This document shows positions 1 through 64,000 of a DNA stretch of 64,000 bases, one piece after another (the first letter of the stretch is position 1; the number at the start of each line of letters is the position of its first letter). Source of the DNA: Paecilomyces variotii (Eukaryota); the NCBI GenBank assembly GCA_004022145.1, contig RCNU01000005.1; one strand, given 5' to 3'. Under the pieces are notes generated by a model that did not search any database, was not told the DNA's origin, and saw only the letters and a program-made list of their open reading frames with translations. The position numbers and the translations under genes are program-made.

Positions 1-3000
1 TCGGTTATAAGAAAAGTTTGGGTAAGATCAGCATGACAGCGATCAAATATTTTGGTGATTCCCGGTCCTACTGCATTGTATAGAGAACGAGATCTCAGTA
101 ACATCCTGAGACCGCCGTACGTCTTTTCCTACAAGAATTGTTCTGATATGTTTATACGGGAATAGAAGCCTTTTTAGTTACTAGATGAGTCACAATAAAT
201 TAATAACTAACTAGTTATTGGACTTTGAAACGGAATCAAGATTGAATTCTGCTTCCATCACGTGAGCTCAGATTAAAAAGGAGTCGTCACATAAGGTAAT
301 CCATTACAGCAGCCCAGTCTCTAGTGTCCAAGCTCCAATGGTTTACGCTTCCTCGTAAGCAACATCTGAGGAAAGAAGAGGCTGTGTATTGGCACCTAAG
401 GGATCAATCAGGGTGACCTACCGTCTTCATGGCTGTTTCTTGAGTTCTTCCAGGCTCTGAACCCAGACCTCGAACTTCTCTTGGAAATTGAATAGGTGGC
501 CTGCCCCAGAACGCAGTATTACCTGCGCCCCAGGCATATAGGAATAATCGGAGACATCTGTGAAGAGATTACCTAACGGCAACTTCGGCTTCCGAAAGCA
601 TCGGGAATGTTTCCAGGTGACATCGTAGACTAGTAACTAACTTCTGGGGCGAACCTCTTCTGTGTCTTCTAGAACACCATCCTCGCTGAGGCAACCTGCG
701 CGAGAATACTCCGTAAACCCGGCAACGGAGATTTGCTGCCCCGAACCTTGCCAGTAATGAGCCGTTCTTGCGTGCTCTGACAGATTCGGCCACACGCGTC
801 GACCGTGGTTGTTGGCTTGCACCGCCAGACGCACTACGCGATAGTGGCCGGAGTGGACACCGCCAGAAACGGGTCCCATCTGAGCTTAACACAACCTGAG
901 ATGCGTCTTCTATCTAGTTAGCTATCTTTCATCAGACGAAAAGCAGAGATCGTTCACAGCATCTTTCATCATTTGCACTTGGTACCCAGCTCTTTTCCGG
1001 ATCGGAATGACCTGCGACGAGAATCAATGACGAATCTGAAAAGGGGTCTTGAAAATCATGGGCTTCAAGCCAGAGCAACACTTTCTCCAATCCGGAAAAA
1101 TCAGCCAATTGCACCAAAGTGACCATTCTGGAGTGCAGTCGAAGAAGTAATATCTTCTGATGAACGGCATATTCTCTGATATCAATGAAGAATCAGGACC
1201 AAAGACATGCGTCCGGATATGCCCCTGACAGCTTGGATCGCGTCTCGATCGTATGAACCCAACCAGTCCACAACCAGGCGCTCTTGACAGGCAGACAATA
1301 GTTTTGGCGTGGGTAGTCGATGGAGACAGTTCTGATGAAGAGGAACAGACTAGGCGTCTCGGATATCACAAACAATGCCTCAATTTTATGTCGGTGAATG
1401 TCGCGTCCTAGCACACGGGAAATTGCCTACGGACGATGGCTGCAGATGTCGCCTTCGTCCAGTATACAATGGCAAGCGATAATTCCTAATATGCAGCAAG
1501 GAGCACCAAGCCCGCTCTGAGGTTCTGTCAGTCGAGGTATCGCCAAATTCACAGCTAGATAATTGGAGGGTCCCTGTCAGTTTGTCCTTGGGTGTATTGC
1601 CTCATACAACCAGAAGTTCCAGAAGGAAATCCCAGTCTAATGGGAGACGCCGTTCAGATGTTGTTTGCAACATGCATATGCGTACATCGGAGTTTGGAAT
1701 TTCGTCGGTCTTTCGCCAAGGTACTGGACAATGACCAGCACGCCAAGATTTGTCTCTTGAAGACCTTGTCTTTCTATCCATAACCAATGAGACATCATAG
1801 TAATATGATGTCCTCAAATCCTGATCTGTGGATCTGAAAGACTGTAGACGTCTGCTGGTTTAGCTGCCGAAGCAGATGCAGACCACAAGGACATAATTGA
1901 CTGTCGAACCCTCCAAACCGTCTATCATGACTGACTTCAGAATTGGCTCAAATGATCAAATTCTTCACTGGCCTCTGGTGCCGCGTTGGTCATATTTAGC
2001 ACCATGATGCCATGCGCAAAGTTTTCATGCCTGATATCTCTTTCCGTCCCCTGTGTCGCGTAGAACAACTCATTGCTTTCTTCGCGATAACTATCATCAC
2101 TATATCCGGGGTTACTTGATCACCTGTACCTGTGGTCTCCTATCAGCATCTGTTGCTCAAGGTATGTGGGAGAATACAGGCGATTGTCTCTTACCAAGCT
2201 TCTCACGTCAGTTGTGGGACATATTCCACCGTTAGCCAGCGGTGAAATGAACCATTCAAGACGATTGACGTACAACGACAATACAGTGCCATCACATTAT
2301 TTGAAATGGTTTGAACAACTAGCAATCACAGAATGGATTTTATCTCGTTGAATAGCGGCAACCAGGTCTCGTACCCGTTGAGTCCTTGGAAACAGAAATG
2401 GAACACTCAATGATCAGGAGAGGTTCGTTGTATGCTGCAGTCCAGTCTCAGCAGCCAGACGATGAAAATGGCATGGATAATATTTTGGTCAGTACAGGTC
2501 GACTATCTGGAGGCAAATCGATGCCTGAAGTGACAGGACACTTGTCGTTCTGTCACCGAAGTTCACGGTCGCAATTTGCTCGCAAGGTCCCCAGGAGGGA
2601 CAACACTGAGTGTATGTATGCACAACCACCCGGGTCCTCGAGTGTGAGGACGTGGACGACTCTCTCCTTCTGTCTCTTTTATTCCCTCAAAGTTGGAAAT
2701 GTATCTTTCATATTCCAAGATGGGTTTTCTGTCCTACTTGTCGCCCCTCCTCGAGGTTTGAGTCAGGGAAAGACCTCGCGGTACCAGTTCGTGGTGAATT
2801 TCGGCGACCATCACCCAAAGAGCCATTATGTGACCAAAGCAGGTTCTTAAATCTGTTACACTTTCGAATAGCACAGGATCTCGGCCTGGGTTTGCTGGTT
2901 GAGACCGCGGAAGTTGAGAATCTTCGTTCGAGCCTTCCATGAGAGAGCCAAGTCACCTTTCGCCCGACCCTAGGCCCCTCGATCCTCGATGAGAACGAAA

Positions 3001-4708
3001 ACCGTCAAGAAAGTACAAAAGCGGTTTGTATTCGAGGCTCACAAAGTACTAAGAGACAATCCTTACGACAAACAACTCACGACAGGAAAGCATGATGCCT
3101 GTTCTTTTTTATTACGCTGATGTTGGAAGGGTTTGGAGCAGTCCACGGCCGTTCTTAGGAGGCACGTTGGAACAATATCGGCTTTGATGACGGTCTATCT
3201 ATCTCTACCCCCTTCCCTCCCTTCTGACGGACGAGAGGAATGGTAGCCCACGATGGTTGCCGAAATGCACCTGGAGTGAGGGTACTGAACGGCTTATTGG
3301 ATGTCTTCGAAAGCGAATACGTGATGGAAGTATACATAAGACAAGAGGTATGTCCATATATCTCCTACGATAAGAAATTTTTTCTGGACGAGCCTCAAGC
3401 CTCAGACATCCGAATAACCTTCGAAAAGGTGCAGTGGGGAATACTGCTATATCTGAATTCACTGGCAGGAGTATAAGAGGTGATTGAAGAAGAGAATGGA
3501 TTTCTTTTGCTGACAACACGGAATCATAAACAGAATAGCTTCGGGATCTCGTTTGAACAATGGCTTACAGCGGATTGGACAATATCATCGGGTCTTTTAC
3601 GACTTGCCTACTACCGAGAAAAAAGCAAAACGAGAAAATGAAAAACCTTTTACGAGATGGAAATTGTGCCCCAAGAACCAACCTGAGATGATTCCTCTAT
3701 ACGACATAGAAAATTTGTCCTAGAGTGCACTATGTCCAAGTTCTCTCGTGGCGCTATACAGGGACGGGGACAGGGACATTGGTGTGGACCATTAAGTTAC
3801 CCGCCTAACGAGGCCAAGGACCGACCCTAGGTCGCATCGAGCGGCCGGAGCCGCGCTTTGCGTTAATATTTGTCTCTGAGCAGAGATCTTGAACGGAAAA
3901 TGATCCTTTTGATGGAGACTCGTGCTGAGGCCTCTGCCACTGAAACCGCTCTCTTCGACATCTGGAACGAATCTCTATTCCCACCGAAACTTGACCTCAC
4001 GGATTTGACCCCTATTTCAATCCCGTCATGCGAGTTGCTTCTCGGGATTTCATATAGGCCTACGGAGATTTATGAGGTTCAGGTATCCCACTCTTCCGAC
4101 GGATCCCCACAGCTCTTTTTGATACTTCCGATGGGAGTTCACGATCCACTTCGCCAAACTCTGGTGTTAGCGTGGGGCCAAGTCGACTTTTCACCCTGGC
4201 GTTCTCGTCGGTTTCAAGGTCTGACCAAGTTGCCAGGGTTGAGGCGGGTGGACAAGTCTGCCATCGGAGTCTCACTGGCCGTGCCGCCTGCGTGTGACAC
4301 AACCTATTCGGACAACACATGGAACAGCATGAATCCCGCGCTGATAATCTATCTGCCTCTTCTTACCCGGCCAATCCAAGACGGCTGATCACTGTTTATT
4401 ACACGAACTCGGGGAGTCTGATATCTGACGCGTCCTGTTCGAAGTTGCTGTCCTGGAGCGTGGCCCATGCTCGTGGTCCTGCTGGACAGCCACGAGGCTC
4501 TATCTGATGCGGGCCGAATGGGACACTAACCTAGTTGCTATCAGACCCATGCGAGTCTCGGTGCTTTCCTGCAGCAGAGATGTGGAGTTCCGAACTAACC
4601 TGAGCACCTCCACGCTACGGCACTCTTTCCACGTCATGCCGCTTCACTCTAAGGAGGGGGTCACCATCCGAGGTATGACTATTATCGCGAAAATCCCTGG
4701 GAAAAAGG

Positions 4709-4716
4709 TATAAATA
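4709..4716 (+). promoter_or_regulatory. TATA box of the metallothionein gene
   Basis: TATAAATA about 140 nt upstream of the ATG at 4852, followed by a pyrimidine/CA-rich leader ending CATCAATCAAC-ATG. Confidence 0.6.
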
Positions 4717-4851
4717 GGGACTCAAATCCCATCGAAACCATCTTCCTTTCTCTTCATCAAGCACGCCCGACAACTCTTCAAGCCTGCAACTATCCATCTA
4801 CTCCAATCACCAACAAGTCTCTCGACTTATACAAACCACCCATCAATCAAC

Positions 4852-5043
4852 ATGAACCCCTGCTCCTGCAACTGCTGCTCCGGCAACTGCAACTCCTGCA
4901 GCTGCTCCCAGTGCAGCGTAAGTACATGTCATGAATTCTTTCCTCGTTGCCCTAGATGCAATACAGTCCCTCCCAGCTCGCTGGCGGTCTCTTTGGATCA
5001 CTGATAGAGAAGCTGGGCTAACATCTATCGTCAACAGCACTAA
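4852..5043 (+). CDS. Small fungal metallothionein, 23 aa (MNPCSCNCCSGNCNSCSCSQCSH); exons 4852-4917 and 5038-5043
   Basis: Manual translation gives 8 Cys in CxC/CC motifs. The intron has a GTAAGT donor at 4918, a GCTAAC branch point and a CAG acceptor at 5035-5037, followed by CAC TAA. Too short for the ORF track. Confidence 0.85.
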
Positions 5044-6060
5044 ATATTCATACACGGCACTCCTTCTGCCTTTCCTCATTCCGTTCGGCGCCTAAGTTGA
5101 CTTCATGTCTACTGCCGTATTGACCGATCGACAACCATGAGTCACCACGTCAAAGACAACACCGACAATTCAAATCAACCTGTCAACATTTCGCTCGCGG
5201 TTGGCATAAGCCGGTGCAAGGAAGAATTTTTCGAAGTCGATGAGGGGCCAGATACCAGTGGCGTCGATGGATGGGAAATAATGGTGCCTCTGTGATACCT
5301 GTCAATATACCAGTAGAAGGACAATGAAATGATATCCACATCGCCCAAAACCGTTCATTATCACGCTCTGGGCATATGCAAAATCAGCATAGCCTGTCCT
5401 TTCCCTGAACATACAACTGATTTCTGTAGAAATTTCACCACTCTCTTCCACCACTGCTGCTGACATTGCCTTGTATTCGAAAGCAGCCATGCCTTGTTGA
5501 CATAATCCTCACCAAACTGGCACAGCAGTAGTTATGACCCTGTTGAACGATACGGATATGTCTATACTCCCCGTAAGATTTAAAATAATACTCAGCAGCC
5601 AGACAGGATGTAATTATGTAGTCTCGTCTCGCCTGTTCCTCCCTCCAGTCTTGGCACCACGGCTCGACGATATCTCGTCATAGTCAAAATCAAACCATTC
5701 GGCCAGGAGCGAATAGAATAGGGGTTCTCTGTTTTTGTGTGTTGTTTACAATCTGGTTTATATTTTATATTATCATCGACAGATTTGTATTTCAATTGAT
5801 CATTCCACGTATCTTATCTTTATTGATTTCACCTACTACTTTAGATATAGTAGTAGATGTTATCTCTTTTTCTATCGTTATCTCTACTTTCCACTTATCA
5901 TTTACTGCACTCTTAAGAGTGGGGATTCGTAGTGAAAAAAAAAAAAAAAAAGATAAAAATAAAGTAAACGAAATAAGAAAGATGAAGGAAGATATTATAT
6001 TATATATTACTCCCATCTATAATTCCATACCCACCATAATCGCCTTGGTGTTGATAACTC

Positions 6061-7590
6061 TCATTTCATCCCCGACTCATAATTCTCTTTATAAAATTCC
6101 GCTGCACCTTCCCCTGCGATTCTTCCAAAGATCACGCACTCCAATAACGAAGAGCCACCCAGTCGATTATCACCATGGATCCCGCCAGTGACTTCGCCCG
6201 CTGCCCAGAGGCCGCGGATCGGCTGGTTGGTTTCTTTGTCTAGGACCTCGCTACGCTCGTTGATGGCGACGCCGCCCATAGTGAAGTGTACGACGGGGGT
6301 GACTTTTCCGACATAGACGACCGAGTCTGCAGTCACGTCTTTCAGCGTCCAGTGGCCGAAGTGTTGGCGGCCGAATGGGTCTTTGGTCTTTCCGGAGGCG
6401 GCGTCCGCGTATGTTTGGAGAGATGATATGGCTCCGGGACCGAGGTTCTTGACGATTTCTTTCCGGAGGAGACCTTTCCACGTGTAGAAGTCGATGGAGG
6501 AGCCGACGGCTGCGGCGGAGCCTTCGTCGAGGACGATGCTGAGGTCCCATTGTTGTAGGGTGGTTGTTCCTGTTGTTGGAGATGCGATGTTTCTGATAAT
6601 GTTTGTTATATATTCTCTCGTCCCGAGCTCGTTGACGAAACGACTACCGTTTGGTAGGAGAAGGATGCCACCTTCGCCTCGAAGTGCCTCAGCTGCGAGG
6701 AACTTGACTGGAGACGAAGGAGAGTTCACATCCACGAATCCCGTAGGATGAACCTGCACACGGTCCATATCAAGCAATCTTGCCCCAACTGCCGTCAGAA
6801 GAGGTTGAGACCCTTCCCGTGGCTCATTTGTAGACGGAAATCCAGCTAGGTCAGGACGATATTTCGCAAGCATCCCATGCGAATCGCCCGCAAAGCCACC
6901 ACTCGTTACCACGACTGGACCTACCAGGGTATCTGTCTTGCCATCTTCGCGTGTAAACCCCACACCCTTGATCTCGTCTAATTCCCGGATGATATTCGTC
7001 ACCTTGCAGTTCGTATGAAGATGAAACTGCGAATTGGTCTCCAGCGAGTTCAAAAGAGCCCCAATGATCGATCGACCCGGTGGATTGGTTCCAGCACCAC
7101 GATGGGTTCGTGGTCGACTATGTCCTCCCAATTGACAGACTTTGCTCAGATCGACTTTCTTCTCGTCCGCGAGCCAGTACACCGCGTCTGCAGATGACTT
7201 TGTCAGAACTGATATCAGACTCTCTCTAAGGAGACGATCCGGATCTCCTTGGCTGATAGCTGCCCCTGCAGACTTGATCGTGTCGTCGTAGAAAAGATTA
7301 TCAGGTTCCGGTTGGAATCGTGTCGGGGCGCCATTGATCCCCGAAGATGCCTTGATAGCATTTCCTCCCGGCTTGGACATTCTTTCGAGCATGTGCACGG
7401 GGACGTTGTTCGTGACGAGTTGACTCGCGGCTGCCAGACCGGCGAGGCCCGAACCAACCACTATCACGCATTGTTCTCGCAAAGCTGGCGATGTGGTGGT
7501 CATGTTGAAGAATCGTCGCGTGAAAATGTTTGGAAGGAGAGGGATGATGATTGAGAATACCAGGAGGGAATATAAGCCAATGCGGCTCAT
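6061..7590 (-). CDS. osm1: FAD-dependent fumarate reductase / flavocytochrome c flavin subunit, Osm1/Frd1-like, intronless
   Basis: 509-aa ORF with VIVVGSGLAG FAD motif, GGNAIKASSGING, LGGHSRPRTH, QVHPTG, EALRGEGG, HFTMGG and GGIHGDNRLGGSSLLEC; hydrophobic N-terminus. Confidence 0.9.
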   Translation of the reverse strand: MSRIGLYSLLVFSIIIPLLPNIFTRRFFNMTTTSPALREQCVIVVGSGLAGLAAASQLVTNNVPVHMLERMSKPGGNAIKASSGINGAPTRFQPEPDNLFYDDTIKSAGAAISQGDPDRLLRESLISVLTKSSADAVYWLADEKKVDLSKVCQLGGHSRPRTHRGAGTNPPGRSIIGALLNSLETNSQFHLHTNCKVTNIIRELDEIKGVGFTREDGKTDTLVGPVVVTSGGFAGDSHGMLAKYRPDLAGFPSTNEPREGSQPLLTAVGARLLDMDRVQVHPTGFVDVNSPSSPVKFLAAEALRGEGGILLLPNGSRFVNELGTREYITNIIRNIASPTTGTTTLQQWDLSIVLDEGSAAAVGSSIDFYTWKGLLRKEIVKNLGPGAISSLQTYADAASGKTKDPFGRQHFGHWTLKDVTADSVVYVGKVTPVVHFTMGGVAINERSEVLDKETNQPIRGLWAAGEVTGGIHGDNRLGGSSLLECVIFGRIAGEGAAEFYKENYESGMK

Positions 7591-8693
7591 TGTACGAAGT
7601 CGTTAAAGTTCTATCAGAATGGGTTATGTGTTGTTGTTATCTGTCTTCCCGAAGATAACCTTCCACATGATCTCAGTCACCATGGGAATCTAAAGTATCC
7701 CCTCCCTTCTCACATGGTTGAGTGGATTCCGATAGGATGATGATGGCTTGATACTTGGGATGGGAGTAGCCGTCATCCGTTCGGAAGCAGCCTGGGCTTC
7801 ATGGCGTGACAGTTCTCCTCAACATCAACTAACTTAAACCCCAACATCGAGAAAGGTATTTTTGTTTTTATTGCCGCGAAATATTCAAAGCTGGACATAG
7901 TAGTAATCGACTCGAAACAGGATGGTTTTTTGTTTGTTATGTTGTATCCACCACATGCATATATGGTCCATTAGCAAGACCGATGAAATACCGAGGAAGC
8001 CTCCTCCATATCCAGAATGAAGAACAAATCATTGTTTTACGGAATATAATCAAATCTATAACTAGCCAGATTCATTGAATCTTTCTCCTTCTCCTATCCT
8101 CGCTACGTATGTACAGTACAATAATATATCCAATTTGCAGATCATCCGACCCTTCAACACACCGTCCGAATCTAAATTTAGCCCGAATAATAATGTCTTG
8201 AAGAAAAGATGATCGTCAAACTTCCCCCACTTTCCGCCGGGCCGTAAATAGCCGAGCGAGCAGTTCCAACATCGTTTCAACAAAGTAATAATATTTAAAC
8301 ATAAGGATCTACGTGGAGTCATGTCTAGATTGCAATTTGTGTTTTCAGGGTCATGATTTAGACTTGAAAGCAAAGAAGAACTTTTGGTTGTCTAGAATCT
8401 AGTATTCTAAGTGAATAAAAAGGGGCAATAACTAAGTCAACTGAAGTAAAAGAAACGAAAAGGGGGGAAAAAAAGAAGAGAACTATCTAGTTCTACCCAT
8501 GTAAGTAAGTAGTCTATATGTCTATTCTATGCCATATGAACCCAACTGAAGCCATAACAAATCTTGAATAGAACCTGCGCCATTCTAGCCATTATCAATC
8601 ACCTTCTGGGAAAAAATTTAGACCATCTCTCAGAGAAAGATTATTTCGCCATTGTCGGAAAAGTTTAAAACCCATCGACCGCAACGCCATCAT

Positions 8694-10010
8694 TCACACC
8701 CAACCAAGGCGTCTTCCGAAAAACCCGATCCCACCTAACATAGTCGTAACGCCGGTGAATACAATCAATATACCATATTTGCTGCCATAGCCATAGGAAA
8801 TCACATTAGTTAAAGGCGGTGCAGTCAGCAAGGCCTCGCTTAAGGGTCCAGAGAGCACGCCCCCTACTCCGCGACCTGCCACTAGCAGAGCATAAACTAG
8901 CCCAGGCTCCGCGGAGTAATGCTTTGCTGTCGTCTCGCGCATGATTCCCGGCCAGATGGAGCTGAAGCTCCCTGCGAAGAAGCCGTACAGACAGGAGAAA
9001 GTGCATAGGATGGCAGCTAAGCCTGAAAAGCCCCAGAGGAAAACGACAGATGCAGTCGCGCCGACGGTGGAGAATAACATGACGGTCGTTACGTCCCATT
9101 GATCGACTAAGAACCCGATGACAACTGAGCCGAAAAATGCACCGCCGTTCAGAAGTACCACGCTCGCAGTGGCGATTTCGTTGCTGAATCCCAGCGAGCG
9201 CGCATATAGAGGAAGGTATAAACTGGGGAGGAAATAGCCCAGACTCTCCATGATACTGCACAGTTGCAGTGGCAAGAATGGTCGACAGATGACGAATTTC
9301 ATATTAGGGATCTTCGAAGCAGAGACGGTTGAAGGAGGCACGCGAGGCTTCATGAAAGGCAGCACGGGGCATAGAAGAATGGTACTGGCGACTGCCCATA
9401 TGCGGAGAGTGGTGCGGAAAGAGAAATGTGACAATGACCAGGAGATGAATAGAGGAGCCGTGACCCCAGAACATCCCGTACTTGCCCACGCAATACCAAA
9501 AGCTAGCCCCTTGCGATGGACGAACCACTCGTTGACGAACAGCATTGTCGGGTAAGACATCATACACGCGCCAATGGCGTAGAGAAAGCCCTGTGTCAAG
9601 ACCAGTTGCCAGACACGCGTAGCAAATGAAGCTGCCACCAAAGCCAGAGAAGATATCAAGCAGCCCAGGATAATGGATCTGCGACGGTATCGTGGCCACT
9701 GTCGGAGCGCAAACAGACACAGTGGTGAACTGAGATAGAGGACCCCAAGGGTCACGGTTCCAATCATCGTTACCCCAGCGGGGTTATCATCAAACTGCCC
9801 ATTGTTGGAGTAGTACTCCTGGAAAACCCCAGAAGTGAAAGGGAATCCCCAGACGAGTCCCTCAATGACGAAAGTTCCCACTAGGACGAGCCAAGCATCC
9901 TTTCCACGGTCTACGGGCGGAAGAGACTGGCCGACGAGATCTTCTGATTCTGGAAGACTGTCGTTGATACCTTGCTCGGACAGCTCGTTGCTCTCAGTGT
10001 CCTCAATCAT
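8694..10010 (-). CDS. MFS transporter, monocarboxylate transporter (Mch-like) family, intronless
   Basis: LPPVDRGKDAWLVL, WGFPFTSGVFQEYY and EWFVHRKGLAFGI motifs with about 12 hydrophobic segments; first in-frame ATG (MIEDTES) at 10010. Confidence 0.88.
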   Translation of the reverse strand: MIEDTESNELSEQGINDSLPESEDLVGQSLPPVDRGKDAWLVLVGTFVIEGLVWGFPFTSGVFQEYYSNNGQFDDNPAGVTMIGTVTLGVLYLSSPLCLFALRQWPRYRRRSIILGCLISSLALVAASFATRVWQLVLTQGFLYAIGACMMSYPTMLFVNEWFVHRKGLAFGIAWASTGCSGVTAPLFISWSLSHFSFRTTLRIWAVASTILLCPVLPFMKPRVPPSTVSASKIPNMKFVICRPFLPLQLCSIMESLGYFLPSLYLPLYARSLGFSNEIATASVVLLNGGAFFGSVVIGFLVDQWDVTTVMLFSTVGATASVVFLWGFSGLAAILCTFSCLYGFFAGSFSSIWPGIMRETTAKHYSAEPGLVYALLVAGRGVGGVLSGPLSEALLTAPPLTNVISYGYGSKYGILIVFTGVTTMLGGIGFFGRRLGWV

Positions 10011-11604
10011 CGCGAAATGATAGTAGGTTTGGCTATCTGCAAAGAAGAAGTTAGAATCGATAAGAGACAAAAGATCTTCATGACCAGAGACACGGGATGG
10101 AGCAATAAATACCAGTTTCCTTTTATTTTTTTGCAAAGCGGAGGAAGGGAGTTGGTTCGTGGGTTACGTATTATTGACTTGTTAATGGTGCGGCCGACCA
10201 ACTCCAACGCTTATGCAGCCTGTCGAGGTCTGGCCTGGAGGTACTCAGGCCACCGCCAGCTCCTGGCTTGACCGCTCAGCCTTGTGTAGGACCAAAGTGT
10301 GATATTCATAGACTATTTGATCCACTTCGTCCACTTCTTTCCACTTCATCCCATGACCTCTGTGTCGAGACTCGAACTGTTTGTGGCGTGCTGTCGACTC
10401 CTCCGCAGCGGAACGAGATAAGTACTGACGCGACTGTGCTAACTTGCCCAAAAAAATCAGTATAAGCTAGAAGTATAGCAGTATAGCATATCAAGAACGA
10501 CAAAGGCCCAGACTTCTTTGTCCAATCTATTACGTTATAGTTACAGGAGTTGCAGTGCTGTCAATTCCTCCCGGAACATCCGCTGGTCGTGGCATTGCAT
10601 ATAGTAGCTGGGATCTGCATGTTGTCGAGATGCAGAAAGGATCAGATACGAAGGAAAAAGAACAATAGGAAAACAGAGCTTCCCATGAAGGAGATCCGTC
10701 TCCTGAGATTCTAGAGTCATTACTAGTCTTTTCAGCTTCGGGAGATCTACTTCTCGCTATGTCGCATCACTCTTCTTCATCGACGAACTCCTGGATCGAA
10801 CGAGACATTCGGGACAGTCTGGCGTGTCAATAGTGCATGCAGGGTCTTGACGGGATACTCGAACGGTGGATGAGTCCCACCAAAGCTCTGCTCGGTACTG
10901 TGGCCGACGCTAACTATAAGTTCGAGGAAAAGGGCCCACGTGGTCTGGTTCAGAAGCACTGTTTCTCTAGGGATAATAATGCTTGATAAAGCAAAAGAAT
11001 GCGGAGGCGAATCTCGACAGCTATACTCCAGCCCGACCGGTATATACATAAAAGCCTGACCCAAACTGCGCGAGCCGGAAAGAACTACATCAATAATAAC
11101 AAGCACTGAAGACAACACTATGGCAATCTGTCTAAATTCTGCTGGACATTAAAATGTCCGCTCTCGTGTACGAACAACTTACTGTACAGACGTCAAGGGG
11201 CAAGGAAAAGCGTGCGGGTATGTATGAAGAATCAAAAAGAAGGACAGGAGGTCGGCCTAATTATTTGACAAGAATAGTATGTGGGCAACGTGAGAACGCA
11301 AAGTGGTATAATGTAAGCAAATGATGCCCACGCGGTATCAAATAGAAAGATCGTGATCGGTACGCCGTGAAATTAGGATGATTGTACAAGGACCAATAAA
11401 GAGTCGGGAGAGATATAGAAATCGGATGAAAACAACAAGGGGTCAAAACACATCATTCGCTCGCTTGGGGGGAAATAAACAGATGACTAGTCAAAACTAT
11501 CAGGCAATTTGATCTGACATCTACCTCCAGAGCTCTCTCTTCCGGGTAAATATGCAAAATAAAGCAAAAACTTAGTTGACAAAGGAAATGGGCATTGATC
11601 AATC

Positions 11605-14600
11605 TCATGAAACAATTTGCGGTCCAAAGGGACCTTCGACGGAGCGAGGCGATTGAGATACCAGACCGCCCATGGTGCTTTCTAGGTCATCTCCGAAAGT
11701 GCCGTTTTCGTAGTTATTCGGCTCCGCGTCGTGGTCATAGCTTGATCTCCGCAGTAGCGGCGGAGTGGTTGGCGGTTCTAAGCGCGAAGGACTCTCGCTA
11801 TGACGGGCCGAAGCAGATCGCAGGGTCTTGTTGCTATTATAAGACCTCAGTGGGCGGCTCTCCGAGTACGAGCGTCGTGCCCCTTGCATCATCGACGGAG
11901 CGCTTCCGTTAATAGGGGACTGTCGCACGTTCGAGCTTGGTGGAGTCAGGAGACCCGACAGGAAGCCGCCTGCGGTGCTCGATTTCGAAGGTGTCTGCTC
12001 TGACAAATTGGCATCTCTCGCCTTGCGCCAGCTTCCCCAGGCCGCGGCAGCGGCAAGGGGAAGGGCACGAGGGGATGCAGCCAGGTTGGAGATGGATGAC
12101 AGAGACGGGAATGTCTGTCCGCCAGCCATGGCTCGTTCCTTCTCCTGCTGCTCCATCTGGAGGTTGGCCTTCAGACGGATCGCAGCGTCACGGACGGCGT
12201 TCTGATCAAAGGATGGCTGGGACAGGGTGTTGATAATATCTTGCAGATCATCAATACGTACGCCCAGAAGCTCTCGGAGCCAGTTGATCTCGGTGTCCTT
12301 TTCTTTGATCTTGTTGGGGGCCTCCTTGTCGACAGTCGACAGTTCCTGCTCGAGGTCTTCGATTCGGCCTTCACGCTGCTGCAATTGATCCTGGAGTACC
12401 AGGATAGACTCTCGAAGGGCCTGTGGTGAGATCTTCTCTGGTACAGAGTCGCGTCTGAAAGACATGGACGGAGAAGTCGGCTGGGGAGGAGAGCTGATCG
12501 GAGCTCCCTTGGCCTGAGCTGCTTGGGCTGCTGCGCGGGCCGCAGACTTGGCAATCTCCAGCTTCTCCTCAAGATGGGCAACGCGGTCTTTATAATGCTC
12601 GACCTTTTCGTCCGAGAGAGAAAGCTTCTCCAACATGTGCTCCTCATTTCGCTGCTTATCTTCGGAAGCGTTGTGCAGAGCGCGAGCATGACGTTCTCGG
12701 AGATCATTGAGGACTCGTTCATGCAGCTTGCGCTGCTCTTCAAGAGCAGTCTCCTTAGACTCAAGAGCAGCCGCCAATGCAGCTTCCCTCGCGTCTTTCG
12801 CTTCTTCCAGCAGCAGCTCATAGCGCTCCTTGGTAGTGTCGGCGTCCATTCTAACGTTCTCCAGCTCATTCTGCACACGGGAAATCTGCGCCTCAAGTTC
12901 TGCGCGCACATAGTTCACTTGGTTGTTCGCGGCTTCGATGTCAGCCTCCATAGAGGTCCTGGTGCGCTGAACCTCAGCACGGCTACTCTCGCGGGCTTCA
13001 TTGAATTCCCGCTCGAAGCGCACAGCTTTGCTTTGGAGTTCGTTGTTCTCCAGTCTTAGAGCGGAAATGAGCTCCTCCAACCTAGCATTCTCATGCTGGG
13101 ACTGGGCGAAGATGAATTTTAGCTTCGCAGCTTCCCTCTCTTGCTGTTCCAGCTCGCTGATGTCAATCTCTAGCTTCTCCCGGAGCTTGACTTCTCTGTC
13201 ATAGGAAGCGCGGAGAGCGTTGTATTTAGCGATGTGATCCTCTTCTCTCTTGCGCCAAGCAGCCTGTTCACGGACAATGTCGCGTGTTGCAGTAGTCATA
13301 TCATCTTGTAGACGGTCGAACTTGGTTCGAAGGCTCTGCCTGGCACGCAAGCTATCTTCGATGCGAGACTTCAGATGGTTGATAGTAGCACGGAGATCCT
13401 TGTTCTCTGCCTTGACTTCTTCGATCTGGTGTCTCCACTGGTCGCTTGACAGCCTGTACTCATCAAGAGTGCCCTCGAGAGCGATATTCTTCGCCGACAG
13501 CTCAGAGAGAGTAAGCTGGAGAGATTCCTGCTGCTCTTGCAGAGCATCGGACCGCTTCTGGATCCACTCGAAATGCGGGATCCTCTCTTCCTTGAACACA
13601 CGTAGACTCTCCTCAGCAGCAAGCGCTGAGTCACGATGACGGGCTGCGTCTTCTTCCGCGAACTTGAGCAACCTTTGGACCTCTGCGAGAGAGTCCTGGG
13701 ATTCTCTATAGGCCTTGTGTTGTTGATCGGCTCGTTCGTCGGCGATTCTGAGCATGCTCTTAAGTCCGTCAACTTGAAGTTTCAAGCTCTCTGCATCGTA
13801 CTCATCAGCATCAGACCTCCGAGCGTCTCTGATGCTAAGCTGCTCCGCAATGACTGCCTGAACTGTTTCTCTTAGGTTTTCGGTCTCCGCTGCAGGTTGT
13901 CTTGAAGCCGCAATGCTCTTGAGTTCGGCAATGCTCTCCTGCAGGAAGGAGAAATCCACAGCAGGAGCTGCGGGTTCAGGACGGGAGGACTGGTGCGCAA
14001 CGAGAGCATCCAAAACGGCGTTCTTGAGCTTTTCCATTTTCCGATCCCTGATATCCAGAGGAGATCTTGATCTCGTTTCGGCCTCTTCATCGTCCTCATC
14101 ATCTGCATCACTGTGTTCGATCTCGGCAGACGTACTGCGCAGTGGCCTTCTACTACCAGATCGAGAAGCAAGCGACGCCACCGATTGCTGGATGACACTC
14201 AATGTCTGCTCCAGCGGGCCCAGGCGTTCGTCCAAAGCGGTTCCAACAATATCGTCAACGCGAGAATCGAAGAACCTGCTCCTGTTGGCCAACTTCTCGT
14301 CTTCGCCCGAAGAGAGGACATCATTCCAATCGCTGAGCTCTTCATTGACACTGAGCGCTTGGCGCACTGAAGAATTGGCATGAGATGCGAAACCGCTGGC
14401 AGAGAGAGCGGCGGGCGATTTGACACCGACGTCTGAGCCCCGTTTGGGAATGTCGCGTATCTGCCGAGGTGCCTTCGGGCTTGGGCTTGGAGCTTCGCTT
14501 CGGATGATGTTGACTGGAGGCAGTGAGGGCTCCGTCGTCGGCTCCACAGGAGATGGAATAGTCTCCAACGGGGGACGAGGGGTGATCTGTCTCTCGATAC

Positions 14601-17600
14601 CAACATCAGAGTCATCACCGTTCAGTTGTTCCATAACCGCATTGAGCTCTTCCTCATCAGGAGAGTCATGTGCCTCGCCAGGCTCGGCCGTCTGGTCTGC
14701 CGGTTTAGGAGATTCCTTGGACACTGGCTCAGCCGTGACCGTCGTTGTCGGTTTGGGAGTTTCAGGCTCCTTGGCTCCAACCTCGGGCGATGCTGGAGGG
14801 CTTATCACGGCATAGCGGGAGGCCATGAGGCCGGCAGCCTTCTTCGGTGCAGGCTCCGCATCGGATTTTGGAAGTACAAACTTTGAGGGTATGAACTCAG
14901 CAATAGAAGGTCTGAATTCAAATGGCTTAGACCTCAACGGGCGCTTTGCATTGTTGTAAGAAGACTCCTGGCGAGGTGGAGGAATTTCTTCCTTTGGAGC
15001 AACAGACTCGCCATTCTCTGCAGCAGGAAATTGGCTGGCTTCCCGTTCAACAACACCATTGGACTCCTGTTTTTCGACCCCGACTTTACCAGGGGCATCT
15101 GGTCCAGCAGCATTGAATGCGGCGGCATCGGCTTCATTCTTGAATTCAAAAGGTGTCCAGGTCTCTGCCTCACTGACGGGGGTCTCCTTCGATTCCACAG
15201 GCTTCTCCTCAGACGGTACGATGTCGATCTTGGTGTCAAGGGTGACTTTTTCCTCTGCACCAGGAATGGCATTTTCCTTACCCTCCGCTGGAGCATGCGA
15301 TGTACTGGGCACTTGAGGAGACTGTCTTTGGGCAGCTTCCGACAGAGGGGCAGCAAGTTCAACTTCCTTGTCACCGTCGTCGTCGGTACGGCGAGCACGC
15401 TTCTGGCGACCAGTTTCTTCCCGAGCCTTCTCCTTATCATTTTCGTTCTCGTTCTCCTTAGTGTCACTTCCGTGTTCGTCTGGACGCACAATAGGAATAG
15501 CTTTCGATTTCTTGGCAGGCTTCGAAATCTGGGTGAAATCAATGTCGCCAAATATCTTGCTCTTGCCGCCTGCTGGTGGTTCCGAACTAGAGACTATGGG
15601 GTTAACAGCGTTTCCAGGGTTGAAAACAGGTGCATCAACATTGAAGGCCGCTGGCGAAAACTGGAACCCAGAGAAAGAGTTCTGTCCAGAGAAGGAGTTC
15701 TGCCCAGTGAACGGTGAGAATGGAGAAGCCTCGACATTGAAGGAGCCTGCAGAACTGGCAGGCTTGAAGATAGAATTTGGAGAGAAGATTCCTGCGCTGT
15801 CGAATCCTGAAGGCTGGAAGCTGTTGCCCTGGAACTGGAAGTTGCTAGACGAGAACGAACCCGAGGGATCAAATTCTTTAGCTTCGACGTTGAAATTTGA
15901 CAGCGAAGTCCTTGGCTTGTGACCGGGAGCAAATGAACTGTTGCTCTGTCTGGACTTATGCCAGGAAGGCTGGTTTGCGGAGTGGCTCTGGACACGGGGT
16001 GTACCAGAGACGCTGGGATTCGTGTCAATATCCGAGGCGTCACGGCCAGTTTCTTCCTGGTAGTGTTCGCCAAAGAGATGATGTTGCTGAGAAAGCGATC
16101 CCTGCCTCGGGAACTGCGAGGACTGAGGAATCTTGTCCGGCAAAGCCCATCGAGAGTTCAACAGATCGTTTGCGCCGAACTGGTGCTGTTGGTTAGACTC
16201 CCTGTCATCCTCCTCCAACTGTCTCTGGATCGATTCCTCCAAGTGATAATCAGCCTGCGCATAGCGATCCAGTCCCTTCTGCAAAGTCTCGCTTACATTG
16301 TGGCCATGGCCACGAGGGGTGGGATGGGCGATCTCGACATGCGACTGGAAGGACTCCGGTTCATTCTTCTCTGAAGGCGTCTGGAGTTGTCGTGGAGGTT
16401 GACTGTGTAGGTCACCGTGTCCATCCTGTCTGAATTCATTGTGAGGCGAAACGATGTCATGCAGACCAGGGTGGAATGCGTTCGAGTCGTCCGTGTTCAG
16501 AGGTGAAACAGGCGATAAGATAGAGTTCAAGTTTGGCAGGTTGCTAGGAACAGTCGGTGAGACACCCGTTTGACGTGCGTTCAAGAAGCTTTGAGGGGTG
16601 AAAGTCCCTTGAATTGGTGGAGTAAACTGGAACGGGAAGCCTGACGGGAGATTCTGGTCGCCTCCATAAAATGCTGGAGAGGCGATCGAACCAAGGTTTG
16701 CAGACTGATTGAAATGCGGGGAGAAAGGATGGCCAGCAAAGAACTGGTTGCTGTTCGCCGAACCGGTCGGGACAGGTGGAGATGAGATCAGGCCCGGTAA
16801 TTGACCAGGGAGATGGCTCATGGAGCCAGAGGCTGGAGAGATTGTCTGCTGCGGCTCGTCGTCGCCCAGTGATACACCCAGAGCTCTCAGCTTCTCCTCT
16901 TTGAGGAAGTTCACGTATTCATCCCACACCGACTGGTCCGGGAAGCTGACATGGAAGTTGTGGGCATCCCATTCTTTCTTCATGTCAGCGGGATCGGGGT
17001 GAAGCGGCCGACTTAGAGCACCTTCTTCTGATGGCGCAAAAGATTCTTCCGGCATGCAGATACTGAAGCCGCGTGTATCGTACCCTTCATCCTGGAATTT
17101 CTTCAGACGTGCCTCGACATCGGCACGAGTCAGGAGACGGTACCCTGATTCTTCAGAACCTCTCTTGTCCTCCAACGGAACCGCAATGATACACGCTTTC
17201 CCACGCCAAACGACTCGCTTCTTTGGTCTCGCCGTCGAAGAGGCTTTGGCCGCCTTGACCGGACTGACGTCTCCAGAAGAAATCTTAGGCGTTGATGACT
17301 CTCCTAGGGGAGTCTCTGCTGGAGGCGGTGGTGGCAGAGGCTTCTCGACCGGCGAGAGCGGCTTTGCCGCATTTTCCTCGACGGAGAGCTGTCTGTCCTG
17401 GTGGTCAGACATTTTAGACGGTACCGGATCCTTGTCGTATGCAAAGCCCCAGAAATCCTCTTGCTTCAACGTATCCGTGCTCTTGCGAGAGATGTGCTTG
17501 GCTCTAGGCGGAAGAAGGCCTGTTTCTGCGTTATTAACCCGCGCTCTACGAGCAACGTAATCAGCTACCGTGGGCGTCTTCAGAGGGTCTTCCTCGCGAG

Positions 17601-18234
17601 AATCGTCGTCCAGACCAAGCCAACCGTCTTCGTCCACAAATTGATTCTGTGCAGTGAAGAACGACGGCGTCTCACTACCCGAATCGTCACTTAACCAATT
17701 GGTCCGTTCAGTCCTCGGCTGGCCCGAGAGGTACTGATTGATCCAATCTTCCGTAAAATCCCTGATAGATTTCCCTCCTTGTCTACCTGGTATATCTCGC
17801 GCAGTAGCACGCCCCACTGAAGGATACACTCGCCTGGCGATGGGGCTCGAGGCCGACGGGTGTCTCAAATCCGGAGTATCCGCGCTTGATACCTGGTGCA
17901 AGCCGCTTCGCGTAGACACTGGGGACGTGTCTCCCGAGTGGTGACCTGGTTCGGCGACTTGACTCTGTGTCCAAGAGGGTCTGCGCGGACTGGGAGTCGC
18001 GTACGGCGATCCCCACGCAGTCGTGTAGTAGGTACTACTTTCCGCCCGTCTATACTCGGGGGAAGACGACAGCGAGTCCCACGCCGTACCTCGAAACTTG
18101 GGCAGTGCCGGAAGCGCTTGGGGAATCGGAGTCGAGCTCAGCTGTCGACGCTGACGACTAGGCGAACCGGAACCCCGGACGCTCCAGTTGGCAGGGGAAG
18201 TGGCGCGTGAGAGCGACACCAATGGCGCAGCCAA
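11605..18234 (-). CDS. Large (~2200 aa) fungal coiled-coil protein of the type often annotated 'myosin class II heavy chain-like'; no motor domain visible; true 5' end probably further upstream
   Basis: Single 6.6-kb ORF with S/P-rich disordered N-half, FNVEAKEF/FNVDAPVF motifs and a long C-terminal heptad region. The ORF opens on TTG; a CTGAC...TTTCAG acceptor near 18316 and a GTATGT donor near 18482 suggest an upstream exon. Confidence 0.8.
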   Translation of the reverse strand: MAAPLVSLSRATSPANWSVRGSGSPSRQRRQLSSTPIPQALPALPKFRGTAWDSLSSSPEYRRAESSTYYTTAWGSPYATPSPRRPSWTQSQVAEPGHHSGDTSPVSTRSGLHQVSSADTPDLRHPSASSPIARRVYPSVGRATARDIPGRQGGKSIRDFTEDWINQYLSGQPRTERTNWLSDDSGSETPSFFTAQNQFVDEDGWLGLDDDSREEDPLKTPTVADYVARRARVNNAETGLLPPRAKHISRKSTDTLKQEDFWGFAYDKDPVPSKMSDHQDRQLSVEENAAKPLSPVEKPLPPPPPAETPLGESSTPKISSGDVSPVKAAKASSTARPKKRVVWRGKACIIAVPLEDKRGSEESGYRLLTRADVEARLKKFQDEGYDTRGFSICMPEESFAPSEEGALSRPLHPDPADMKKEWDAHNFHVSFPDQSVWDEYVNFLKEEKLRALGVSLGDDEPQQTISPASGSMSHLPGQLPGLISSPPVPTGSANSNQFFAGHPFSPHFNQSANLGSIASPAFYGGDQNLPSGFPFQFTPPIQGTFTPQSFLNARQTGVSPTVPSNLPNLNSILSPVSPLNTDDSNAFHPGLHDIVSPHNEFRQDGHGDLHSQPPRQLQTPSEKNEPESFQSHVEIAHPTPRGHGHNVSETLQKGLDRYAQADYHLEESIQRQLEEDDRESNQQHQFGANDLLNSRWALPDKIPQSSQFPRQGSLSQQHHLFGEHYQEETGRDASDIDTNPSVSGTPRVQSHSANQPSWHKSRQSNSSFAPGHKPRTSLSNFNVEAKEFDPSGSFSSSNFQFQGNSFQPSGFDSAGIFSPNSIFKPASSAGSFNVEASPFSPFTGQNSFSGQNSFSGFQFSPAAFNVDAPVFNPGNAVNPIVSSSEPPAGGKSKIFGDIDFTQISKPAKKSKAIPIVRPDEHGSDTKENENENDKEKAREETGRQKRARRTDDDGDKEVELAAPLSEAAQRQSPQVPSTSHAPAEGKENAIPGAEEKVTLDTKIDIVPSEEKPVESKETPVSEAETWTPFEFKNEADAAAFNAAGPDAPGKVGVEKQESNGVVEREASQFPAAENGESVAPKEEIPPPRQESSYNNAKRPLRSKPFEFRPSIAEFIPSKFVLPKSDAEPAPKKAAGLMASRYAVISPPASPEVGAKEPETPKPTTTVTAEPVSKESPKPADQTAEPGEAHDSPDEEELNAVMEQLNGDDSDVGIERQITPRPPLETIPSPVEPTTEPSLPPVNIIRSEAPSPSPKAPRQIRDIPKRGSDVGVKSPAALSASGFASHANSSVRQALSVNEELSDWNDVLSSGEDEKLANRSRFFDSRVDDIVGTALDERLGPLEQTLSVIQQSVASLASRSGSRRPLRSTSAEIEHSDADDEDDEEAETRSRSPLDIRDRKMEKLKNAVLDALVAHQSSRPEPAAPAVDFSFLQESIAELKSIAASRQPAAETENLRETVQAVIAEQLSIRDARRSDADEYDAESLKLQVDGLKSMLRIADERADQQHKAYRESQDSLAEVQRLLKFAEEDAARHRDSALAAEESLRVFKEERIPHFEWIQKRSDALQEQQESLQLTLSELSAKNIALEGTLDEYRLSSDQWRHQIEEVKAENKDLRATINHLKSRIEDSLRARQSLRTKFDRLQDDMTTATRDIVREQAAWRKREEDHIAKYNALRASYDREVKLREKLEIDISELEQQEREAAKLKFIFAQSQHENARLEELISALRLENNELQSKAVRFEREFNEARESSRAEVQRTRTSMEADIEAANNQVNYVRAELEAQISRVQNELENVRMDADTTKERYELLLEEAKDAREAALAAALESKETALEEQRKLHERVLNDLRERHARALHNASEDKQRNEEHMLEKLSLSDEKVEHYKDRVAHLEEKLEIAKSAARAAAQAAQAKGAPISSPPQPTSPSMSFRRDSVPEKISPQALRESILVLQDQLQQREGRIEDLEQELSTVDKEAPNKIKEKDTEINWLRELLGVRIDDLQDIINTLSQPSFDQNAVRDAAIRLKANLQMEQQEKERAMAGGQTFPSLSSISNLAASPRALPLAAAAAWGSWRKARDANLSEQTPSKSSTAGGFLSGLLTPPSSNVRQSPINGSAPSMMQGARRSYSESRPLRSYNSNKTLRSASARHSESPSRLEPPTTPPLLRRSSYDHDAEPNNYENGTFGDDLESTMGGLVSQSPRSVEGPFGPQIVS

Positions 18235-18852
18235 GTATGCTTCGTCACGAATATTACGCTCTAGAGGTCGAGAAGGCGAAGACGCCGGGATGGCGGAGAC
18301 GGAAGGAGTTGGACCTGAAATCCGCGCGCATTGATGTCAGTTTCCATTCAATCACCCTTTTCTTCTCTGTTTCCCCGGTCTCATCTTCCATCGAGACGCG
18401 CCAGGCACGAGAGAAACCGGCGTTATCGATACAAGAAAAGGAGAAGCCGTCAACCGCGGTCTAGAGTAGTATATCAACATACCTTCCGTGTCGTCTGCTG
18501 CAGCAAGCACCTGCTTGCCGCGCCCCTTATCGCCCGGAATATTGGAGCATGGAAATCAAGCCGGGGCGAAATTCAAAGAAACCTTGCAGAAACACCTAAG
18601 ATCGCAGCGATCTTAGGGCGACAGAAAACCGATGCTGACTACTGCCGTGACTGTAGCGATCCGCGCCGGAATCAAGCAAGGAGACCGGGAAGGGGGAGTT
18701 GGTCTTTCCGTGCGGATTTGCAGGGAGATTATTTCGACAACTAGATCACAGGAACAACCTTGAGTATGCGAGAGCTTGGACCATGGCGCACACACAATGG
18801 AGAGCTGGATCCAGATGCGAAGACCAGGATGGGGAAGACGGGGGGAGGAAGA

Positions 18853-18875
18853 CAGAGCGAGAGAGAGAGAGAGAG
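18853..18875 (+). repeat. (GA)n microsatellite
   Basis: cagagcgagagagagagagagag. Confidence 0.7.
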
Positions 18876-20423
18876 CGCGAGGAATGGGAAGGACGAAGAG
18901 CAGAACGAAAGATGTTTTTGGCACGTCACGACCCGAAAAGACGATCAGGGAGCGATGAGCGCTAGTTGGCGTTGTGGAAAAGCGAGAGCGAAAGAGGCCC
19001 GTGATGGCCAGCAGGTCAGTTTAGTAGTTGGTTAGTTAGTTGGTCAGTCAAGTTAATTAACTAACTAGTTAGCTGGTTAAGCCGGTCGACCCCGGGCTTT
19101 CTGTGCTCCGTCGGTGTGCGATCGACGCGTCTGTTGCCCACGCGCTGGGTGAGTTATTACTACTAAGTTCTAACTTGGTCTACGGTTGCTAGTCGAGGTT
19201 TCTACGGTGTAGACTGTAGAGATGTTTATGCTGGTGGACGTTGAGAGCCCGATAGATGAGCAGTCAGTCTGTTGGAGATAGATGGATGGATGGCTGCTGG
19301 AGTACAGCAACTACTCTATGTTCCTCTACCATACTCAAGGTCAATGTTATTTATTGTATTTTCAGGGGTAAAGCGAACTATGAAGGCTGGAACCATGGTT
19401 CTCAAGCCTCGTTTCTAAGGTCTGTTGATTAATTAATCTACCTAATTACCCGCTTCCCGCTGGGTTCGCTCCGCGCCGTGTTGGTTCCAGCGAAAATAGA
19501 AAAACAAGCCATTCTTCGTGTTTCTTCCTTCAATAATAATAATCTCACGACATGCATCTTTCGTCCTCTCCGGCTAGAGCAAGAAAAAAGAAAAATACGA
19601 AAGAAACGAAAGAAGGAAAAGCAGGGCCAAATTCCTTCTTTCTCTCCAATGCGGTGGCGGAATCAGCCGTCAGTCAGGCCCAACATACGTGGCATCAGTT
19701 TGTCGCCTCGTGTCTCTTGCTATGATTCGAGTCAAGATGATCCAGTGTCAATTCAATCATCTGAAAAACCGTAGCTAACTACCTAGGTAGTTATAACCTA
19801 CCATCAGATAATAATCAGATAAGTTAGCAGATGCCAGAAACAAACAAAAACTCTCGTCCAAGCTGCATCAGACCCACTGTCGTAGTTAATCAATAAAACA
19901 TGAAACCTCCACAAACCGACAAGGGATCTGCCTTGTTCGCGACTATTGAAATCCGGGGCTGAACTCACTAGAACGGTCAAATTAAACTTTCCTCTGTAGT
20001 TCATGTATTACTCACTACTGTCTCATCACCTCTTCACCTCATCACTCAGTGACGCTTGTCATCAATCGACTCGCGCAGCTGGATATCTTGAGCTTAGATC
20101 TGAGCTCAGATCCAATACCGACAATTTGGAGATTACATGACGTGTTTTGTTCGACGGAGGATTCATCATGCACTCTGACTATCTGACGAGATTGCGAGGC
20201 TAGAGCCACTGGAGCTCACCATGTGCGGGATACCAGAAAATCGTCAAGCGCTACTAACCGACATGCACGCTAGAGGCATATGCAGAAGGATCCCCGCAGG
20301 AGACATGGTGTGTTCTATAGATATATTCATGTATATGTCGCAGATCTATTCTACCATCTGCTACTGATGAAACTAATGAAGCTGACAATATACAAAAGTC
20401 GATCCAACAGTGCCAGCTCACCG

Positions 20424-21521
20424 CTAGCACGTGGTGTTGAACTTGGTCTGGCGCTCAGCCGTGAACATACCCCAGTGGGTCTCGTCAGCAGAGGAACCGT
20501 CGTCACCAACGCTCTTGGGCTTCCAGGGCTCGTCGTAGGCCTCGAAGTAGAAGACGTCCACTCCCCAGGCAAGCATGCCGCAGACGCCCTTCTGGAAGAA
20601 AGTCTCCGCGTTTTCGGTACCGGCGATAGCCTGGCCATAGTTCGAGCCGCCCGCTAAACAAGCTGTCAGTCTCATGTTTCCCATCGGAATGCTCTTTCCG
20701 GGGGGGGGGATTCTTACTAGTCGGCCAGCCAGTCTCACCAGTAATGATCTGGATCTTGTTGGCGTTTTCACCGGCAAGCTTCTGGATGTGGTTGATGGTC
20801 TGAGCCATGTCGTCGAAGTAAGTCTTGTGCGCATCCTCAGCGGGCTGACCCTGCCAGTAGGCGAAGGCGTTGGTGAGGCTGTACCCATGCATTAGCAGAA
20901 CCCCTCGAAACAGCATCTCCAATGGCGCTCACATGTACTCAACACCTCCGGTAATCAGAGGATCAGCAGTGCCGTCGACGAACTTGTTCCAGCTGTCGGC
21001 AGTTCCAATCTTGACTGTCGGGAACATGGCCTTGACCTTGTTGATTCTGTCGAGAAGCTGCTGGCCAGTGAAGGTGCCACGGTAGAGCGTCTCAGAACCG
21101 ACAGTGATGGCCTCCACGACATCTTCGTTTCCAGGGACGGTAGCCTGTAGGGCATCGGTATCTTGCTTGAACGACTGATCGTAGTCCGGCCTTTTCAGAT
21201 CCGGTCAGTTATATTCCTCGACGGCCATAGCCACCGACAAGTACAGGGGCCTATCACTCACCAGACACCTAGAACAACCTTGAAACCCTTGGCCTTGGCG
21301 GCGGGAATAATGTTCTTCGCCGTGTTGCAGTCACTGGCAGAGTATGTGCGGACCAGCTTGGTCACGGACTTCAGCTGGTCAAAGTCGGCCTCATAGTCGC
21401 TGGTCTGCTTGCACGATCCGTCGGGGTTCTTGTCTCCTAGAGCGAGACCGAGAGTACCGGCAGCCGAAACGGCCACTGGCGCTGCCGCGAGGGCAATGGG
21501 AAGGATGTTGGAAATGCGCAT
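20424..21521 (-). CDS. bgl2: GH17 cell-wall beta-1,3-glucanosyltransferase/glucanase (Bgl2/Bgt1-like), multi-exon
   Basis: Signal peptide; GDKNPDGSCKQTSDYEADF, VRTYSASDCN, ITVGSETLYR, GTADSWN, NAFAYWQG, GETGWPT, FEAYDEPWK and ETHWG spread over exons separated by GT-AG introns. Confidence 0.9.
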
Positions 21522-22511
21522 CTTGAATTATGACGACAGTACTCTCAGGAACGAAGCTAACTAGCGAAGAGATCCGGAAGGTGAGGAAGAAAAAGAAAGG
21601 ACGCGCAAATAAGCACCTTGTCGCGAAGAATGGGTAGAGAAAAGAATGGACACTACCCCAGTTTATACGATAGAAAAAAGAGTGACGGGAGATTAAGCAG
21701 TTAGTAGTTGGAAGAACAAACACAGACGTTGTTCTGGAAAAGGGAGAAGGAAAGAGAGGCCGTGATCGAGGCTAGGGTGTGACGATGCCTCGCCTTTCCT
21801 AGGCCAAGAGCGCGCCCAGAACGCCGGTTAATTAGTTACGCGATGGTTGTTTCTTCAGCGAGTGTGGCACTACTGTGGCTGTCAGGAGAAGCGTTACTCT
21901 AGTCTGCTAATTAACTCCCCACGCGGGTCTGCGATAAAACCGCGGGGGATCCCGTTTCCCAGGGGCGGCGCGAAACCTCCCAGGGGTCGTCGATCCATGC
22001 CTCGAGTAGCAACGACGCGGGCTATTCCTGGATTGAGACAACATTCGATCCACGTAACTATTATTATTATTGTTGTTAGCTGGCCATATCGAGTGTTTCT
22101 CTGCCAAGAGAATAAATATGGAAACATTCTATACTTGTTCTTCGCGGGATCGTTCTCAAGGTGCAAGTGATTTCCGTCGTTTTGTGGAGACCCGAAGCCG
22201 TCGCTGCAATGTCCGATGCTGCCGTCTTACTACTGTATGTATACCACTACGGAGTATATAACTACATATAGTACGATGAATAATACATGATGACAGGCGA
22301 AAGAATCAAAGCTTGTAAACATCGGCAAACAGTGATACAAATACATTCACACTATTCGTCACGACGCCTCCCCGTATGCGTCTGTGCAATGACTGTCTTA
22401 CTGCTCTGGAAGACATCGACTTCGTTCCAGAATCCCATCCAACTATATGAACACCCTGACCCGCAAGATCCAATTCAAGACCTCTACTGAGGCCAAGCAC
22501 CATCCCTAGTT

Positions 22512-23804
22512 TCAGGAGTTCTCATAGGAAGCCTTATTCTGGAAGCGCACTTTGGCCTCTTCCGGTGTGATCCTCTTCCCTGTCTTATCGAAGAATCGAG
22601 ATGCGACATGCAGCCACTTCTCCCTCTCGAATCGTGCCTCCAGCTTGTGCAGGAGGAGTATCTCATCCAAACTCAATTTGGTCTCGATGTATGGCCGAAC
22701 CTTGGGTTCGTGCGATTCTCTACGTCGCGACGATGAAGCGGCGCTGTCGGTCTATCATTGCTCTTAGCCTGCTTCGTAGTGATCAAGAAGACATGTCTAA
22801 AGAACAGACATTAAATGAAAGAAACATCTTACCTTTCCTGGGATAATTAGTGGGTCGGAAAATGAAACGCGGCGAGTCTTCTTATCCTGTTGCTTACCGT
22901 TTTCCTCTTTCTTGTCCTCCTTTTTCTCTGCTGTATCTATTCCCTGCCCTGCAAGGACTGCCCTGACACGTTCTTCAACAATAGCTCTAATCTCTGCTTC
23001 GATAGAGGCCTCTTTAGCCGTCACAGCAGCCTTTTTCTCTGCCTCAGCTTTCTCCGCTTGAGCCTTCTTCTCCGCCTCGATAGCAGCCTGGACGCGTGCT
23101 TCAATGACAGCCTTGATATCTGCTTCTCCAGATCCGACCTTTTCCGCTTCAGCTTTCTTCTCTGCCTCCAGAGCTGCCTTGATCCCTGCTTCGAGGGCGG
23201 CTTTAAACTCTACTTCGGCCGATTCTTTCTTCTCCGCTTCCGTGGCAGCAGACCGCTGCTGAGCCCAGCGCTTCTTCAACTCTGCAACCGGCCTATTATC
23301 CATCACTAGTGATATCTCCTTCCATGACTTGTTCAAGCTCTTCATAGCCGCGAGAAGCGTGTCGTGTTCTGCATTCCACGCGGCAGCGATCAATTTGCCT
23401 AGTTCCTAATCAGTCACCGTTGCTTGGAACTTGGGAGGTGGATAATCCAGAGCAACAACCTGACGGACTAGTAGAGCCCTTGTCTGACTTTTGTTTTGGG
23501 GACGATTCCCCATCCTTTTTATCAGCATCATTCTTCCCTGTCGCTGCGTTCTCTGCCGCCTTCTTCTCCGCGGCTTCCTTCTCGGCCTTTTCGCGGGCCC
23601 TTTCGCGCTGCTCGAACAGGTTATCAGCTCTCTTCCAGGGACAGAGTTGCTGCTAACACAACGTAAGTTGAAGAAATAAAATCGTAGATAACGAACCTTC
23701 AGAGCCTGAAAAGCAATTTCTTCTGCGAGGAGGGTTCTGTTGCTTTTGAAGATATCTGAGAAGTGCAGCTTGTATTTGTCTTCGTAACGTCTGGTTGGCG
23801 TCAT
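22512..23804 (-). CDS. Hypothetical protein with Myb-like domains and E/A/K-rich internal repeats, multi-exon
   Basis: WNAEHDTLLAAMKSLNKSWKEISLVMDNRPVAELKKRW; last exon DEILLLHKLEARFEREKWLHVASRFFDKTGKRITPEEAK...ENS* with stop at 22512-22514. Exon boundaries are approximate. Confidence 0.7.
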
Positions 23805-24554
23805 GATTGTCCTTTTAGCTGCAGGGAGTTACATGGATCATGAGAAAATAAGATGTCCATGAAATGCAAGCATTGATTTTGTGTGGATGTGAATGTTGAC
23901 GTTGGTGTTGGTGTTGATGTTGATGCTGTGTAGGATAACGGCTTTCAAAGACCGTCGCGCAACAAGGCAGGTATCACTTTGGGAACTCCCAGCGCGCATG
24001 CACGAAGACTACGTGATGAGAGCCACACCCATGGATATGTCTGGCTGGTTTAAAATGCAGAAAGACTCAAAAATATGCTGCAACAACTGCGTTTATCTAC
24101 AGTGCGACGTTATACTCTAGGTCTATGGGTGCAAGTGTAGATACCATAGCAAGATAACAAATAATTTGCATATCAAGGCGAGAACATAGGTATTTCAGGC
24201 TGTAGGGAAAATAACATTCGAACTCTCCGCACAGCGGCCGACACATCATATATGCCCAAAAGACCAGCCATCATTGTAAGGAAGCAGCAATGGGCAGCGT
24301 GAACATTGAGGGTGCATCGCAGAGTGAGCTGGCGCCCTGTCCGCCAGTAATCCATTTGTTTAGGATGTGGTCCGAGCGTCTAGGATTTCGGGCGGACACA
24401 TTGCTGCTTCAGCTTGGAGATTCAATCTCGGCCGCGTGGAACTCAAAGCTCCCCTTCGCACACAATCCCCCACGCCACCAAGCTGCGATCCATCTGTCGA
24501 GGGTCGTGTGTCCTGCATATTTCAATTAGCAGTTGAAGTCAAAATACCGACCCC

Positions 24555-25377
24555 ATGCGATTCTCCACGACAGCCATTCTGGCCACTGCGCTGGGATGGA
24601 TCGGAGCCGTGACGGCACATAACATCCAGCTCAAGGCACACTCAATGGAATGCTTTCACGAGCAGCTGCACAAGGATGATAAGATGACCGTTACGTTCCA
24701 AGTGGGAGACAGGGAGTTTGGTGGCAGTGGAAACTTGGAGATCGATTTCTGGGTACGTGACCTGTTGCTCCCCGCGGACAAAACAAGCCATCGTGCACAC
24801 GCCGTTGTCCGATTCCCAAATCTCGCTGACCGTTTGGATTCCAATTACAGGTCGAGGATCCCGTCCAAAATCGTCAGTATCACAAAACCGGTGTCTCTTC
24901 GGAAGACTACTCTTTCACGGCTCATATGGACGGCAAATACGTCTACTGCTTCAGCAATCTCGGTTGGACCTCGAATACGAAGGAAGTATCGTTCAACGTC
25001 CACGGTATCGTCTACGTCCCGGAATCTGAGTCGCAAGACCCATTGGAGACTGAGGGTATGATATGTGGTTCCAACAATGATCTGTTGAATTGACGGAGCG
25101 ACTAACGATCTTCTAGTCCGACGTCTTTCAGAACTGTTGACTCAGGTCAAGGACGAGCAGTCATACATTGTGGTTAGAGAGCGGACGCACAGAAATACTG
25201 CGGAGAGCACCAATGCTAGAGTGAAGTGGTGGAGTATCTTCCAGCTGGCTGTCGTTATCGGAGAGGGCGTTTTCCAGGTTTGGTGGCTCAAGAGATTCTT
25301 CGAGGTCGGTTATCCTGTTACTTGTTCATACGGGGGTGTAATTTTCTCACAATTTGCAGGTCAAGCGCGTTGTCTGA
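24555..25377 (+). CDS. emp24: p24 family COPII cargo receptor (Emp24-like), 4 exons
   Basis: Signal peptide, GOLD domain (ECFHEQL...YVYCFSN), QVKDEQSYIVVRERTHRNTAESTNARVKWWS, a TM helix and a C-terminal FFEVKRVV*. Confidence 0.92.
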
Positions 25378-26018
25378 TCGATTATCGATCCATGGCCCAT
25401 TCGCCATTCTCAACATGGATTCATTGGCGGTGTTGCGGAGTCTGGACCTCTCCCCAGAGGTGCATCAGCCCAGCGGACCGCAGAATCTGCATATCCCAGC
25501 AGAGTATATTCCGGTCCGAAAGCCCAATGATATTTTGGATGTAGTTTTAGCAAGATTAATTTTCAGTTTCAATGAAATCAACGGTTATGAACAGGAGAAC
25601 AGCACCCTGCGACTGTTAACAGCCAGCAGTAGTTATACTTGATCAAACGCAAGACATGTGATTGACACCTTAGAACTCGTCGGTTACTTCTATCTCGAAA
25701 ACTCTACATCTGGTACGCTGTCTGGCACTCCGATGTAGTCCATTCTGTAACCACCTTCTACTATCGTTAACCACCACCAGAAACCCCCTGTCCTGCTCTT
25801 GGCAGGTGCTCCCGCGCATGCCGCTTCCCCGCATCAACATCATCAGATCTCATCCTTTTCATTTCCATTCCCCCTCTTAGAATAACAATCGACTTCAAGG
25901 ACACAATAAACCACTAGACCTATACCAGATCTAATAAGTAACTCAATCATACAAATCCCCAAACACGACCGAAGAAGCTTATCAGAGACTTTCTCGCAAG
26001 TCCTTCATCTATCAATCA

Positions 26019-26758
26019 ATGGCAGCGTATGCAGCTGCGCCAGGCCTTGCCAATGACAGTGGTCTGAACCAGACGATATTAAATGAAATAGACGCCAGTG
26101 ATCCGCTATTTCATATCTGCTGGCGAAGACAATCGTGCGGAAGCTGTTTAATCGGCGACGTGCCGTGTAGCTGGTGTCCTTTTGTATGTTTCTATATTTC
26201 TCTTTTCGATATCATTATCTTCGGGGACTTTGGTGGATTGCTATCTTGAGAGCTATTATGGAATGAATATATTGGATTCGCTGGCTCGATAGGCATGATT
26301 TATTGAGTCTAGGAAGCAAGTCAACGTCAACTAACTCCTTCTGCACCTACCAGTCTTCAACCTGCGTTCCGAACCCGTCTCGCATTCCTATCTTCTCTCC
26401 CTTTCAATCTGGAAATTTATGCCCTCTGGGCTCAAAGGAGAGATGGGAGATCAGAACGACTTCATTCGGGTGCAATGTTAGTGCGTTGAATTTCTTGAGT
26501 GTGCTCGTGGCTGTCATTTCTACACTTGCGGTGGTGGGGTTGATGTTTCTGCTGGTGTGGATAGGGAAGAAGGTAGCGCGCCAGTGGACAGAGAAGAGAG
26601 CGAAGGGTATCACTGTAATTGAGTGGGTCAGGTCGAGAGACTGGAGGATTTGGCGTCCTCAGAGATGGATACGAAGGGATAATGAAAGACACGAGGAAGC
26701 TGTTGCTAACGATGGCGATGTTGAGGAGGGTGGAGAGAGGAGACCTCTGCTGGGTTAA
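26019..26758 (+). CDS. PSI-domain single-pass membrane protein, 2 exons (intron ~26184-26352)
   Basis: CWRRQSCGSCL..VPCSWCPF|SSTCVPN...CP...ERWEIRT..FGCNVS, a TM segment and a C-terminal ERRPLLG dileucine-type motif. Confidence 0.75.
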
Positions 26759-26939
26759 GGGAGAGGCTCTTCCCACCGTAACCTTCCCGATGCTACGATC
26801 TGATCTCAATAATATCATGTGTAATATAGAATAATTGCAATAGTGGTTTATTTTTCATTAGCCATTCTATATCTTCTCCCGATGAACATATACTGGAGGG
26901 ACTCGATAACTAGCAAGAGTCTGTTTGTACGCATGACAC

Positions 26940-28040
26940 TCATAGCGCAGAATCTCGTTGTCTAGCCTGTACAACCTGGCTCACCTTGTACTCCACCACA
27001 GAAGGCTTGTCCTTCCTGATCACGAAGCGGCCCTGAGCGACGAAAACGCGCTTCTCCAGGTCCTTGTATCGCTCATCTCCGGTCTGTGTACTCTGTCAGC
27101 ATGTTGAAGAAGAAGAGAAAAGAAAACACTGGTGATGATTGTCGGATGGGAGATCCTTTATGTTGCAATTAAACGGGATTCCATATCCCCGTAGAATTCC
27201 CTTACCTCGAATTTGATGCTGGTGACTGGGAAGAAAGTAATGTGAGCATTTGAATCTTTCAGTACCTGCTAGGCACAGGGATGGTAAAAACATACAGATG
27301 TTACCCCACGGCGTAGGACCTTCTGCAGCCTTCCCGCCGAAGACGGCAGCCTCCGCCTCGGTCACATTGATGTCTCCAAGGTAGTGTAGGTAAAGCAGCT
27401 GTGACATAATAGTATGTTAGCCCGGAGCATTTGCAGATCAGACACACGCTTTTAATGATGCTACTTACGGCGTCATCCTTGGTCCTATATTGGAAGCCGC
27501 TGGTTAGTTTCACTGCATGTACCGAATACAAGCGATTCACATCTTAGAGGAAACTTACTTGACAACTCCGTGGGCATCCAGACGCAGGTGCTTTCCGTCA
27601 GCGCTGGCGCGGATGTAGTCATTGCCAGTTCCGGCGAAACTGGAGTCGATGGCAGGAGAGAAACCAGGCTCGCTCTTGAGGGTGCCACTGGTCATGGGCT
27701 TTTGTCACGAGATATCATACATTAGTTTCCATATATATATATAGACTGAAATAAAACCTATTGATGAAATAGAAAAGAGATATGAAGGACTTACCACGAC
27801 GTTGAGACTGCCTATATTGGCACATGATTAGTTAATAACCATTTTGTCACTCAAATAAATTTTGTTCAACAACGCCGAATCATACCAACAGCCAATGGCT
27901 CGCCAATTTCAACCTATTCAGATAGACAAATGTCAGTTCTCCTGTATTGCAGGGAAGCAAGTGCTCCCAAACGTGGTAGCTAGATAGGTTCGATTTACCT
28001 GAATGGTGAAGGCGGGCTGCAGGGTTGGGAATTCAGCCAT
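26940..28040 (-). CDS. DUF3237/UPF0311-family protein, 8 exons including micro-exons
   Basis: Spliced translation MAEFPTLQPAFTIQ-VEIGEPLAVG-SLNVV-PMTSGTLKSEPGF...GNDYIRASADGKHLRLDAHGVVK-TKDDA-LLYLHYLG...PWGNI-FTSIKFE-TGDERYKDLEKRVFVAQGRF...VVEYKVSQV; all junctions are GT-AG with consistent phase. Confidence 0.8.
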
Positions 28041-29186
28041 GTTTGCAGACAGGTATCAGGATTTCTGTTGTATTTTCTTTATAGTACCCGACCGTGTATA
28101 AGAGAGATAGTACGCTTCTTGGTGTTTGTTTAAAGGTCTGGAAGCAGCTCAAGGCAGTCTTATTTATCCTTCGTTTTCAACTGATCGAGCAGGCGGAAAG
28201 CGCAGCCCCGCTCGATGTGAGGGGTGCGTCAAAGCTCATCCAGGCAGACAACAACCGCAAAGACGGGAAGAAAAGACATCAATAATATGATTTCATTGGG
28301 TGGAATTATGTAACCCTTGATGAGCTCTTTTGGAAGTTTTGCAACATGTCGTATCATATACGTGTCTCACTTTTCAGGTGGGGTCATCGACCTGGGCCCC
28401 GCGAATATTGAGTATCCAGTGAAGAGCTCATTTCAAGTCGCACTCTCTAAGTAAGCTAACAGGCGATTTAACTCATGTCGTGAGTTGATATCTGAAAGGA
28501 TTGATTTGTGAGCCCATCGCATGCTGTCTCTCAGGAAGTATATATTTACAAGGTCTAGCTACCTACCTATGTATAGTGGCCCAAAGAAAAAAGGTGACAC
28601 AGAGTGGACACGCGTGCTGATGTCCGCTAGTTGCATATAGAATGGAGAGCACCATGTGGAACTTGTCCACATAGCTATGCAATACTCATTTGTAGTATAT
28701 GTTCGTAGACCGCACTGGGCGGTTCCAATGTCATGATACATTGCCGCTGTTTTCTGTTCGCCCCTGGAACTGTGGTCCTCGAGATCCGGAGGTCGATATG
28801 CAAGGGATTTATTCGAGAAGTGTCTTCTGACTGATTTTATTGATCTCTGGCGTCTTTTAGTGGAAAAGCAGCGGAAGTGGTCCAGAACCCCTGGTTATAG
28901 TCCATCGAGAGTATCCTTCGATTCCTCACAGATGAGCTTGGTCTTCTCGAGGACATCTCAAGTTATGTACGTGGGATAAGTATCCGGGGACCACCTTCAA
29001 GCGATTTAATGCTATGAATCCCTATGCATCATGCAGATTTTCTATGGAATTATGAACAGGCAAATACAGACGAAGATGAAAGTCTAGGCTCCGACGCAGA
29101 ATTTTCTCGTGCTATTTCCCGACATCTATCTTACAGTTGTATATTGTGTACATCGAGAACATGCCAAGGAAATAAGAGGAACAGAC

Positions 29187-29258
29187 TGCTAATCGGCCCC
29201 TATTCTGGACCCGCGCTTTAGCGCGCGATCGCGGGTCCAGAATAGGGGCCGATTAGCA
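29187..29258. repeat. Perfect 29-bp inverted repeat with a 14-nt spacer
   Basis: tgctaatcggcccctattctggacccgcg (29187-29215) and its exact reverse complement cgcgggtccagaataggggccgattagca (29230-29258). Confidence 0.95.
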
Positions 29259-29736
29259 AGGGTACCTACGCTTTGGTATTCGACGTCATTTTCACAGAAA
29301 ATTTATATATTTAACACATTTCTTATCATTATTGCCGATGCCTGTTTGTTCTTTCTCCTAAAAATATTCGACAAGAAGACGTTATGATATGGTTCATGGT
29401 TAACGTTAGTACATCCAGCGGTCTTGTAAACTAAGCCGTTGGAAGATCCCGCCCGCGGGCCGAGGCTAGGTAGTTACTACATAGTAATACTAAGCAGTAA
29501 GGCCCAGAACAACAGCCTGACATAGTCATCGAGGTTCTTTTAGCCATGCTGTTTGAATTGGGGATTTTCAAAAAGATATAGACCTTATTTGTACTATCAT
29601 TTGAATCGGAAATACGCGCGGACACTAGAACACCGACACAGAGAAAAACCCTATATTCTAACAGTGGCATGCGCCCTATCACTGTCTCTTCTTCATTTCG
29701 CACCACTCGGACTCTCCGACTGAGTCTCTCTTCAGC

Positions 29737-30179
29737 ATGCCTCTCTGGGTGTTCACGCACACTCCCAACACGTTCTCCCCTGAAGACAAACGGGAGCTAG
29801 CAGATCAAATTACCACCGTTTATCGCAGACCGGGCTTCCCGGCTTCTGTGTCAACGTTCAATTCTCTGAACTAAGTCCCCACGATATCTACAGCGGTGGG
29901 CCAAGGCCTGCTAGATTCACGACTATATCTATCTACCATGCCGCTGGATCATTCCAAAATGTAGCGGAGAGGAACAGATTTCTTAACAAAGTCGACTGGG
30001 TCCTCACGCCGCGACTCAAATCGAGGGATATAAGCTGGGAGTACTTCATCCAAGAACAGCCTCGCGAATCATGGAAGATCGATGGGAATATTCCACCAGA
30101 GATGGGATTCTAATTGGAAAATCATTGGTTCAAGGCCAAATCCCTCGTGGAGAGCCTTGATAAGGAGTCATTGAGTTGA
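29737..30179 (+). pseudogene. Disrupted fungal tautomerase (Tautomerase_3 / cis-CaaD-like) gene
   Basis: MPLWVFTHTPNTFSPEDKRELADQITTVY..PGFPA, then a 1-nt frameshift near 29845 into CVNVQFSEL...ISIYHAA...WEYFIQEQPRESWKIDGNIPP, an in-frame TAA at 30111, and a continuation LENHWFKAK to TGA at 30177-30179. The Pro at position 2 is typical of tautomerases. Confidence 0.75.
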
Positions 30180-31542
30180 ATGGGCATTGTTATCTGTGCA
30201 GGGACATGTTGGTGGAGACTATCTGGGCGATCAACGCCTGACTGACTAGCATTGCAATTTGTTTGAGCTATTGTTATGCTACCATTCGGTATACGACTAG
30301 GATGAACTGATTCTTTGGACAGCTGGTTGTTGTTGTGTATTTATTTGGAAAGATTACCCCGTGATGCATTTATTTGCCAATTTCTGCCTGAAGAGTCGAA
30401 CTGTAGAGCAAATGTCCGTTTCAGGAGTTTTTCTAAATCAACGTCGACTTAGCATGCGTTGCCAAAGAAGGGAACTATTACAAAAGGAGGATCGTTGGAG
30501 GCCTTTGCCTAGCGGTGCGAGAGGCACAACTGTTGACTACTACTCAGGATTGGGGGGTCCCGCTTTGAGGATGTTGCATACGATAAAATTCAGATCTGGC
30601 GTGGGACGAGGGATATAAACGTGCCTGTGCGCGTGATACGATACGATATATGGAGAGTATGATGCCGATCATTTATACTACGAAGAAGTATCTGTGGGAA
30701 CTTGTACAGAAGCGGCTGGGATGGACAAAGATAAGGTATATTAGAGCGTGTAGTTATCTGTTCTTCTCTTGGCTTACCCATACATGATAGATAGTAACAA
30801 CAGTATTCAGACCAAGTTCTATTTCTATCTAGCCATTAGTTATTTGCACTGCGCTGAAAAAGCCAGGTCAGATGGTCCTTTTTCGACCTCTTAAATACCT
30901 ATCTACTAAGATTGTTGACATGCAAAGCAAGTCCAAATCCTTTCATGTAATTATCCAAGTGGCCGTTTGTCCGAAATCGCTGTTCTCTCAGCTGCTCCAC
31001 CGTGAGACCGTGCGAGTTCGACGCCAGATCATCGTGAGCAGATCCAACGACGATTGATCTTTCTCAACGCGAGGGATGAGCAGAGCGGCGTCCCCAAAGG
31101 TCCTCGGGTTCCGACGAACCAGCGACGATCAGTTCGGCACGTGCGGAGCGAGGAGCATGTCGCAGGCTGGCTGAGTGTCGTGTGGCTCGCGTGATCAAAA
31201 GATGAGTAGAGGAAGAGTCGAGTATTTTATTATAATAAAATATTTACTCTACGATATATAACTAACGAACAACAGCAATATTAATAAATAAACCATGGTC
31301 GGAGGAGAAAACCGGCTGCTGGGGACCCTTGGAGAACGAGGGACTGTGATTGGCGCGGAAACCGGTGCGTGCCTGAGGACAAATCGACAATCAATTCCAC
31401 CGCTGCAGAGCTGGTGACGTCGAACATTCGTCGCGGCTTGTTTTCCTCTGTTGCGGGCGATGGCTAACTGTGTGTTTCTGATATACATAGACAGCTCTCC
31501 CGCCCCGTCGGGCTGGCTACGATCCTCCCAAGAGCAGCTATC

Positions 31543-33691
31543 ATGATCGGATTTCTGCTGGCCCTGTCATTGCTGGCCGCAGCAGTGGACCAACTCCCGC
31601 TGCAGGAACAGCTGGCCGCATCGCCATCGGACGCCCTCAATCCGCCAGAGATCCAGAGACGGCCCTCAAGTGGTCTCAAGGGTCGTTTTTTACACATAAC
31701 AGGTACTGTTTGCGAGGGAGAAAAATGAGTTAAAAAAATAACTGTAAATGGTACGCGTGCTGACCGCGACAGACTTTCACCCCGATAGCCATTACAGACC
31801 GAAAACGTCGACGGACGAGAGCGTATCTTGTCATCGAGGCAAAGGAGATGCGGGGTATTTTGGAGCCGCGGGGTCAGAATGTGACTCTCCCTTCTCGCTC
31901 GTCAACGCGACATTCAGATGGATCGACGACAATCTAAGAGACGAGATCGACTTCGTCGTATGGACCGGAGATTCTGCACGCCACGACAGCGACGAGCGCA
32001 TTCCGCGGACAGAGGATGAAGTTTCATCATTGAACCAATACATGGTCGACAAGTTCGTGGACGTCTTTGGCAAGGAGAACAACAATCACGATATCGACCT
32101 GACCAACGACCTGACTATCCCTATTGTACCGACCATTGGCAACAATGACATCCTGCCCCATAACATTCTCCGGCCAGGGCCCAATAAATGGACGAAGAAG
32201 TTCTTGACGATCTGGAGACCTTTTATCCCAGAAGAACAGCGCCACACCTTTGTGGAAGGAGGCTGGTTCTGGACGGAGGTAATCCCGCAGCGGCTAGCAG
32301 TCGTCAGTCTGAATACGCAGTATTTCTACGAGTCCAACAGTGCCGTCGATGGGTGCAAGCGCAAGTCTGAACCAGGCTACGAACAGATGGAGTGGCTTAG
32401 GGTTCAGCTGGAGCTCTTTCGGGAGCGCAACATGAAGGCCATCCTCATTGGTCATGTGCCTCCGGCCAGAACCCATGATAAAAAGAACTGGGATGAGACG
32501 TGTTGGCAGAAATACGCCCTTTGGTTGCACCGGTTCCGCGATGTGGTCGTCGGAAGCGTTTACGGACACATGAACATCGATCATTTCATCATCCAGGACA
32601 GTCACCACATCGACATAGTCGAGGAGGCAGACACAGGCAGCAGGTCTGAACAGGAGTTTACGACAGAATCGAAGTCGTCATACCTTACTAGTTTACGAAA
32701 AGAATGGTCAAAAATGCCATCTCCACCCGCAGACGACGACTTCCTCGAGAACTGGGACCTCGGGAATGACGGGGACCCGGTGTCATCACTGAAGAAGGGA
32801 AAAAAGAAACGCAAGTTCCTTAAGAAGATCGGTGGTCGTTGGGCCGAGCGTTACAGTGTATCCTTGGTGGCACCCAGTGTGGTGCCGAACTATTTCCCCA
32901 GTCTCAGAGTGATCGAATATAATGTTACGGGGCTGGAGGCCGCCATGACGTGGGCAGAAGCTACCACGCATCGTGCGTCGCCCGGGGTAGTAGAGAAGGA
33001 CCCTGAAAATGAAGAGTCGCTGCCATACTCTGATGATCCTGATAGCGATGTCAAGAAAGACAATAAGAAGAAGGGCAAGGGAAAGAAGGGCCGCAAGAAG
33101 AAGCCGAACTTCAAGGTTCCTGATCCGCCATCCTCTCGCGCCCCTCCTGGGCCCGCTTACTCGAATCAGCCTCTGTCATGGCTGAGTTACACTCAATATT
33201 TTGCGAATCTCACCAAGATCAACAAAGAAGCTACAGAATTGCAAAAGTCCTCCGAGCAGCAATCAAGAACCTGGAGAGAATACAAGCTTGCAAAGTCGCA
33301 GCCGGACTACGCCAAAGTGCCATTCGAATATGAAGTGGAATATGAGACGAAGACGGACAATGTCTATCATATGAGGGACCTCACTGTCCGCAGCTTCTTC
33401 AAACTTGCTACGCGGATCGCAAACGATGAACCTACGGGAAAGAATCAAATGCTTCCAGGCGCCTCCAATGGCGAATACATAGCCGACTCTGGAAACGATA
33501 CGAGGTCAGCAGAAGATGATGATAGAGTGGAAGATGGCCCCATTGGTGAGACGAAAAAAGGAAAGGGAAAGAAGAAACACAAGAAGAAGAACAGGAAGCA
33601 TGCTAACAGAGTATGGGTTACTTTCTTGGAGCGGGCGTTTGTAGGTTTCTTCAATGACGACATCGAGAACATGCAGAACGAGTCGTACTGA
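31543..33691 (+). CDS. ppn1: Vacuolar endopolyphosphatase (metallophosphoesterase), intron ~31703-31772
   Basis: N-terminal hydrophobic anchor; LKGRFLHIT|DFHPD, CDSP, WTGDSARHD, GNND, GHVPP, YGHMNIDHF and PSVVPNYFPSLRV motifs. Confidence 0.92.
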
Positions 33692-34645
33692 GATTATACT
33701 CGGGTCTGGTTACTGCGCCGTATATATTTCACGGAGATAAGGCTGGAATTGCTCCTTTCTTTTCTCATTGTATATCCCGTCACTCCGTTTTTGGGTTATT
33801 TCATTTCACCTTTAGGCGTGGAGAGAAAATCTGGCTAGCACCACTAGAGGCGGACCTCGGGCATTTTACCCTTTCATTGCATTTTCAAGCGGCATTTATG
33901 AGACTTGTTCTTATATTGGTCTTTATTGGACATACGACTTATGCACACACCTGCTTGGTTACTAGCGGGCTCTTCATTCCCGTTCCTGCTGTTGATCATT
34001 GGCACATCTGTGATGACTGTACATGCATTTTTTGTCAAGTTTCCTATCGTAACAATTGGAAACGTTTACACAAAATTATCTACATATATTGCAAAAGTTT
34101 GATACAATGTTTGTACAATAGGAGATTGAGTCTACGTTACTGTACTCTGCATCGCAATGCAATTCCCTGTTATCGCGAATCCAACGGACATAGCCGCAAC
34201 TCCGCTTCCCCCAATAAGCACTTTCATGTCCAAGAGTGAATATCCATCCTTACCCCAACGACCCTTCGTCAATTCATCCCAGCAAATAAAACACCCATTC
34301 CCAGCATTCAATGCCCAAAGTTTCCCCGCTTCTGAACAGAGTGAAGAGTACTATAGTCAATGAGGGGCCTTGATAGAAGGTCATATAACCCTCCTGGATT
34401 CATCTTATCAAATGGAATACCATCTCGCTTCTCTTCTTATACATGTATGTACATCACACACGGCTAGTTTCATGCATATCCTAGCTTGAAGAGGAAAATA
34501 GCATGCTACAGCTTAACAGGCAGCTGGTTCTGAAGCTATGGATATCTGCCCGACCCCGATGCAAATGGTGACTGTTTCATCGCCTTGAGATAGGATAGTA
34601 ATTGCGAGCCGCTAAGTCGGGCTCAGAGACTCACGCAAGTATTGT

Positions 34646-35022
34646 CATGGTAGCTACCAGCCGATCATTACTCCTGATGTTCCCTTTTATACAATCACAA
34701 TGGATTTTATCATGGGGTTACCAGAAACGATGAATTACAACCAGATGCTCACCGTTTGCTGCAAATTTAACGAAGAGGGTCACCTTTATCCCCGGAAAGG
34801 ATACATGGACCGCGAGAGACTGGGCATTGGCGCTACTTGAACGGCTTCACCTCGGCGACTGGGGCTTGCCGCCTGTTATTATATCAGACTGTGACCCTAA
34901 GTTCTTGTCGGAACTTTGGATGAACCTATTCAGAGGACTGAACGTCAAACTCCTCTTCTCCGCAGCATATCATCCGCAAGCGGACGGTCAGTCCGAACGC
35001 ACCAATCAGACAGCGGAAATTG
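34646..35022 (+). mobile_element. Ty3/gypsy LTR-retrotransposon integrase (rve core) relic, frameshifted and truncated
   Basis: HGSYQPIITPDVPFYTITMDFIMGLP...VCCKF, frameshift near 34769, then TKRVTFIPGK...GLPPVIISDCDPKFLSELW...LFSAAYHPQADGQSERTNQTAE. The D-D-E residues are recognisable; no RT, gag or paired LTRs seen. Confidence 0.85.
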
Positions 35023-38000
35023 AGTATTGTCCGGATCCCATATGCTTTAGGAAAGGCGATGGGATCGACTAAATCTTAAGTGATCGCCACGAGATACGAT
35101 GCTTTCTATCAGACGGGGAGATATATGTTTCAAAGAACATTAAGTCAGAATGACCGACTTATTTTAATTTGTTGTGGCTGGACATTATAACATCATATAA
35201 GTCTCTGTAGAGCCGGTAAGACTGGTACAGGACGATGAATAGGAGACAGTGAGCTGACCAATTCTAGGGCAATGACTGTCAACATTGGCTTGAGGACTAT
35301 GTCGAGCTAATTTTGCTACAATCAGCAATCACCGAGATAGATCGTGCCCCAAAGGCCTGAAGGGGGCAACATATGGTTAGATGGCTCAAGTTGACCAAGC
35401 AGTCTAAAGAGCAATACGTTCATACTGTGGGGTTGAAAGGGCCCTGGACGAGCGGTGACCGACTAGACTGACTTGATCGCTGTCTCTTGTTCTTGTCTGG
35501 CTCGAACAGCACGACGTACTGTGCTCAGCCTGTATTGTGTTTCTGTCTTTGTGTCTTGTGTTTCCATCGGGTCTTCCCCGTCTATCCCAGGTGTCAACTC
35601 CCCCTCCAAACACAGAATTTGTTTATATCTATACAAGGTCTGAAGTCCTATTGACAGCATATGCTGACATACAACTGACTATAGGACCAATAACATGCTC
35701 ACCAAGGAGGATTTTCTTAACAATCAGTTCGCCAACGCGGCGCAACAATCGCAGTTTGGCTACCACTTCGGTAAGTATTATGCCTATATATACCGGGTGG
35801 ATACTGAGTATATATAGGCCCAATACCCTATACCAACCCAACCTGGACACATTTTATAGACTATGTCCTTTGGGATTTGCGCTGCCTTTTGCATTTGAAG
35901 CATTTTATTAGCGTTCTGTTTGATACCCATGGGAACCTACCAGTTGGTTGAATGCTCCGATCTCCGTGGGAGACCACGGTGACCCTTCGCTGAGCATGGT
36001 TACCCTGCGTTGAGCATGGTTTCTGATATAAGACCCAGCGTGGACGCAGGTCCCTTCAAAAGGGGGGGTGAATGTCATAGAGGCAGTACCCCTTTCCCTC
36101 AGGCGAGACATGCGATAGTGTCAATTCCGCAGGTTCGAATCTGCAGTCCGTCTGTCGCAATGTCCACTTTTCGATATCTCCACATCAGACCGATACGTGC
36201 AGCAGGCAGTGGGTCGAGTTCGTCGTTTAGGGCGAAATTGAATGGTGAAAGCCGTGAGTATATTCAAGCACCGTCTTGCTTTCGCTCTATGATTTCTTTC
36301 TGAAGCAATCGTTCAATGCTCGCCAACTGACTCTAAACCCGACTCTTCAGTGTTGACTTCCCAGGAACTAAATTTCTAACATTCTAGTTTCGGGCAAAGA
36401 TTTCGAGGGTCTTATACAGTTTACCTGGGACTTGCTCTTGCCTTCGGGCTTCTAGCTTCATACAGGGATCAGCAATACTAAAAACCGGAAGCAGTATTCG
36501 CATACCAGGACGCCCCGATTATCCTCTTCTTTTCCTCACCATAGCAATACTGTATATCTCTATTGCTATATCATTACCCACATACATTCGTTAACACTTT
36601 GTGTCGGTATGGACTTCCCCATTTGCTGCCTCGACCACCTCCGCCGAGCCCTCTTGGCTTAATGACTTACAGTATTACGAAGATCCAATGAGTGATAGCG
36701 GACTATGAGTGGAATTATAATTCTTTTTATGAAAATTAACTTTTTTTAGTCGGGATATTCTTTCTTAAGGAGATATATATTTTATTGCGGAAAGTCTCTA
36801 TTTTTAGTTTATTAAATATTTATCCCTCCTCCTCTCCCATTGAAAAAAGACGGAACCGTAGGTCTTAACTATTCAGTTCCTAAACGCTTAATAACCAGTT
36901 GCTAACTGGTTATGTAGGTCCATGTCACCAATATGCGCAGGATGGTGGGAGAAATGGGCCATACTATCCCATGCAAGTCTTGCGGGTCGCGCAATAATTG
37001 TTGTAAGGAGATCAATTCGTGCGATCATTTCATCCTTCTCGATTGTGGCAACATACACCCCCCAAGTCGCGTCTGCGGACACGGAGGAGACTATCCAAGT
37101 TGACTAGCTGGTTTGTAACTGCTTGTTAACTGTTTTTAACCAGTTTATGACTGCTTTGCAACTAGTTTACAACTACTCTTAGAGAAATTTGACTGGAATA
37201 AGCCCATTTTTAACATATACTACTTGATAACTTGCCCCTAAACCGATACCGCAACAACTTATAGCCTAGAGACATACCTTTCCTAACGTCCCGTTGTTGA
37301 TAGACCAATTGCAACAGTGGCAAAATAGAGCTAGACCCGGACGCCCTTAAGGAAGTTGGGAGCGACGCCGAATCTACTTTGAACGACTTCAAAGAAGACG
37401 TGGAGGATACTATAAAAAGCTTCAGCTCATACCGCTTGTTAACCATGTCAGCGCACAAAGCGTACATGCAGGTGGTCTGTCAATTATCCGTTTGTAGCAG
37501 GTTGTTTGAATACTGATTATAAGATAGACCCTGCTAGATTACTAGATTCTTTATGTACTATAGAGATAAATATGGGTTCAGACCCCCTCTCTAGAACTAG
37601 ATTCAAGCAAGCAATTCAAGGTAGTAGATATTCCGGCCAGTAGTCGAGTCGTGGGCTGTCTGACTCGCCGTACTTTGAAAAACCGAGACCGTTCCCGATT
37701 GGATTGGATTCCGGAGCTGTTCAGCAGCATATACTTTGGTTCGTTCTATGACATTATCAAATGGCGTCAAGACAGAACCTATCGGTTCCCGTCCATCAAT
37801 ACTCTCAGAAGTGTCCTGGTGTGAGAGGTTGACTTTGAGAATATGCCAAAACTTATAGTTAACCAACAGGAGCAGAAACAGTTAGACAACATCGTATTGA
37901 GCGCTTTGTAACGCAGGCACTCGAGCATCTTCTTAGACAAAAAAAAAATAAGACAACAAGGGAATTTCCAGGACATTTAATGGAGATTTCCTTCTATGTG

Positions 38001-38451
38001 TGTGCCATAGTTAAGTCCCGTGCTTAAATGAGTCATCTTGACTGTATGCTTTGTGTGCAAGCATGTCATTGCATGTACATATGAAAGGTGTTAACCGGTT
38101 GAAACAAAGTGAAATACTAGGAAGTACGCGGTATAGGCCTTGTAGGTGGTGTATGTGCGGACTATACAGTCACTTTTGTTCTTCACGTTTCTGACAGTGT
38201 ATGACTCTATGCAGAGAGGGATAAAATAGAGTAATAGAGGCGCCTATCTATTGCACTCTTCTTTCCGTCTACAAGCTCTCGAAGTTGAGGTGTGCCTGTT
38301 TCTCACTTTGACCGTCGCTGAAAGCCCTCTGTTCCAGGATAGCTGCGAATATACTTCTTTGATACTCCTTTCATTTCTAGTACTATCTGTCCCAAGGACC
38401 TTCCTGTTCGAATAGATAATTATCCATTTCCTCGGGTGAAGAGCTTTCGAA

Positions 38452-39025
38452 ATGGCAGACCGTCATACTAATGTAGGTCACCCCACGTTGAGAAAAGAAC
38501 TGGTACATGCAACCACTAAATGAGTTAATTTAGATTGTCCGCCGTCGTCGCGGCACAGCTTGGAGCTCCGCGGATGAGGACCCATGGCTGGCCTCTCAGT
38601 TTGTGCTCGGAACACCGGTAGAGAGCTTCCATGTCAATATGCCGGGAGGTGGGAATCGCACACAGCTAGGAGTCTCCATTCAGATCAGCAATATGCGCAC
38701 TCAGTCAATTCTACCCACTCGCTGGACAGACCCCTTTTACGCTGCCAGGGACAGCAACAATTGGAAGATGCCAGAGGATATCGAGATCCTTCAGTGGCAT
38801 GTATGGGGCCGCAAATCCTTGGACGCACGTGTCTTTTTCGACATGGACCGCTCGGCGCAGGGTGTTGCCCGACGTGCGGATTATCTCTGCCAGGACCAAA
38901 GCTTGGTCGATGAGGCTAAGCGCGCTGAGGGACAGGCGTTACAGAAGCAGTCTGCTGACGGGGACCGCGCAGCTGAGCTAGCTATTGGAAATGCTATAAG
39001 TAAATCGCTTAAGAATAGGCGTTAG
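38452..39025 (+). CDS. Orphan hypothetical protein of ~170 aa, 2 exons (38452-38472, 38534-39025)
   Basis: ATG GCA GAC CGT CAT ACT AAT|GTAGGT...CTAAA...TTTAG|ATT GTC CGC joins in frame with the 38603-39025 ORF; no recognisable domain. Confidence 0.55.
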
Positions 39026-42000
39026 CGAAGCTGATATGTTTGCTGATTTAACATGTGGGTGAAGATTCATGTCACTGAGTGGCTGGACCATGATTTGGAT
39101 TTTCACATTAGTGAAGGAAGTAATGGGCAATAGGGTGGAGCTGGTACTCTCTTTGGATGTTGTGAAGAGTCTTGATCTTCTCTGTTGGAGTAGAAAGCAA
39201 TGAGAAGTAAGAGTTCATCTTTTTGAGCAGCGGTCGAGAGACAAGATAGGCTCCATAAGCAGTATATGCAGTCCCGCTTTGAGTAATATGGAGGTCCAGA
39301 GCTACAAGTCAGCGTGCCAAGGTGTGATATAGCAATATACTCGGTGATCTGTTCTGCGCATATAGACCTGCCTCGAGGACAGCGACTGCTTGTGATCTTC
39401 AAGACTCAGTCCCGTATTATCTGACTTATCAAGAAACCATTAGTTATGCAATGTCTTCCGCGACACTAGCGAGACCCTCTCCTCCCTGCACCAAAAATGG
39501 AGCTTTGCTTGTACCTCAATTCCTGACGCTACAGCGGCTCTGATGAGTCTCAAACCTTCGAATTTTCTTGCAAGGACTGATCTTCAGGAGAAAGTGGACA
39601 CAGGAAAGGCTGCACAATTGGTTCACAATTCTCCGCATTTTAGATGTGATATATTCTGCATAGCCGCATTGCGGTTCGCGTGGCTTTCAGAAGAACCTAA
39701 ATAAAGAACCCACAATCCGGGAGGATAGCTGAAAATAAATAGCATTCTTATTGATTATCAAGGAAGAGAAACAAGATCTCCCATAGAATTAGGCTCATGG
39801 ATCCGGAGGGGCTGGGATCCAAGTTCTGGCGGTGAACTTACCGCTTTTTGGGCGAGAGGAGAAGATCTCCACTAACCACTAGAACGAGAACTTAATTCTT
39901 TGAGAGACAAACATTGCGCAGCCGTCAACATGACAGAGCACTTGAGATTCGCGACCACGACGCGTCGAGCATGATTCTGGCTGTAGAAGAGCGCGTCTGG
40001 GCGGTAATAAGCTGGTGCTTCGAGTTGAAGCTGGTCCTGGCTAGAGACGCAGGGGTTTCCGGGCAGTGGCCGAGGCGGTGGGTGTTTTTCCCTGCCAGTG
40101 CGACCCGGCCTGCAGGGCCAATGCATCCCTCGTTCTTCCCAGGCTGTCGTGTCGCTACTTGGTACTTACCATCATCAATTATGATTATCATTATTATCTG
40201 GTCTCAATATTAATTGCTCTGGATGAGGGGTCAGAAAATCCTTGAATCGAACTATGACGACGGTCGGTCATGGCGCAGGGACCAGTGCGTCACAGAGAGT
40301 ATTCTAGTCAATCTATCGACGATTAGACTAAGTTAGCGAAGAAAACGACCTTAGCCTTCAGTTCATCAGCCACGGCCACTTGAGTTTGTCCTGAGTTGAT
40401 CAGCCACAGGCAGGGAGGGGAAAATAATTAGAGAGAGAAGAGAGGCACAGAACTGAAGATCCCCAGATTATCACTGGCTCAGGCTGTCCAGCCCTGCTTC
40501 CCCAGTCTGGCACGGAATTTCTTCTTTCTTACGGTGCTCCGTGAACCGTGGAACACAGCCGCTGCCACGCTGGCATCCTGCTCAATTGCGATGAGATCCG
40601 ATGGGCGAATCTTGCTAGGACGCCATCGAGTCGTTCTACGATCATGCTAAGCGTCGTCCAAACTGGAACAGGCTCTGCGCGGGCCGCCAACGGAGCGCTG
40701 GTCTGAGCTGGAGATCCACCACGGCAGAGGCTTGTTGACCCGGCCGGGATTAGACGCTCAGGGCAGAATTGGACTGCTCTGGCTCTGACACGTAACTGAT
40801 GCATCCCATCTGCAGGACCAGCTCAACGAGACCTTCGGCCTCAGGTTGCCACCGTCCTAATCCGCCGCATGTCTCCGCCGCGGACTATTAGATCCTCGTG
40901 TGCGAGTGTGACGTGCGTCGGTAGCTGTACTGTCTTTTCTGTAGGAAAAAGGGACAGCCGTCATTCGATTTCTGCCATCGTCCCTGAATATCTTCTCGCT
41001 AAGAGGAGCTGCTTGCTGCGTTACGTTGAAAAATCAAGCAGATGGGGTTTAACCCTGCTCATTACATGTTGTGCGCGCTATCAGTTGCGGACCGGTCTCT
41101 CGCCATTTTCGTCTTTTCGAGCTGATGCAGTCCCTTCAGACGTCGGTGCCTTCTTATAGCTTCTACAGGACGTCTATCTATCGCCTGAGCTAGGCGTCTG
41201 GCAACGATTGCTCCTCCGTGGTGCTGTTCACGTCTCCGGGCCTTGTTGCCACCGTGGTGCTGGCAGAAGCACAGGCGGACGCCTTACTTGACTCAATTGC
41301 ACATGATGAATCGGGATTATATACCATTGTACAGCCTTGATCTCCTCGTCATTCAACCTCTTCAACGGGTGTATCTCTAGTCGTGCCCGCGTAATCTGTT
41401 GGAGCTTTTAGTGTGCGCCGATTTGCTGGCGTTTCTCTTGTCTGTGGATCGGTTTGGATGTACAGGTATGCCATTGGATGCCTTTCTTCAAATCAGCAGC
41501 CGTTGTTCAAAATTACAGGCAGATGCTGATTCCGAGCAGTATCGACGATCGTACCAAACAGTCGTTCTAACGTTGCAGACTATACATTATACATTACCTG
41601 ACATCGCTCCGCCATCGAGCTTACAAGGGATCACTTCCCCTTTTTCACCTCGAACCAGAATATCTGCTTGCTAAAGTCTCATCCTGCTTATACGATAGAT
41701 CTCTCGTCAGTCTTGAGGGTGGCTCTTTGAGCTGCTGTCAGAGCGAGCTCCTACTCGAATACAATTTCAGGAGGCAACCACATCACGTTGTGAAACAGCA
41801 TCCTACTTCGTGGAGCTCCTACATCCCGTTCCGTCCTTGACGTTGCTCGACCTGAAGTACAGGTCTTGTCAGTTTGAGCTGTGAGAGTGAGCCGAACATT
41901 CACTGCGGGCAATCCTGCAAGCCAGCCCCACGAGTCGCGATTCACTCGATTCTCTGTTAGAGGCCCGACTATCAGAGGTGCCGCAGTCTTACTCTCGGCA

Positions 42001-42371
42001 AACGCCGGACTGCTCAACTTTGTCGTAGGGTGTCACCGGACGAAGAAGGGCAAACTCTCCGTGGACGTATAACTTACTACATTCTGGCCAGGTGAGTCCG
42101 TCTACACTCCAAGCGCCTTCTGTCTCATGCCGTCACTTGCCGCCCGATTATCTCCAGTCATGCTCAGACAAGGAACACGTGTGATTGTGACGATGGGTTG
42201 TTATGAAAGACACTACCGTACCTTGGATTCACCACCCGGATCATCCTTCCAGATATAGAGCGAAGTGTACAGCAGCCGAAAATGATGGCGATTACAGTGT
42301 ATGAAGATGTCGAGAAAACGGCTAACCGTTGTCGTACGCAGGGTCTAACCACCGGCGAATTTGGCTTTCGG

Positions 42372-43424
42372 ATGGCTTCCTCAGAAGTTGATCAGAAATG
42401 CCTGGGCCATTTCGCTGCCAGCACTAGCCGCGAGAACCCTTTTCTTTCCAGCATGCTATACAAAATCTTGGGGCTTTCCGTCATTCTTTCGAAGAAGCTG
42501 CTGCGGGCGCGAAAACTCCGACGGTTGGATCCTTCACGCGATACGAAGTCTCTCCAGCTTTACCATCACATCATATGGTTATCTAGAGAAGGCCTTGTGA
42601 TCGTCGAGCAGTACATCCTTCCCATGGTTGAAGACTATGTGGAATTGAAGGTGCTGGCATATAAGCTGAGGGCCTCTTTCTACCACATCTTCGTCCTCTT
42701 CCACAATCAGCCGGCGATCCACCCGCCCGGCATCAGCAGCCTTGGTAGCACGACCACTCTTCACAACAGCAGCACCGGGTCAGGGTTCCAGGCGACGAGA
42801 CCGGAACTTCCCAACCGCGATTCCATTTCTATCACTCCTCCACTGGAAGGCGGACCTGTGGGTGGTGGCCTGCAGTCACGGCCTCCGGGGCTTACGACTC
42901 CTTTTCAGAATCCAAAAGCTGCTTCGTCATTTCTACTTCCCGCTCTCGACTATAGGCCGACCGCCAGCGCCTGTTTCAATAACGCAGCAGTCCTCGCGGA
43001 TACTCTTCTTCCAGGATCACATCTACTTCGACTCTCCGTTAAGCTCGAATATGCGGCGTATCTCTATGATTGTTTGCATGACTCGGACGCCTGTAGGCGC
43101 CTAGCAAAACAGGCAATAGCCGACGTGTACAACGCACAGGAAGGAATGGACGATGAAAGCTTCGAGGATGCTGCAGAGCTCGTGGGAATCTTGGGGAAGA
43201 TGGTCAAGCGGGGCGGCAAAACAAGCAGTGCTGGCGGAAGTAGTACCGCCGGTGGGACGCCAGCTGGCGAATATTCTCGGAGCGAAGGAAGCAGAGGCAC
43301 TCCTACGCGGCAGCAGCGGTCGATTTCTCCATCAAGTCGCACTACGGCGATAAAGGCGTCCGCCAAGGAAGGAATGGGTGCTTCCCCTGGAGTCCCAGAT
43401 CTGGTGATGTTGAATCCCATTTGA
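42372..43424 (+). CDS. Atypical fungal 14-3-3-like protein with a long, apparently intron-containing 5' leader
   Basis: MASSEVDQK start; ELKVLAYKLRASFYHIFVLF, LPGSHLLRLSVKLEYAAYLYDC, RLAKQAIAD and ESFEDAAELVGIL correspond to the 14-3-3 C-terminal helices. A splice acceptor (CTAAC...CGCAG) lies at ~42341, just upstream. Confidence 0.8.
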   Translation: MASSEVDQKCLGHFAASTSRENPFLSSMLYKILGLSVILSKKLLRARKLRRLDPSRDTKSLQLYHHIIWLSREGLVIVEQYILPMVEDYVELKVLAYKLRASFYHIFVLFHNQPAIHPPGISSLGSTTTLHNSSTGSGFQATRPELPNRDSISITPPLEGGPVGGGLQSRPPGLTTPFQNPKAASSFLLPALDYRPTASACFNNAAVLADTLLPGSHLLRLSVKLEYAAYLYDCLHDSDACRRLAKQAIADVYNAQEGMDDESFEDAAELVGILGKMVKRGGKTSSAGGSSTAGGTPAGEYSRSEGSRGTPTRQQRSISPSSRTTAIKASAKEGMGASPGVPDLVMLNPI

Positions 43425-46400
43425 CGCTCTTTCTTGAATGTGCCATTATGATTATGAGCGATGGCGTTTCATGACATGTGGGGAAAATGTATCATTGAAC
43501 GGATTTTCTTCTATGCTTTCGTGGGTATTTATTCCAGCTTTCCAATTCTTTCATACAGAAGTGATATCTTCTTATTCCAGAGGTGCGTCTGTTTCTTTTT
43601 TCTTTTTTCTATTGATACCTTTTTGTTTGTTATTATCTAACATCTCTTTTCTCTTTACTTTTATGGTGTGGAAATGACTTGAGCTTTGTACACTCTTGAG
43701 ACAAATTTTGTATTTAGATCGTGCCAGTTTCTAGGTGGTTCTTTCCTAATATCAAGCCGAGAAGCTATCTTAAAAAGGGATTGCAGTTTCGTGCTGCAAA
43801 TATTTGAACAGTGATGAATAGACACATTGGCTGTGAATGGCACTCGACCCATACAAGAATCTGGTTATGACAACAATCACCCTAGATAAGATAAGTTCTT
43901 TGTTTCAGTTGCAGAAGAATGCTTGGATAAAGCTGTAGAACTTCCTGCCGCAGGTCACATGAAGTTTAGGGCAGATCGACTCACGTGTCACCAGGGAACC
44001 AGATCCTCTCTTTTTCGTCTCTGCCGAAGCAAGTTCTTCTCTTCTATTCTTTGCTGACTTGCATATACCACTACCGTCATATCGAGACTTTTGTTTAGAA
44101 TATGGTCTAACCTTGCTTCGTTGTTCAGAAGACATCTGCCTCTGAGGATCGCCATTCTATACTAGTCGACCGACAAGCGGCCAAGAAGAAGTTACAAGCA
44201 TTGCCTACCGGAGTGGAGTAGAGACTGGACTCTTGGATAAAAAGCGCTTGGGGCTGTTTCATTTGAAGGATACAAAATGAATAAAGAGATAAAACGAGGA
44301 CGGTTGTATCAAACTATGAGAAATGCCACTGTGTCGGCGGAACATCCAAAGTCTCTCTCTGAGCACGGGGATATCGAGGAAGAGTATGGTACTCAGTGCC
44401 AGAGCTGGAGGATGAGCTAGATCTAGGATACGTCATATGAGATCTATGTCGTATATTCTGACTTGCAGAACCGATTGGTCTTTGTAATCTGCTGCTGCTT
44501 CTGCTGGGAGCTTCATCCCGTACTGCTGACCTGCTGCGGAAAGTATGTCTGACTCCTAAACAAAATTCCCTATTTGCTAAACTTTTAAATGAAGTCTGTT
44601 TCCCCTTATCTTTCACGTGTCTTCTCGGCCTTTGCTTCCTCTAGTATCATACCACGTGTCTGAGAGACGGGTGGAATGTATGTACATACATATACTGGAC
44701 GACAATGCTCTAACTAATTTCAAGATATTCAGTCGCAGTAATCAGCACTGAAGCTTAGTCAAATACGTAAACTTCCAATAGTTAGCGAGTATACGCTCAG
44801 GGGCTTCTATTGATAGAGATGACTTTCTTTAACTAATAACTACGTAAGCAACAGCCCGGATTGGTCTGTCTCATGGTAGAATCCTTGCTTGTAAAGAGTT
44901 CACAGAACCGTTTCAGTTTCATGATGAAGAAGTACTAGTTAACACCTGATTTTAATCAGAGCATCTTCTGAAGATTATGGAGGAACTGAACTTGCAAGGT
45001 CTCACATTCTCGGTTCGGGGAATATCTCTTGATCTTTTCTTTTCCTTTTTTTTTATCTGATATTTTTCATTTTTATAAATTGGTACACTAGATATCTAGC
45101 AAAACACATGATCAGAAATAGAGGCTAAATCCAAGTTTAGCCATTTTCTTTTAGTCTGAGTTAATAGGAGCGAGTGTATCTATACTATACTTAGTAACAT
45201 AATCTGCTGTCTTAATCCCCTACTGATAATGCATGAGGAATTAAAAAAAAAAAGACAATTAGACCAACGCAACGAGTTATAACTGACTGGACTTGTATCT
45301 ATAACGCCTCTTTTGCAAACCCTGCTCGCGATAGAATGATATAGTAAAGATAATATCGATATCTATATTTGATTCCGTCTCAGTTATAACTGGAACTTTA
45401 CCAGAAGGTAATACTTTATTTAGAAGAGGTTATGTAACTGCTATGCAACTTCTGACGAGGCAGGTGGCTTTGATGTCTGATATGTGTCTGAAGACTAGAT
45501 ACCTAGTTTTTTTCTTATTCATCGGTGGAGTTGGGGTGAGTCTTGGCGATGTTTCTTTTTTGCGAATCCTCTTACAGATTCTTTACTTGGAGAGTAACAC
45601 TGTATACCTACCTGCCTTGACAGGACCGATGTCTCTCTTACTGAATCCTTCCAAACTAGGTACTACATCCACCATAGATAGTAGCCGTTGGAACATTTAC
45701 AATTCAGTACTATATCGAATATAAAAAGAGGGAGAAAATAAAACAGTGTAGCAAAGACTAAAAAGAGAAATCAATCTTCTGTAACTACTCTCCACTCCGC
45801 TCTGGCTAACACTTGTTAAATCCTCCGGGGCACTTCCCGCCGAGGAATGCGAAACATTCAACCGCTCCGCAACAAGCACACGCGGCCCTTCTCTGCGGGG
45901 TTTGACAGTACTCTAGAAGTTCCCAGTCAGCCAAGACTCGTGGCGCTGGATCGTAGCGTGTTTCGCGATCCGTCGAGTGTCTTCTGTTTTTAGCGCCGGG
46001 GTAGATATCATTGTAGTACACCCAGAGGGTTGGCATTCGTCATTATTGTTCTTTTCTTTTCCCTCCGGAGGCGGTGAACCGTTTCTTCGAAGAGATACCT
46101 ACATAGACAAATGTAGTAGTTGACTCGTTACCTAGCTAGAGTGATGATCCCGTGTCGGATCGGTATAGAGTAGAAGAATGACGGAAAGGCAAATTTCTGG
46201 ATCCGGTTTGTTTGCTGACGCTAGAATGTACGTAGAGTAGAGTAGCAGTGCTCATCTTGGATGTGCAGGTGGGGTGTTGTCATGGTGCATGATTTGACTC
46301 CCAAAATAGATGGGTTTTCCATCGCTGCCTTGTTATGCTTGTTTATTATTTGCTTCTGTTAAGATACTAGGGAGTTTGCCAGCCTGCAGTGCCTCAACGG

Positions 46401-47400
46401 AGGAACTAGTTACTGCAGCGAGTGAGAGGAGGGGCAAAGATACCATGAGTGTGGCAGGGCCGAGTTGCTGCAAGGCTGAGCGTCAGCTCGACAATCAGTG
46501 GGGGGACGATTTCCAATGAGAAAGACGACGGAGCAGGAAACAGAAATGCCATGAAGCGCCATCTGAGCATTTGACACTTTCTTTGCAACAATATCCGTTG
46601 TTGTTGCTTGGGGGCCGGCCTGCAGGATATTCTTGGTAGCGGTACTGTGTGCCGTTCTGTATGTTTTCGGACCGGCACGGATGGTGTCAGTGCTAGACTA
46701 GTGCTCGAGTTATGCTCTGTACCCGATCAGTAATATGGTAAGATTAATGATAACAATAGTGATAACGATGGCATCGTGATGGTAATCTATTAATGGTTGT
46801 TACGCCCACCGGTTCAACTAGATAGAGTACAATATGGTACACATTAAAGATTACATCTTGAAATGGCCGTAACAATGATAGCACCCAGGCTGCGCACGTG
46901 CTTTGCCTATCTGCTCGAAATCGAATAATTGGGAAGGGTTGATTGTTCCACTTGAGATTATTGAAACGGCTCCAGCGCTATAACACGCTTGGGGTAATCA
47001 CTTTGGCTCTGTGTGGTCAAGCTTGTAATGTCGATACCAGCTGGGTTCGAGGGGTGGAGTAACTACTAGGTAGCTATGGTCCTCTCTCTTTCTCCGTTGC
47101 ATGGCAGCAGCATACTCTATATAACTACAGCCATACACAGAGAAGAACCAGAACGAAGAATATTAAATACAGTCGACTGAATCCATCGTCGACCGTGGCA
47201 ACCAGCGCTGAACCTTGGATGTTTCCTTACGCCGATCTTACAGGTCTTTTACGTCACAGCACGGACTCGCGCCGGCTAAAAATTACGACGGCACCAAAAA
47301 CGGACGCCCCGAAGACAGAGAGAGGCAGAGAAGAGATCATCTATCGTTGCAACTCCTGCTGGGGGGAAAAGCTGGTTGCAGAAAAAAAGAAGAAGAATCC

Positions 47401-47428
47401 CCATCGCATCGCATCGCATCGCATCGCA
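47401..47428 (+). repeat. (CATCG)n pentanucleotide microsatellite
   Basis: ccatcgcatcgcatcgcatcgcatcgca. Confidence 0.75.
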
Positions 47429-47785
47429 GCAGCAACCACCAGAGCCACGCACCCCCCCCATAAACTCCCCCCGCCCCCACCATCTGTGACGACTGGGTTG
47501 CTCGCCCGTGTTGTTGCTGCGGTGTTGGCTGTGCGTAAAGAAAGGACAAAACATCCCCATTGCAAGCTATTATTATTTAGATCACGCCCGCTCGTCTGGA
47601 CGCAGTGGTGGTCGTGCTTTCCACAAGACCGCGCAGCCTGCTCATCCAAGCTTGGCCCGGATGGCTACCAAGCAGTCGCTCGATTCCAACCGCCCATCAT
47701 CACGTCACTGTTCGATATCGCCAATCGTGCTCATCGCGCCCTGAATCGACTCTTCCTTTCCGTACGAGCCGGTGAGCGTGGGACA

Positions 47786-48856
47786 ATGCGCTCTGGGTTG
47801 CAGACTCCTGGAGTTATCCCGTTGCTCGCTCTCGTCGTCTTCGCACTGCTCAGCGTGGTACCGACGGCTTTGACGGCATGGGAGAGCTCCAGTGCACGTC
47901 CAAACTGGCTGGCATACCATGCCAATGACCTTCCACGTGCGTTACGAGACTTGGCCGCGTCGAATCCGACGCAGCGTTGGCTGATCCCGGAAGCTCCAGG
48001 CTCTGGTATGGAGGATGATGCATCCATCCTCGATGTCGACACCAGCGTCCAAGCGTTCTACATAGGAGATGGCTACGATGGCTTCTCCCGCGACTCCATC
48101 CTGTCCCCACGTCCCAAATATCACCTCCCCCAGGTGACCGTCAGCGAGTCTACCGATTCCAGGCCATTTGTGGCAGCAGAAACAATGAAACAAGACCTTG
48201 TGGAGGAAGCTACCGACAGCGTGACCGTCTTCTCTGGCCCTTTCCGTTCGTTGAGGACGTTCGTTTCCCATGGCTCTAAGGATAGCCGACTGGGACACCT
48301 GCTCCCTGGCCGGAACATGCTGTCGACCGTTTTCTCAGCGGTTGCAAACTCTTCTCACCAAGGGGTCCTTGCTGATCGGACAAGGGGCACTTCATGGACG
48401 ACAGGATCCAAACCGGACGGTAACCGCCTGGTCTCCGGCCTTCCGTTTCCTGGTAGTCTCTGTGAGACGTGGCAGCAGGTCTGTCACCTGGGAATGAGCG
48501 CTTGGGGCGACTGGGACCGCTCTGCCCTTCTTGCCATGTTCAACGGATGGATCGGTTCAAGCAAAAAGAACCCTGTTCATCACGAATCCCTTGGGAAGAG
48601 TCAATTCACGGTACATCGCCAAACAGAAGGCTCTGTACTCAGGAGTCAGTCGTCAACATATGACGAGACGGCCCACCCCTTATCGAAAGCCTCAAAAACT
48701 CACCTCTTCGATGCGTCGACTCTAACTCTTCCCCCTTCCACGAGCCCCACCGACCAGCCTAACGTCGCTGCTGGCGCTTCGACGAGTCCCAAGGAAATGC
48801 GTGGAAGCTGCATGGCCATCGTGATCGGCTTGGTAGTCGGGATCATGTGGTTTTAA
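47786..48856 (+). CDS. Hypothetical secreted or membrane-anchored protein (~356 aa)
   Basis: MRSGLQTPGVIPLLALVVFALLSVVPTALTA is signal-like; the body is S/T-rich; the C-terminus is a hydrophobic tail GSCMAIVIGLVVGIMWF*. The upstream part of the 553-aa ORF runs through microsatellites and is probably UTR. Confidence 0.6.
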   Translation: MRSGLQTPGVIPLLALVVFALLSVVPTALTAWESSSARPNWLAYHANDLPRALRDLAASNPTQRWLIPEAPGSGMEDDASILDVDTSVQAFYIGDGYDGFSRDSILSPRPKYHLPQVTVSESTDSRPFVAAETMKQDLVEEATDSVTVFSGPFRSLRTFVSHGSKDSRLGHLLPGRNMLSTVFSAVANSSHQGVLADRTRGTSWTTGSKPDGNRLVSGLPFPGSLCETWQQVCHLGMSAWGDWDRSALLAMFNGWIGSSKKNPVHHESLGKSQFTVHRQTEGSVLRSQSSTYDETAHPLSKASKTHLFDASTLTLPPSTSPTDQPNVAAGASTSPKEMRGSCMAIVIGLVVGIMWF

Positions 48857-50651
48857 ATGTCGCCAGCGCAACGGAACTATTCGCGTGTCTTCATATTCAA
48901 CACTTCATTGCATCTTTTGAACATTAACTTCTCGACCATGATGATCATGATAACGAACTAGCCTCTGCCTTTGGGAGCAGCTGGCTTTGTCACGCGTCCA
49001 CTGAACGAATCCAAGCAGTCTTGGAATTTCGAAGATTGAGTGGCGCGTATACCGATATATCCGTCTATTTGGCCACCTTGGACTTCCGGCGCATGCCCAA
49101 ATACAGCGTTCTATTCCCCATACATCTGCACCAATGGACAAGGCTTGGCCCCAGACGTGTTCTGTTGCATCGTCTATTTGCATCAAGGCCGGACCTGGCG
49201 TTTTCTCTTCTCTTTTTTGCCTAATACCCCAGTGCCTGGTGTGCGAAGGGCTCCGTCGCGTCTGCTTTTTCGCGGTCCTATCCACGCTAAGCGGGTAATT
49301 AATACCTTTTAATGATTGCATGTATACTGGCCTACTGTTGGGCGCTCTTTTCTCTATACGGCGTTGTCGTGTGATGCGATAGCGTGCTTTTTTTCTTTTT
49401 CTTTTTTTTTTTTGATGTTCATGTATGTTAGATAACCCCGAGCACGAGCTCTGTATGTAGCTAGTTACTACCTCGACGAGGCGAGGGATTGATGGATATA
49501 TAGGTCATGGATATATAGGTCAGGGAAATATTCAGATAATTTGGGTCGCGACACGAGCGCTTGGTGGGTCTTGCGGCATATCCCATGTTGAAACGAAGAT
49601 GAAGCCTGGATGTAACTAATATATACTTAATGTTTAGTTGTATATTAATAATGGAATGATGTATCTGGTATTATGTTTTGTAGTGATAGTTGCGCGAGCA
49701 TGTAGCACAACACCTAGGTCAAGCACTGCATTCCCTCAAGTAGATACCACTTTCAGCCAGAGTTTATCGTTGTAGAACCAGCACTCTCGATCACAGATAC
49801 ACGACTTGAGCATTGCGCATAGTACACGCTTTCTCTCCATATATCTCCAGGATAATAATCCTAGTGGCAAAGAGCTCTCAGATAAGATAAATGATACCCA
49901 GGCCTAAGTATCGAAGTCGGCCAGAACAACGGATTGATGAGCGTTTTCCTATGTGTACCCCTACCTCTTAGTTAACTAACTATTACCAATTCTCTGGTCT
50001 GTTTAGTTCGGGATTTTTTTTTTGGAAATAGTATCCATGGAAGGGGAAAGTTTTGTTGAAAAGTGAGCTGTGGATCTGTCAATCTATATTTCATCTACAT
50101 CTTAAGTACTACATATTGTATAAAGAATAAAGAGAGAGAGAAAGTTATCGAGATGAATCATCCGTCGCCATAAATAAAATAAATAAATGCAATAGGATAT
50201 ATCTAGATAGATAGATAGTTATATAGATACTGTGTTCCATACTACTAAGATGTCCCTGTCTCTATCCCTATCCCTGTCCCGGTCCCCATTTCTTATTTGT
50301 TACTTACTTAGTTAAGAGTATTCCCCCCCTCCTCGGCCGAATGTCCGAAGAAACTCCCACAGGTCAGGCCAGCTCACCCCGCGTTGTGGAAACCGGTCCA
50401 ACCCCGCAACGGTAGTAATTCTCGGGGGAACAGGGAGCGAGGGGTGGAACCGTGGGGGGTTTTTACTTGCTGTGTAGGTAGCTTTAAAAAGCTACATAGC
50501 TATCTTTCTTTCCTGCTTGTGCCATTATTGGTAAGAGTAGGATAAACCCTAGGACCTAGGACGCAGGATATTTGGGAATCTCTCTGTTTCGGGGAAACAG
50601 GGTTTACTAACTACGAATTTCAACGGGGGTGATTCGATCAAAGTGAATAGC

Positions 50652-51702
50652 ATGGCGATGCAGGCGGCGAACCGTCTACAGAAGGCTCTGCGTACTGAGC
50701 GCGGCTTGTCCTTCGGAGCGTGGCAGATGCTTCCTGGTGCGAATCATGCTAGGTTGATGGCGAGGAGTGGATATGATTGGATTTGTGTCGATACGGAGCA
50801 CGGGAACATTGCTGGTACGTTCGTGGACTTTGTTACAAGGTGCTATACTTATCTATGACTAGACTGGCAAATGCACGAGGCCGTCGCGGCAATTGCGGCC
50901 ACTGGAGTCAGCCCGATTGTGCGAATTGCAGCAAACGAAGGATGGATGGTGAAGAGTGAGTGAGATCTGTTCTTCTATAACTAGTGGATGGATGTTGGCT
51001 GATGTTACGGTAGGAGCGCTGGATGCTGGCGCACATGGCATTGTTGTCCCTCTTCTATATACAGCAGATGACGCCCGAAGACTGGTTGAGTCGGCCAAGT
51101 TCCCTCCTGTTGGACGCAGAGGGTTCGGAAGCCCTTTCGCTATGGGGTCGACGGGCAACGTGTCGGGAATAGAGTATCTGCAGCAGGCAAACGACGCCTT
51201 GCTTACGATAGTGCAGATCGAGACGAAGGAGGCTCTGGAAAACGTACGATATGTTTTTTTGCCCTAGTTTTGTCCTCGTGAACAAGGCTAACCGTCAAAA
51301 TCCAGGTGGAGGAAATTGCGAAGGTGCCTGGCATTGATGTCCTCTTCGTCGGTCCATGGGATCTTGGAAACAACATTGGCCGTCCTGTGCTTGGCGCCTT
51401 TCACGATGACCTGAACGCCGCCATTGAGCGTATCCGGAAGGCTGCCACAGATGCGGGAAAGAGAGCCGGAATCTATGCTGTAGGCGGAGAGGCCGCAAAG
51501 CAGTACGCAGACCAGGGCTTCCACATGGTAGGTTTCAGCTTCGCTGTCGACACATTTCATTGGTGATCGCGACACCTTTTGCTAACAAAGTATCCTCCAG
51601 ATCTCAGTTGTTGCAGATGCCGTTGCTCTCCCAAGTTATCTCTCAAATGCGCTGGAAACTGCTCAGGGGGGCAAGAGTGGTGCCGCTATTCCGACATATT
51701 AG
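50652..51702 (+). CDS. HpcH/HpaI aldolase/citrate lyase family protein, 5 exons
   Basis: FGAWQMLPG, GYDWICVDTEHG, ALDAGAHGIVVP, KFPPVGRRGFGS, IVQIET and IDVLFVGPWDL; last exon ISVVAD...PTY* ends at 51702. Confidence 0.9.
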
Positions 51703-51774
51703 ACGTCGATTGTTGAGCTGCTCGACAGCTTTTAGGAAATGAATGTCTCATCTTTGGGCGCAAAGCGGTAGAAA

Positions 51775-52086
51775 CTATTTGGACACTTCATTGACAGCTT
51801 CTTCGACCTCCTGCTCTGTAAATCTGTGGAATAGCTTCTTCGGATCGGACAACTCGCTGTTGGCCTTTGTCTCCGTCTGCACATGGAGAACAGGAACGTC
51901 GAACTCGTAGACATCTTTCCAGGCCTTATTTCCAGGCTCCATTATGTCCACCTCGGAATAATGCAACGGCTTCTTCGCAAGGAATTTGCTCACATTGTGC
52001 TTCGCGGTATCGCAGAGGCCGCAGCCCGCACGTGTAAACAGTGTCAGGCGGACGGCCTGACTGAAGAGAACTCTCGTAGCAAACAT
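51775..52086 (-). CDS. Glutaredoxin-like DUF836 protein (yeast Mgp12/YDR286C-like), probably mitochondrial
   Basis: MFATRVL presequence-like start, LTLFTRAGCGLCD (CxxC), YEFDVPVLH and KLFHRF. Confidence 0.85.
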   Translation of the reverse strand: MFATRVLFSQAVRLTLFTRAGCGLCDTAKHNVSKFLAKKPLHYSEVDIMEPGNKAWKDVYEFDVPVLHVQTETKANSELSDPKKLFHRFTEQEVEEAVNEVSK

Positions 52087-52416
52087 CGTTCTGGTTGAAC
52101 GTCGCCGTGATTCACACACCTATTGGACGGCAAGAGACTGGCAATAATGCCTCAGCACTGACGGACGCGGGGATGCTTCCAACTTTCGAGGGATACTCGC
52201 CGGGAAAACCGCGGGAGGATAGGATGGAATCTTCGAGTTGCCCAAGCTAACCCGATTGGACAATATTGCCCATTGCCCGCGGCGCGCTCGCCGCAATATC
52301 CAAGAGCAACCAGAAAAACCACTTCTACAGCCTTCCATCTTCCACGTCTGAAAAGGAGATATTGCTGCTATTCTACCGTTCTCGGATCAATCGCGTACTG
52401 CAGCGAGTCTGCCACC

Positions 52417-53558
52417 ATGGCATCAAAGTGCGTGCACAAGGGATGTGGGAAGGTCTTCACCGACCCCGAGGAGGAATGTGTCTATCATCCCGGTCCCCCA
52501 GTTTTCCACGAAGGTCAAAAAGGTAAGGACCTTGGAGCCCGGGAGTTTAATCGCTGGTTGTTCTGCTGCGAGAGGTTCCACGTCAAACAGGCTCACTGAC
52601 AGTTGATCGGAAATTTACCAGGCTGGAAATGCTGCAAGCCCCGCGTTTTGACATTTGATGAGTTCCTCGCGATTCCTCCCTGTACGACAGGCAAGCATTC
52701 TACTGTCGACGACACACCTGCAGAGCCTGAGAAGACTGAGAAGACACCGGCTTCTGAGGAAATTTCACTGCCTGAACGCCCTGCTGTCCAGCCTACTCCT
52801 GTTCCTCAAACAGCGCCGACTCCCACCCCGGCGCCCGCTCCCGCGCAAGAAGAGTCTGAGGAAGATGATCCCTCGCTCGAGATTCCTGCGAATGCCACCT
52901 GCAAACGGAGAGGCTGCAATGCGACATATGACGCCTCAGTGCCAAGAGATGAGGAAAAGTGTGTGCATCACCCTGGCCAGCCAATCTTCCATGAGGGTAG
53001 CAAAGGGTGGTCATGCTGCAAGAGGCGGGTGCTGGAGTTTGACGAGTTCATGAAGATCCAGGGATGCAAGGAGAAGACGAGACATCTCTTTGTTGGCAAG
53101 GGAAAGCCTGCTGGCGAAGAGAAGGTGGAGAGCGTCAGGTAAGATACCAGCCATTCGACCTAAAACCTCCGCATGTTACGAGATGTGAACATGCGAGCAA
53201 ACAGTAAATGAAGTAACCAAGTCTAATGCCTTTTATCTACTGCAGGAACGATTTCTACCAGACAGCTACCTCCGTGATCGCGTCCCTCTTCCTCAAGAAG
53301 ATCGACAAGGACAAGGCCAAGATCGAGTTCTCATCCCAGAAGGTCGAGTTCGACTTGCCAACCACCGACAACAAGCGTTACAAGGACACCTATAACCTCT
53401 TTGCCTCCATTGATCCGGAGAAGTCCCAGTACAAGGTCCTGGGAACGAAGCTGGAGCTGACTCTGGCCAAGGCGGATGGGACCAGCTGGCCGGTGTTGCG
53501 CAGCGATGATCGGTGGACTGGAGAGCGTATCCAGGTTGGTCGCGCCGGCCGGGTATGA
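52417..53558 (+). CDS. chpA: CHORD-CHORD-CS domain Hsp90 co-chaperone (Chp-1/RAR1-like), 3 exons
   Basis: CVHKGCGK...[20 protein letters not shown], a second CHORD CKRRGC...HPGQPIFHEGSKGWSCC, and CS domain RNDFYQT...GTKLELTLAKADGTSWP. Confidence 0.92.
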
Positions 53559-55188
53559 CGAATTTAAGCTGTTGGAACGAGTGAGGTGTATGGACATTGT
53601 ATGACCGAAAGATGAGCATGGGAGAGGAGTTCAGGGTTGGTTGATATCCGTGTTACGGGATTGGTTCTCATTTCAGACATGAGGGATCCTTGTTCTCTCA
53701 GTTGTCCCTGAAATATATAGTAATTTCAGTGATGTTCAGGACTTATTATTTCTCGCAGACATCTTGTATGAATAGATAATGCCATGATGCTCCGCCTAAG
53801 GTCGGACCTTGAAGACAGATATGATAACATGAGGCAAGAGTCTTGCAACTAAGAGTTGGACCATTTTTTAAGATCTACTTCTACCTCGAAATCAGACTAC
53901 AGTCAAGTCTGTTCAAGGTCGCTGCAAGAACCTTGCCTACAAATTACTTAGTGAGCCGCATCTGGCATTTCAATTTAATAGGCAGGATAACACGGAGTGT
54001 CACGCCCCCTCCACAGCTAAAGCGCATGGGGATCTTTTCGTGAGAAGAGAAGCCCTAACCCAGCCATATGTGGAAAGGGAAAAAGGGAAGCGCACGCCCA
54101 AAAGGACATTGCTCTGCGAAGCCGGGAACGGAAGGAAACCCATCGGGTAATAGGAATAACCCTCAGCACGCCGCATTTGCGGAGCTCCGGTAAGATTTAC
54201 ATGGTCTGTAAACCTCTACTGATGATGGAGAAAAAAAAGGAAAAGAAATTCGCAGAGAGCGGGCGCGGTCAGCGGGATTTTATAGAGGTTGAGGCAGTGG
54301 GGCTGCGCTAGCGTGTCTTGGATTCGCTTATGGGATTTCAGTTTTCAGTCATAGTGACAAGTTACGGTGTTCAGTAAAGACATACAATGCAGGGTTAGGG
54401 CTATAGACACACGTGATGATATATCTGTTCTATTGCTGCCTCAGGTGTCATTTATTGATTCCTGAGGAGTGGGGAGTGGCAACAATCACATGCCAACGAA
54501 AGCCAAGGACGTCTCAGGAAGAAGAAGAAGAAAATCATTTGGTACGGGCAGTTCGTGAGCGGCAATGATGTAGGTTGTTTAGCCGTGGAGTGAATACCAT
54601 ACTCTATGATACGTATTAATACCAGTACTCAGGATAGAGTGATCGACCGTGGGGTCTGCCATGAAGTTCCTCCTCGTGTGCCTCGTGCCTCGTGGGCGAC
54701 GATAGATGGCAGATACAATGGTCATTTTATGGGGCCCTTAGCGTCCTTCGGGGTCTCCCCAATCGTCGTCCAGGGGCACGAGACCAACTCCTCCATCTTC
54801 CCAACAACCCCCCTCTCACCACGATCGCATCAATTGCCGGCCAATTTGTGCTTTCGTCTTTCTGATCATCTTCTTTCTCATCAGAGTCATATACGAATAA
54901 CATACCTGTCTGGAATTCCTCATCTATAAGGTTAGTTTACTCGTTTTCTTTGCGACGGTTTGTCTTCCGCTCTGGAGAGAGTGTCGGATGACTTCAGTTT
55001 GCAGACTGTACTTTCCCCATCCGATATGATCCCCGTGAGCCTGTTCTGCAGATATTTGCCTATCTCTACTCAACAAGAGGCTATTAAGCTCTCCTGGCTA
55101 ACTTGGACAGAGCAGCCTAGAGACCAGGACAAACCCCCCAGTCCTCTCCTAAAACTATAGCACAAAGGACGAACATCGACTTTCCACG

Positions 55189-56688
55189 ATGGGTTCCTTC
55201 GAAAAAACAACGGAACACGCGCCCAGGTATATTGCGCAGTCATACAATCATGCAGACTCGCAAGCATCCGCGCTCAGGCTGGTGCTGACCCTCAACCCGC
55301 ACTGGGAGGGCCCTGAGAACAAGATCGAGTTGGTGCGATTCACGGATGGCATAACTAACACTGTGTGTTCCTAGAATCCTAGAAATATCGGGACCATTGG
55401 GCGCTTTGCTAACTGTGCTTAGCTATTGAAAATCGTGAACCGGAAGCCCGGTTTGACGGACGAGGATATAGACAATGAGGCAGTACTGATGCGTGCGTAT
55501 GGTAACCACACGGAGATCCTCATAGACCGCGAGAGTAAGCCCGCCTCCTAAGCTCTTCCTGCCCAATGCGACAACGAGCTGAGTAGAACTTCGTCATGGA
55601 TAGGAGAGACCAACTCCCACGCTCTTCTCGCCAGGCGTGGCCTTGCTCCCCCGCTTCTGGCGCGCTTCCAGAATGGCCTGTTATACCGATTCCTTCGCGG
55701 TCGAGTTGCTGCTCCTACAGACTTGGTGAAGCCTGCGGTCTGGCGAGGGATTGCAAGACGACTGGGCCAGTGGCATGCTGTCCTCCCAATTAATGAAACG
55801 CCTTCGTCCACTTCCACGGAAACGGGACTCCCCTCCCGGCCACTAGATGTCGATTCGCAAGACGAGCAAGAACCTAATAAGGCCGATGATATAGTTCCAA
55901 TCCAGCCCAGACAGCCCGGTACGAACATCTGGACCGTTATCCAGCGATGGATTCTGGCTTTGCCAACCCAGAATGAGGAGCAGCGCCTACGGAGACGTAA
56001 CTTGCAGACGGAGTTTGAGAAGATTGTCGCTGAACTGGACGATGGAACTGGGATCGGCCAAGGAGGGGTATTTACACCCCTACTCTCTTGGTAGACTCTT
56101 GCTAACAGACACAGCTGGTCTTCGGCCACTGCGACCTTCTTAGTGCGAATGTCATCATCCTCCCACGAAAGGACGGTGCCTCCACACCTCAAGACGGCGT
56201 TGAAAAGGTCAACTTTATCGACTATGAGTATGCCACGCCCTCTCCCGCGGCATTTGATATTGCGAATCACTTTGCGGAGTGGGGTGGTTACGACTGTGAC
56301 TACAACATGATGCCTACTCAATCTGTTCGTAGAGAATTCCTGAAGGAATACGTCACAGCATACAGTCAACACGGAGGAATCCCCGAATCAGCCGTGGATG
56401 AAACTGTCGACAAGCTCTACATGGACGTGGATCGATTCCGTGGCATTCCCGGCTTCTATTGGTAAGAATATTCCGCGTCGGACTAGGAGACATCGTATTG
56501 ATCAAGGATATAGGGGAGTGTGGTCTCTGATCCAAGCAACAATCTCTCAGATCGACTTTGACTACGCCTCATATGCCGAGGTCCGTCTAGGCGAATACTG
56601 GGCCTGGCGTCGCGAGCTCGATGGGTCTCGTGCTCGTGCAGGAGAAGAGATGCCATTGCGAGAACGCCGCTGGGCCCAGGAAGCCTAA
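55189..56688 (+). CDS. eki1: Ethanolamine/choline kinase, multi-exon
   Basis: FTDGITNT, VLMRAYGNHTEILIDR, APPLLARFQNG, LVFGHCDLLSANVI (Brenner motif), FIDYEYA, AFDIANHFAEWGG, GFYWGVWSLIQ and SQIDFDY. Confidence 0.92.
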
Positions 56689-57313
56689 GCCTGCCGTTCC
56701 TTACGAGTCCCTTGCATCTTCGATTATACATCTTCGTCTTGCGGTTTACTTTCGTTTGTACATAATCATGCAGTACATACGGTATCTGGGTCCGTTCCGG
56801 TGGTTGCGAGCCACGACAGCGACGAGGATTTCAACAATGCTCCTCTTGAAAGAAGCCATGCAGGACGTGGAGTGCTCATACAGTTTCATCAAAATTCGAA
56901 GACCCTTCCAGAGTGATATGACAAATCGACTCTGTACTGGACAAAAGGAGAAGACGGTAATACGGCATGGAGTTTGTCTTCAACAACTTACGATACCCGA
57001 GTAATTGAAAAGAAAAGGATCATGTGTGTATACATGAATCGAATGAACACAGTGTTTCTATGCAGGTTCGCAAAAATATTGGACTATTGTTCATTTCTTG
57101 TCCGACCTATTGGTGTTATAATTGGGACATAGAACAGAGTAATAAATTTCTTTTGGATGAACATCAAGCAAGTAGGATTGCTCTAAGGGGCTAACCAGTG
57201 TTGAAGTCTACCAAAAACAGCAAAATGAGGCCCGAAATATATCAAAGATTTGAAGGGACCAGCCCTTTACAGCCAACTGCGCCAAACCACATGATGCGAC
57301 ACAATACCAGCGC

Positions 57314-58306
57314 TCAAAACTCTAGAGCGGGATTCTTCTCAGACGTGCAGCCACCTCCAGCAATATCTTTGGACCAATCGTAGATCCCCCCGCGCTTCTG
57401 GAAGCTCTCTTCATCCCAGTAAACCTGCTCCAGAGCGCGCTGAGCACCCACATCAAGTATCGATTCCGTCGGCGCGCCGGTCCCCTTGTTCAGGAATCGC
57501 ATATATTCATCGAGGATCAAATAAGAGCTGCGCATCACATCGTTCGGCTCCGGAACGAAGAACGAGTTATGCGAATGTCTATCGCAAAACTGCTGAAACT
57601 CCTCATCAGTGATCATGAACCGTCGTGCATCCCGGATCGTAGACGTGGAATCATTCTCCCCTTCAATGATCAGAACCTGGAAGCACTTCCACCGGAACGG
57701 CTGAATGGAGTTCATCTGCTCATTCATATCTTCATGAACATTATACCGGTTAACGACCGTATTAACCTTGAACTTCACACCGTACTTCCGACACAACCGC
57801 GCTACTTCCTGTACTTGCTCCAAATGCGCCCCCTTCCCACGACCAATCTGGACATTGACACTCTCATCGAAGGAATCGCACGAAACGGCAATGATATCAA
57901 TATGCTTCGCAGACCGCACCATGAACTTCTCCGTCAATTTGCTCCCGTTCGTCACGATCGATACCGACTCTAACTTCAATTCCTCCTTGCAGAAAGCAAC
58001 CAATTTACTCAAAAGTCGCGGGTAGAGGAGCGGTTCGCCTCCAGCGAAGTTGATCTTCCTCATACCGGCCTTTTTCAACATCCAGAGGCCGCGCTGCATG
58101 TTCTCGAAGGACTCGACGTGGGATGTTTTCTCTGTATGAAAGCAGAAACCGCATTCGTAGTTGCATTTGCGAGAAAAATGGAAGTTGACAGATAAGGGGA
58201 TGACTTTGGTGGAGCTGAGATTGGTATTTTGGAAGATTATCCATAGGAGGAAGGGGATGAGGGTCCCAAGGACGGCGGATGTGAAGAGAGCTTGTAGCAA
58301 ATCCAT
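57314..58306 (-). CDS. rsad2: Viperin (RSAD2)-like radical SAM ddhNTP synthase, 330 aa, intronless
   Basis: N-terminal hydrophobic helix; SVNFHFSRKCNYECGFCFHT (CxxxCxxC), KINFAGGEP, SIVTNGS, IIAVSCDSF, IGRGKG, FKVNTVVNRYN, RWKCFQVL, NDVMRSSYLILDEYMRFL and FQKRGGIYDWS, which together form the viperin signature. Confidence 0.95.
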   Translation of the reverse strand: MDLLQALFTSAVLGTLIPFLLWIIFQNTNLSSTKVIPLSVNFHFSRKCNYECGFCFHTEKTSHVESFENMQRGLWMLKKAGMRKINFAGGEPLLYPRLLSKLVAFCKEELKLESVSIVTNGSKLTEKFMVRSAKHIDIIAVSCDSFDESVNVQIGRGKGAHLEQVQEVARLCRKYGVKFKVNTVVNRYNVHEDMNEQMNSIQPFRWKCFQVLIIEGENDSTSTIRDARRFMITDEEFQQFCDRHSHNSFFVPEPNDVMRSSYLILDEYMRFLNKGTGAPTESILDVGAQRALEQVYWDEESFQKRGGIYDWSKDIAGGGCTSEKNPALEF

Positions 58307-58380
58307 GCTGAAGAAGAGGGATATGATGATGAAGTGGGGTTTGTATTTGTCTATCGGAGAATCAGGAAGAGGGATGATGG

Positions 58381-58388
58381 TATTTATA
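58381..58388 (-). promoter_or_regulatory. TATA box upstream of viperin
   Basis: TATAAATA on the minus strand about 75 nt upstream of the ATG at 58306. Confidence 0.5.
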
Positions 58389-58998
58389 CGACCCTTCTTG
58401 CTCTCTGGAGCTCTTCAGGGGAACAAAGGGCAGGTATTTTGCCTTTTGTGACAATGAAAGTCATAAGCATGTAAGAGTTAATAAGACTCATTCAATTGTT
58501 CTCTGCGTAGGGTTTTATCAGCTGTATTATCAGTGACATGACTATCTATTTGCGGTTATATCCGCATCAACAACAAAAATAGGTGCTTAGTTGTTTCACT
58601 GAAACATCGCATGCGGATCCCAGAGTCTAATGGTTTGAGCAATTTTCAGTTTGTCTCTGTGGAGATGTCGGGGAGCATGAGGCGGTAAAGTCCTGCATTG
58701 TAATATCCTCAAAAAGGATCAAGCTTCTATATTTCTATATTGTTTTCTTTCTCTAGACTGATCTGCGATACGTAGTTCTAGTGGGTTTCAGAACCTAGCT
58801 TCTCCTTTCTCTTTTGTTCGAATGTCTCGTAAATGTTTGTATAATTTGAAGCGAACAATCACTTGATGGTTTCCCAGGACGCCTATGAGAAGAAAAGGGA
58901 AAGGAAAAAACGCATGCTGATCTGTTTCATCGAATGGGTCGATTCTATCCATATCATCTATATACAACACTATATACAACTTCTATATACATTACTTC

Positions 58999-60420
58999 TC
59001 AGCAACCTTTCCACCGCCATCCCACGCTCGCTCCTCTCGCCGCAACCAGGATCGAACCCCCCAAAAGCAAACACGTACCTCCCCATATTTGTGCCCCAAT
59101 ATAATTACCACCGCCGGCTAGAATCAACTTACCTGCCAACGGCGGTCCTGTCAGACATGGAACGCTAATAATCGTAAACACCATACCGATCCTGGTGCCG
59201 CTTTTACTCAGGTCTTTCGTCAAACTGGCCAGAGTTGACGGGAAGAGACCCTGGATCCCGGCAGCGAAGAGACCAAGGAACACGATCCAGACTAGGTCAG
59301 GTGCAAGGGCTCGTACAGACTGCCATGCGTAGAGACATACAGCGGAGAGGAAGACGACTGGAATGAGGACTGTAATCGCGCTGAAGTAGCGATCTGCAAG
59401 GAGAGCAGGGATCACGCGACCGGGGATTCCGACAGCGTTGAAAATAAGGAGGATATGGAAGGATGTAGTTTGTGATACGTGCAGGATATCGAGTGCATAT
59501 GGGCGAACCTAGATGTCGATCATAAATATCAATGGATTTCCATTGGTGTTGCTTATGCAACGGGAAGGATGACTCACGTAGTAATAAGCAAAATACGTAG
59601 CCCATAGTGTGAAGAACATGCCGATTGTAAAGAGTAGATAAGGCAACTCCTTGAAGGCTGCAAGGTCGATGAGCTTGCCAGTCTTGCGTGGTGGAATCCG
59701 TGTTTGGATGGTAGATACCACCACCGCGGTATTAAAGAGGACTACAAACGCCATGATACGAACTGTCCAGGGGAAGCCAATGCGAGGCAACAGCTGTTGT
59801 GCGATCAGGGGAAAGACAATTCCCCCAGTTGCGGCGCCGCTCGCAGCTGACGAGATAGCAATGGTCCGTTTTGTCGTGAAGTAGGTCGAAACCAACGCAA
59901 TTGTCGGACAGAAGATGAGGCCATTTCCCAGGCCCTGACATATGCCCTGCGCGAGAAATAGCTGCCAGTATCGCGTGCAGAGGCTCGTCATGAATATACC
60001 GAGCACCTGTAATATGCTTCCGGATATTAGCACCCAGCGGTAATATCCTTTGTCCAAGGCGGATCCCGAAACAGAGCCGATGAGAAATATCAAGAAGAGC
60101 TGGATGCTGCCGATCCAGGAGATAGTGGACGCGGGAAGAGAGAGCCATGACGAGTAGTAGGCCTGGAATATCCCGAAACTATTGGCATATCCCCAGGTGT
60201 TGAATACAACGAGGTGGCCTGCGAGGACTTGACGCCAGGCCACGATACCTCCATTTGGTGGTGGGGGATGACTTGATAACGGAACGACAAGTGTCGGCTC
60301 TGAAATAGATTTCTCATGTTGATATTCAGAGTCCGATGTAATTGCAGCTTCTTCAGGTTTATCTGAATTGACACAGTGGGCGATTCCCTGCGTTTCTACC
60401 CCGGACTGTGAATCGGACAT
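58999..60420 (-). CDS. MFS transporter, monocarboxylate transporter (Mch/riboflavin transporter-like) family, one intron ~59511-59577
   Basis: PPPNGGIVAWRQVLAGHLVVFNTWGYANSFGIFQAYY, SWIGSIQ, LAQGICQGLGNG, STYFTTKR, GTRIGM and LTGPPLAG; about 12 TM segments. Confidence 0.9.
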
Positions 60421-61472
60421 CGTTGCAACTGCGGGGACCCCGACTTTTTGTCGGTGAAAATAGAGAAGATAAGCAGATTAGACCCCGCTACTGCATAGAG
60501 ACATTCACAGAAGAAGAGATCTCGATTCACTCGCTGCAGTGCTTCATTCAGGAACAAAATCGACTGAAATTACAATCGAGAAAATATTTGACTTCGGAGT
60601 CAGACCCCATTTCTGAATGACTCTAAGCGGCCGTCGAAGATCGGCCGGGATTTGGTCTGGAAAAGACCACAAAACACGCCTTATGGACTCATGGAGCCTG
60701 TTAACCAACGCCCCGCAACCCCGCTAACGCCTAGTACAATTTAGCTGCAGAATGCGGAGGGGCGAGGATATAGATTATAGAATAATTATCGGGTTTACTC
60801 CGTAGTGCAATTGGTGATATACGCCGCTGGTATAACTGAGATGTGAGAAGTCGATCGCTACGATGTATTCAAGTCCAAATATCAAGGGGAGTGGTAGAAC
60901 AATGAAAGTAAGTACTAAGAACAGGAAGCATGAGTAGATAAGATATCAGAATCGCTCAAGTCATAATCCTATTCGAAAATAGAGATGGGTACATATGCTA
61001 TCGTTTGGGGCCCGTAGAAAAAATACCTGCAAGAATTACAAGGGCTTAAAGGAGTAATGCAATTGGCGTGTGATCTATTGGTCACTCAAGGTAAAAATGC
61101 TCCGTCACTATGTATATTCACATCTCAATTGACTGCTGTGCTGCTTGTCTGCTTCCCTCGATTCAAATATCTATGGACAATGAGGTTCTTTATATTGCCC
61201 GATATTGAAGGCGGCATTCTACTTCTGCAGGATATCTCCGCCTTGTCCTCATTTCGCACAATGAATAATAACTCATATTTCCTTGTTTTAGATGGCAAAA
61301 CCCGGGAATTTGTAATGGAATAATGGAATCAATGGTAACTACCGCCTGTCCATGAAGAGAGATATGCAATAAGCAATTCCATATATATGTGGTAAGTCAT
61401 CGTCTTGGATAGAGAGTCAATCTTTCCCTCTTTCCAACCAAAGATCTGCCTAGGCACGAGATAGCATAAACA

Positions 61473-62425
61473 ATGGGGCTATATCAGCAGCAATACCCTC
61501 TGGCATTTCCTGTCATGGATTTCCGTCGTCGGTTGGATGAACGGCCTCCCATAAAGAGAGACTTCTACTACGTCTTTGGTTAGTGGTATTCCATGTCTTC
61601 ATCTTTCATAACAGGCTACTGATATCCAACTACGCAGGTGGTCCTGGCGCTGGCAAAGGCACAATCTGTGCTCGACTAGCACACGATCTAGGTCTCTTAC
61701 ACGTCTGCGTCGGCGATCTTCTTCGAGATGACCCACAATTGATTGACATGGAAGACGCAATGCGAGAAGGAAGACTGATGCCGAACTACGTGGTTGCAAA
61801 CGCTCTTGGGAAAGAGTTGTCCAGAACAACTGGCCCCGTTCTCCTGGACGGATTTCCTCGTAGTCAGGACCAAATGATGATGTTCCAGCACGATGTAAGT
61901 CTACTTATCCTTGCGCACTAATACCATTTTTTAGACTATTCAAATGAGACTCGTGCTAAGAACCTATCCTTTTCAAGTTCTGCCCACCAAAATACGCCTT
62001 ATATTTCTCTTGCGACAGTGAGACAATGGAACGTCGCGTTCTCGCTCGGGGCCAGACTTCGAACCGAATCGATGACAATATAGAGGCATTCTGCAAGCGT
62101 TACGTCCAATTTGAGACGGAGACTATGCCATGTGTCCATTCTATGAGAGGTATTAGTAGACTGGTCGAGGTAAGCATGTCCAAATATGAATCATTGTTGT
62201 GCTTAGATATTATATTTTGAGTTCTGGAGTTACTAAACTGGACCATCAGTTCAACTGTAGTGGTGATTTGGACGAAGTTTATGAGGATGTCAAGAACAAG
62301 CTTGAGGTATGTCTCCCATTTCTAAAAACTGTCACCGATATCTGGTTTAACGTGTGATGTAGCAACTCATGAATTGGGATGGGGAAGGGGTTTATGACTT
62401 TTACTTGATTGTCGTTGCGTCTTAG
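61473..62425 (+). CDS. Nucleoside monophosphate kinase, adenylate-kinase fold, short-LID UMP-CMP kinase (Ura6-like) divergent paralog; 5 exons
   Basis: Spliced: ...FYYVF|GGPGAGKGT (P-loop), HVCVGDLLR, LLDGFPR, RVLARGQTSNRIDDN and FNCSGDLDEVYEDV. Introns at about 61579-61637, 61895-61977, 62170-62249 and 62307-62362, all GT-AG. Confidence 0.85.
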
Positions 62426-62602
62426 ATGATGTCGCGTTGTAGATGAAATGAGAGTCAGATTAGATATGATTTTAAAAAAGCAATAGAAATGAGATATTGA
62501 GAATTTCCTCTTCTACGCTTTTCACTCGAGCATGCCCTTCACCACATGCCCATAATATCCACAAGAACAACCCCCAACCGCGAACAAAACACCTATCCAC
62601 TC

Positions 62603-63565
62603 TCAAAACTTAATAGGGAACTTTTCAAAATACGCAGACAACTTCCCCTGGAGCATATACTCCTTCTTCATCCCCTCCAATTCTTCTTCACTTTCTGCCT
62701 TATCAGGGAAGAAAAACCAGCGATACATCTCCATGAACTCATCAATATCCCTCTGAGCCTGCACTTCCTGTCCCCTATCCACTAACAGCTCCACCTCTCC
62801 AACACAGTGTCCGAAAGAGGTACGATCCAACGCAATCTCGAACCGCCCATCAGCGATAGCTAGCACCCGCTTCGTTTCGAAATCCGCAATGGGCCGTAAA
62901 CCAAAATAGACATCAGCCCCTGGCGCAGAAGGGATGTAAGTCTTCACTAGATCATGGATAGCTCGTGGACTGGTGAGTTCCTTGAAAGCTGTGCGGAGAT
63001 AATAGTCTTGTTCTTTCTCAGCAGTTGTTACTGATGGCGACGATTCAGTAGTAGAGGCGGCATTCTGACTTTCTCTCTTTTGGTGTTTCTGATGCGGAAG
63101 GATAAGACGCTGTTTGGCCTCCCATAGTTGATTGCGCTGCCTGATCCATATTCCGTTTCTTTCCAGAATACAACGCGTAGGTCCTCCAGCTTTGGCGTTC
63201 GCGTCACTGGTGGACGCGAGAGGAGCGTCGTAGTAGATATCGTGTATTTTCCGTTCTGCTTTGATTTCAAGCTTCGTGAAAGGAGGATTGCCAGATCCCT
63301 TTGTTAAAGATGCAAAGAGAGCAGGATTGTAGATGAACTTGCGCTCGATTTCGATTTTGGACATTTTGCTAAATCTCCCAGATTGGCTGTGATGCAGATG
63401 GCTAGTTCCTTGGAACCTTGACGAGAGTCTTCGAATGCATAGGGCGTAGATAGAGTGACTGGTGATCGAGAGCTTTTCATGAGCAGAGATTGGAAATTTT
63501 CTAAACAAAGAAAAATCGCCTAGGTATCTACGCTTCTGTCGGAAAACCCCGTCGCTGGCTGGCAT
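62603..63565 (-). CDS. CYTH / triphosphate tunnel metalloenzyme, thiamine-triphosphatase-like; core starts at Met 63364
   Basis: MSKIEIERKF (ExExK), DIYYD, GIWIRQR, WEAK, FETKR, IALDRTSFGHCVGEVELLV and GKLSAYF. A 67-aa R/S-rich N-terminal extension is present if the ATG at 63565 is used. Confidence 0.85.
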   Translation of the reverse strand: MPASDGVFRQKRRYLGDFSLFRKFPISAHEKLSITSHSIYALCIRRLSSRFQGTSHLHHSQSGRFSKMSKIEIERKFIYNPALFASLTKGSGNPPFTKLEIKAERKIHDIYYDAPLASTSDANAKAGGPTRCILERNGIWIRQRNQLWEAKQRLILPHQKHQKRESQNAASTTESSPSVTTAEKEQDYYLRTAFKELTSPRAIHDLVKTYIPSAPGADVYFGLRPIADFETKRVLAIADGRFEIALDRTSFGHCVGEVELLVDRGQEVQAQRDIDEFMEMYRWFFFPDKAESEEELEGMKKEYMLQGKLSAYFEKFPIKF

Positions 63566-64000
63566 GCGTTACTTACAACCACGATTCCTAGGACTATAAG
63601 TGGTTTTCATATGAACTGCTGGGAATAGACGCTTTATGGTTTCAAATAATAATCTTATTTACAACTAGAATGTTAGGACCTACGAAATCAATGCCGAAAA
63701 TAACTGCTACTGAGGCTATAAACAGCTGCATTTCCACCCATAACTCTCAGCGGCGAGCTGCTGCCTTAAAATGTTCTGCATAGATATTCTGCACCCGCTA
63801 AGCACTCTTTAGTCACCTCTTGGACTGATCTTTTAACTAACTCGCGCTCGACCTCGGTGAGCTTTAGTCTGTTTCAACTCCAGGATAACACCAAAAATGG
63901 CCTCCCTCACAACCAAATTCAGCTGGTTAATCTTAATCTGACATTCTGGAAATAATTTCTGAGAAGATATGGCGCGTTTCGAAAGTTGATAGTATACCTG

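What the first reader, a model, noticed from the sequence alone, without database searches (positions are those of the whole stretch)
57314..63565. Candidate fungal viperin cluster: viperin + MFS transporter + UMP-CMP-type kinase + CYTH triphosphatase
Seen in sequence: four consecutive genes within 6.3 kb, three of them acting on nucleotides or triphosphates. The MFS and kinase genes are divergent across about 1 kb, and the kinase and CYTH genes converge with about 180 bp between them. Established: viperins convert NTPs into 3'-deoxy-3',4'-didehydro-NTPs (ddhNTPs), which are RNA chain terminators; vertebrate RSAD2 is linked to the NMP kinase CMPK2; some prokaryotic viperins are linked or fused to nucleotide kinases; CYTH enzymes hydrolyse triphosphates. 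Inference: this is a functional unit in which the kinase feeds substrate or rephosphorylates ddh-nucleotides, viperin makes ddhNTP, CYTH dephosphorylates it for detoxification or maturation, and the MFS exports or imports a ddh-nucleoside. That would be an anti-mycovirus module or a small nucleoside-antimetabolite biosynthetic cluster. I know of no description of this arrangement in fungi, but cannot check the literature here. It may extend beyond 64000.
Basis: partly seen in the sequence, partly recalled or inferred. Interest (0 to 1): 0.9.

Follow-up and report, generated by a model that had tools for sequence, protein, structure and literature searches.

The report
Fungal viperin, kinase and triphosphatase trio
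A mould genome carries the antiviral enzyme viperin beside a nucleotide kinase and a triphosphate-cleaving enzyme, a trio that recurs in many distantly related fungi, whereas the transporter gene lying among them is a recent local insertion.

Summary
The organism is Paecilomyces variotii or a close relative.

**Conserved unit.** It has three genes, not four.
- Viperin and a divergently transcribed UMP/CMP-type kinase are a linkage already published for fungi (Shomar et al. preprint).
- The third member is a CYTH gene, which I did not find described as a viperin neighbour.
- I examined 17 dereplicated metagenomic viperin loci with at least 3 kb on both sides. Of these, 14 carry the kinase, 13 the CYTH gene and 12 both.
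- The CYTH gene sits in several different orders and orientations, and no other neighbour is conserved.
- Locus tags show the same adjacency in Paecilomyces lecythidis, Cirrosporium and Xanthoria mediterranea.
- Rasamsonia and Xanthoria calcicola are counter-examples.

**The CYTH protein.** By sequence and predicted fold it belongs to the thiamine-triphosphatase (THTPA) branch. The catalytic Tyr/Lys dyad and the stacking Trp are conserved.

**The MFS gene.** It is found in 0 of 80 loci and is absent between the genes in P. lecythidis. It is a P. variotii-lineage insertion into the kinase-viperin promoter region.

**Likely mechanism (inferred).** The kinase feeds pyrimidine nucleotides, viperin makes ddhUTP/ddhCTP, and the CYTH enzyme hydrolyses the triphosphate product.

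**Verdict.** New variant of a known kind; moderately high interest.

The parts
57314..58306 (-). Viperin (RSAD2-type radical SAM ddhNTP synthase), 330 aa, single exon, with an N-terminal hydrophobic helix
   Evidence: ORF and CxxxCxxC motif. Pfam Radical_SAM 1.3e-19. NF038283 265 bits against cut-off 180. 97% identical to P. variotii P0002 and 61% to the Trichoderma virens protein P0072. Viperin signature columns are invariant in alignment A1.
58999..60420 (-). MFS transporter of the monocarboxylate-transporter-like type, two exons (59578-60420, 59002-59508). A lineage-specific insertion, not part of the conserved unit.
   Evidence: Pfam MFS_1 6.8e-16. Spliced X1 contig removes 59509-59577. 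The best NCBIfam hits are MCT-type and far below cut-off. The atlas places it among Ascomycota MFS_1 clusters, one of them named after aspyridone efflux apdF. Absent from 0 of 80 loci and from P. lecythidis by locus tags.
60421..61472 (.). Divergent intergenic region, now between MFS and kinase. In other fungi the equivalent region (191-2920 bp) lies directly between kinase and viperin. It includes a kinase 5'UTR intron at about 61392-61453.
   Evidence: Architecture table. Joint 61390->61453 in X1.
61473..62425 (+). UMP/CMP-kinase-family (CMPK1/URA6-like) nucleoside monophosphate kinase, five coding exons, about 224 aa
   Evidence: Pfam ADK. P-loop GGPGAGKGT, GFPR and RxxxxNRxDD motifs. Best PDB match is yeast uridylate kinase 1UKY at 5.4e-34. 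TIGR01359 scores 129 bits, below its 207.6 cut-off. Splice joints.
62603..63364 (-). THTPA-like CYTH / triphosphate tunnel metalloenzyme, 253 aa, single exon, with two lineage-specific low-confidence inserts
   Evidence: Pfam CYTH. ExExK motif 'EIERK'. The family profile hits human and mouse thiamine triphosphatase at E 1.6e-23 over the full length. AF2 model pLDDT 83.5. Foldseek top hits are ThTPase 5A64/3BHD/3TVL.

Best explanation
The locus is a conserved fungal three-gene viperin module into which an unrelated MFS gene has been inserted.

**Proposed mechanism**
- The CMPK1/URA6-like kinase phosphorylates UMP/CMP. Housekeeping NDP kinase completes the step to UTP/CTP.
- The membrane-anchored viperin converts UTP, and to a lesser extent CTP, into the chain terminators ddhUTP/ddhCTP.
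- The THTPA-like CYTH enzyme hydrolyses the terminal phosphate of a small-molecule triphosphate. Its conserved Trp would stack on the head group.
- The most likely substrate is the ddhNTP product. Hydrolysis would limit the product's accumulation and self-toxicity and start its turnover to ddh-nucleoside.

**Regulation**
- Kinase and viperin are ancestrally driven from one short divergent promoter.
- In the P. variotii lineage the MFS gene landed in that promoter region.

**Shown here**
- The identities of the genes.
- Conservation of the trio and its rearrangements.
- THTPA-type active-site residues in the CYTH protein.
- Transcription of the two intron-bearing genes (MFS, kinase), proved by spliced contigs; the intronless viperin and CYTH are covered by contigs of the same runs, which does not prove transcription.

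**Inferred**
- All substrates and the direction of flux.
For: **Conservation of the trio**
- Of 17 dereplicated viperin loci with at least 3 kb on both sides, 14 have the kinase, 13 the CYTH gene and 12 both.
- All-against-all clustering of 2592 flanking ORFs found no other shared neighbour. The remaining clusters, judged by their longest member, are alternative-frame shadows of viperin or CYTH.

**Rearrangement with retained proximity**
- CYTH(-)-kinase(-)-viperin(+): 6 loci.
- CYTH(+)-kinase(-)-viperin(+): 4 loci. This is the window's order without the MFS.
- kinase-viperin-CYTH(-): 4 loci.
- kinase-viperin-CYTH(+): 2 loci.
- In every case the CYTH gene lies within 4.2 kb of viperin.

**Breadth**
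- The nearest named viperins of trio loci are Wilcoxina 88%, Tirmania 82-89%, Lambiella 86%, Lepraria 76%, Trichoglossum 74%, Lineolata 74% and Aspergillus 70%.
- Locus tags support adjacency in named genomes:
  - Cirrosporium: viperin _003820, CYTH _003821.
  - Xanthoria mediterranea: viperin _003447, CYTH _003449.
  - P. lecythidis: _001045, _001046, _001047.

**The CYTH protein is THTPA-like**
- Profile E-value 1.6e-23 to human ThTPase. The next structure family scores 1.5e-3.
- Foldseek E about 1e-11, TM 0.70-0.78.
- Window D42/Y44/D46/W73/R75/R77/K84 align with human D37/Y39/D41/W53/R55/R57/K65.
- According to the Bettendorff review passages, Tyr-39/Lys-65 are the catalytic dyad and Trp-53 stacks the substrate ring.

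**Fusions**
- P0320 combines a viperin part with CYTH, and P0238 combines ADK with CYTH.
- The preprint reports 4 viperins fused to a triphosphatase/cyclase domain.

**Published context**
- ddhCTP is misincorporated by human mitochondrial RNA polymerase. This gives a reason to limit the product (abstract and passages of PMC11982959).

**Expression**
- Spliced contigs prove that the MFS and kinase genes are transcribed.
- Contigs of the same two runs, from two studies, also cover viperin and CYTH.
Against: **No biochemical evidence**
- Nothing here bears on the CYTH substrate.
- The conserved Trp and Tyr/Lys dyad are equally what a genuine thiamine triphosphatase would show.

**Linkage is not universal**
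- 4 of 17 well-flanked loci lack CYTH: L015, L019, L039 and L053.
- 3 of 17 lack the kinase.
- In Rasamsonia emersonii the CYTH homologue sits on a different contig from the viperin-kinase pair.
- In Xanthoria calcicola the tags are far apart.

**Logic of the pathway**
- A kinase that builds triphosphates next to an enzyme that destroys them looks futile unless they act on different species or at different times.

**Transcript evidence**
- The only assembled kinase transcript in X1 uses an acceptor 11 nt downstream of the conserved one, which gives a premature stop.
- Contig depths cannot be used to compare expression.

**Co-regulation and taxonomy**
- No shared promoter motif rose above shuffles.
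- Taxonomy of most metagenomic loci is only inferred from the nearest named viperin. For identities below about 65% a fungal origin is not established.
Confidence: 0.5

Rival explanations
1. The locus is a small biosynthetic cluster for an exported nucleoside antimetabolite. The kinase, viperin and CYTH, plus an unlinked phosphatase, make a ddh-nucleoside (ddhU/ddhC) that is released against competitors. In P. variotii the inserted MFS was recruited as its exporter.
For: - The kinase + modifying enzyme + phosphohydrolase + transporter logic resembles known nucleoside-analogue pathways (the cordycepin cluster, recalled, not checked here).
- The MFS landed exactly in the ancestral kinase-viperin promoter region and is retained in every P. 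variotii strain listed, including the divergent strain No. 5.
- Its nearest atlas clusters include one named after a secondary-metabolite efflux protein.
- The MFS and kinase are transcribed (spliced contigs), and contigs of the same runs also cover viperin and CYTH.
Against: - The MFS is found in 0 of 80 related loci and is absent in P. lecythidis. Export cannot be the conserved function unless an unlinked transporter serves it.
- The MFS is monocarboxylate-transporter-like, with no link to nucleoside transport.
- No cluster-specific transcription factor or other tailoring gene is conserved.
- A triphosphatase alone does not yield a nucleoside.
Confidence: 0.17
2. The CYTH enzyme belongs to the module but does not act on the viperin product. 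It might hydrolyse canonical UTP/CTP to raise the analogue-to-substrate ratio or deplete nucleotides. It might remove 5'-triphosphates from viral RNA. It might act as a regulator or sensor of a triphosphate metabolite.
For: - The same conservation evidence as for the best explanation.
- TTM/CYTH enzymes include RNA triphosphatases, tripolyphosphatases and cyclases (review passages; PDB titles).
- Plant TTM1/TTM2 fuse a uridine-kinase domain to CYTH and have roles in pathogen resistance and senescence.
Against: - The protein falls in the THTPA branch, which acts on a small-molecule triphosphate with a ring stacked on Trp. It does not fall in the Cet1-like RNA triphosphatase or CyaB cyclase branches.
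- A 3',5'-cyclase reaction is chemically impossible on a ddh-nucleotide, which lacks the 3'-OH (inference).
- Hydrolysing the kinase's own downstream products would be futile.
Confidence: 0.18
3. The CYTH gene is an ordinary housekeeping thiamine- or inorganic-triphosphatase. Its proximity to viperin is inherited synteny or hitch-hiking without a functional link.
For: - Sources annotate homologues as 'thiamine-triphosphatase'.
- In Rasamsonia and X. calcicola the gene persists away from viperin.
- The family is large, with 186 representatives at E<=1e-30, so not every member need be viperin-linked.
Against: - No other flanking gene is conserved across the same loci.
- The CYTH gene keeps within 4.2 kb through at least four different arrangements in lineages whose viperins are only 50-66% identical to the window's.
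- Fusion-type gene models join CYTH to viperin or to the kinase.
- The review states that no specific ThTPase is known in fungi.
Confidence: 0.08

Closest known systems
Fungal viperin with linked CMPK1-type kinase (Shomar et al., bioRxiv 10.1101/2023.09.13.557418; passages read)
   Same: The viperin and the adjacent UMP/CMP-kinase-family gene are the same, with the kinase fewer than 3 genes away. The fungal viperin clade includes T. virens, whose enzyme makes mainly ddhUTP.
   Different: The text I could read treats only kinases as neighbours. The recurrent separate CYTH gene is not mentioned. Here an MFS gene also separates viperin from the kinase.
Vertebrate RSAD2-CMPK2 and prokaryotic pVip with adjacent or fused kinase
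   Same: The logic is the same: a nucleotide kinase supplies the substrate for a ddhNTP synthase, and the two are kept together in the genome. The window viperin matches the PADLOC pVip models.
   Different: The kinase belongs to a different family (CMPK1/URA6-like, not CMPK2). A third conserved partner, a triphosphatase, is present. None of the 79 other loci from the prokaryote collection matched the fungal CYTH profile. That search had low sensitivity.
Mammalian 25-kDa thiamine triphosphatase (THTPA; PDB 3TVL, 3BHD, 5A64)
   Same: Full-length profile match at E 1.6e-23, the same tunnel fold, the ExExK motif, the Tyr/Lys dyad, the Arg/Lys tunnel residues and the stacking Trp.
   Different: Identity is only 20-23% in the structural alignments. 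The genomic context is different. The substrate is untested. The review says no specific ThTPase has been identified in fungi.
Plant TTM1/TTM2 (uridine-kinase domain fused to a CYTH domain; PDB 7Z67 title, review passages)
   Same: A P-loop pyrimidine-nucleotide kinase is paired with a CYTH domain, with stress and pathogen-related roles.
   Different: The kinase family is different (uridine kinase). These are fusions rather than neighbours, they prefer pyrophosphate, and no viperin is involved.
Cordycepin (3'-deoxyadenosine) cluster Cns1-4 of Cordyceps militaris
   Same: A fungal cluster that combines a nucleotide kinase, a phosphohydrolase, a ribose-modifying enzyme and a transporter to make a 3'-deoxy nucleoside.
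   Different: The enzyme families are different and the substrate is a purine. The transporter there is part of the cluster, whereas here it is lineage-specific.

Membership tests
Viperin (RSAD2/pVip ddhNTP synthases) | Radical SAM CxxxCxxC cluster motif and GGE SAM-binding motif | tested here: met
   CNYECGFC in the ORF. C48/C52/C55 and G89-G90-E91 are invariant in A1.
Viperin (RSAD2/pVip ddhNTP synthases) | Score above the curated cut-off of the viperin equivalog model | tested here: met
   NF038283 scores 265.1 bits against 180. The animal-specific TIGR04278 scores 389 bits against 450 and is not reached.
Viperin (RSAD2/pVip ddhNTP synthases) | Conversion of CTP/UTP to ddhCTP/ddhUTP | not testable with these tools
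   Only by analogy. T. virens and an Aspergillus viperin make mainly ddhUTP according to the preprint. The pocket residue could not be mapped with certainty.
Viperin-kinase linked module | Nucleotide kinase fewer than 3 genes from viperin, recurrent across species | tested here: met
   Window: one gene lies between them. 14 of 17 well-flanked loci have the kinase 191-2920 bp upstream and divergent. Tags are consecutive in Thermoascus and Rasamsonia.
UMP-CMP kinase family (CMPK1/URA6) | P-loop, NMP-binding GFPR and LID Arg/Asp motifs; best similarity to characterised UMP/CMP kinases | tested here: met
   GGPGAGKGT, LLDGFPR and RGQTSNRIDDN are present. The best PDB hits are yeast uridylate kinase at 5.4e-34, Dictyostelium UMP/CMP kinase and human CMPK1.
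UMP-CMP kinase family (CMPK1/URA6) | Score above the curated cut-off of TIGR01359 | tested here: not met
   128.9 bits against 207.6. It is a divergent, fast-evolving relative: 52-57% identity between Eurotiales genera where viperin is 73-83%. I could not check whether a separate housekeeping URA6 exists in this genome, because no genome is held.
CYTH / triphosphate tunnel metalloenzymes | N-terminal ExExK motif, Pfam CYTH above gathering score, closed beta-barrel tunnel fold | tested here: met
   ExExK is present in the window protein and all 19 locus orthologues aligned. Pfam scores 26 against 23.2. Model pLDDT is 83.5, with CYTH/TTM structures as the top hits.
THTPA (25-kDa thiamine triphosphatase) branch | Closest to THTPA among solved CYTH proteins; Tyr39/Lys65 dyad and Trp53 conserved | tested here: met
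   E 1.6e-23 against 1.5e-3 for the next family. Y44 and K84 are invariant and W73 is nearly invariant in A2. Residue roles are taken from the review.
THTPA (25-kDa thiamine triphosphatase) branch | Specific hydrolysis of thiamine triphosphate | not testable with these tools
The genomic context argues for a nucleotide substrate, but that is inference.
Fungal secondary-metabolite gene cluster | Co-located biosynthetic, tailoring, transporter and regulator genes conserved together | tested here: not met
   The transporter is found in 0 of 80 loci. No regulator or further conserved gene was found. Only the three enzymes recur.

The most novel reading that the evidence does not exclude
THTPA-family triphosphate tunnel enzymes are the dedicated turnover or safety enzymes of the viperin pathway. 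Their ancestral substrate in opisthokonts would be a ddh-nucleoside triphosphate. The long-puzzling 'thiamine triphosphatase' of animals would then descend from, or still moonlight as, a ddhNTP hydrolase. On this reading the fungal trio is a self-contained make-and-limit circuit for a chain-terminating nucleotide.
Probability: 0.12. Interest if true: 0.85.

Novelty: new variant of a known kind. Interest (0 to 1): 0.62.

Why it matters
**What is already known.** Viperin with a linked kinase is a textbook example of an immune gene pair kept together from bacteria to humans.

**What a third partner would add.**
- A conserved triphosphatase partner would be a missing step: how a cell that makes a chain-terminating nucleotide controls or disposes of it.
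- This matters because ddhCTP poisons human mitochondrial transcription (PMC11982959).
- I did not find an enzyme assigned to ddhNTP hydrolysis. One full-text search gave 48 papers. I scanned the 12 listed titles and abstract starts and read passages of one paper.

**A handle on the THTPA family.**
- The result gives the first genomic-context clue to the function of THTPA-like proteins outside animals.
- The thiamine field states that no specific enzyme is known in fungi.

**Eukaryotic gene clustering.** This is a clear case of a eukaryotic three-gene cluster held together through repeated rearrangement. That is rare outside secondary metabolism.

**Testability.** The prediction is cheap to test with recombinant protein and ddhUTP.

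Tried and rejected
**Whole genome**
- Not held for this window. I could not check for a second URA6 paralogue or for unlinked genes.

**Earlier notes of this scan**
- By place and by sequence there were no look-alikes.
- By words there were only prokaryotic viperin-like cassettes.

**Shared promoter motif in 21 kinase-viperin intergenic regions**
- The best 7-mer, CAAACAA, occurs in 9 of 21 regions. The 95th percentile of shuffles is 8.
- No 8-mer exceeded the shuffles. I draw no conclusion from this.

**UTP versus CTP pocket**
- Position 257 of the T. virens protein in my alignment is Leu, so the published numbering does not fit this record.
- The column I believe corresponds holds Lys in the window and Arg in T. 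virens. That mapping rests on recall, so I leave it open.

**Read laying**
- All four runs are contigs, so depth cannot rank the genes.
- X2 covers the whole stretch in two long contigs and may be DNA.
- Parts without cover in X1 and X4 say nothing.

**Prokaryotic precedent**
- The fungal CYTH HMM hit 1 of 80 loci from the prokaryote collection. That one (L081) looks fungal.
- The HMM is too specific to exclude ordinary CYTH neighbours. I did not run Pfam on those flanks.

**Fusion evidence**
- In L035, L050 and L058 the viperin ORF ends at its normal C-terminus with a stop before the downstream CYTH ORF. These are separate genes.
- P0320 and P0238 may be merged gene models rather than true fusions.

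**Not used**
- Complex prediction, because no binding claim is made.

**Rejected: the four-gene unit as a general fungal arrangement.**

Full report
**1. What is in the window**

Stop-to-stop ORFs and Pfam scans confirm four genes between 57314 and 63565.

- **Viperin.** It is a single 330-aa ORF at 57317-58306 on the minus strand. It carries CNYECGFC and passes NCBI's viperin equivalog model NF038283 with 265 bits against a cut-off of 180. It also matches the PADLOC pVip models at 3.6e-72.
- **MFS gene.** It has two exons, 59578-60420 and 59002-59508, on the minus strand. Its 69-nt intron is removed in a spliced contig of run X1. That contig runs unspliced to 59014, which does not support the extra C-terminal intron of the NCBI model P0401.
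- **Kinase.** Its five coding exons are 61473-61578, 61638-61894, 61978-62169, 62250-62306 and 62363-62425 on the plus strand. The model agrees with the P. variotii model P0141 and with homologues from Thermoascus and Rasamsonia. Introns 1, 2 and 4 and a 5'UTR intron appear as GT..AG joints.
- **CYTH gene.** It is one exon, 62606-63364 on the minus strand, encoding 253 aa.
- **Organism.** It is Paecilomyces variotii or a very close relative. Viperin is 97% identical to P. variotii proteins, CYTH 99% and the kinase exon 99%.

**2. What was already known**

- It reports that the fungal kinases are CMPK1-type and of independent origin.
- It reports that viperins from T. virens and an Aspergillus make mainly ddhUTP.
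- The viperin-kinase part of this finding is therefore published.
- Three full-text searches found no description of a CYTH neighbour:
  - viperin + CYTH gave 7 papers, none of which, by title and abstract start, concerns viperin gene neighbourhoods.
  - viperin + 'triphosphate tunnel' gave 0 papers.
  - viperin + thiamine triphosphatase/triphosphatase/fungi gave 22 papers. Of the 15 listed, only the preprint is relevant.
- viperin + biosynthetic gene cluster + fungal + nucleoside gave 0 papers.
- Supplementary tables were closed and may hold neighbourhood lists.

**3. The test of conservation**

A scan of metagenome contigs with an alignment of 17 fungal viperins matched 536 stretches. Of these, 394 were confirmed relatives, and the best 80 were kept as loci L001-L080.

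- tblastn with the window's proteins found CYTH and kinase homologues next to viperin in many loci. It found the MFS in 0 of 80.
- Dereplication at 95% nucleotide identity left 66 groups.
- With family HMMs, 22 of 66 groups have the kinase, 21 have CYTH and 16 have both. Most of the other contigs are only 1-4 kb long.
- Among the 17 groups with at least 3 kb on both sides, 14 have the kinase, 13 have CYTH and 12 have both.
  - L015 and L053 have neither.
  - L019 and L039 have the kinase only.
  - L074 has CYTH only.
- Every CYTH hit lies 78-4143 bp from viperin and every kinase hit 191-2920 bp. Neither family's HMM hit any ORF elsewhere in the 453,104 bases of the 66 representative loci.
- The kinase is always upstream of viperin and divergent from it.
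- The CYTH gene takes at least four positions:
  - beyond the kinase on either strand (6 and 4 groups; the second is the window's order without the MFS);
  - downstream of viperin on either strand (4 and 2 groups with a kinase, plus 5 groups where only viperin and CYTH were seen).
- All-against-all clustering of 2592 flanking ORFs gave no further shared neighbour. The other clusters, judged from their longest member, overlap viperin or CYTH in another frame.
- The nearest named viperins of trio loci span Pezizomycetes-like (Wilcoxina 88%, Tirmania 82-89%), Lecanoromycetes-like (Lambiella 86%, Lepraria 76%), Trichoglossum 74%, Lineolata 74% and Aspergillus 70%. Loci below about 65% cannot be placed.

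**4. Named genomes, by locus tag**

- P. lecythidis: viperin, kinase and CYTH are Plec18170_001045, _001046 and _001047. In a second strain they are _000993, _000992 and _000991. No gene lies between them.
- P. variotii strains: one gene, the MFS (P0401/P0405), always lies between viperin and kinase. An example is DTO164E3 with 7203 CYTH, 7204 kinase, 7205 MFS and 7206 viperin.
- Thermoascus thermophilus (2467 and 2468) and Rasamsonia emersonii (10300 and 10299) have viperin and kinase consecutive.
- Cirrosporium novae-zelandiae, class Xylobotryomycetes, has viperin _003820 and CYTH _003821.
- Xanthoria mediterranea has viperin _003447 and CYTH _003449.
- Counter-examples:
  - The Rasamsonia CYTH homologue (VTN96DRAFT_5354) is on a different contig from the viperin-kinase pair.
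  - In Xanthoria calcicola the tags are _009909 and _005550, on different contigs.
- The MFS is thus a P. variotii-lineage insertion into what is elsewhere the shared kinase-viperin promoter region. It is monocarboxylate-transporter-like, far below family cut-offs, and sits among generic Ascomycota MFS clusters.

**5. What the CYTH protein is**

- Only 16 homologues were found by the word-based search. The exhaustive profile search found 1854 at E<=1e-3 and 186 at E<=1e-30.
- A profile of 22 family members matches human and mouse thiamine triphosphatase over its full length at E 1.6e-23 to 1.1e-21. The next solved protein scores 1.5e-3.
- The AlphaFold model has pLDDT 83.5 and pTM 0.79. Low confidence is confined to three lineage-specific loops.
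- The model's best matches are the same ThTPase structures, with E about 1e-11 and TM 0.70-0.78. Other TTM/CYTH proteins score 2e-6 or worse.
- ExExK is present in the window protein and all 19 locus orthologues aligned.
- D42, Y44, D46, R75, R77, K84, E129, R166, D180, E190 and E192 are invariant, and W73 and K241 nearly so.
- Through the printed alignment, Y44, W73 and K84 correspond to human Tyr-39, Trp-53 and Lys-65.
- The Bettendorff review describes Tyr-39/Lys-65 as the catalytic dyad and Trp-53 as the ring-stacking residue. It also states that no specific ThTPase is known in fungi (passages).
- Two long representatives join CYTH to partner domains. P0238 has ADK + CYTH. P0320 has a viperin segment 54% identical to the window's, followed by CYTH. 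They may be true fusions or merged gene models.
- In L035, L050 and L058 the two ORFs are separated by a stop.

**6. The kinase**

- Its best solved relatives are yeast uridylate kinase (5.4e-34), Dictyostelium UMP/CMP kinase and human CMPK1.
- The catalytic motifs are intact.
- It scores below the curated cut-off of the UMP-CMP kinase model, 129 bits against 207.6.
- Like CYTH, it evolves faster than viperin. Against L001 viperin is 66% identical, the kinase 28-39% and CYTH 32%.
- Within records labelled P. variotii, CYTH is 99%, 87% or 72% identical to the window's, while viperin is 97%.

**7. Expression**

- Spliced contigs prove transcription of the MFS (X1) and of the kinase (X1, and X4 from another study).
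- Contigs of the same runs cover viperin and CYTH. Both are intronless, so this alone does not prove transcription.
- Depths cannot be compared between genes.

**8. Mechanism**

Shown:
- the gene identities;
- conservation of the trio through rearrangement;
- an intact THTPA-type active site.

Inferred:
- The kinase raises the UDP/CDP supply.
- Viperin makes ddhUTP, with some ddhCTP.
- The CYTH enzyme removes the terminal phosphate of a triphosphate whose ring stacks on Trp73, most plausibly the ddhNTP itself.

Reasons for the CYTH inference:
- Because ddh-nucleotides lack a 3'-OH, a cyclase reaction on them is excluded. A downstream CYTH must therefore be a hydrolase.
- There is a rationale for limiting the product: ddhCTP is readily misincorporated by human mitochondrial RNA polymerase (PMC11982959, abstract and passages).

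Rivals:
- an exported ddh-nucleoside antimetabolite, with the MFS recruited in P. variotii;
- a CYTH acting on another substrate, such as canonical NTPs, ppp-RNA or a signal;
- mere synteny.

**9. Verdict**

It is wrong about the MFS as a general member. It was unaware that the kinase link is published.
- The new element is a conserved THTPA-like triphosphatase as third partner of fungal viperin. This is a new variant of a known kind.
- Earlier notes of this scan reported CYTH genes beside viperin-like radical SAM genes in some prokaryotes. I did not test those.
- My own check of 80 loci from the prokaryote collection with the fungal CYTH profile found only L081, which looks like fungal DNA.

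Noticed in passing
L081:2893-5885: A record titled as an actinobacterial MAG chromosome (Lapillicoccus sp.) holds the complete fungal-type trio. These are CYTH (HMM 1.6e-73), the kinase in two ORF pieces, and a viperin 57% identical to the window's. GC is 33-57% and long ORFs are sparse. It looks like fungal DNA binned or assembled into a bacterial genome rather than a bacterial gene set.
   Followed up: partly
window 62167-62261: The only assembled kinase transcript in run X1 joins exon 3 to an acceptor at 62260|62261. That is 11 nt downstream of the acceptor implied by all homologues (62249|62250). It puts a stop two codons after the junction. This could be an unproductive or regulated splice form, or an assembly quirk at depth 5.
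   Followed up: partly
window 57810-57873: Run X1 shows a plus-strand GT..AG joint skipping 62 nt inside the minus-strand viperin coding region. Two other X1 contigs end exactly at its borders. The donor is weak (GTACTT) and the shorter side is only 29 letters. It may be an antisense spliced RNA or an artefact.
   Followed up: partly
window 61392-61453: The kinase has an intron in its 5'UTR (joint 61390->61453 in X1), upstream of the first in-frame ATG at 61473.
   Followed up: no
window 58920: A contig of run X4 carries a run of T before position 58920. This fits the poly(A) site of the minus-strand MFS mRNA and leaves about 450-600 bp of separate promoter for viperin.
   Followed up: no
P0410, P0401 (relatives of window 57314-60420): In P. 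variotii No. 5 the public gene model merges MFS and viperin into one 739-aa protein. This chains MFS proteins into the viperin sequence cluster. The 420-aa public MFS model has a C-terminal intron that the X1 contig does not support.
   Followed up: partly
P0158, P0181: Kinase relatives fused to phosphohydrolase domains. One is an HD-domain 5'-deoxynucleotidase fused to the kinase in Setomelanomma holmii. The other is a HAD hydrolase fused to the kinase in a metagenomic protein. These are further kinase-plus-phosphatase pairings that may be related in logic.
   Followed up: no
L016, L025, L030 (CYTH ORFs): Several CYTH orthologues have Arg/Ser-rich N-terminal extensions before the ExExK motif that resemble organelle targeting peptides. 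The window's protein starts directly at the motif. Start codons were not determined.
   Followed up: no
window 55552-56465 (+): The upstream neighbour is a choline/ethanolamine kinase gene in at least two exons (Pfam 2.4e-22 and 2.4e-11). It is not conserved next to viperin elsewhere.
   Followed up: no
window 11605-18336 (-), 31748-33691 (+), 47063-48856 (+): Three long ORFs (2243, 647 and 597 aa) have no Pfam match at E<=0.001. The 2243-aa one is a very large uncharacterised protein.
   Followed up: no
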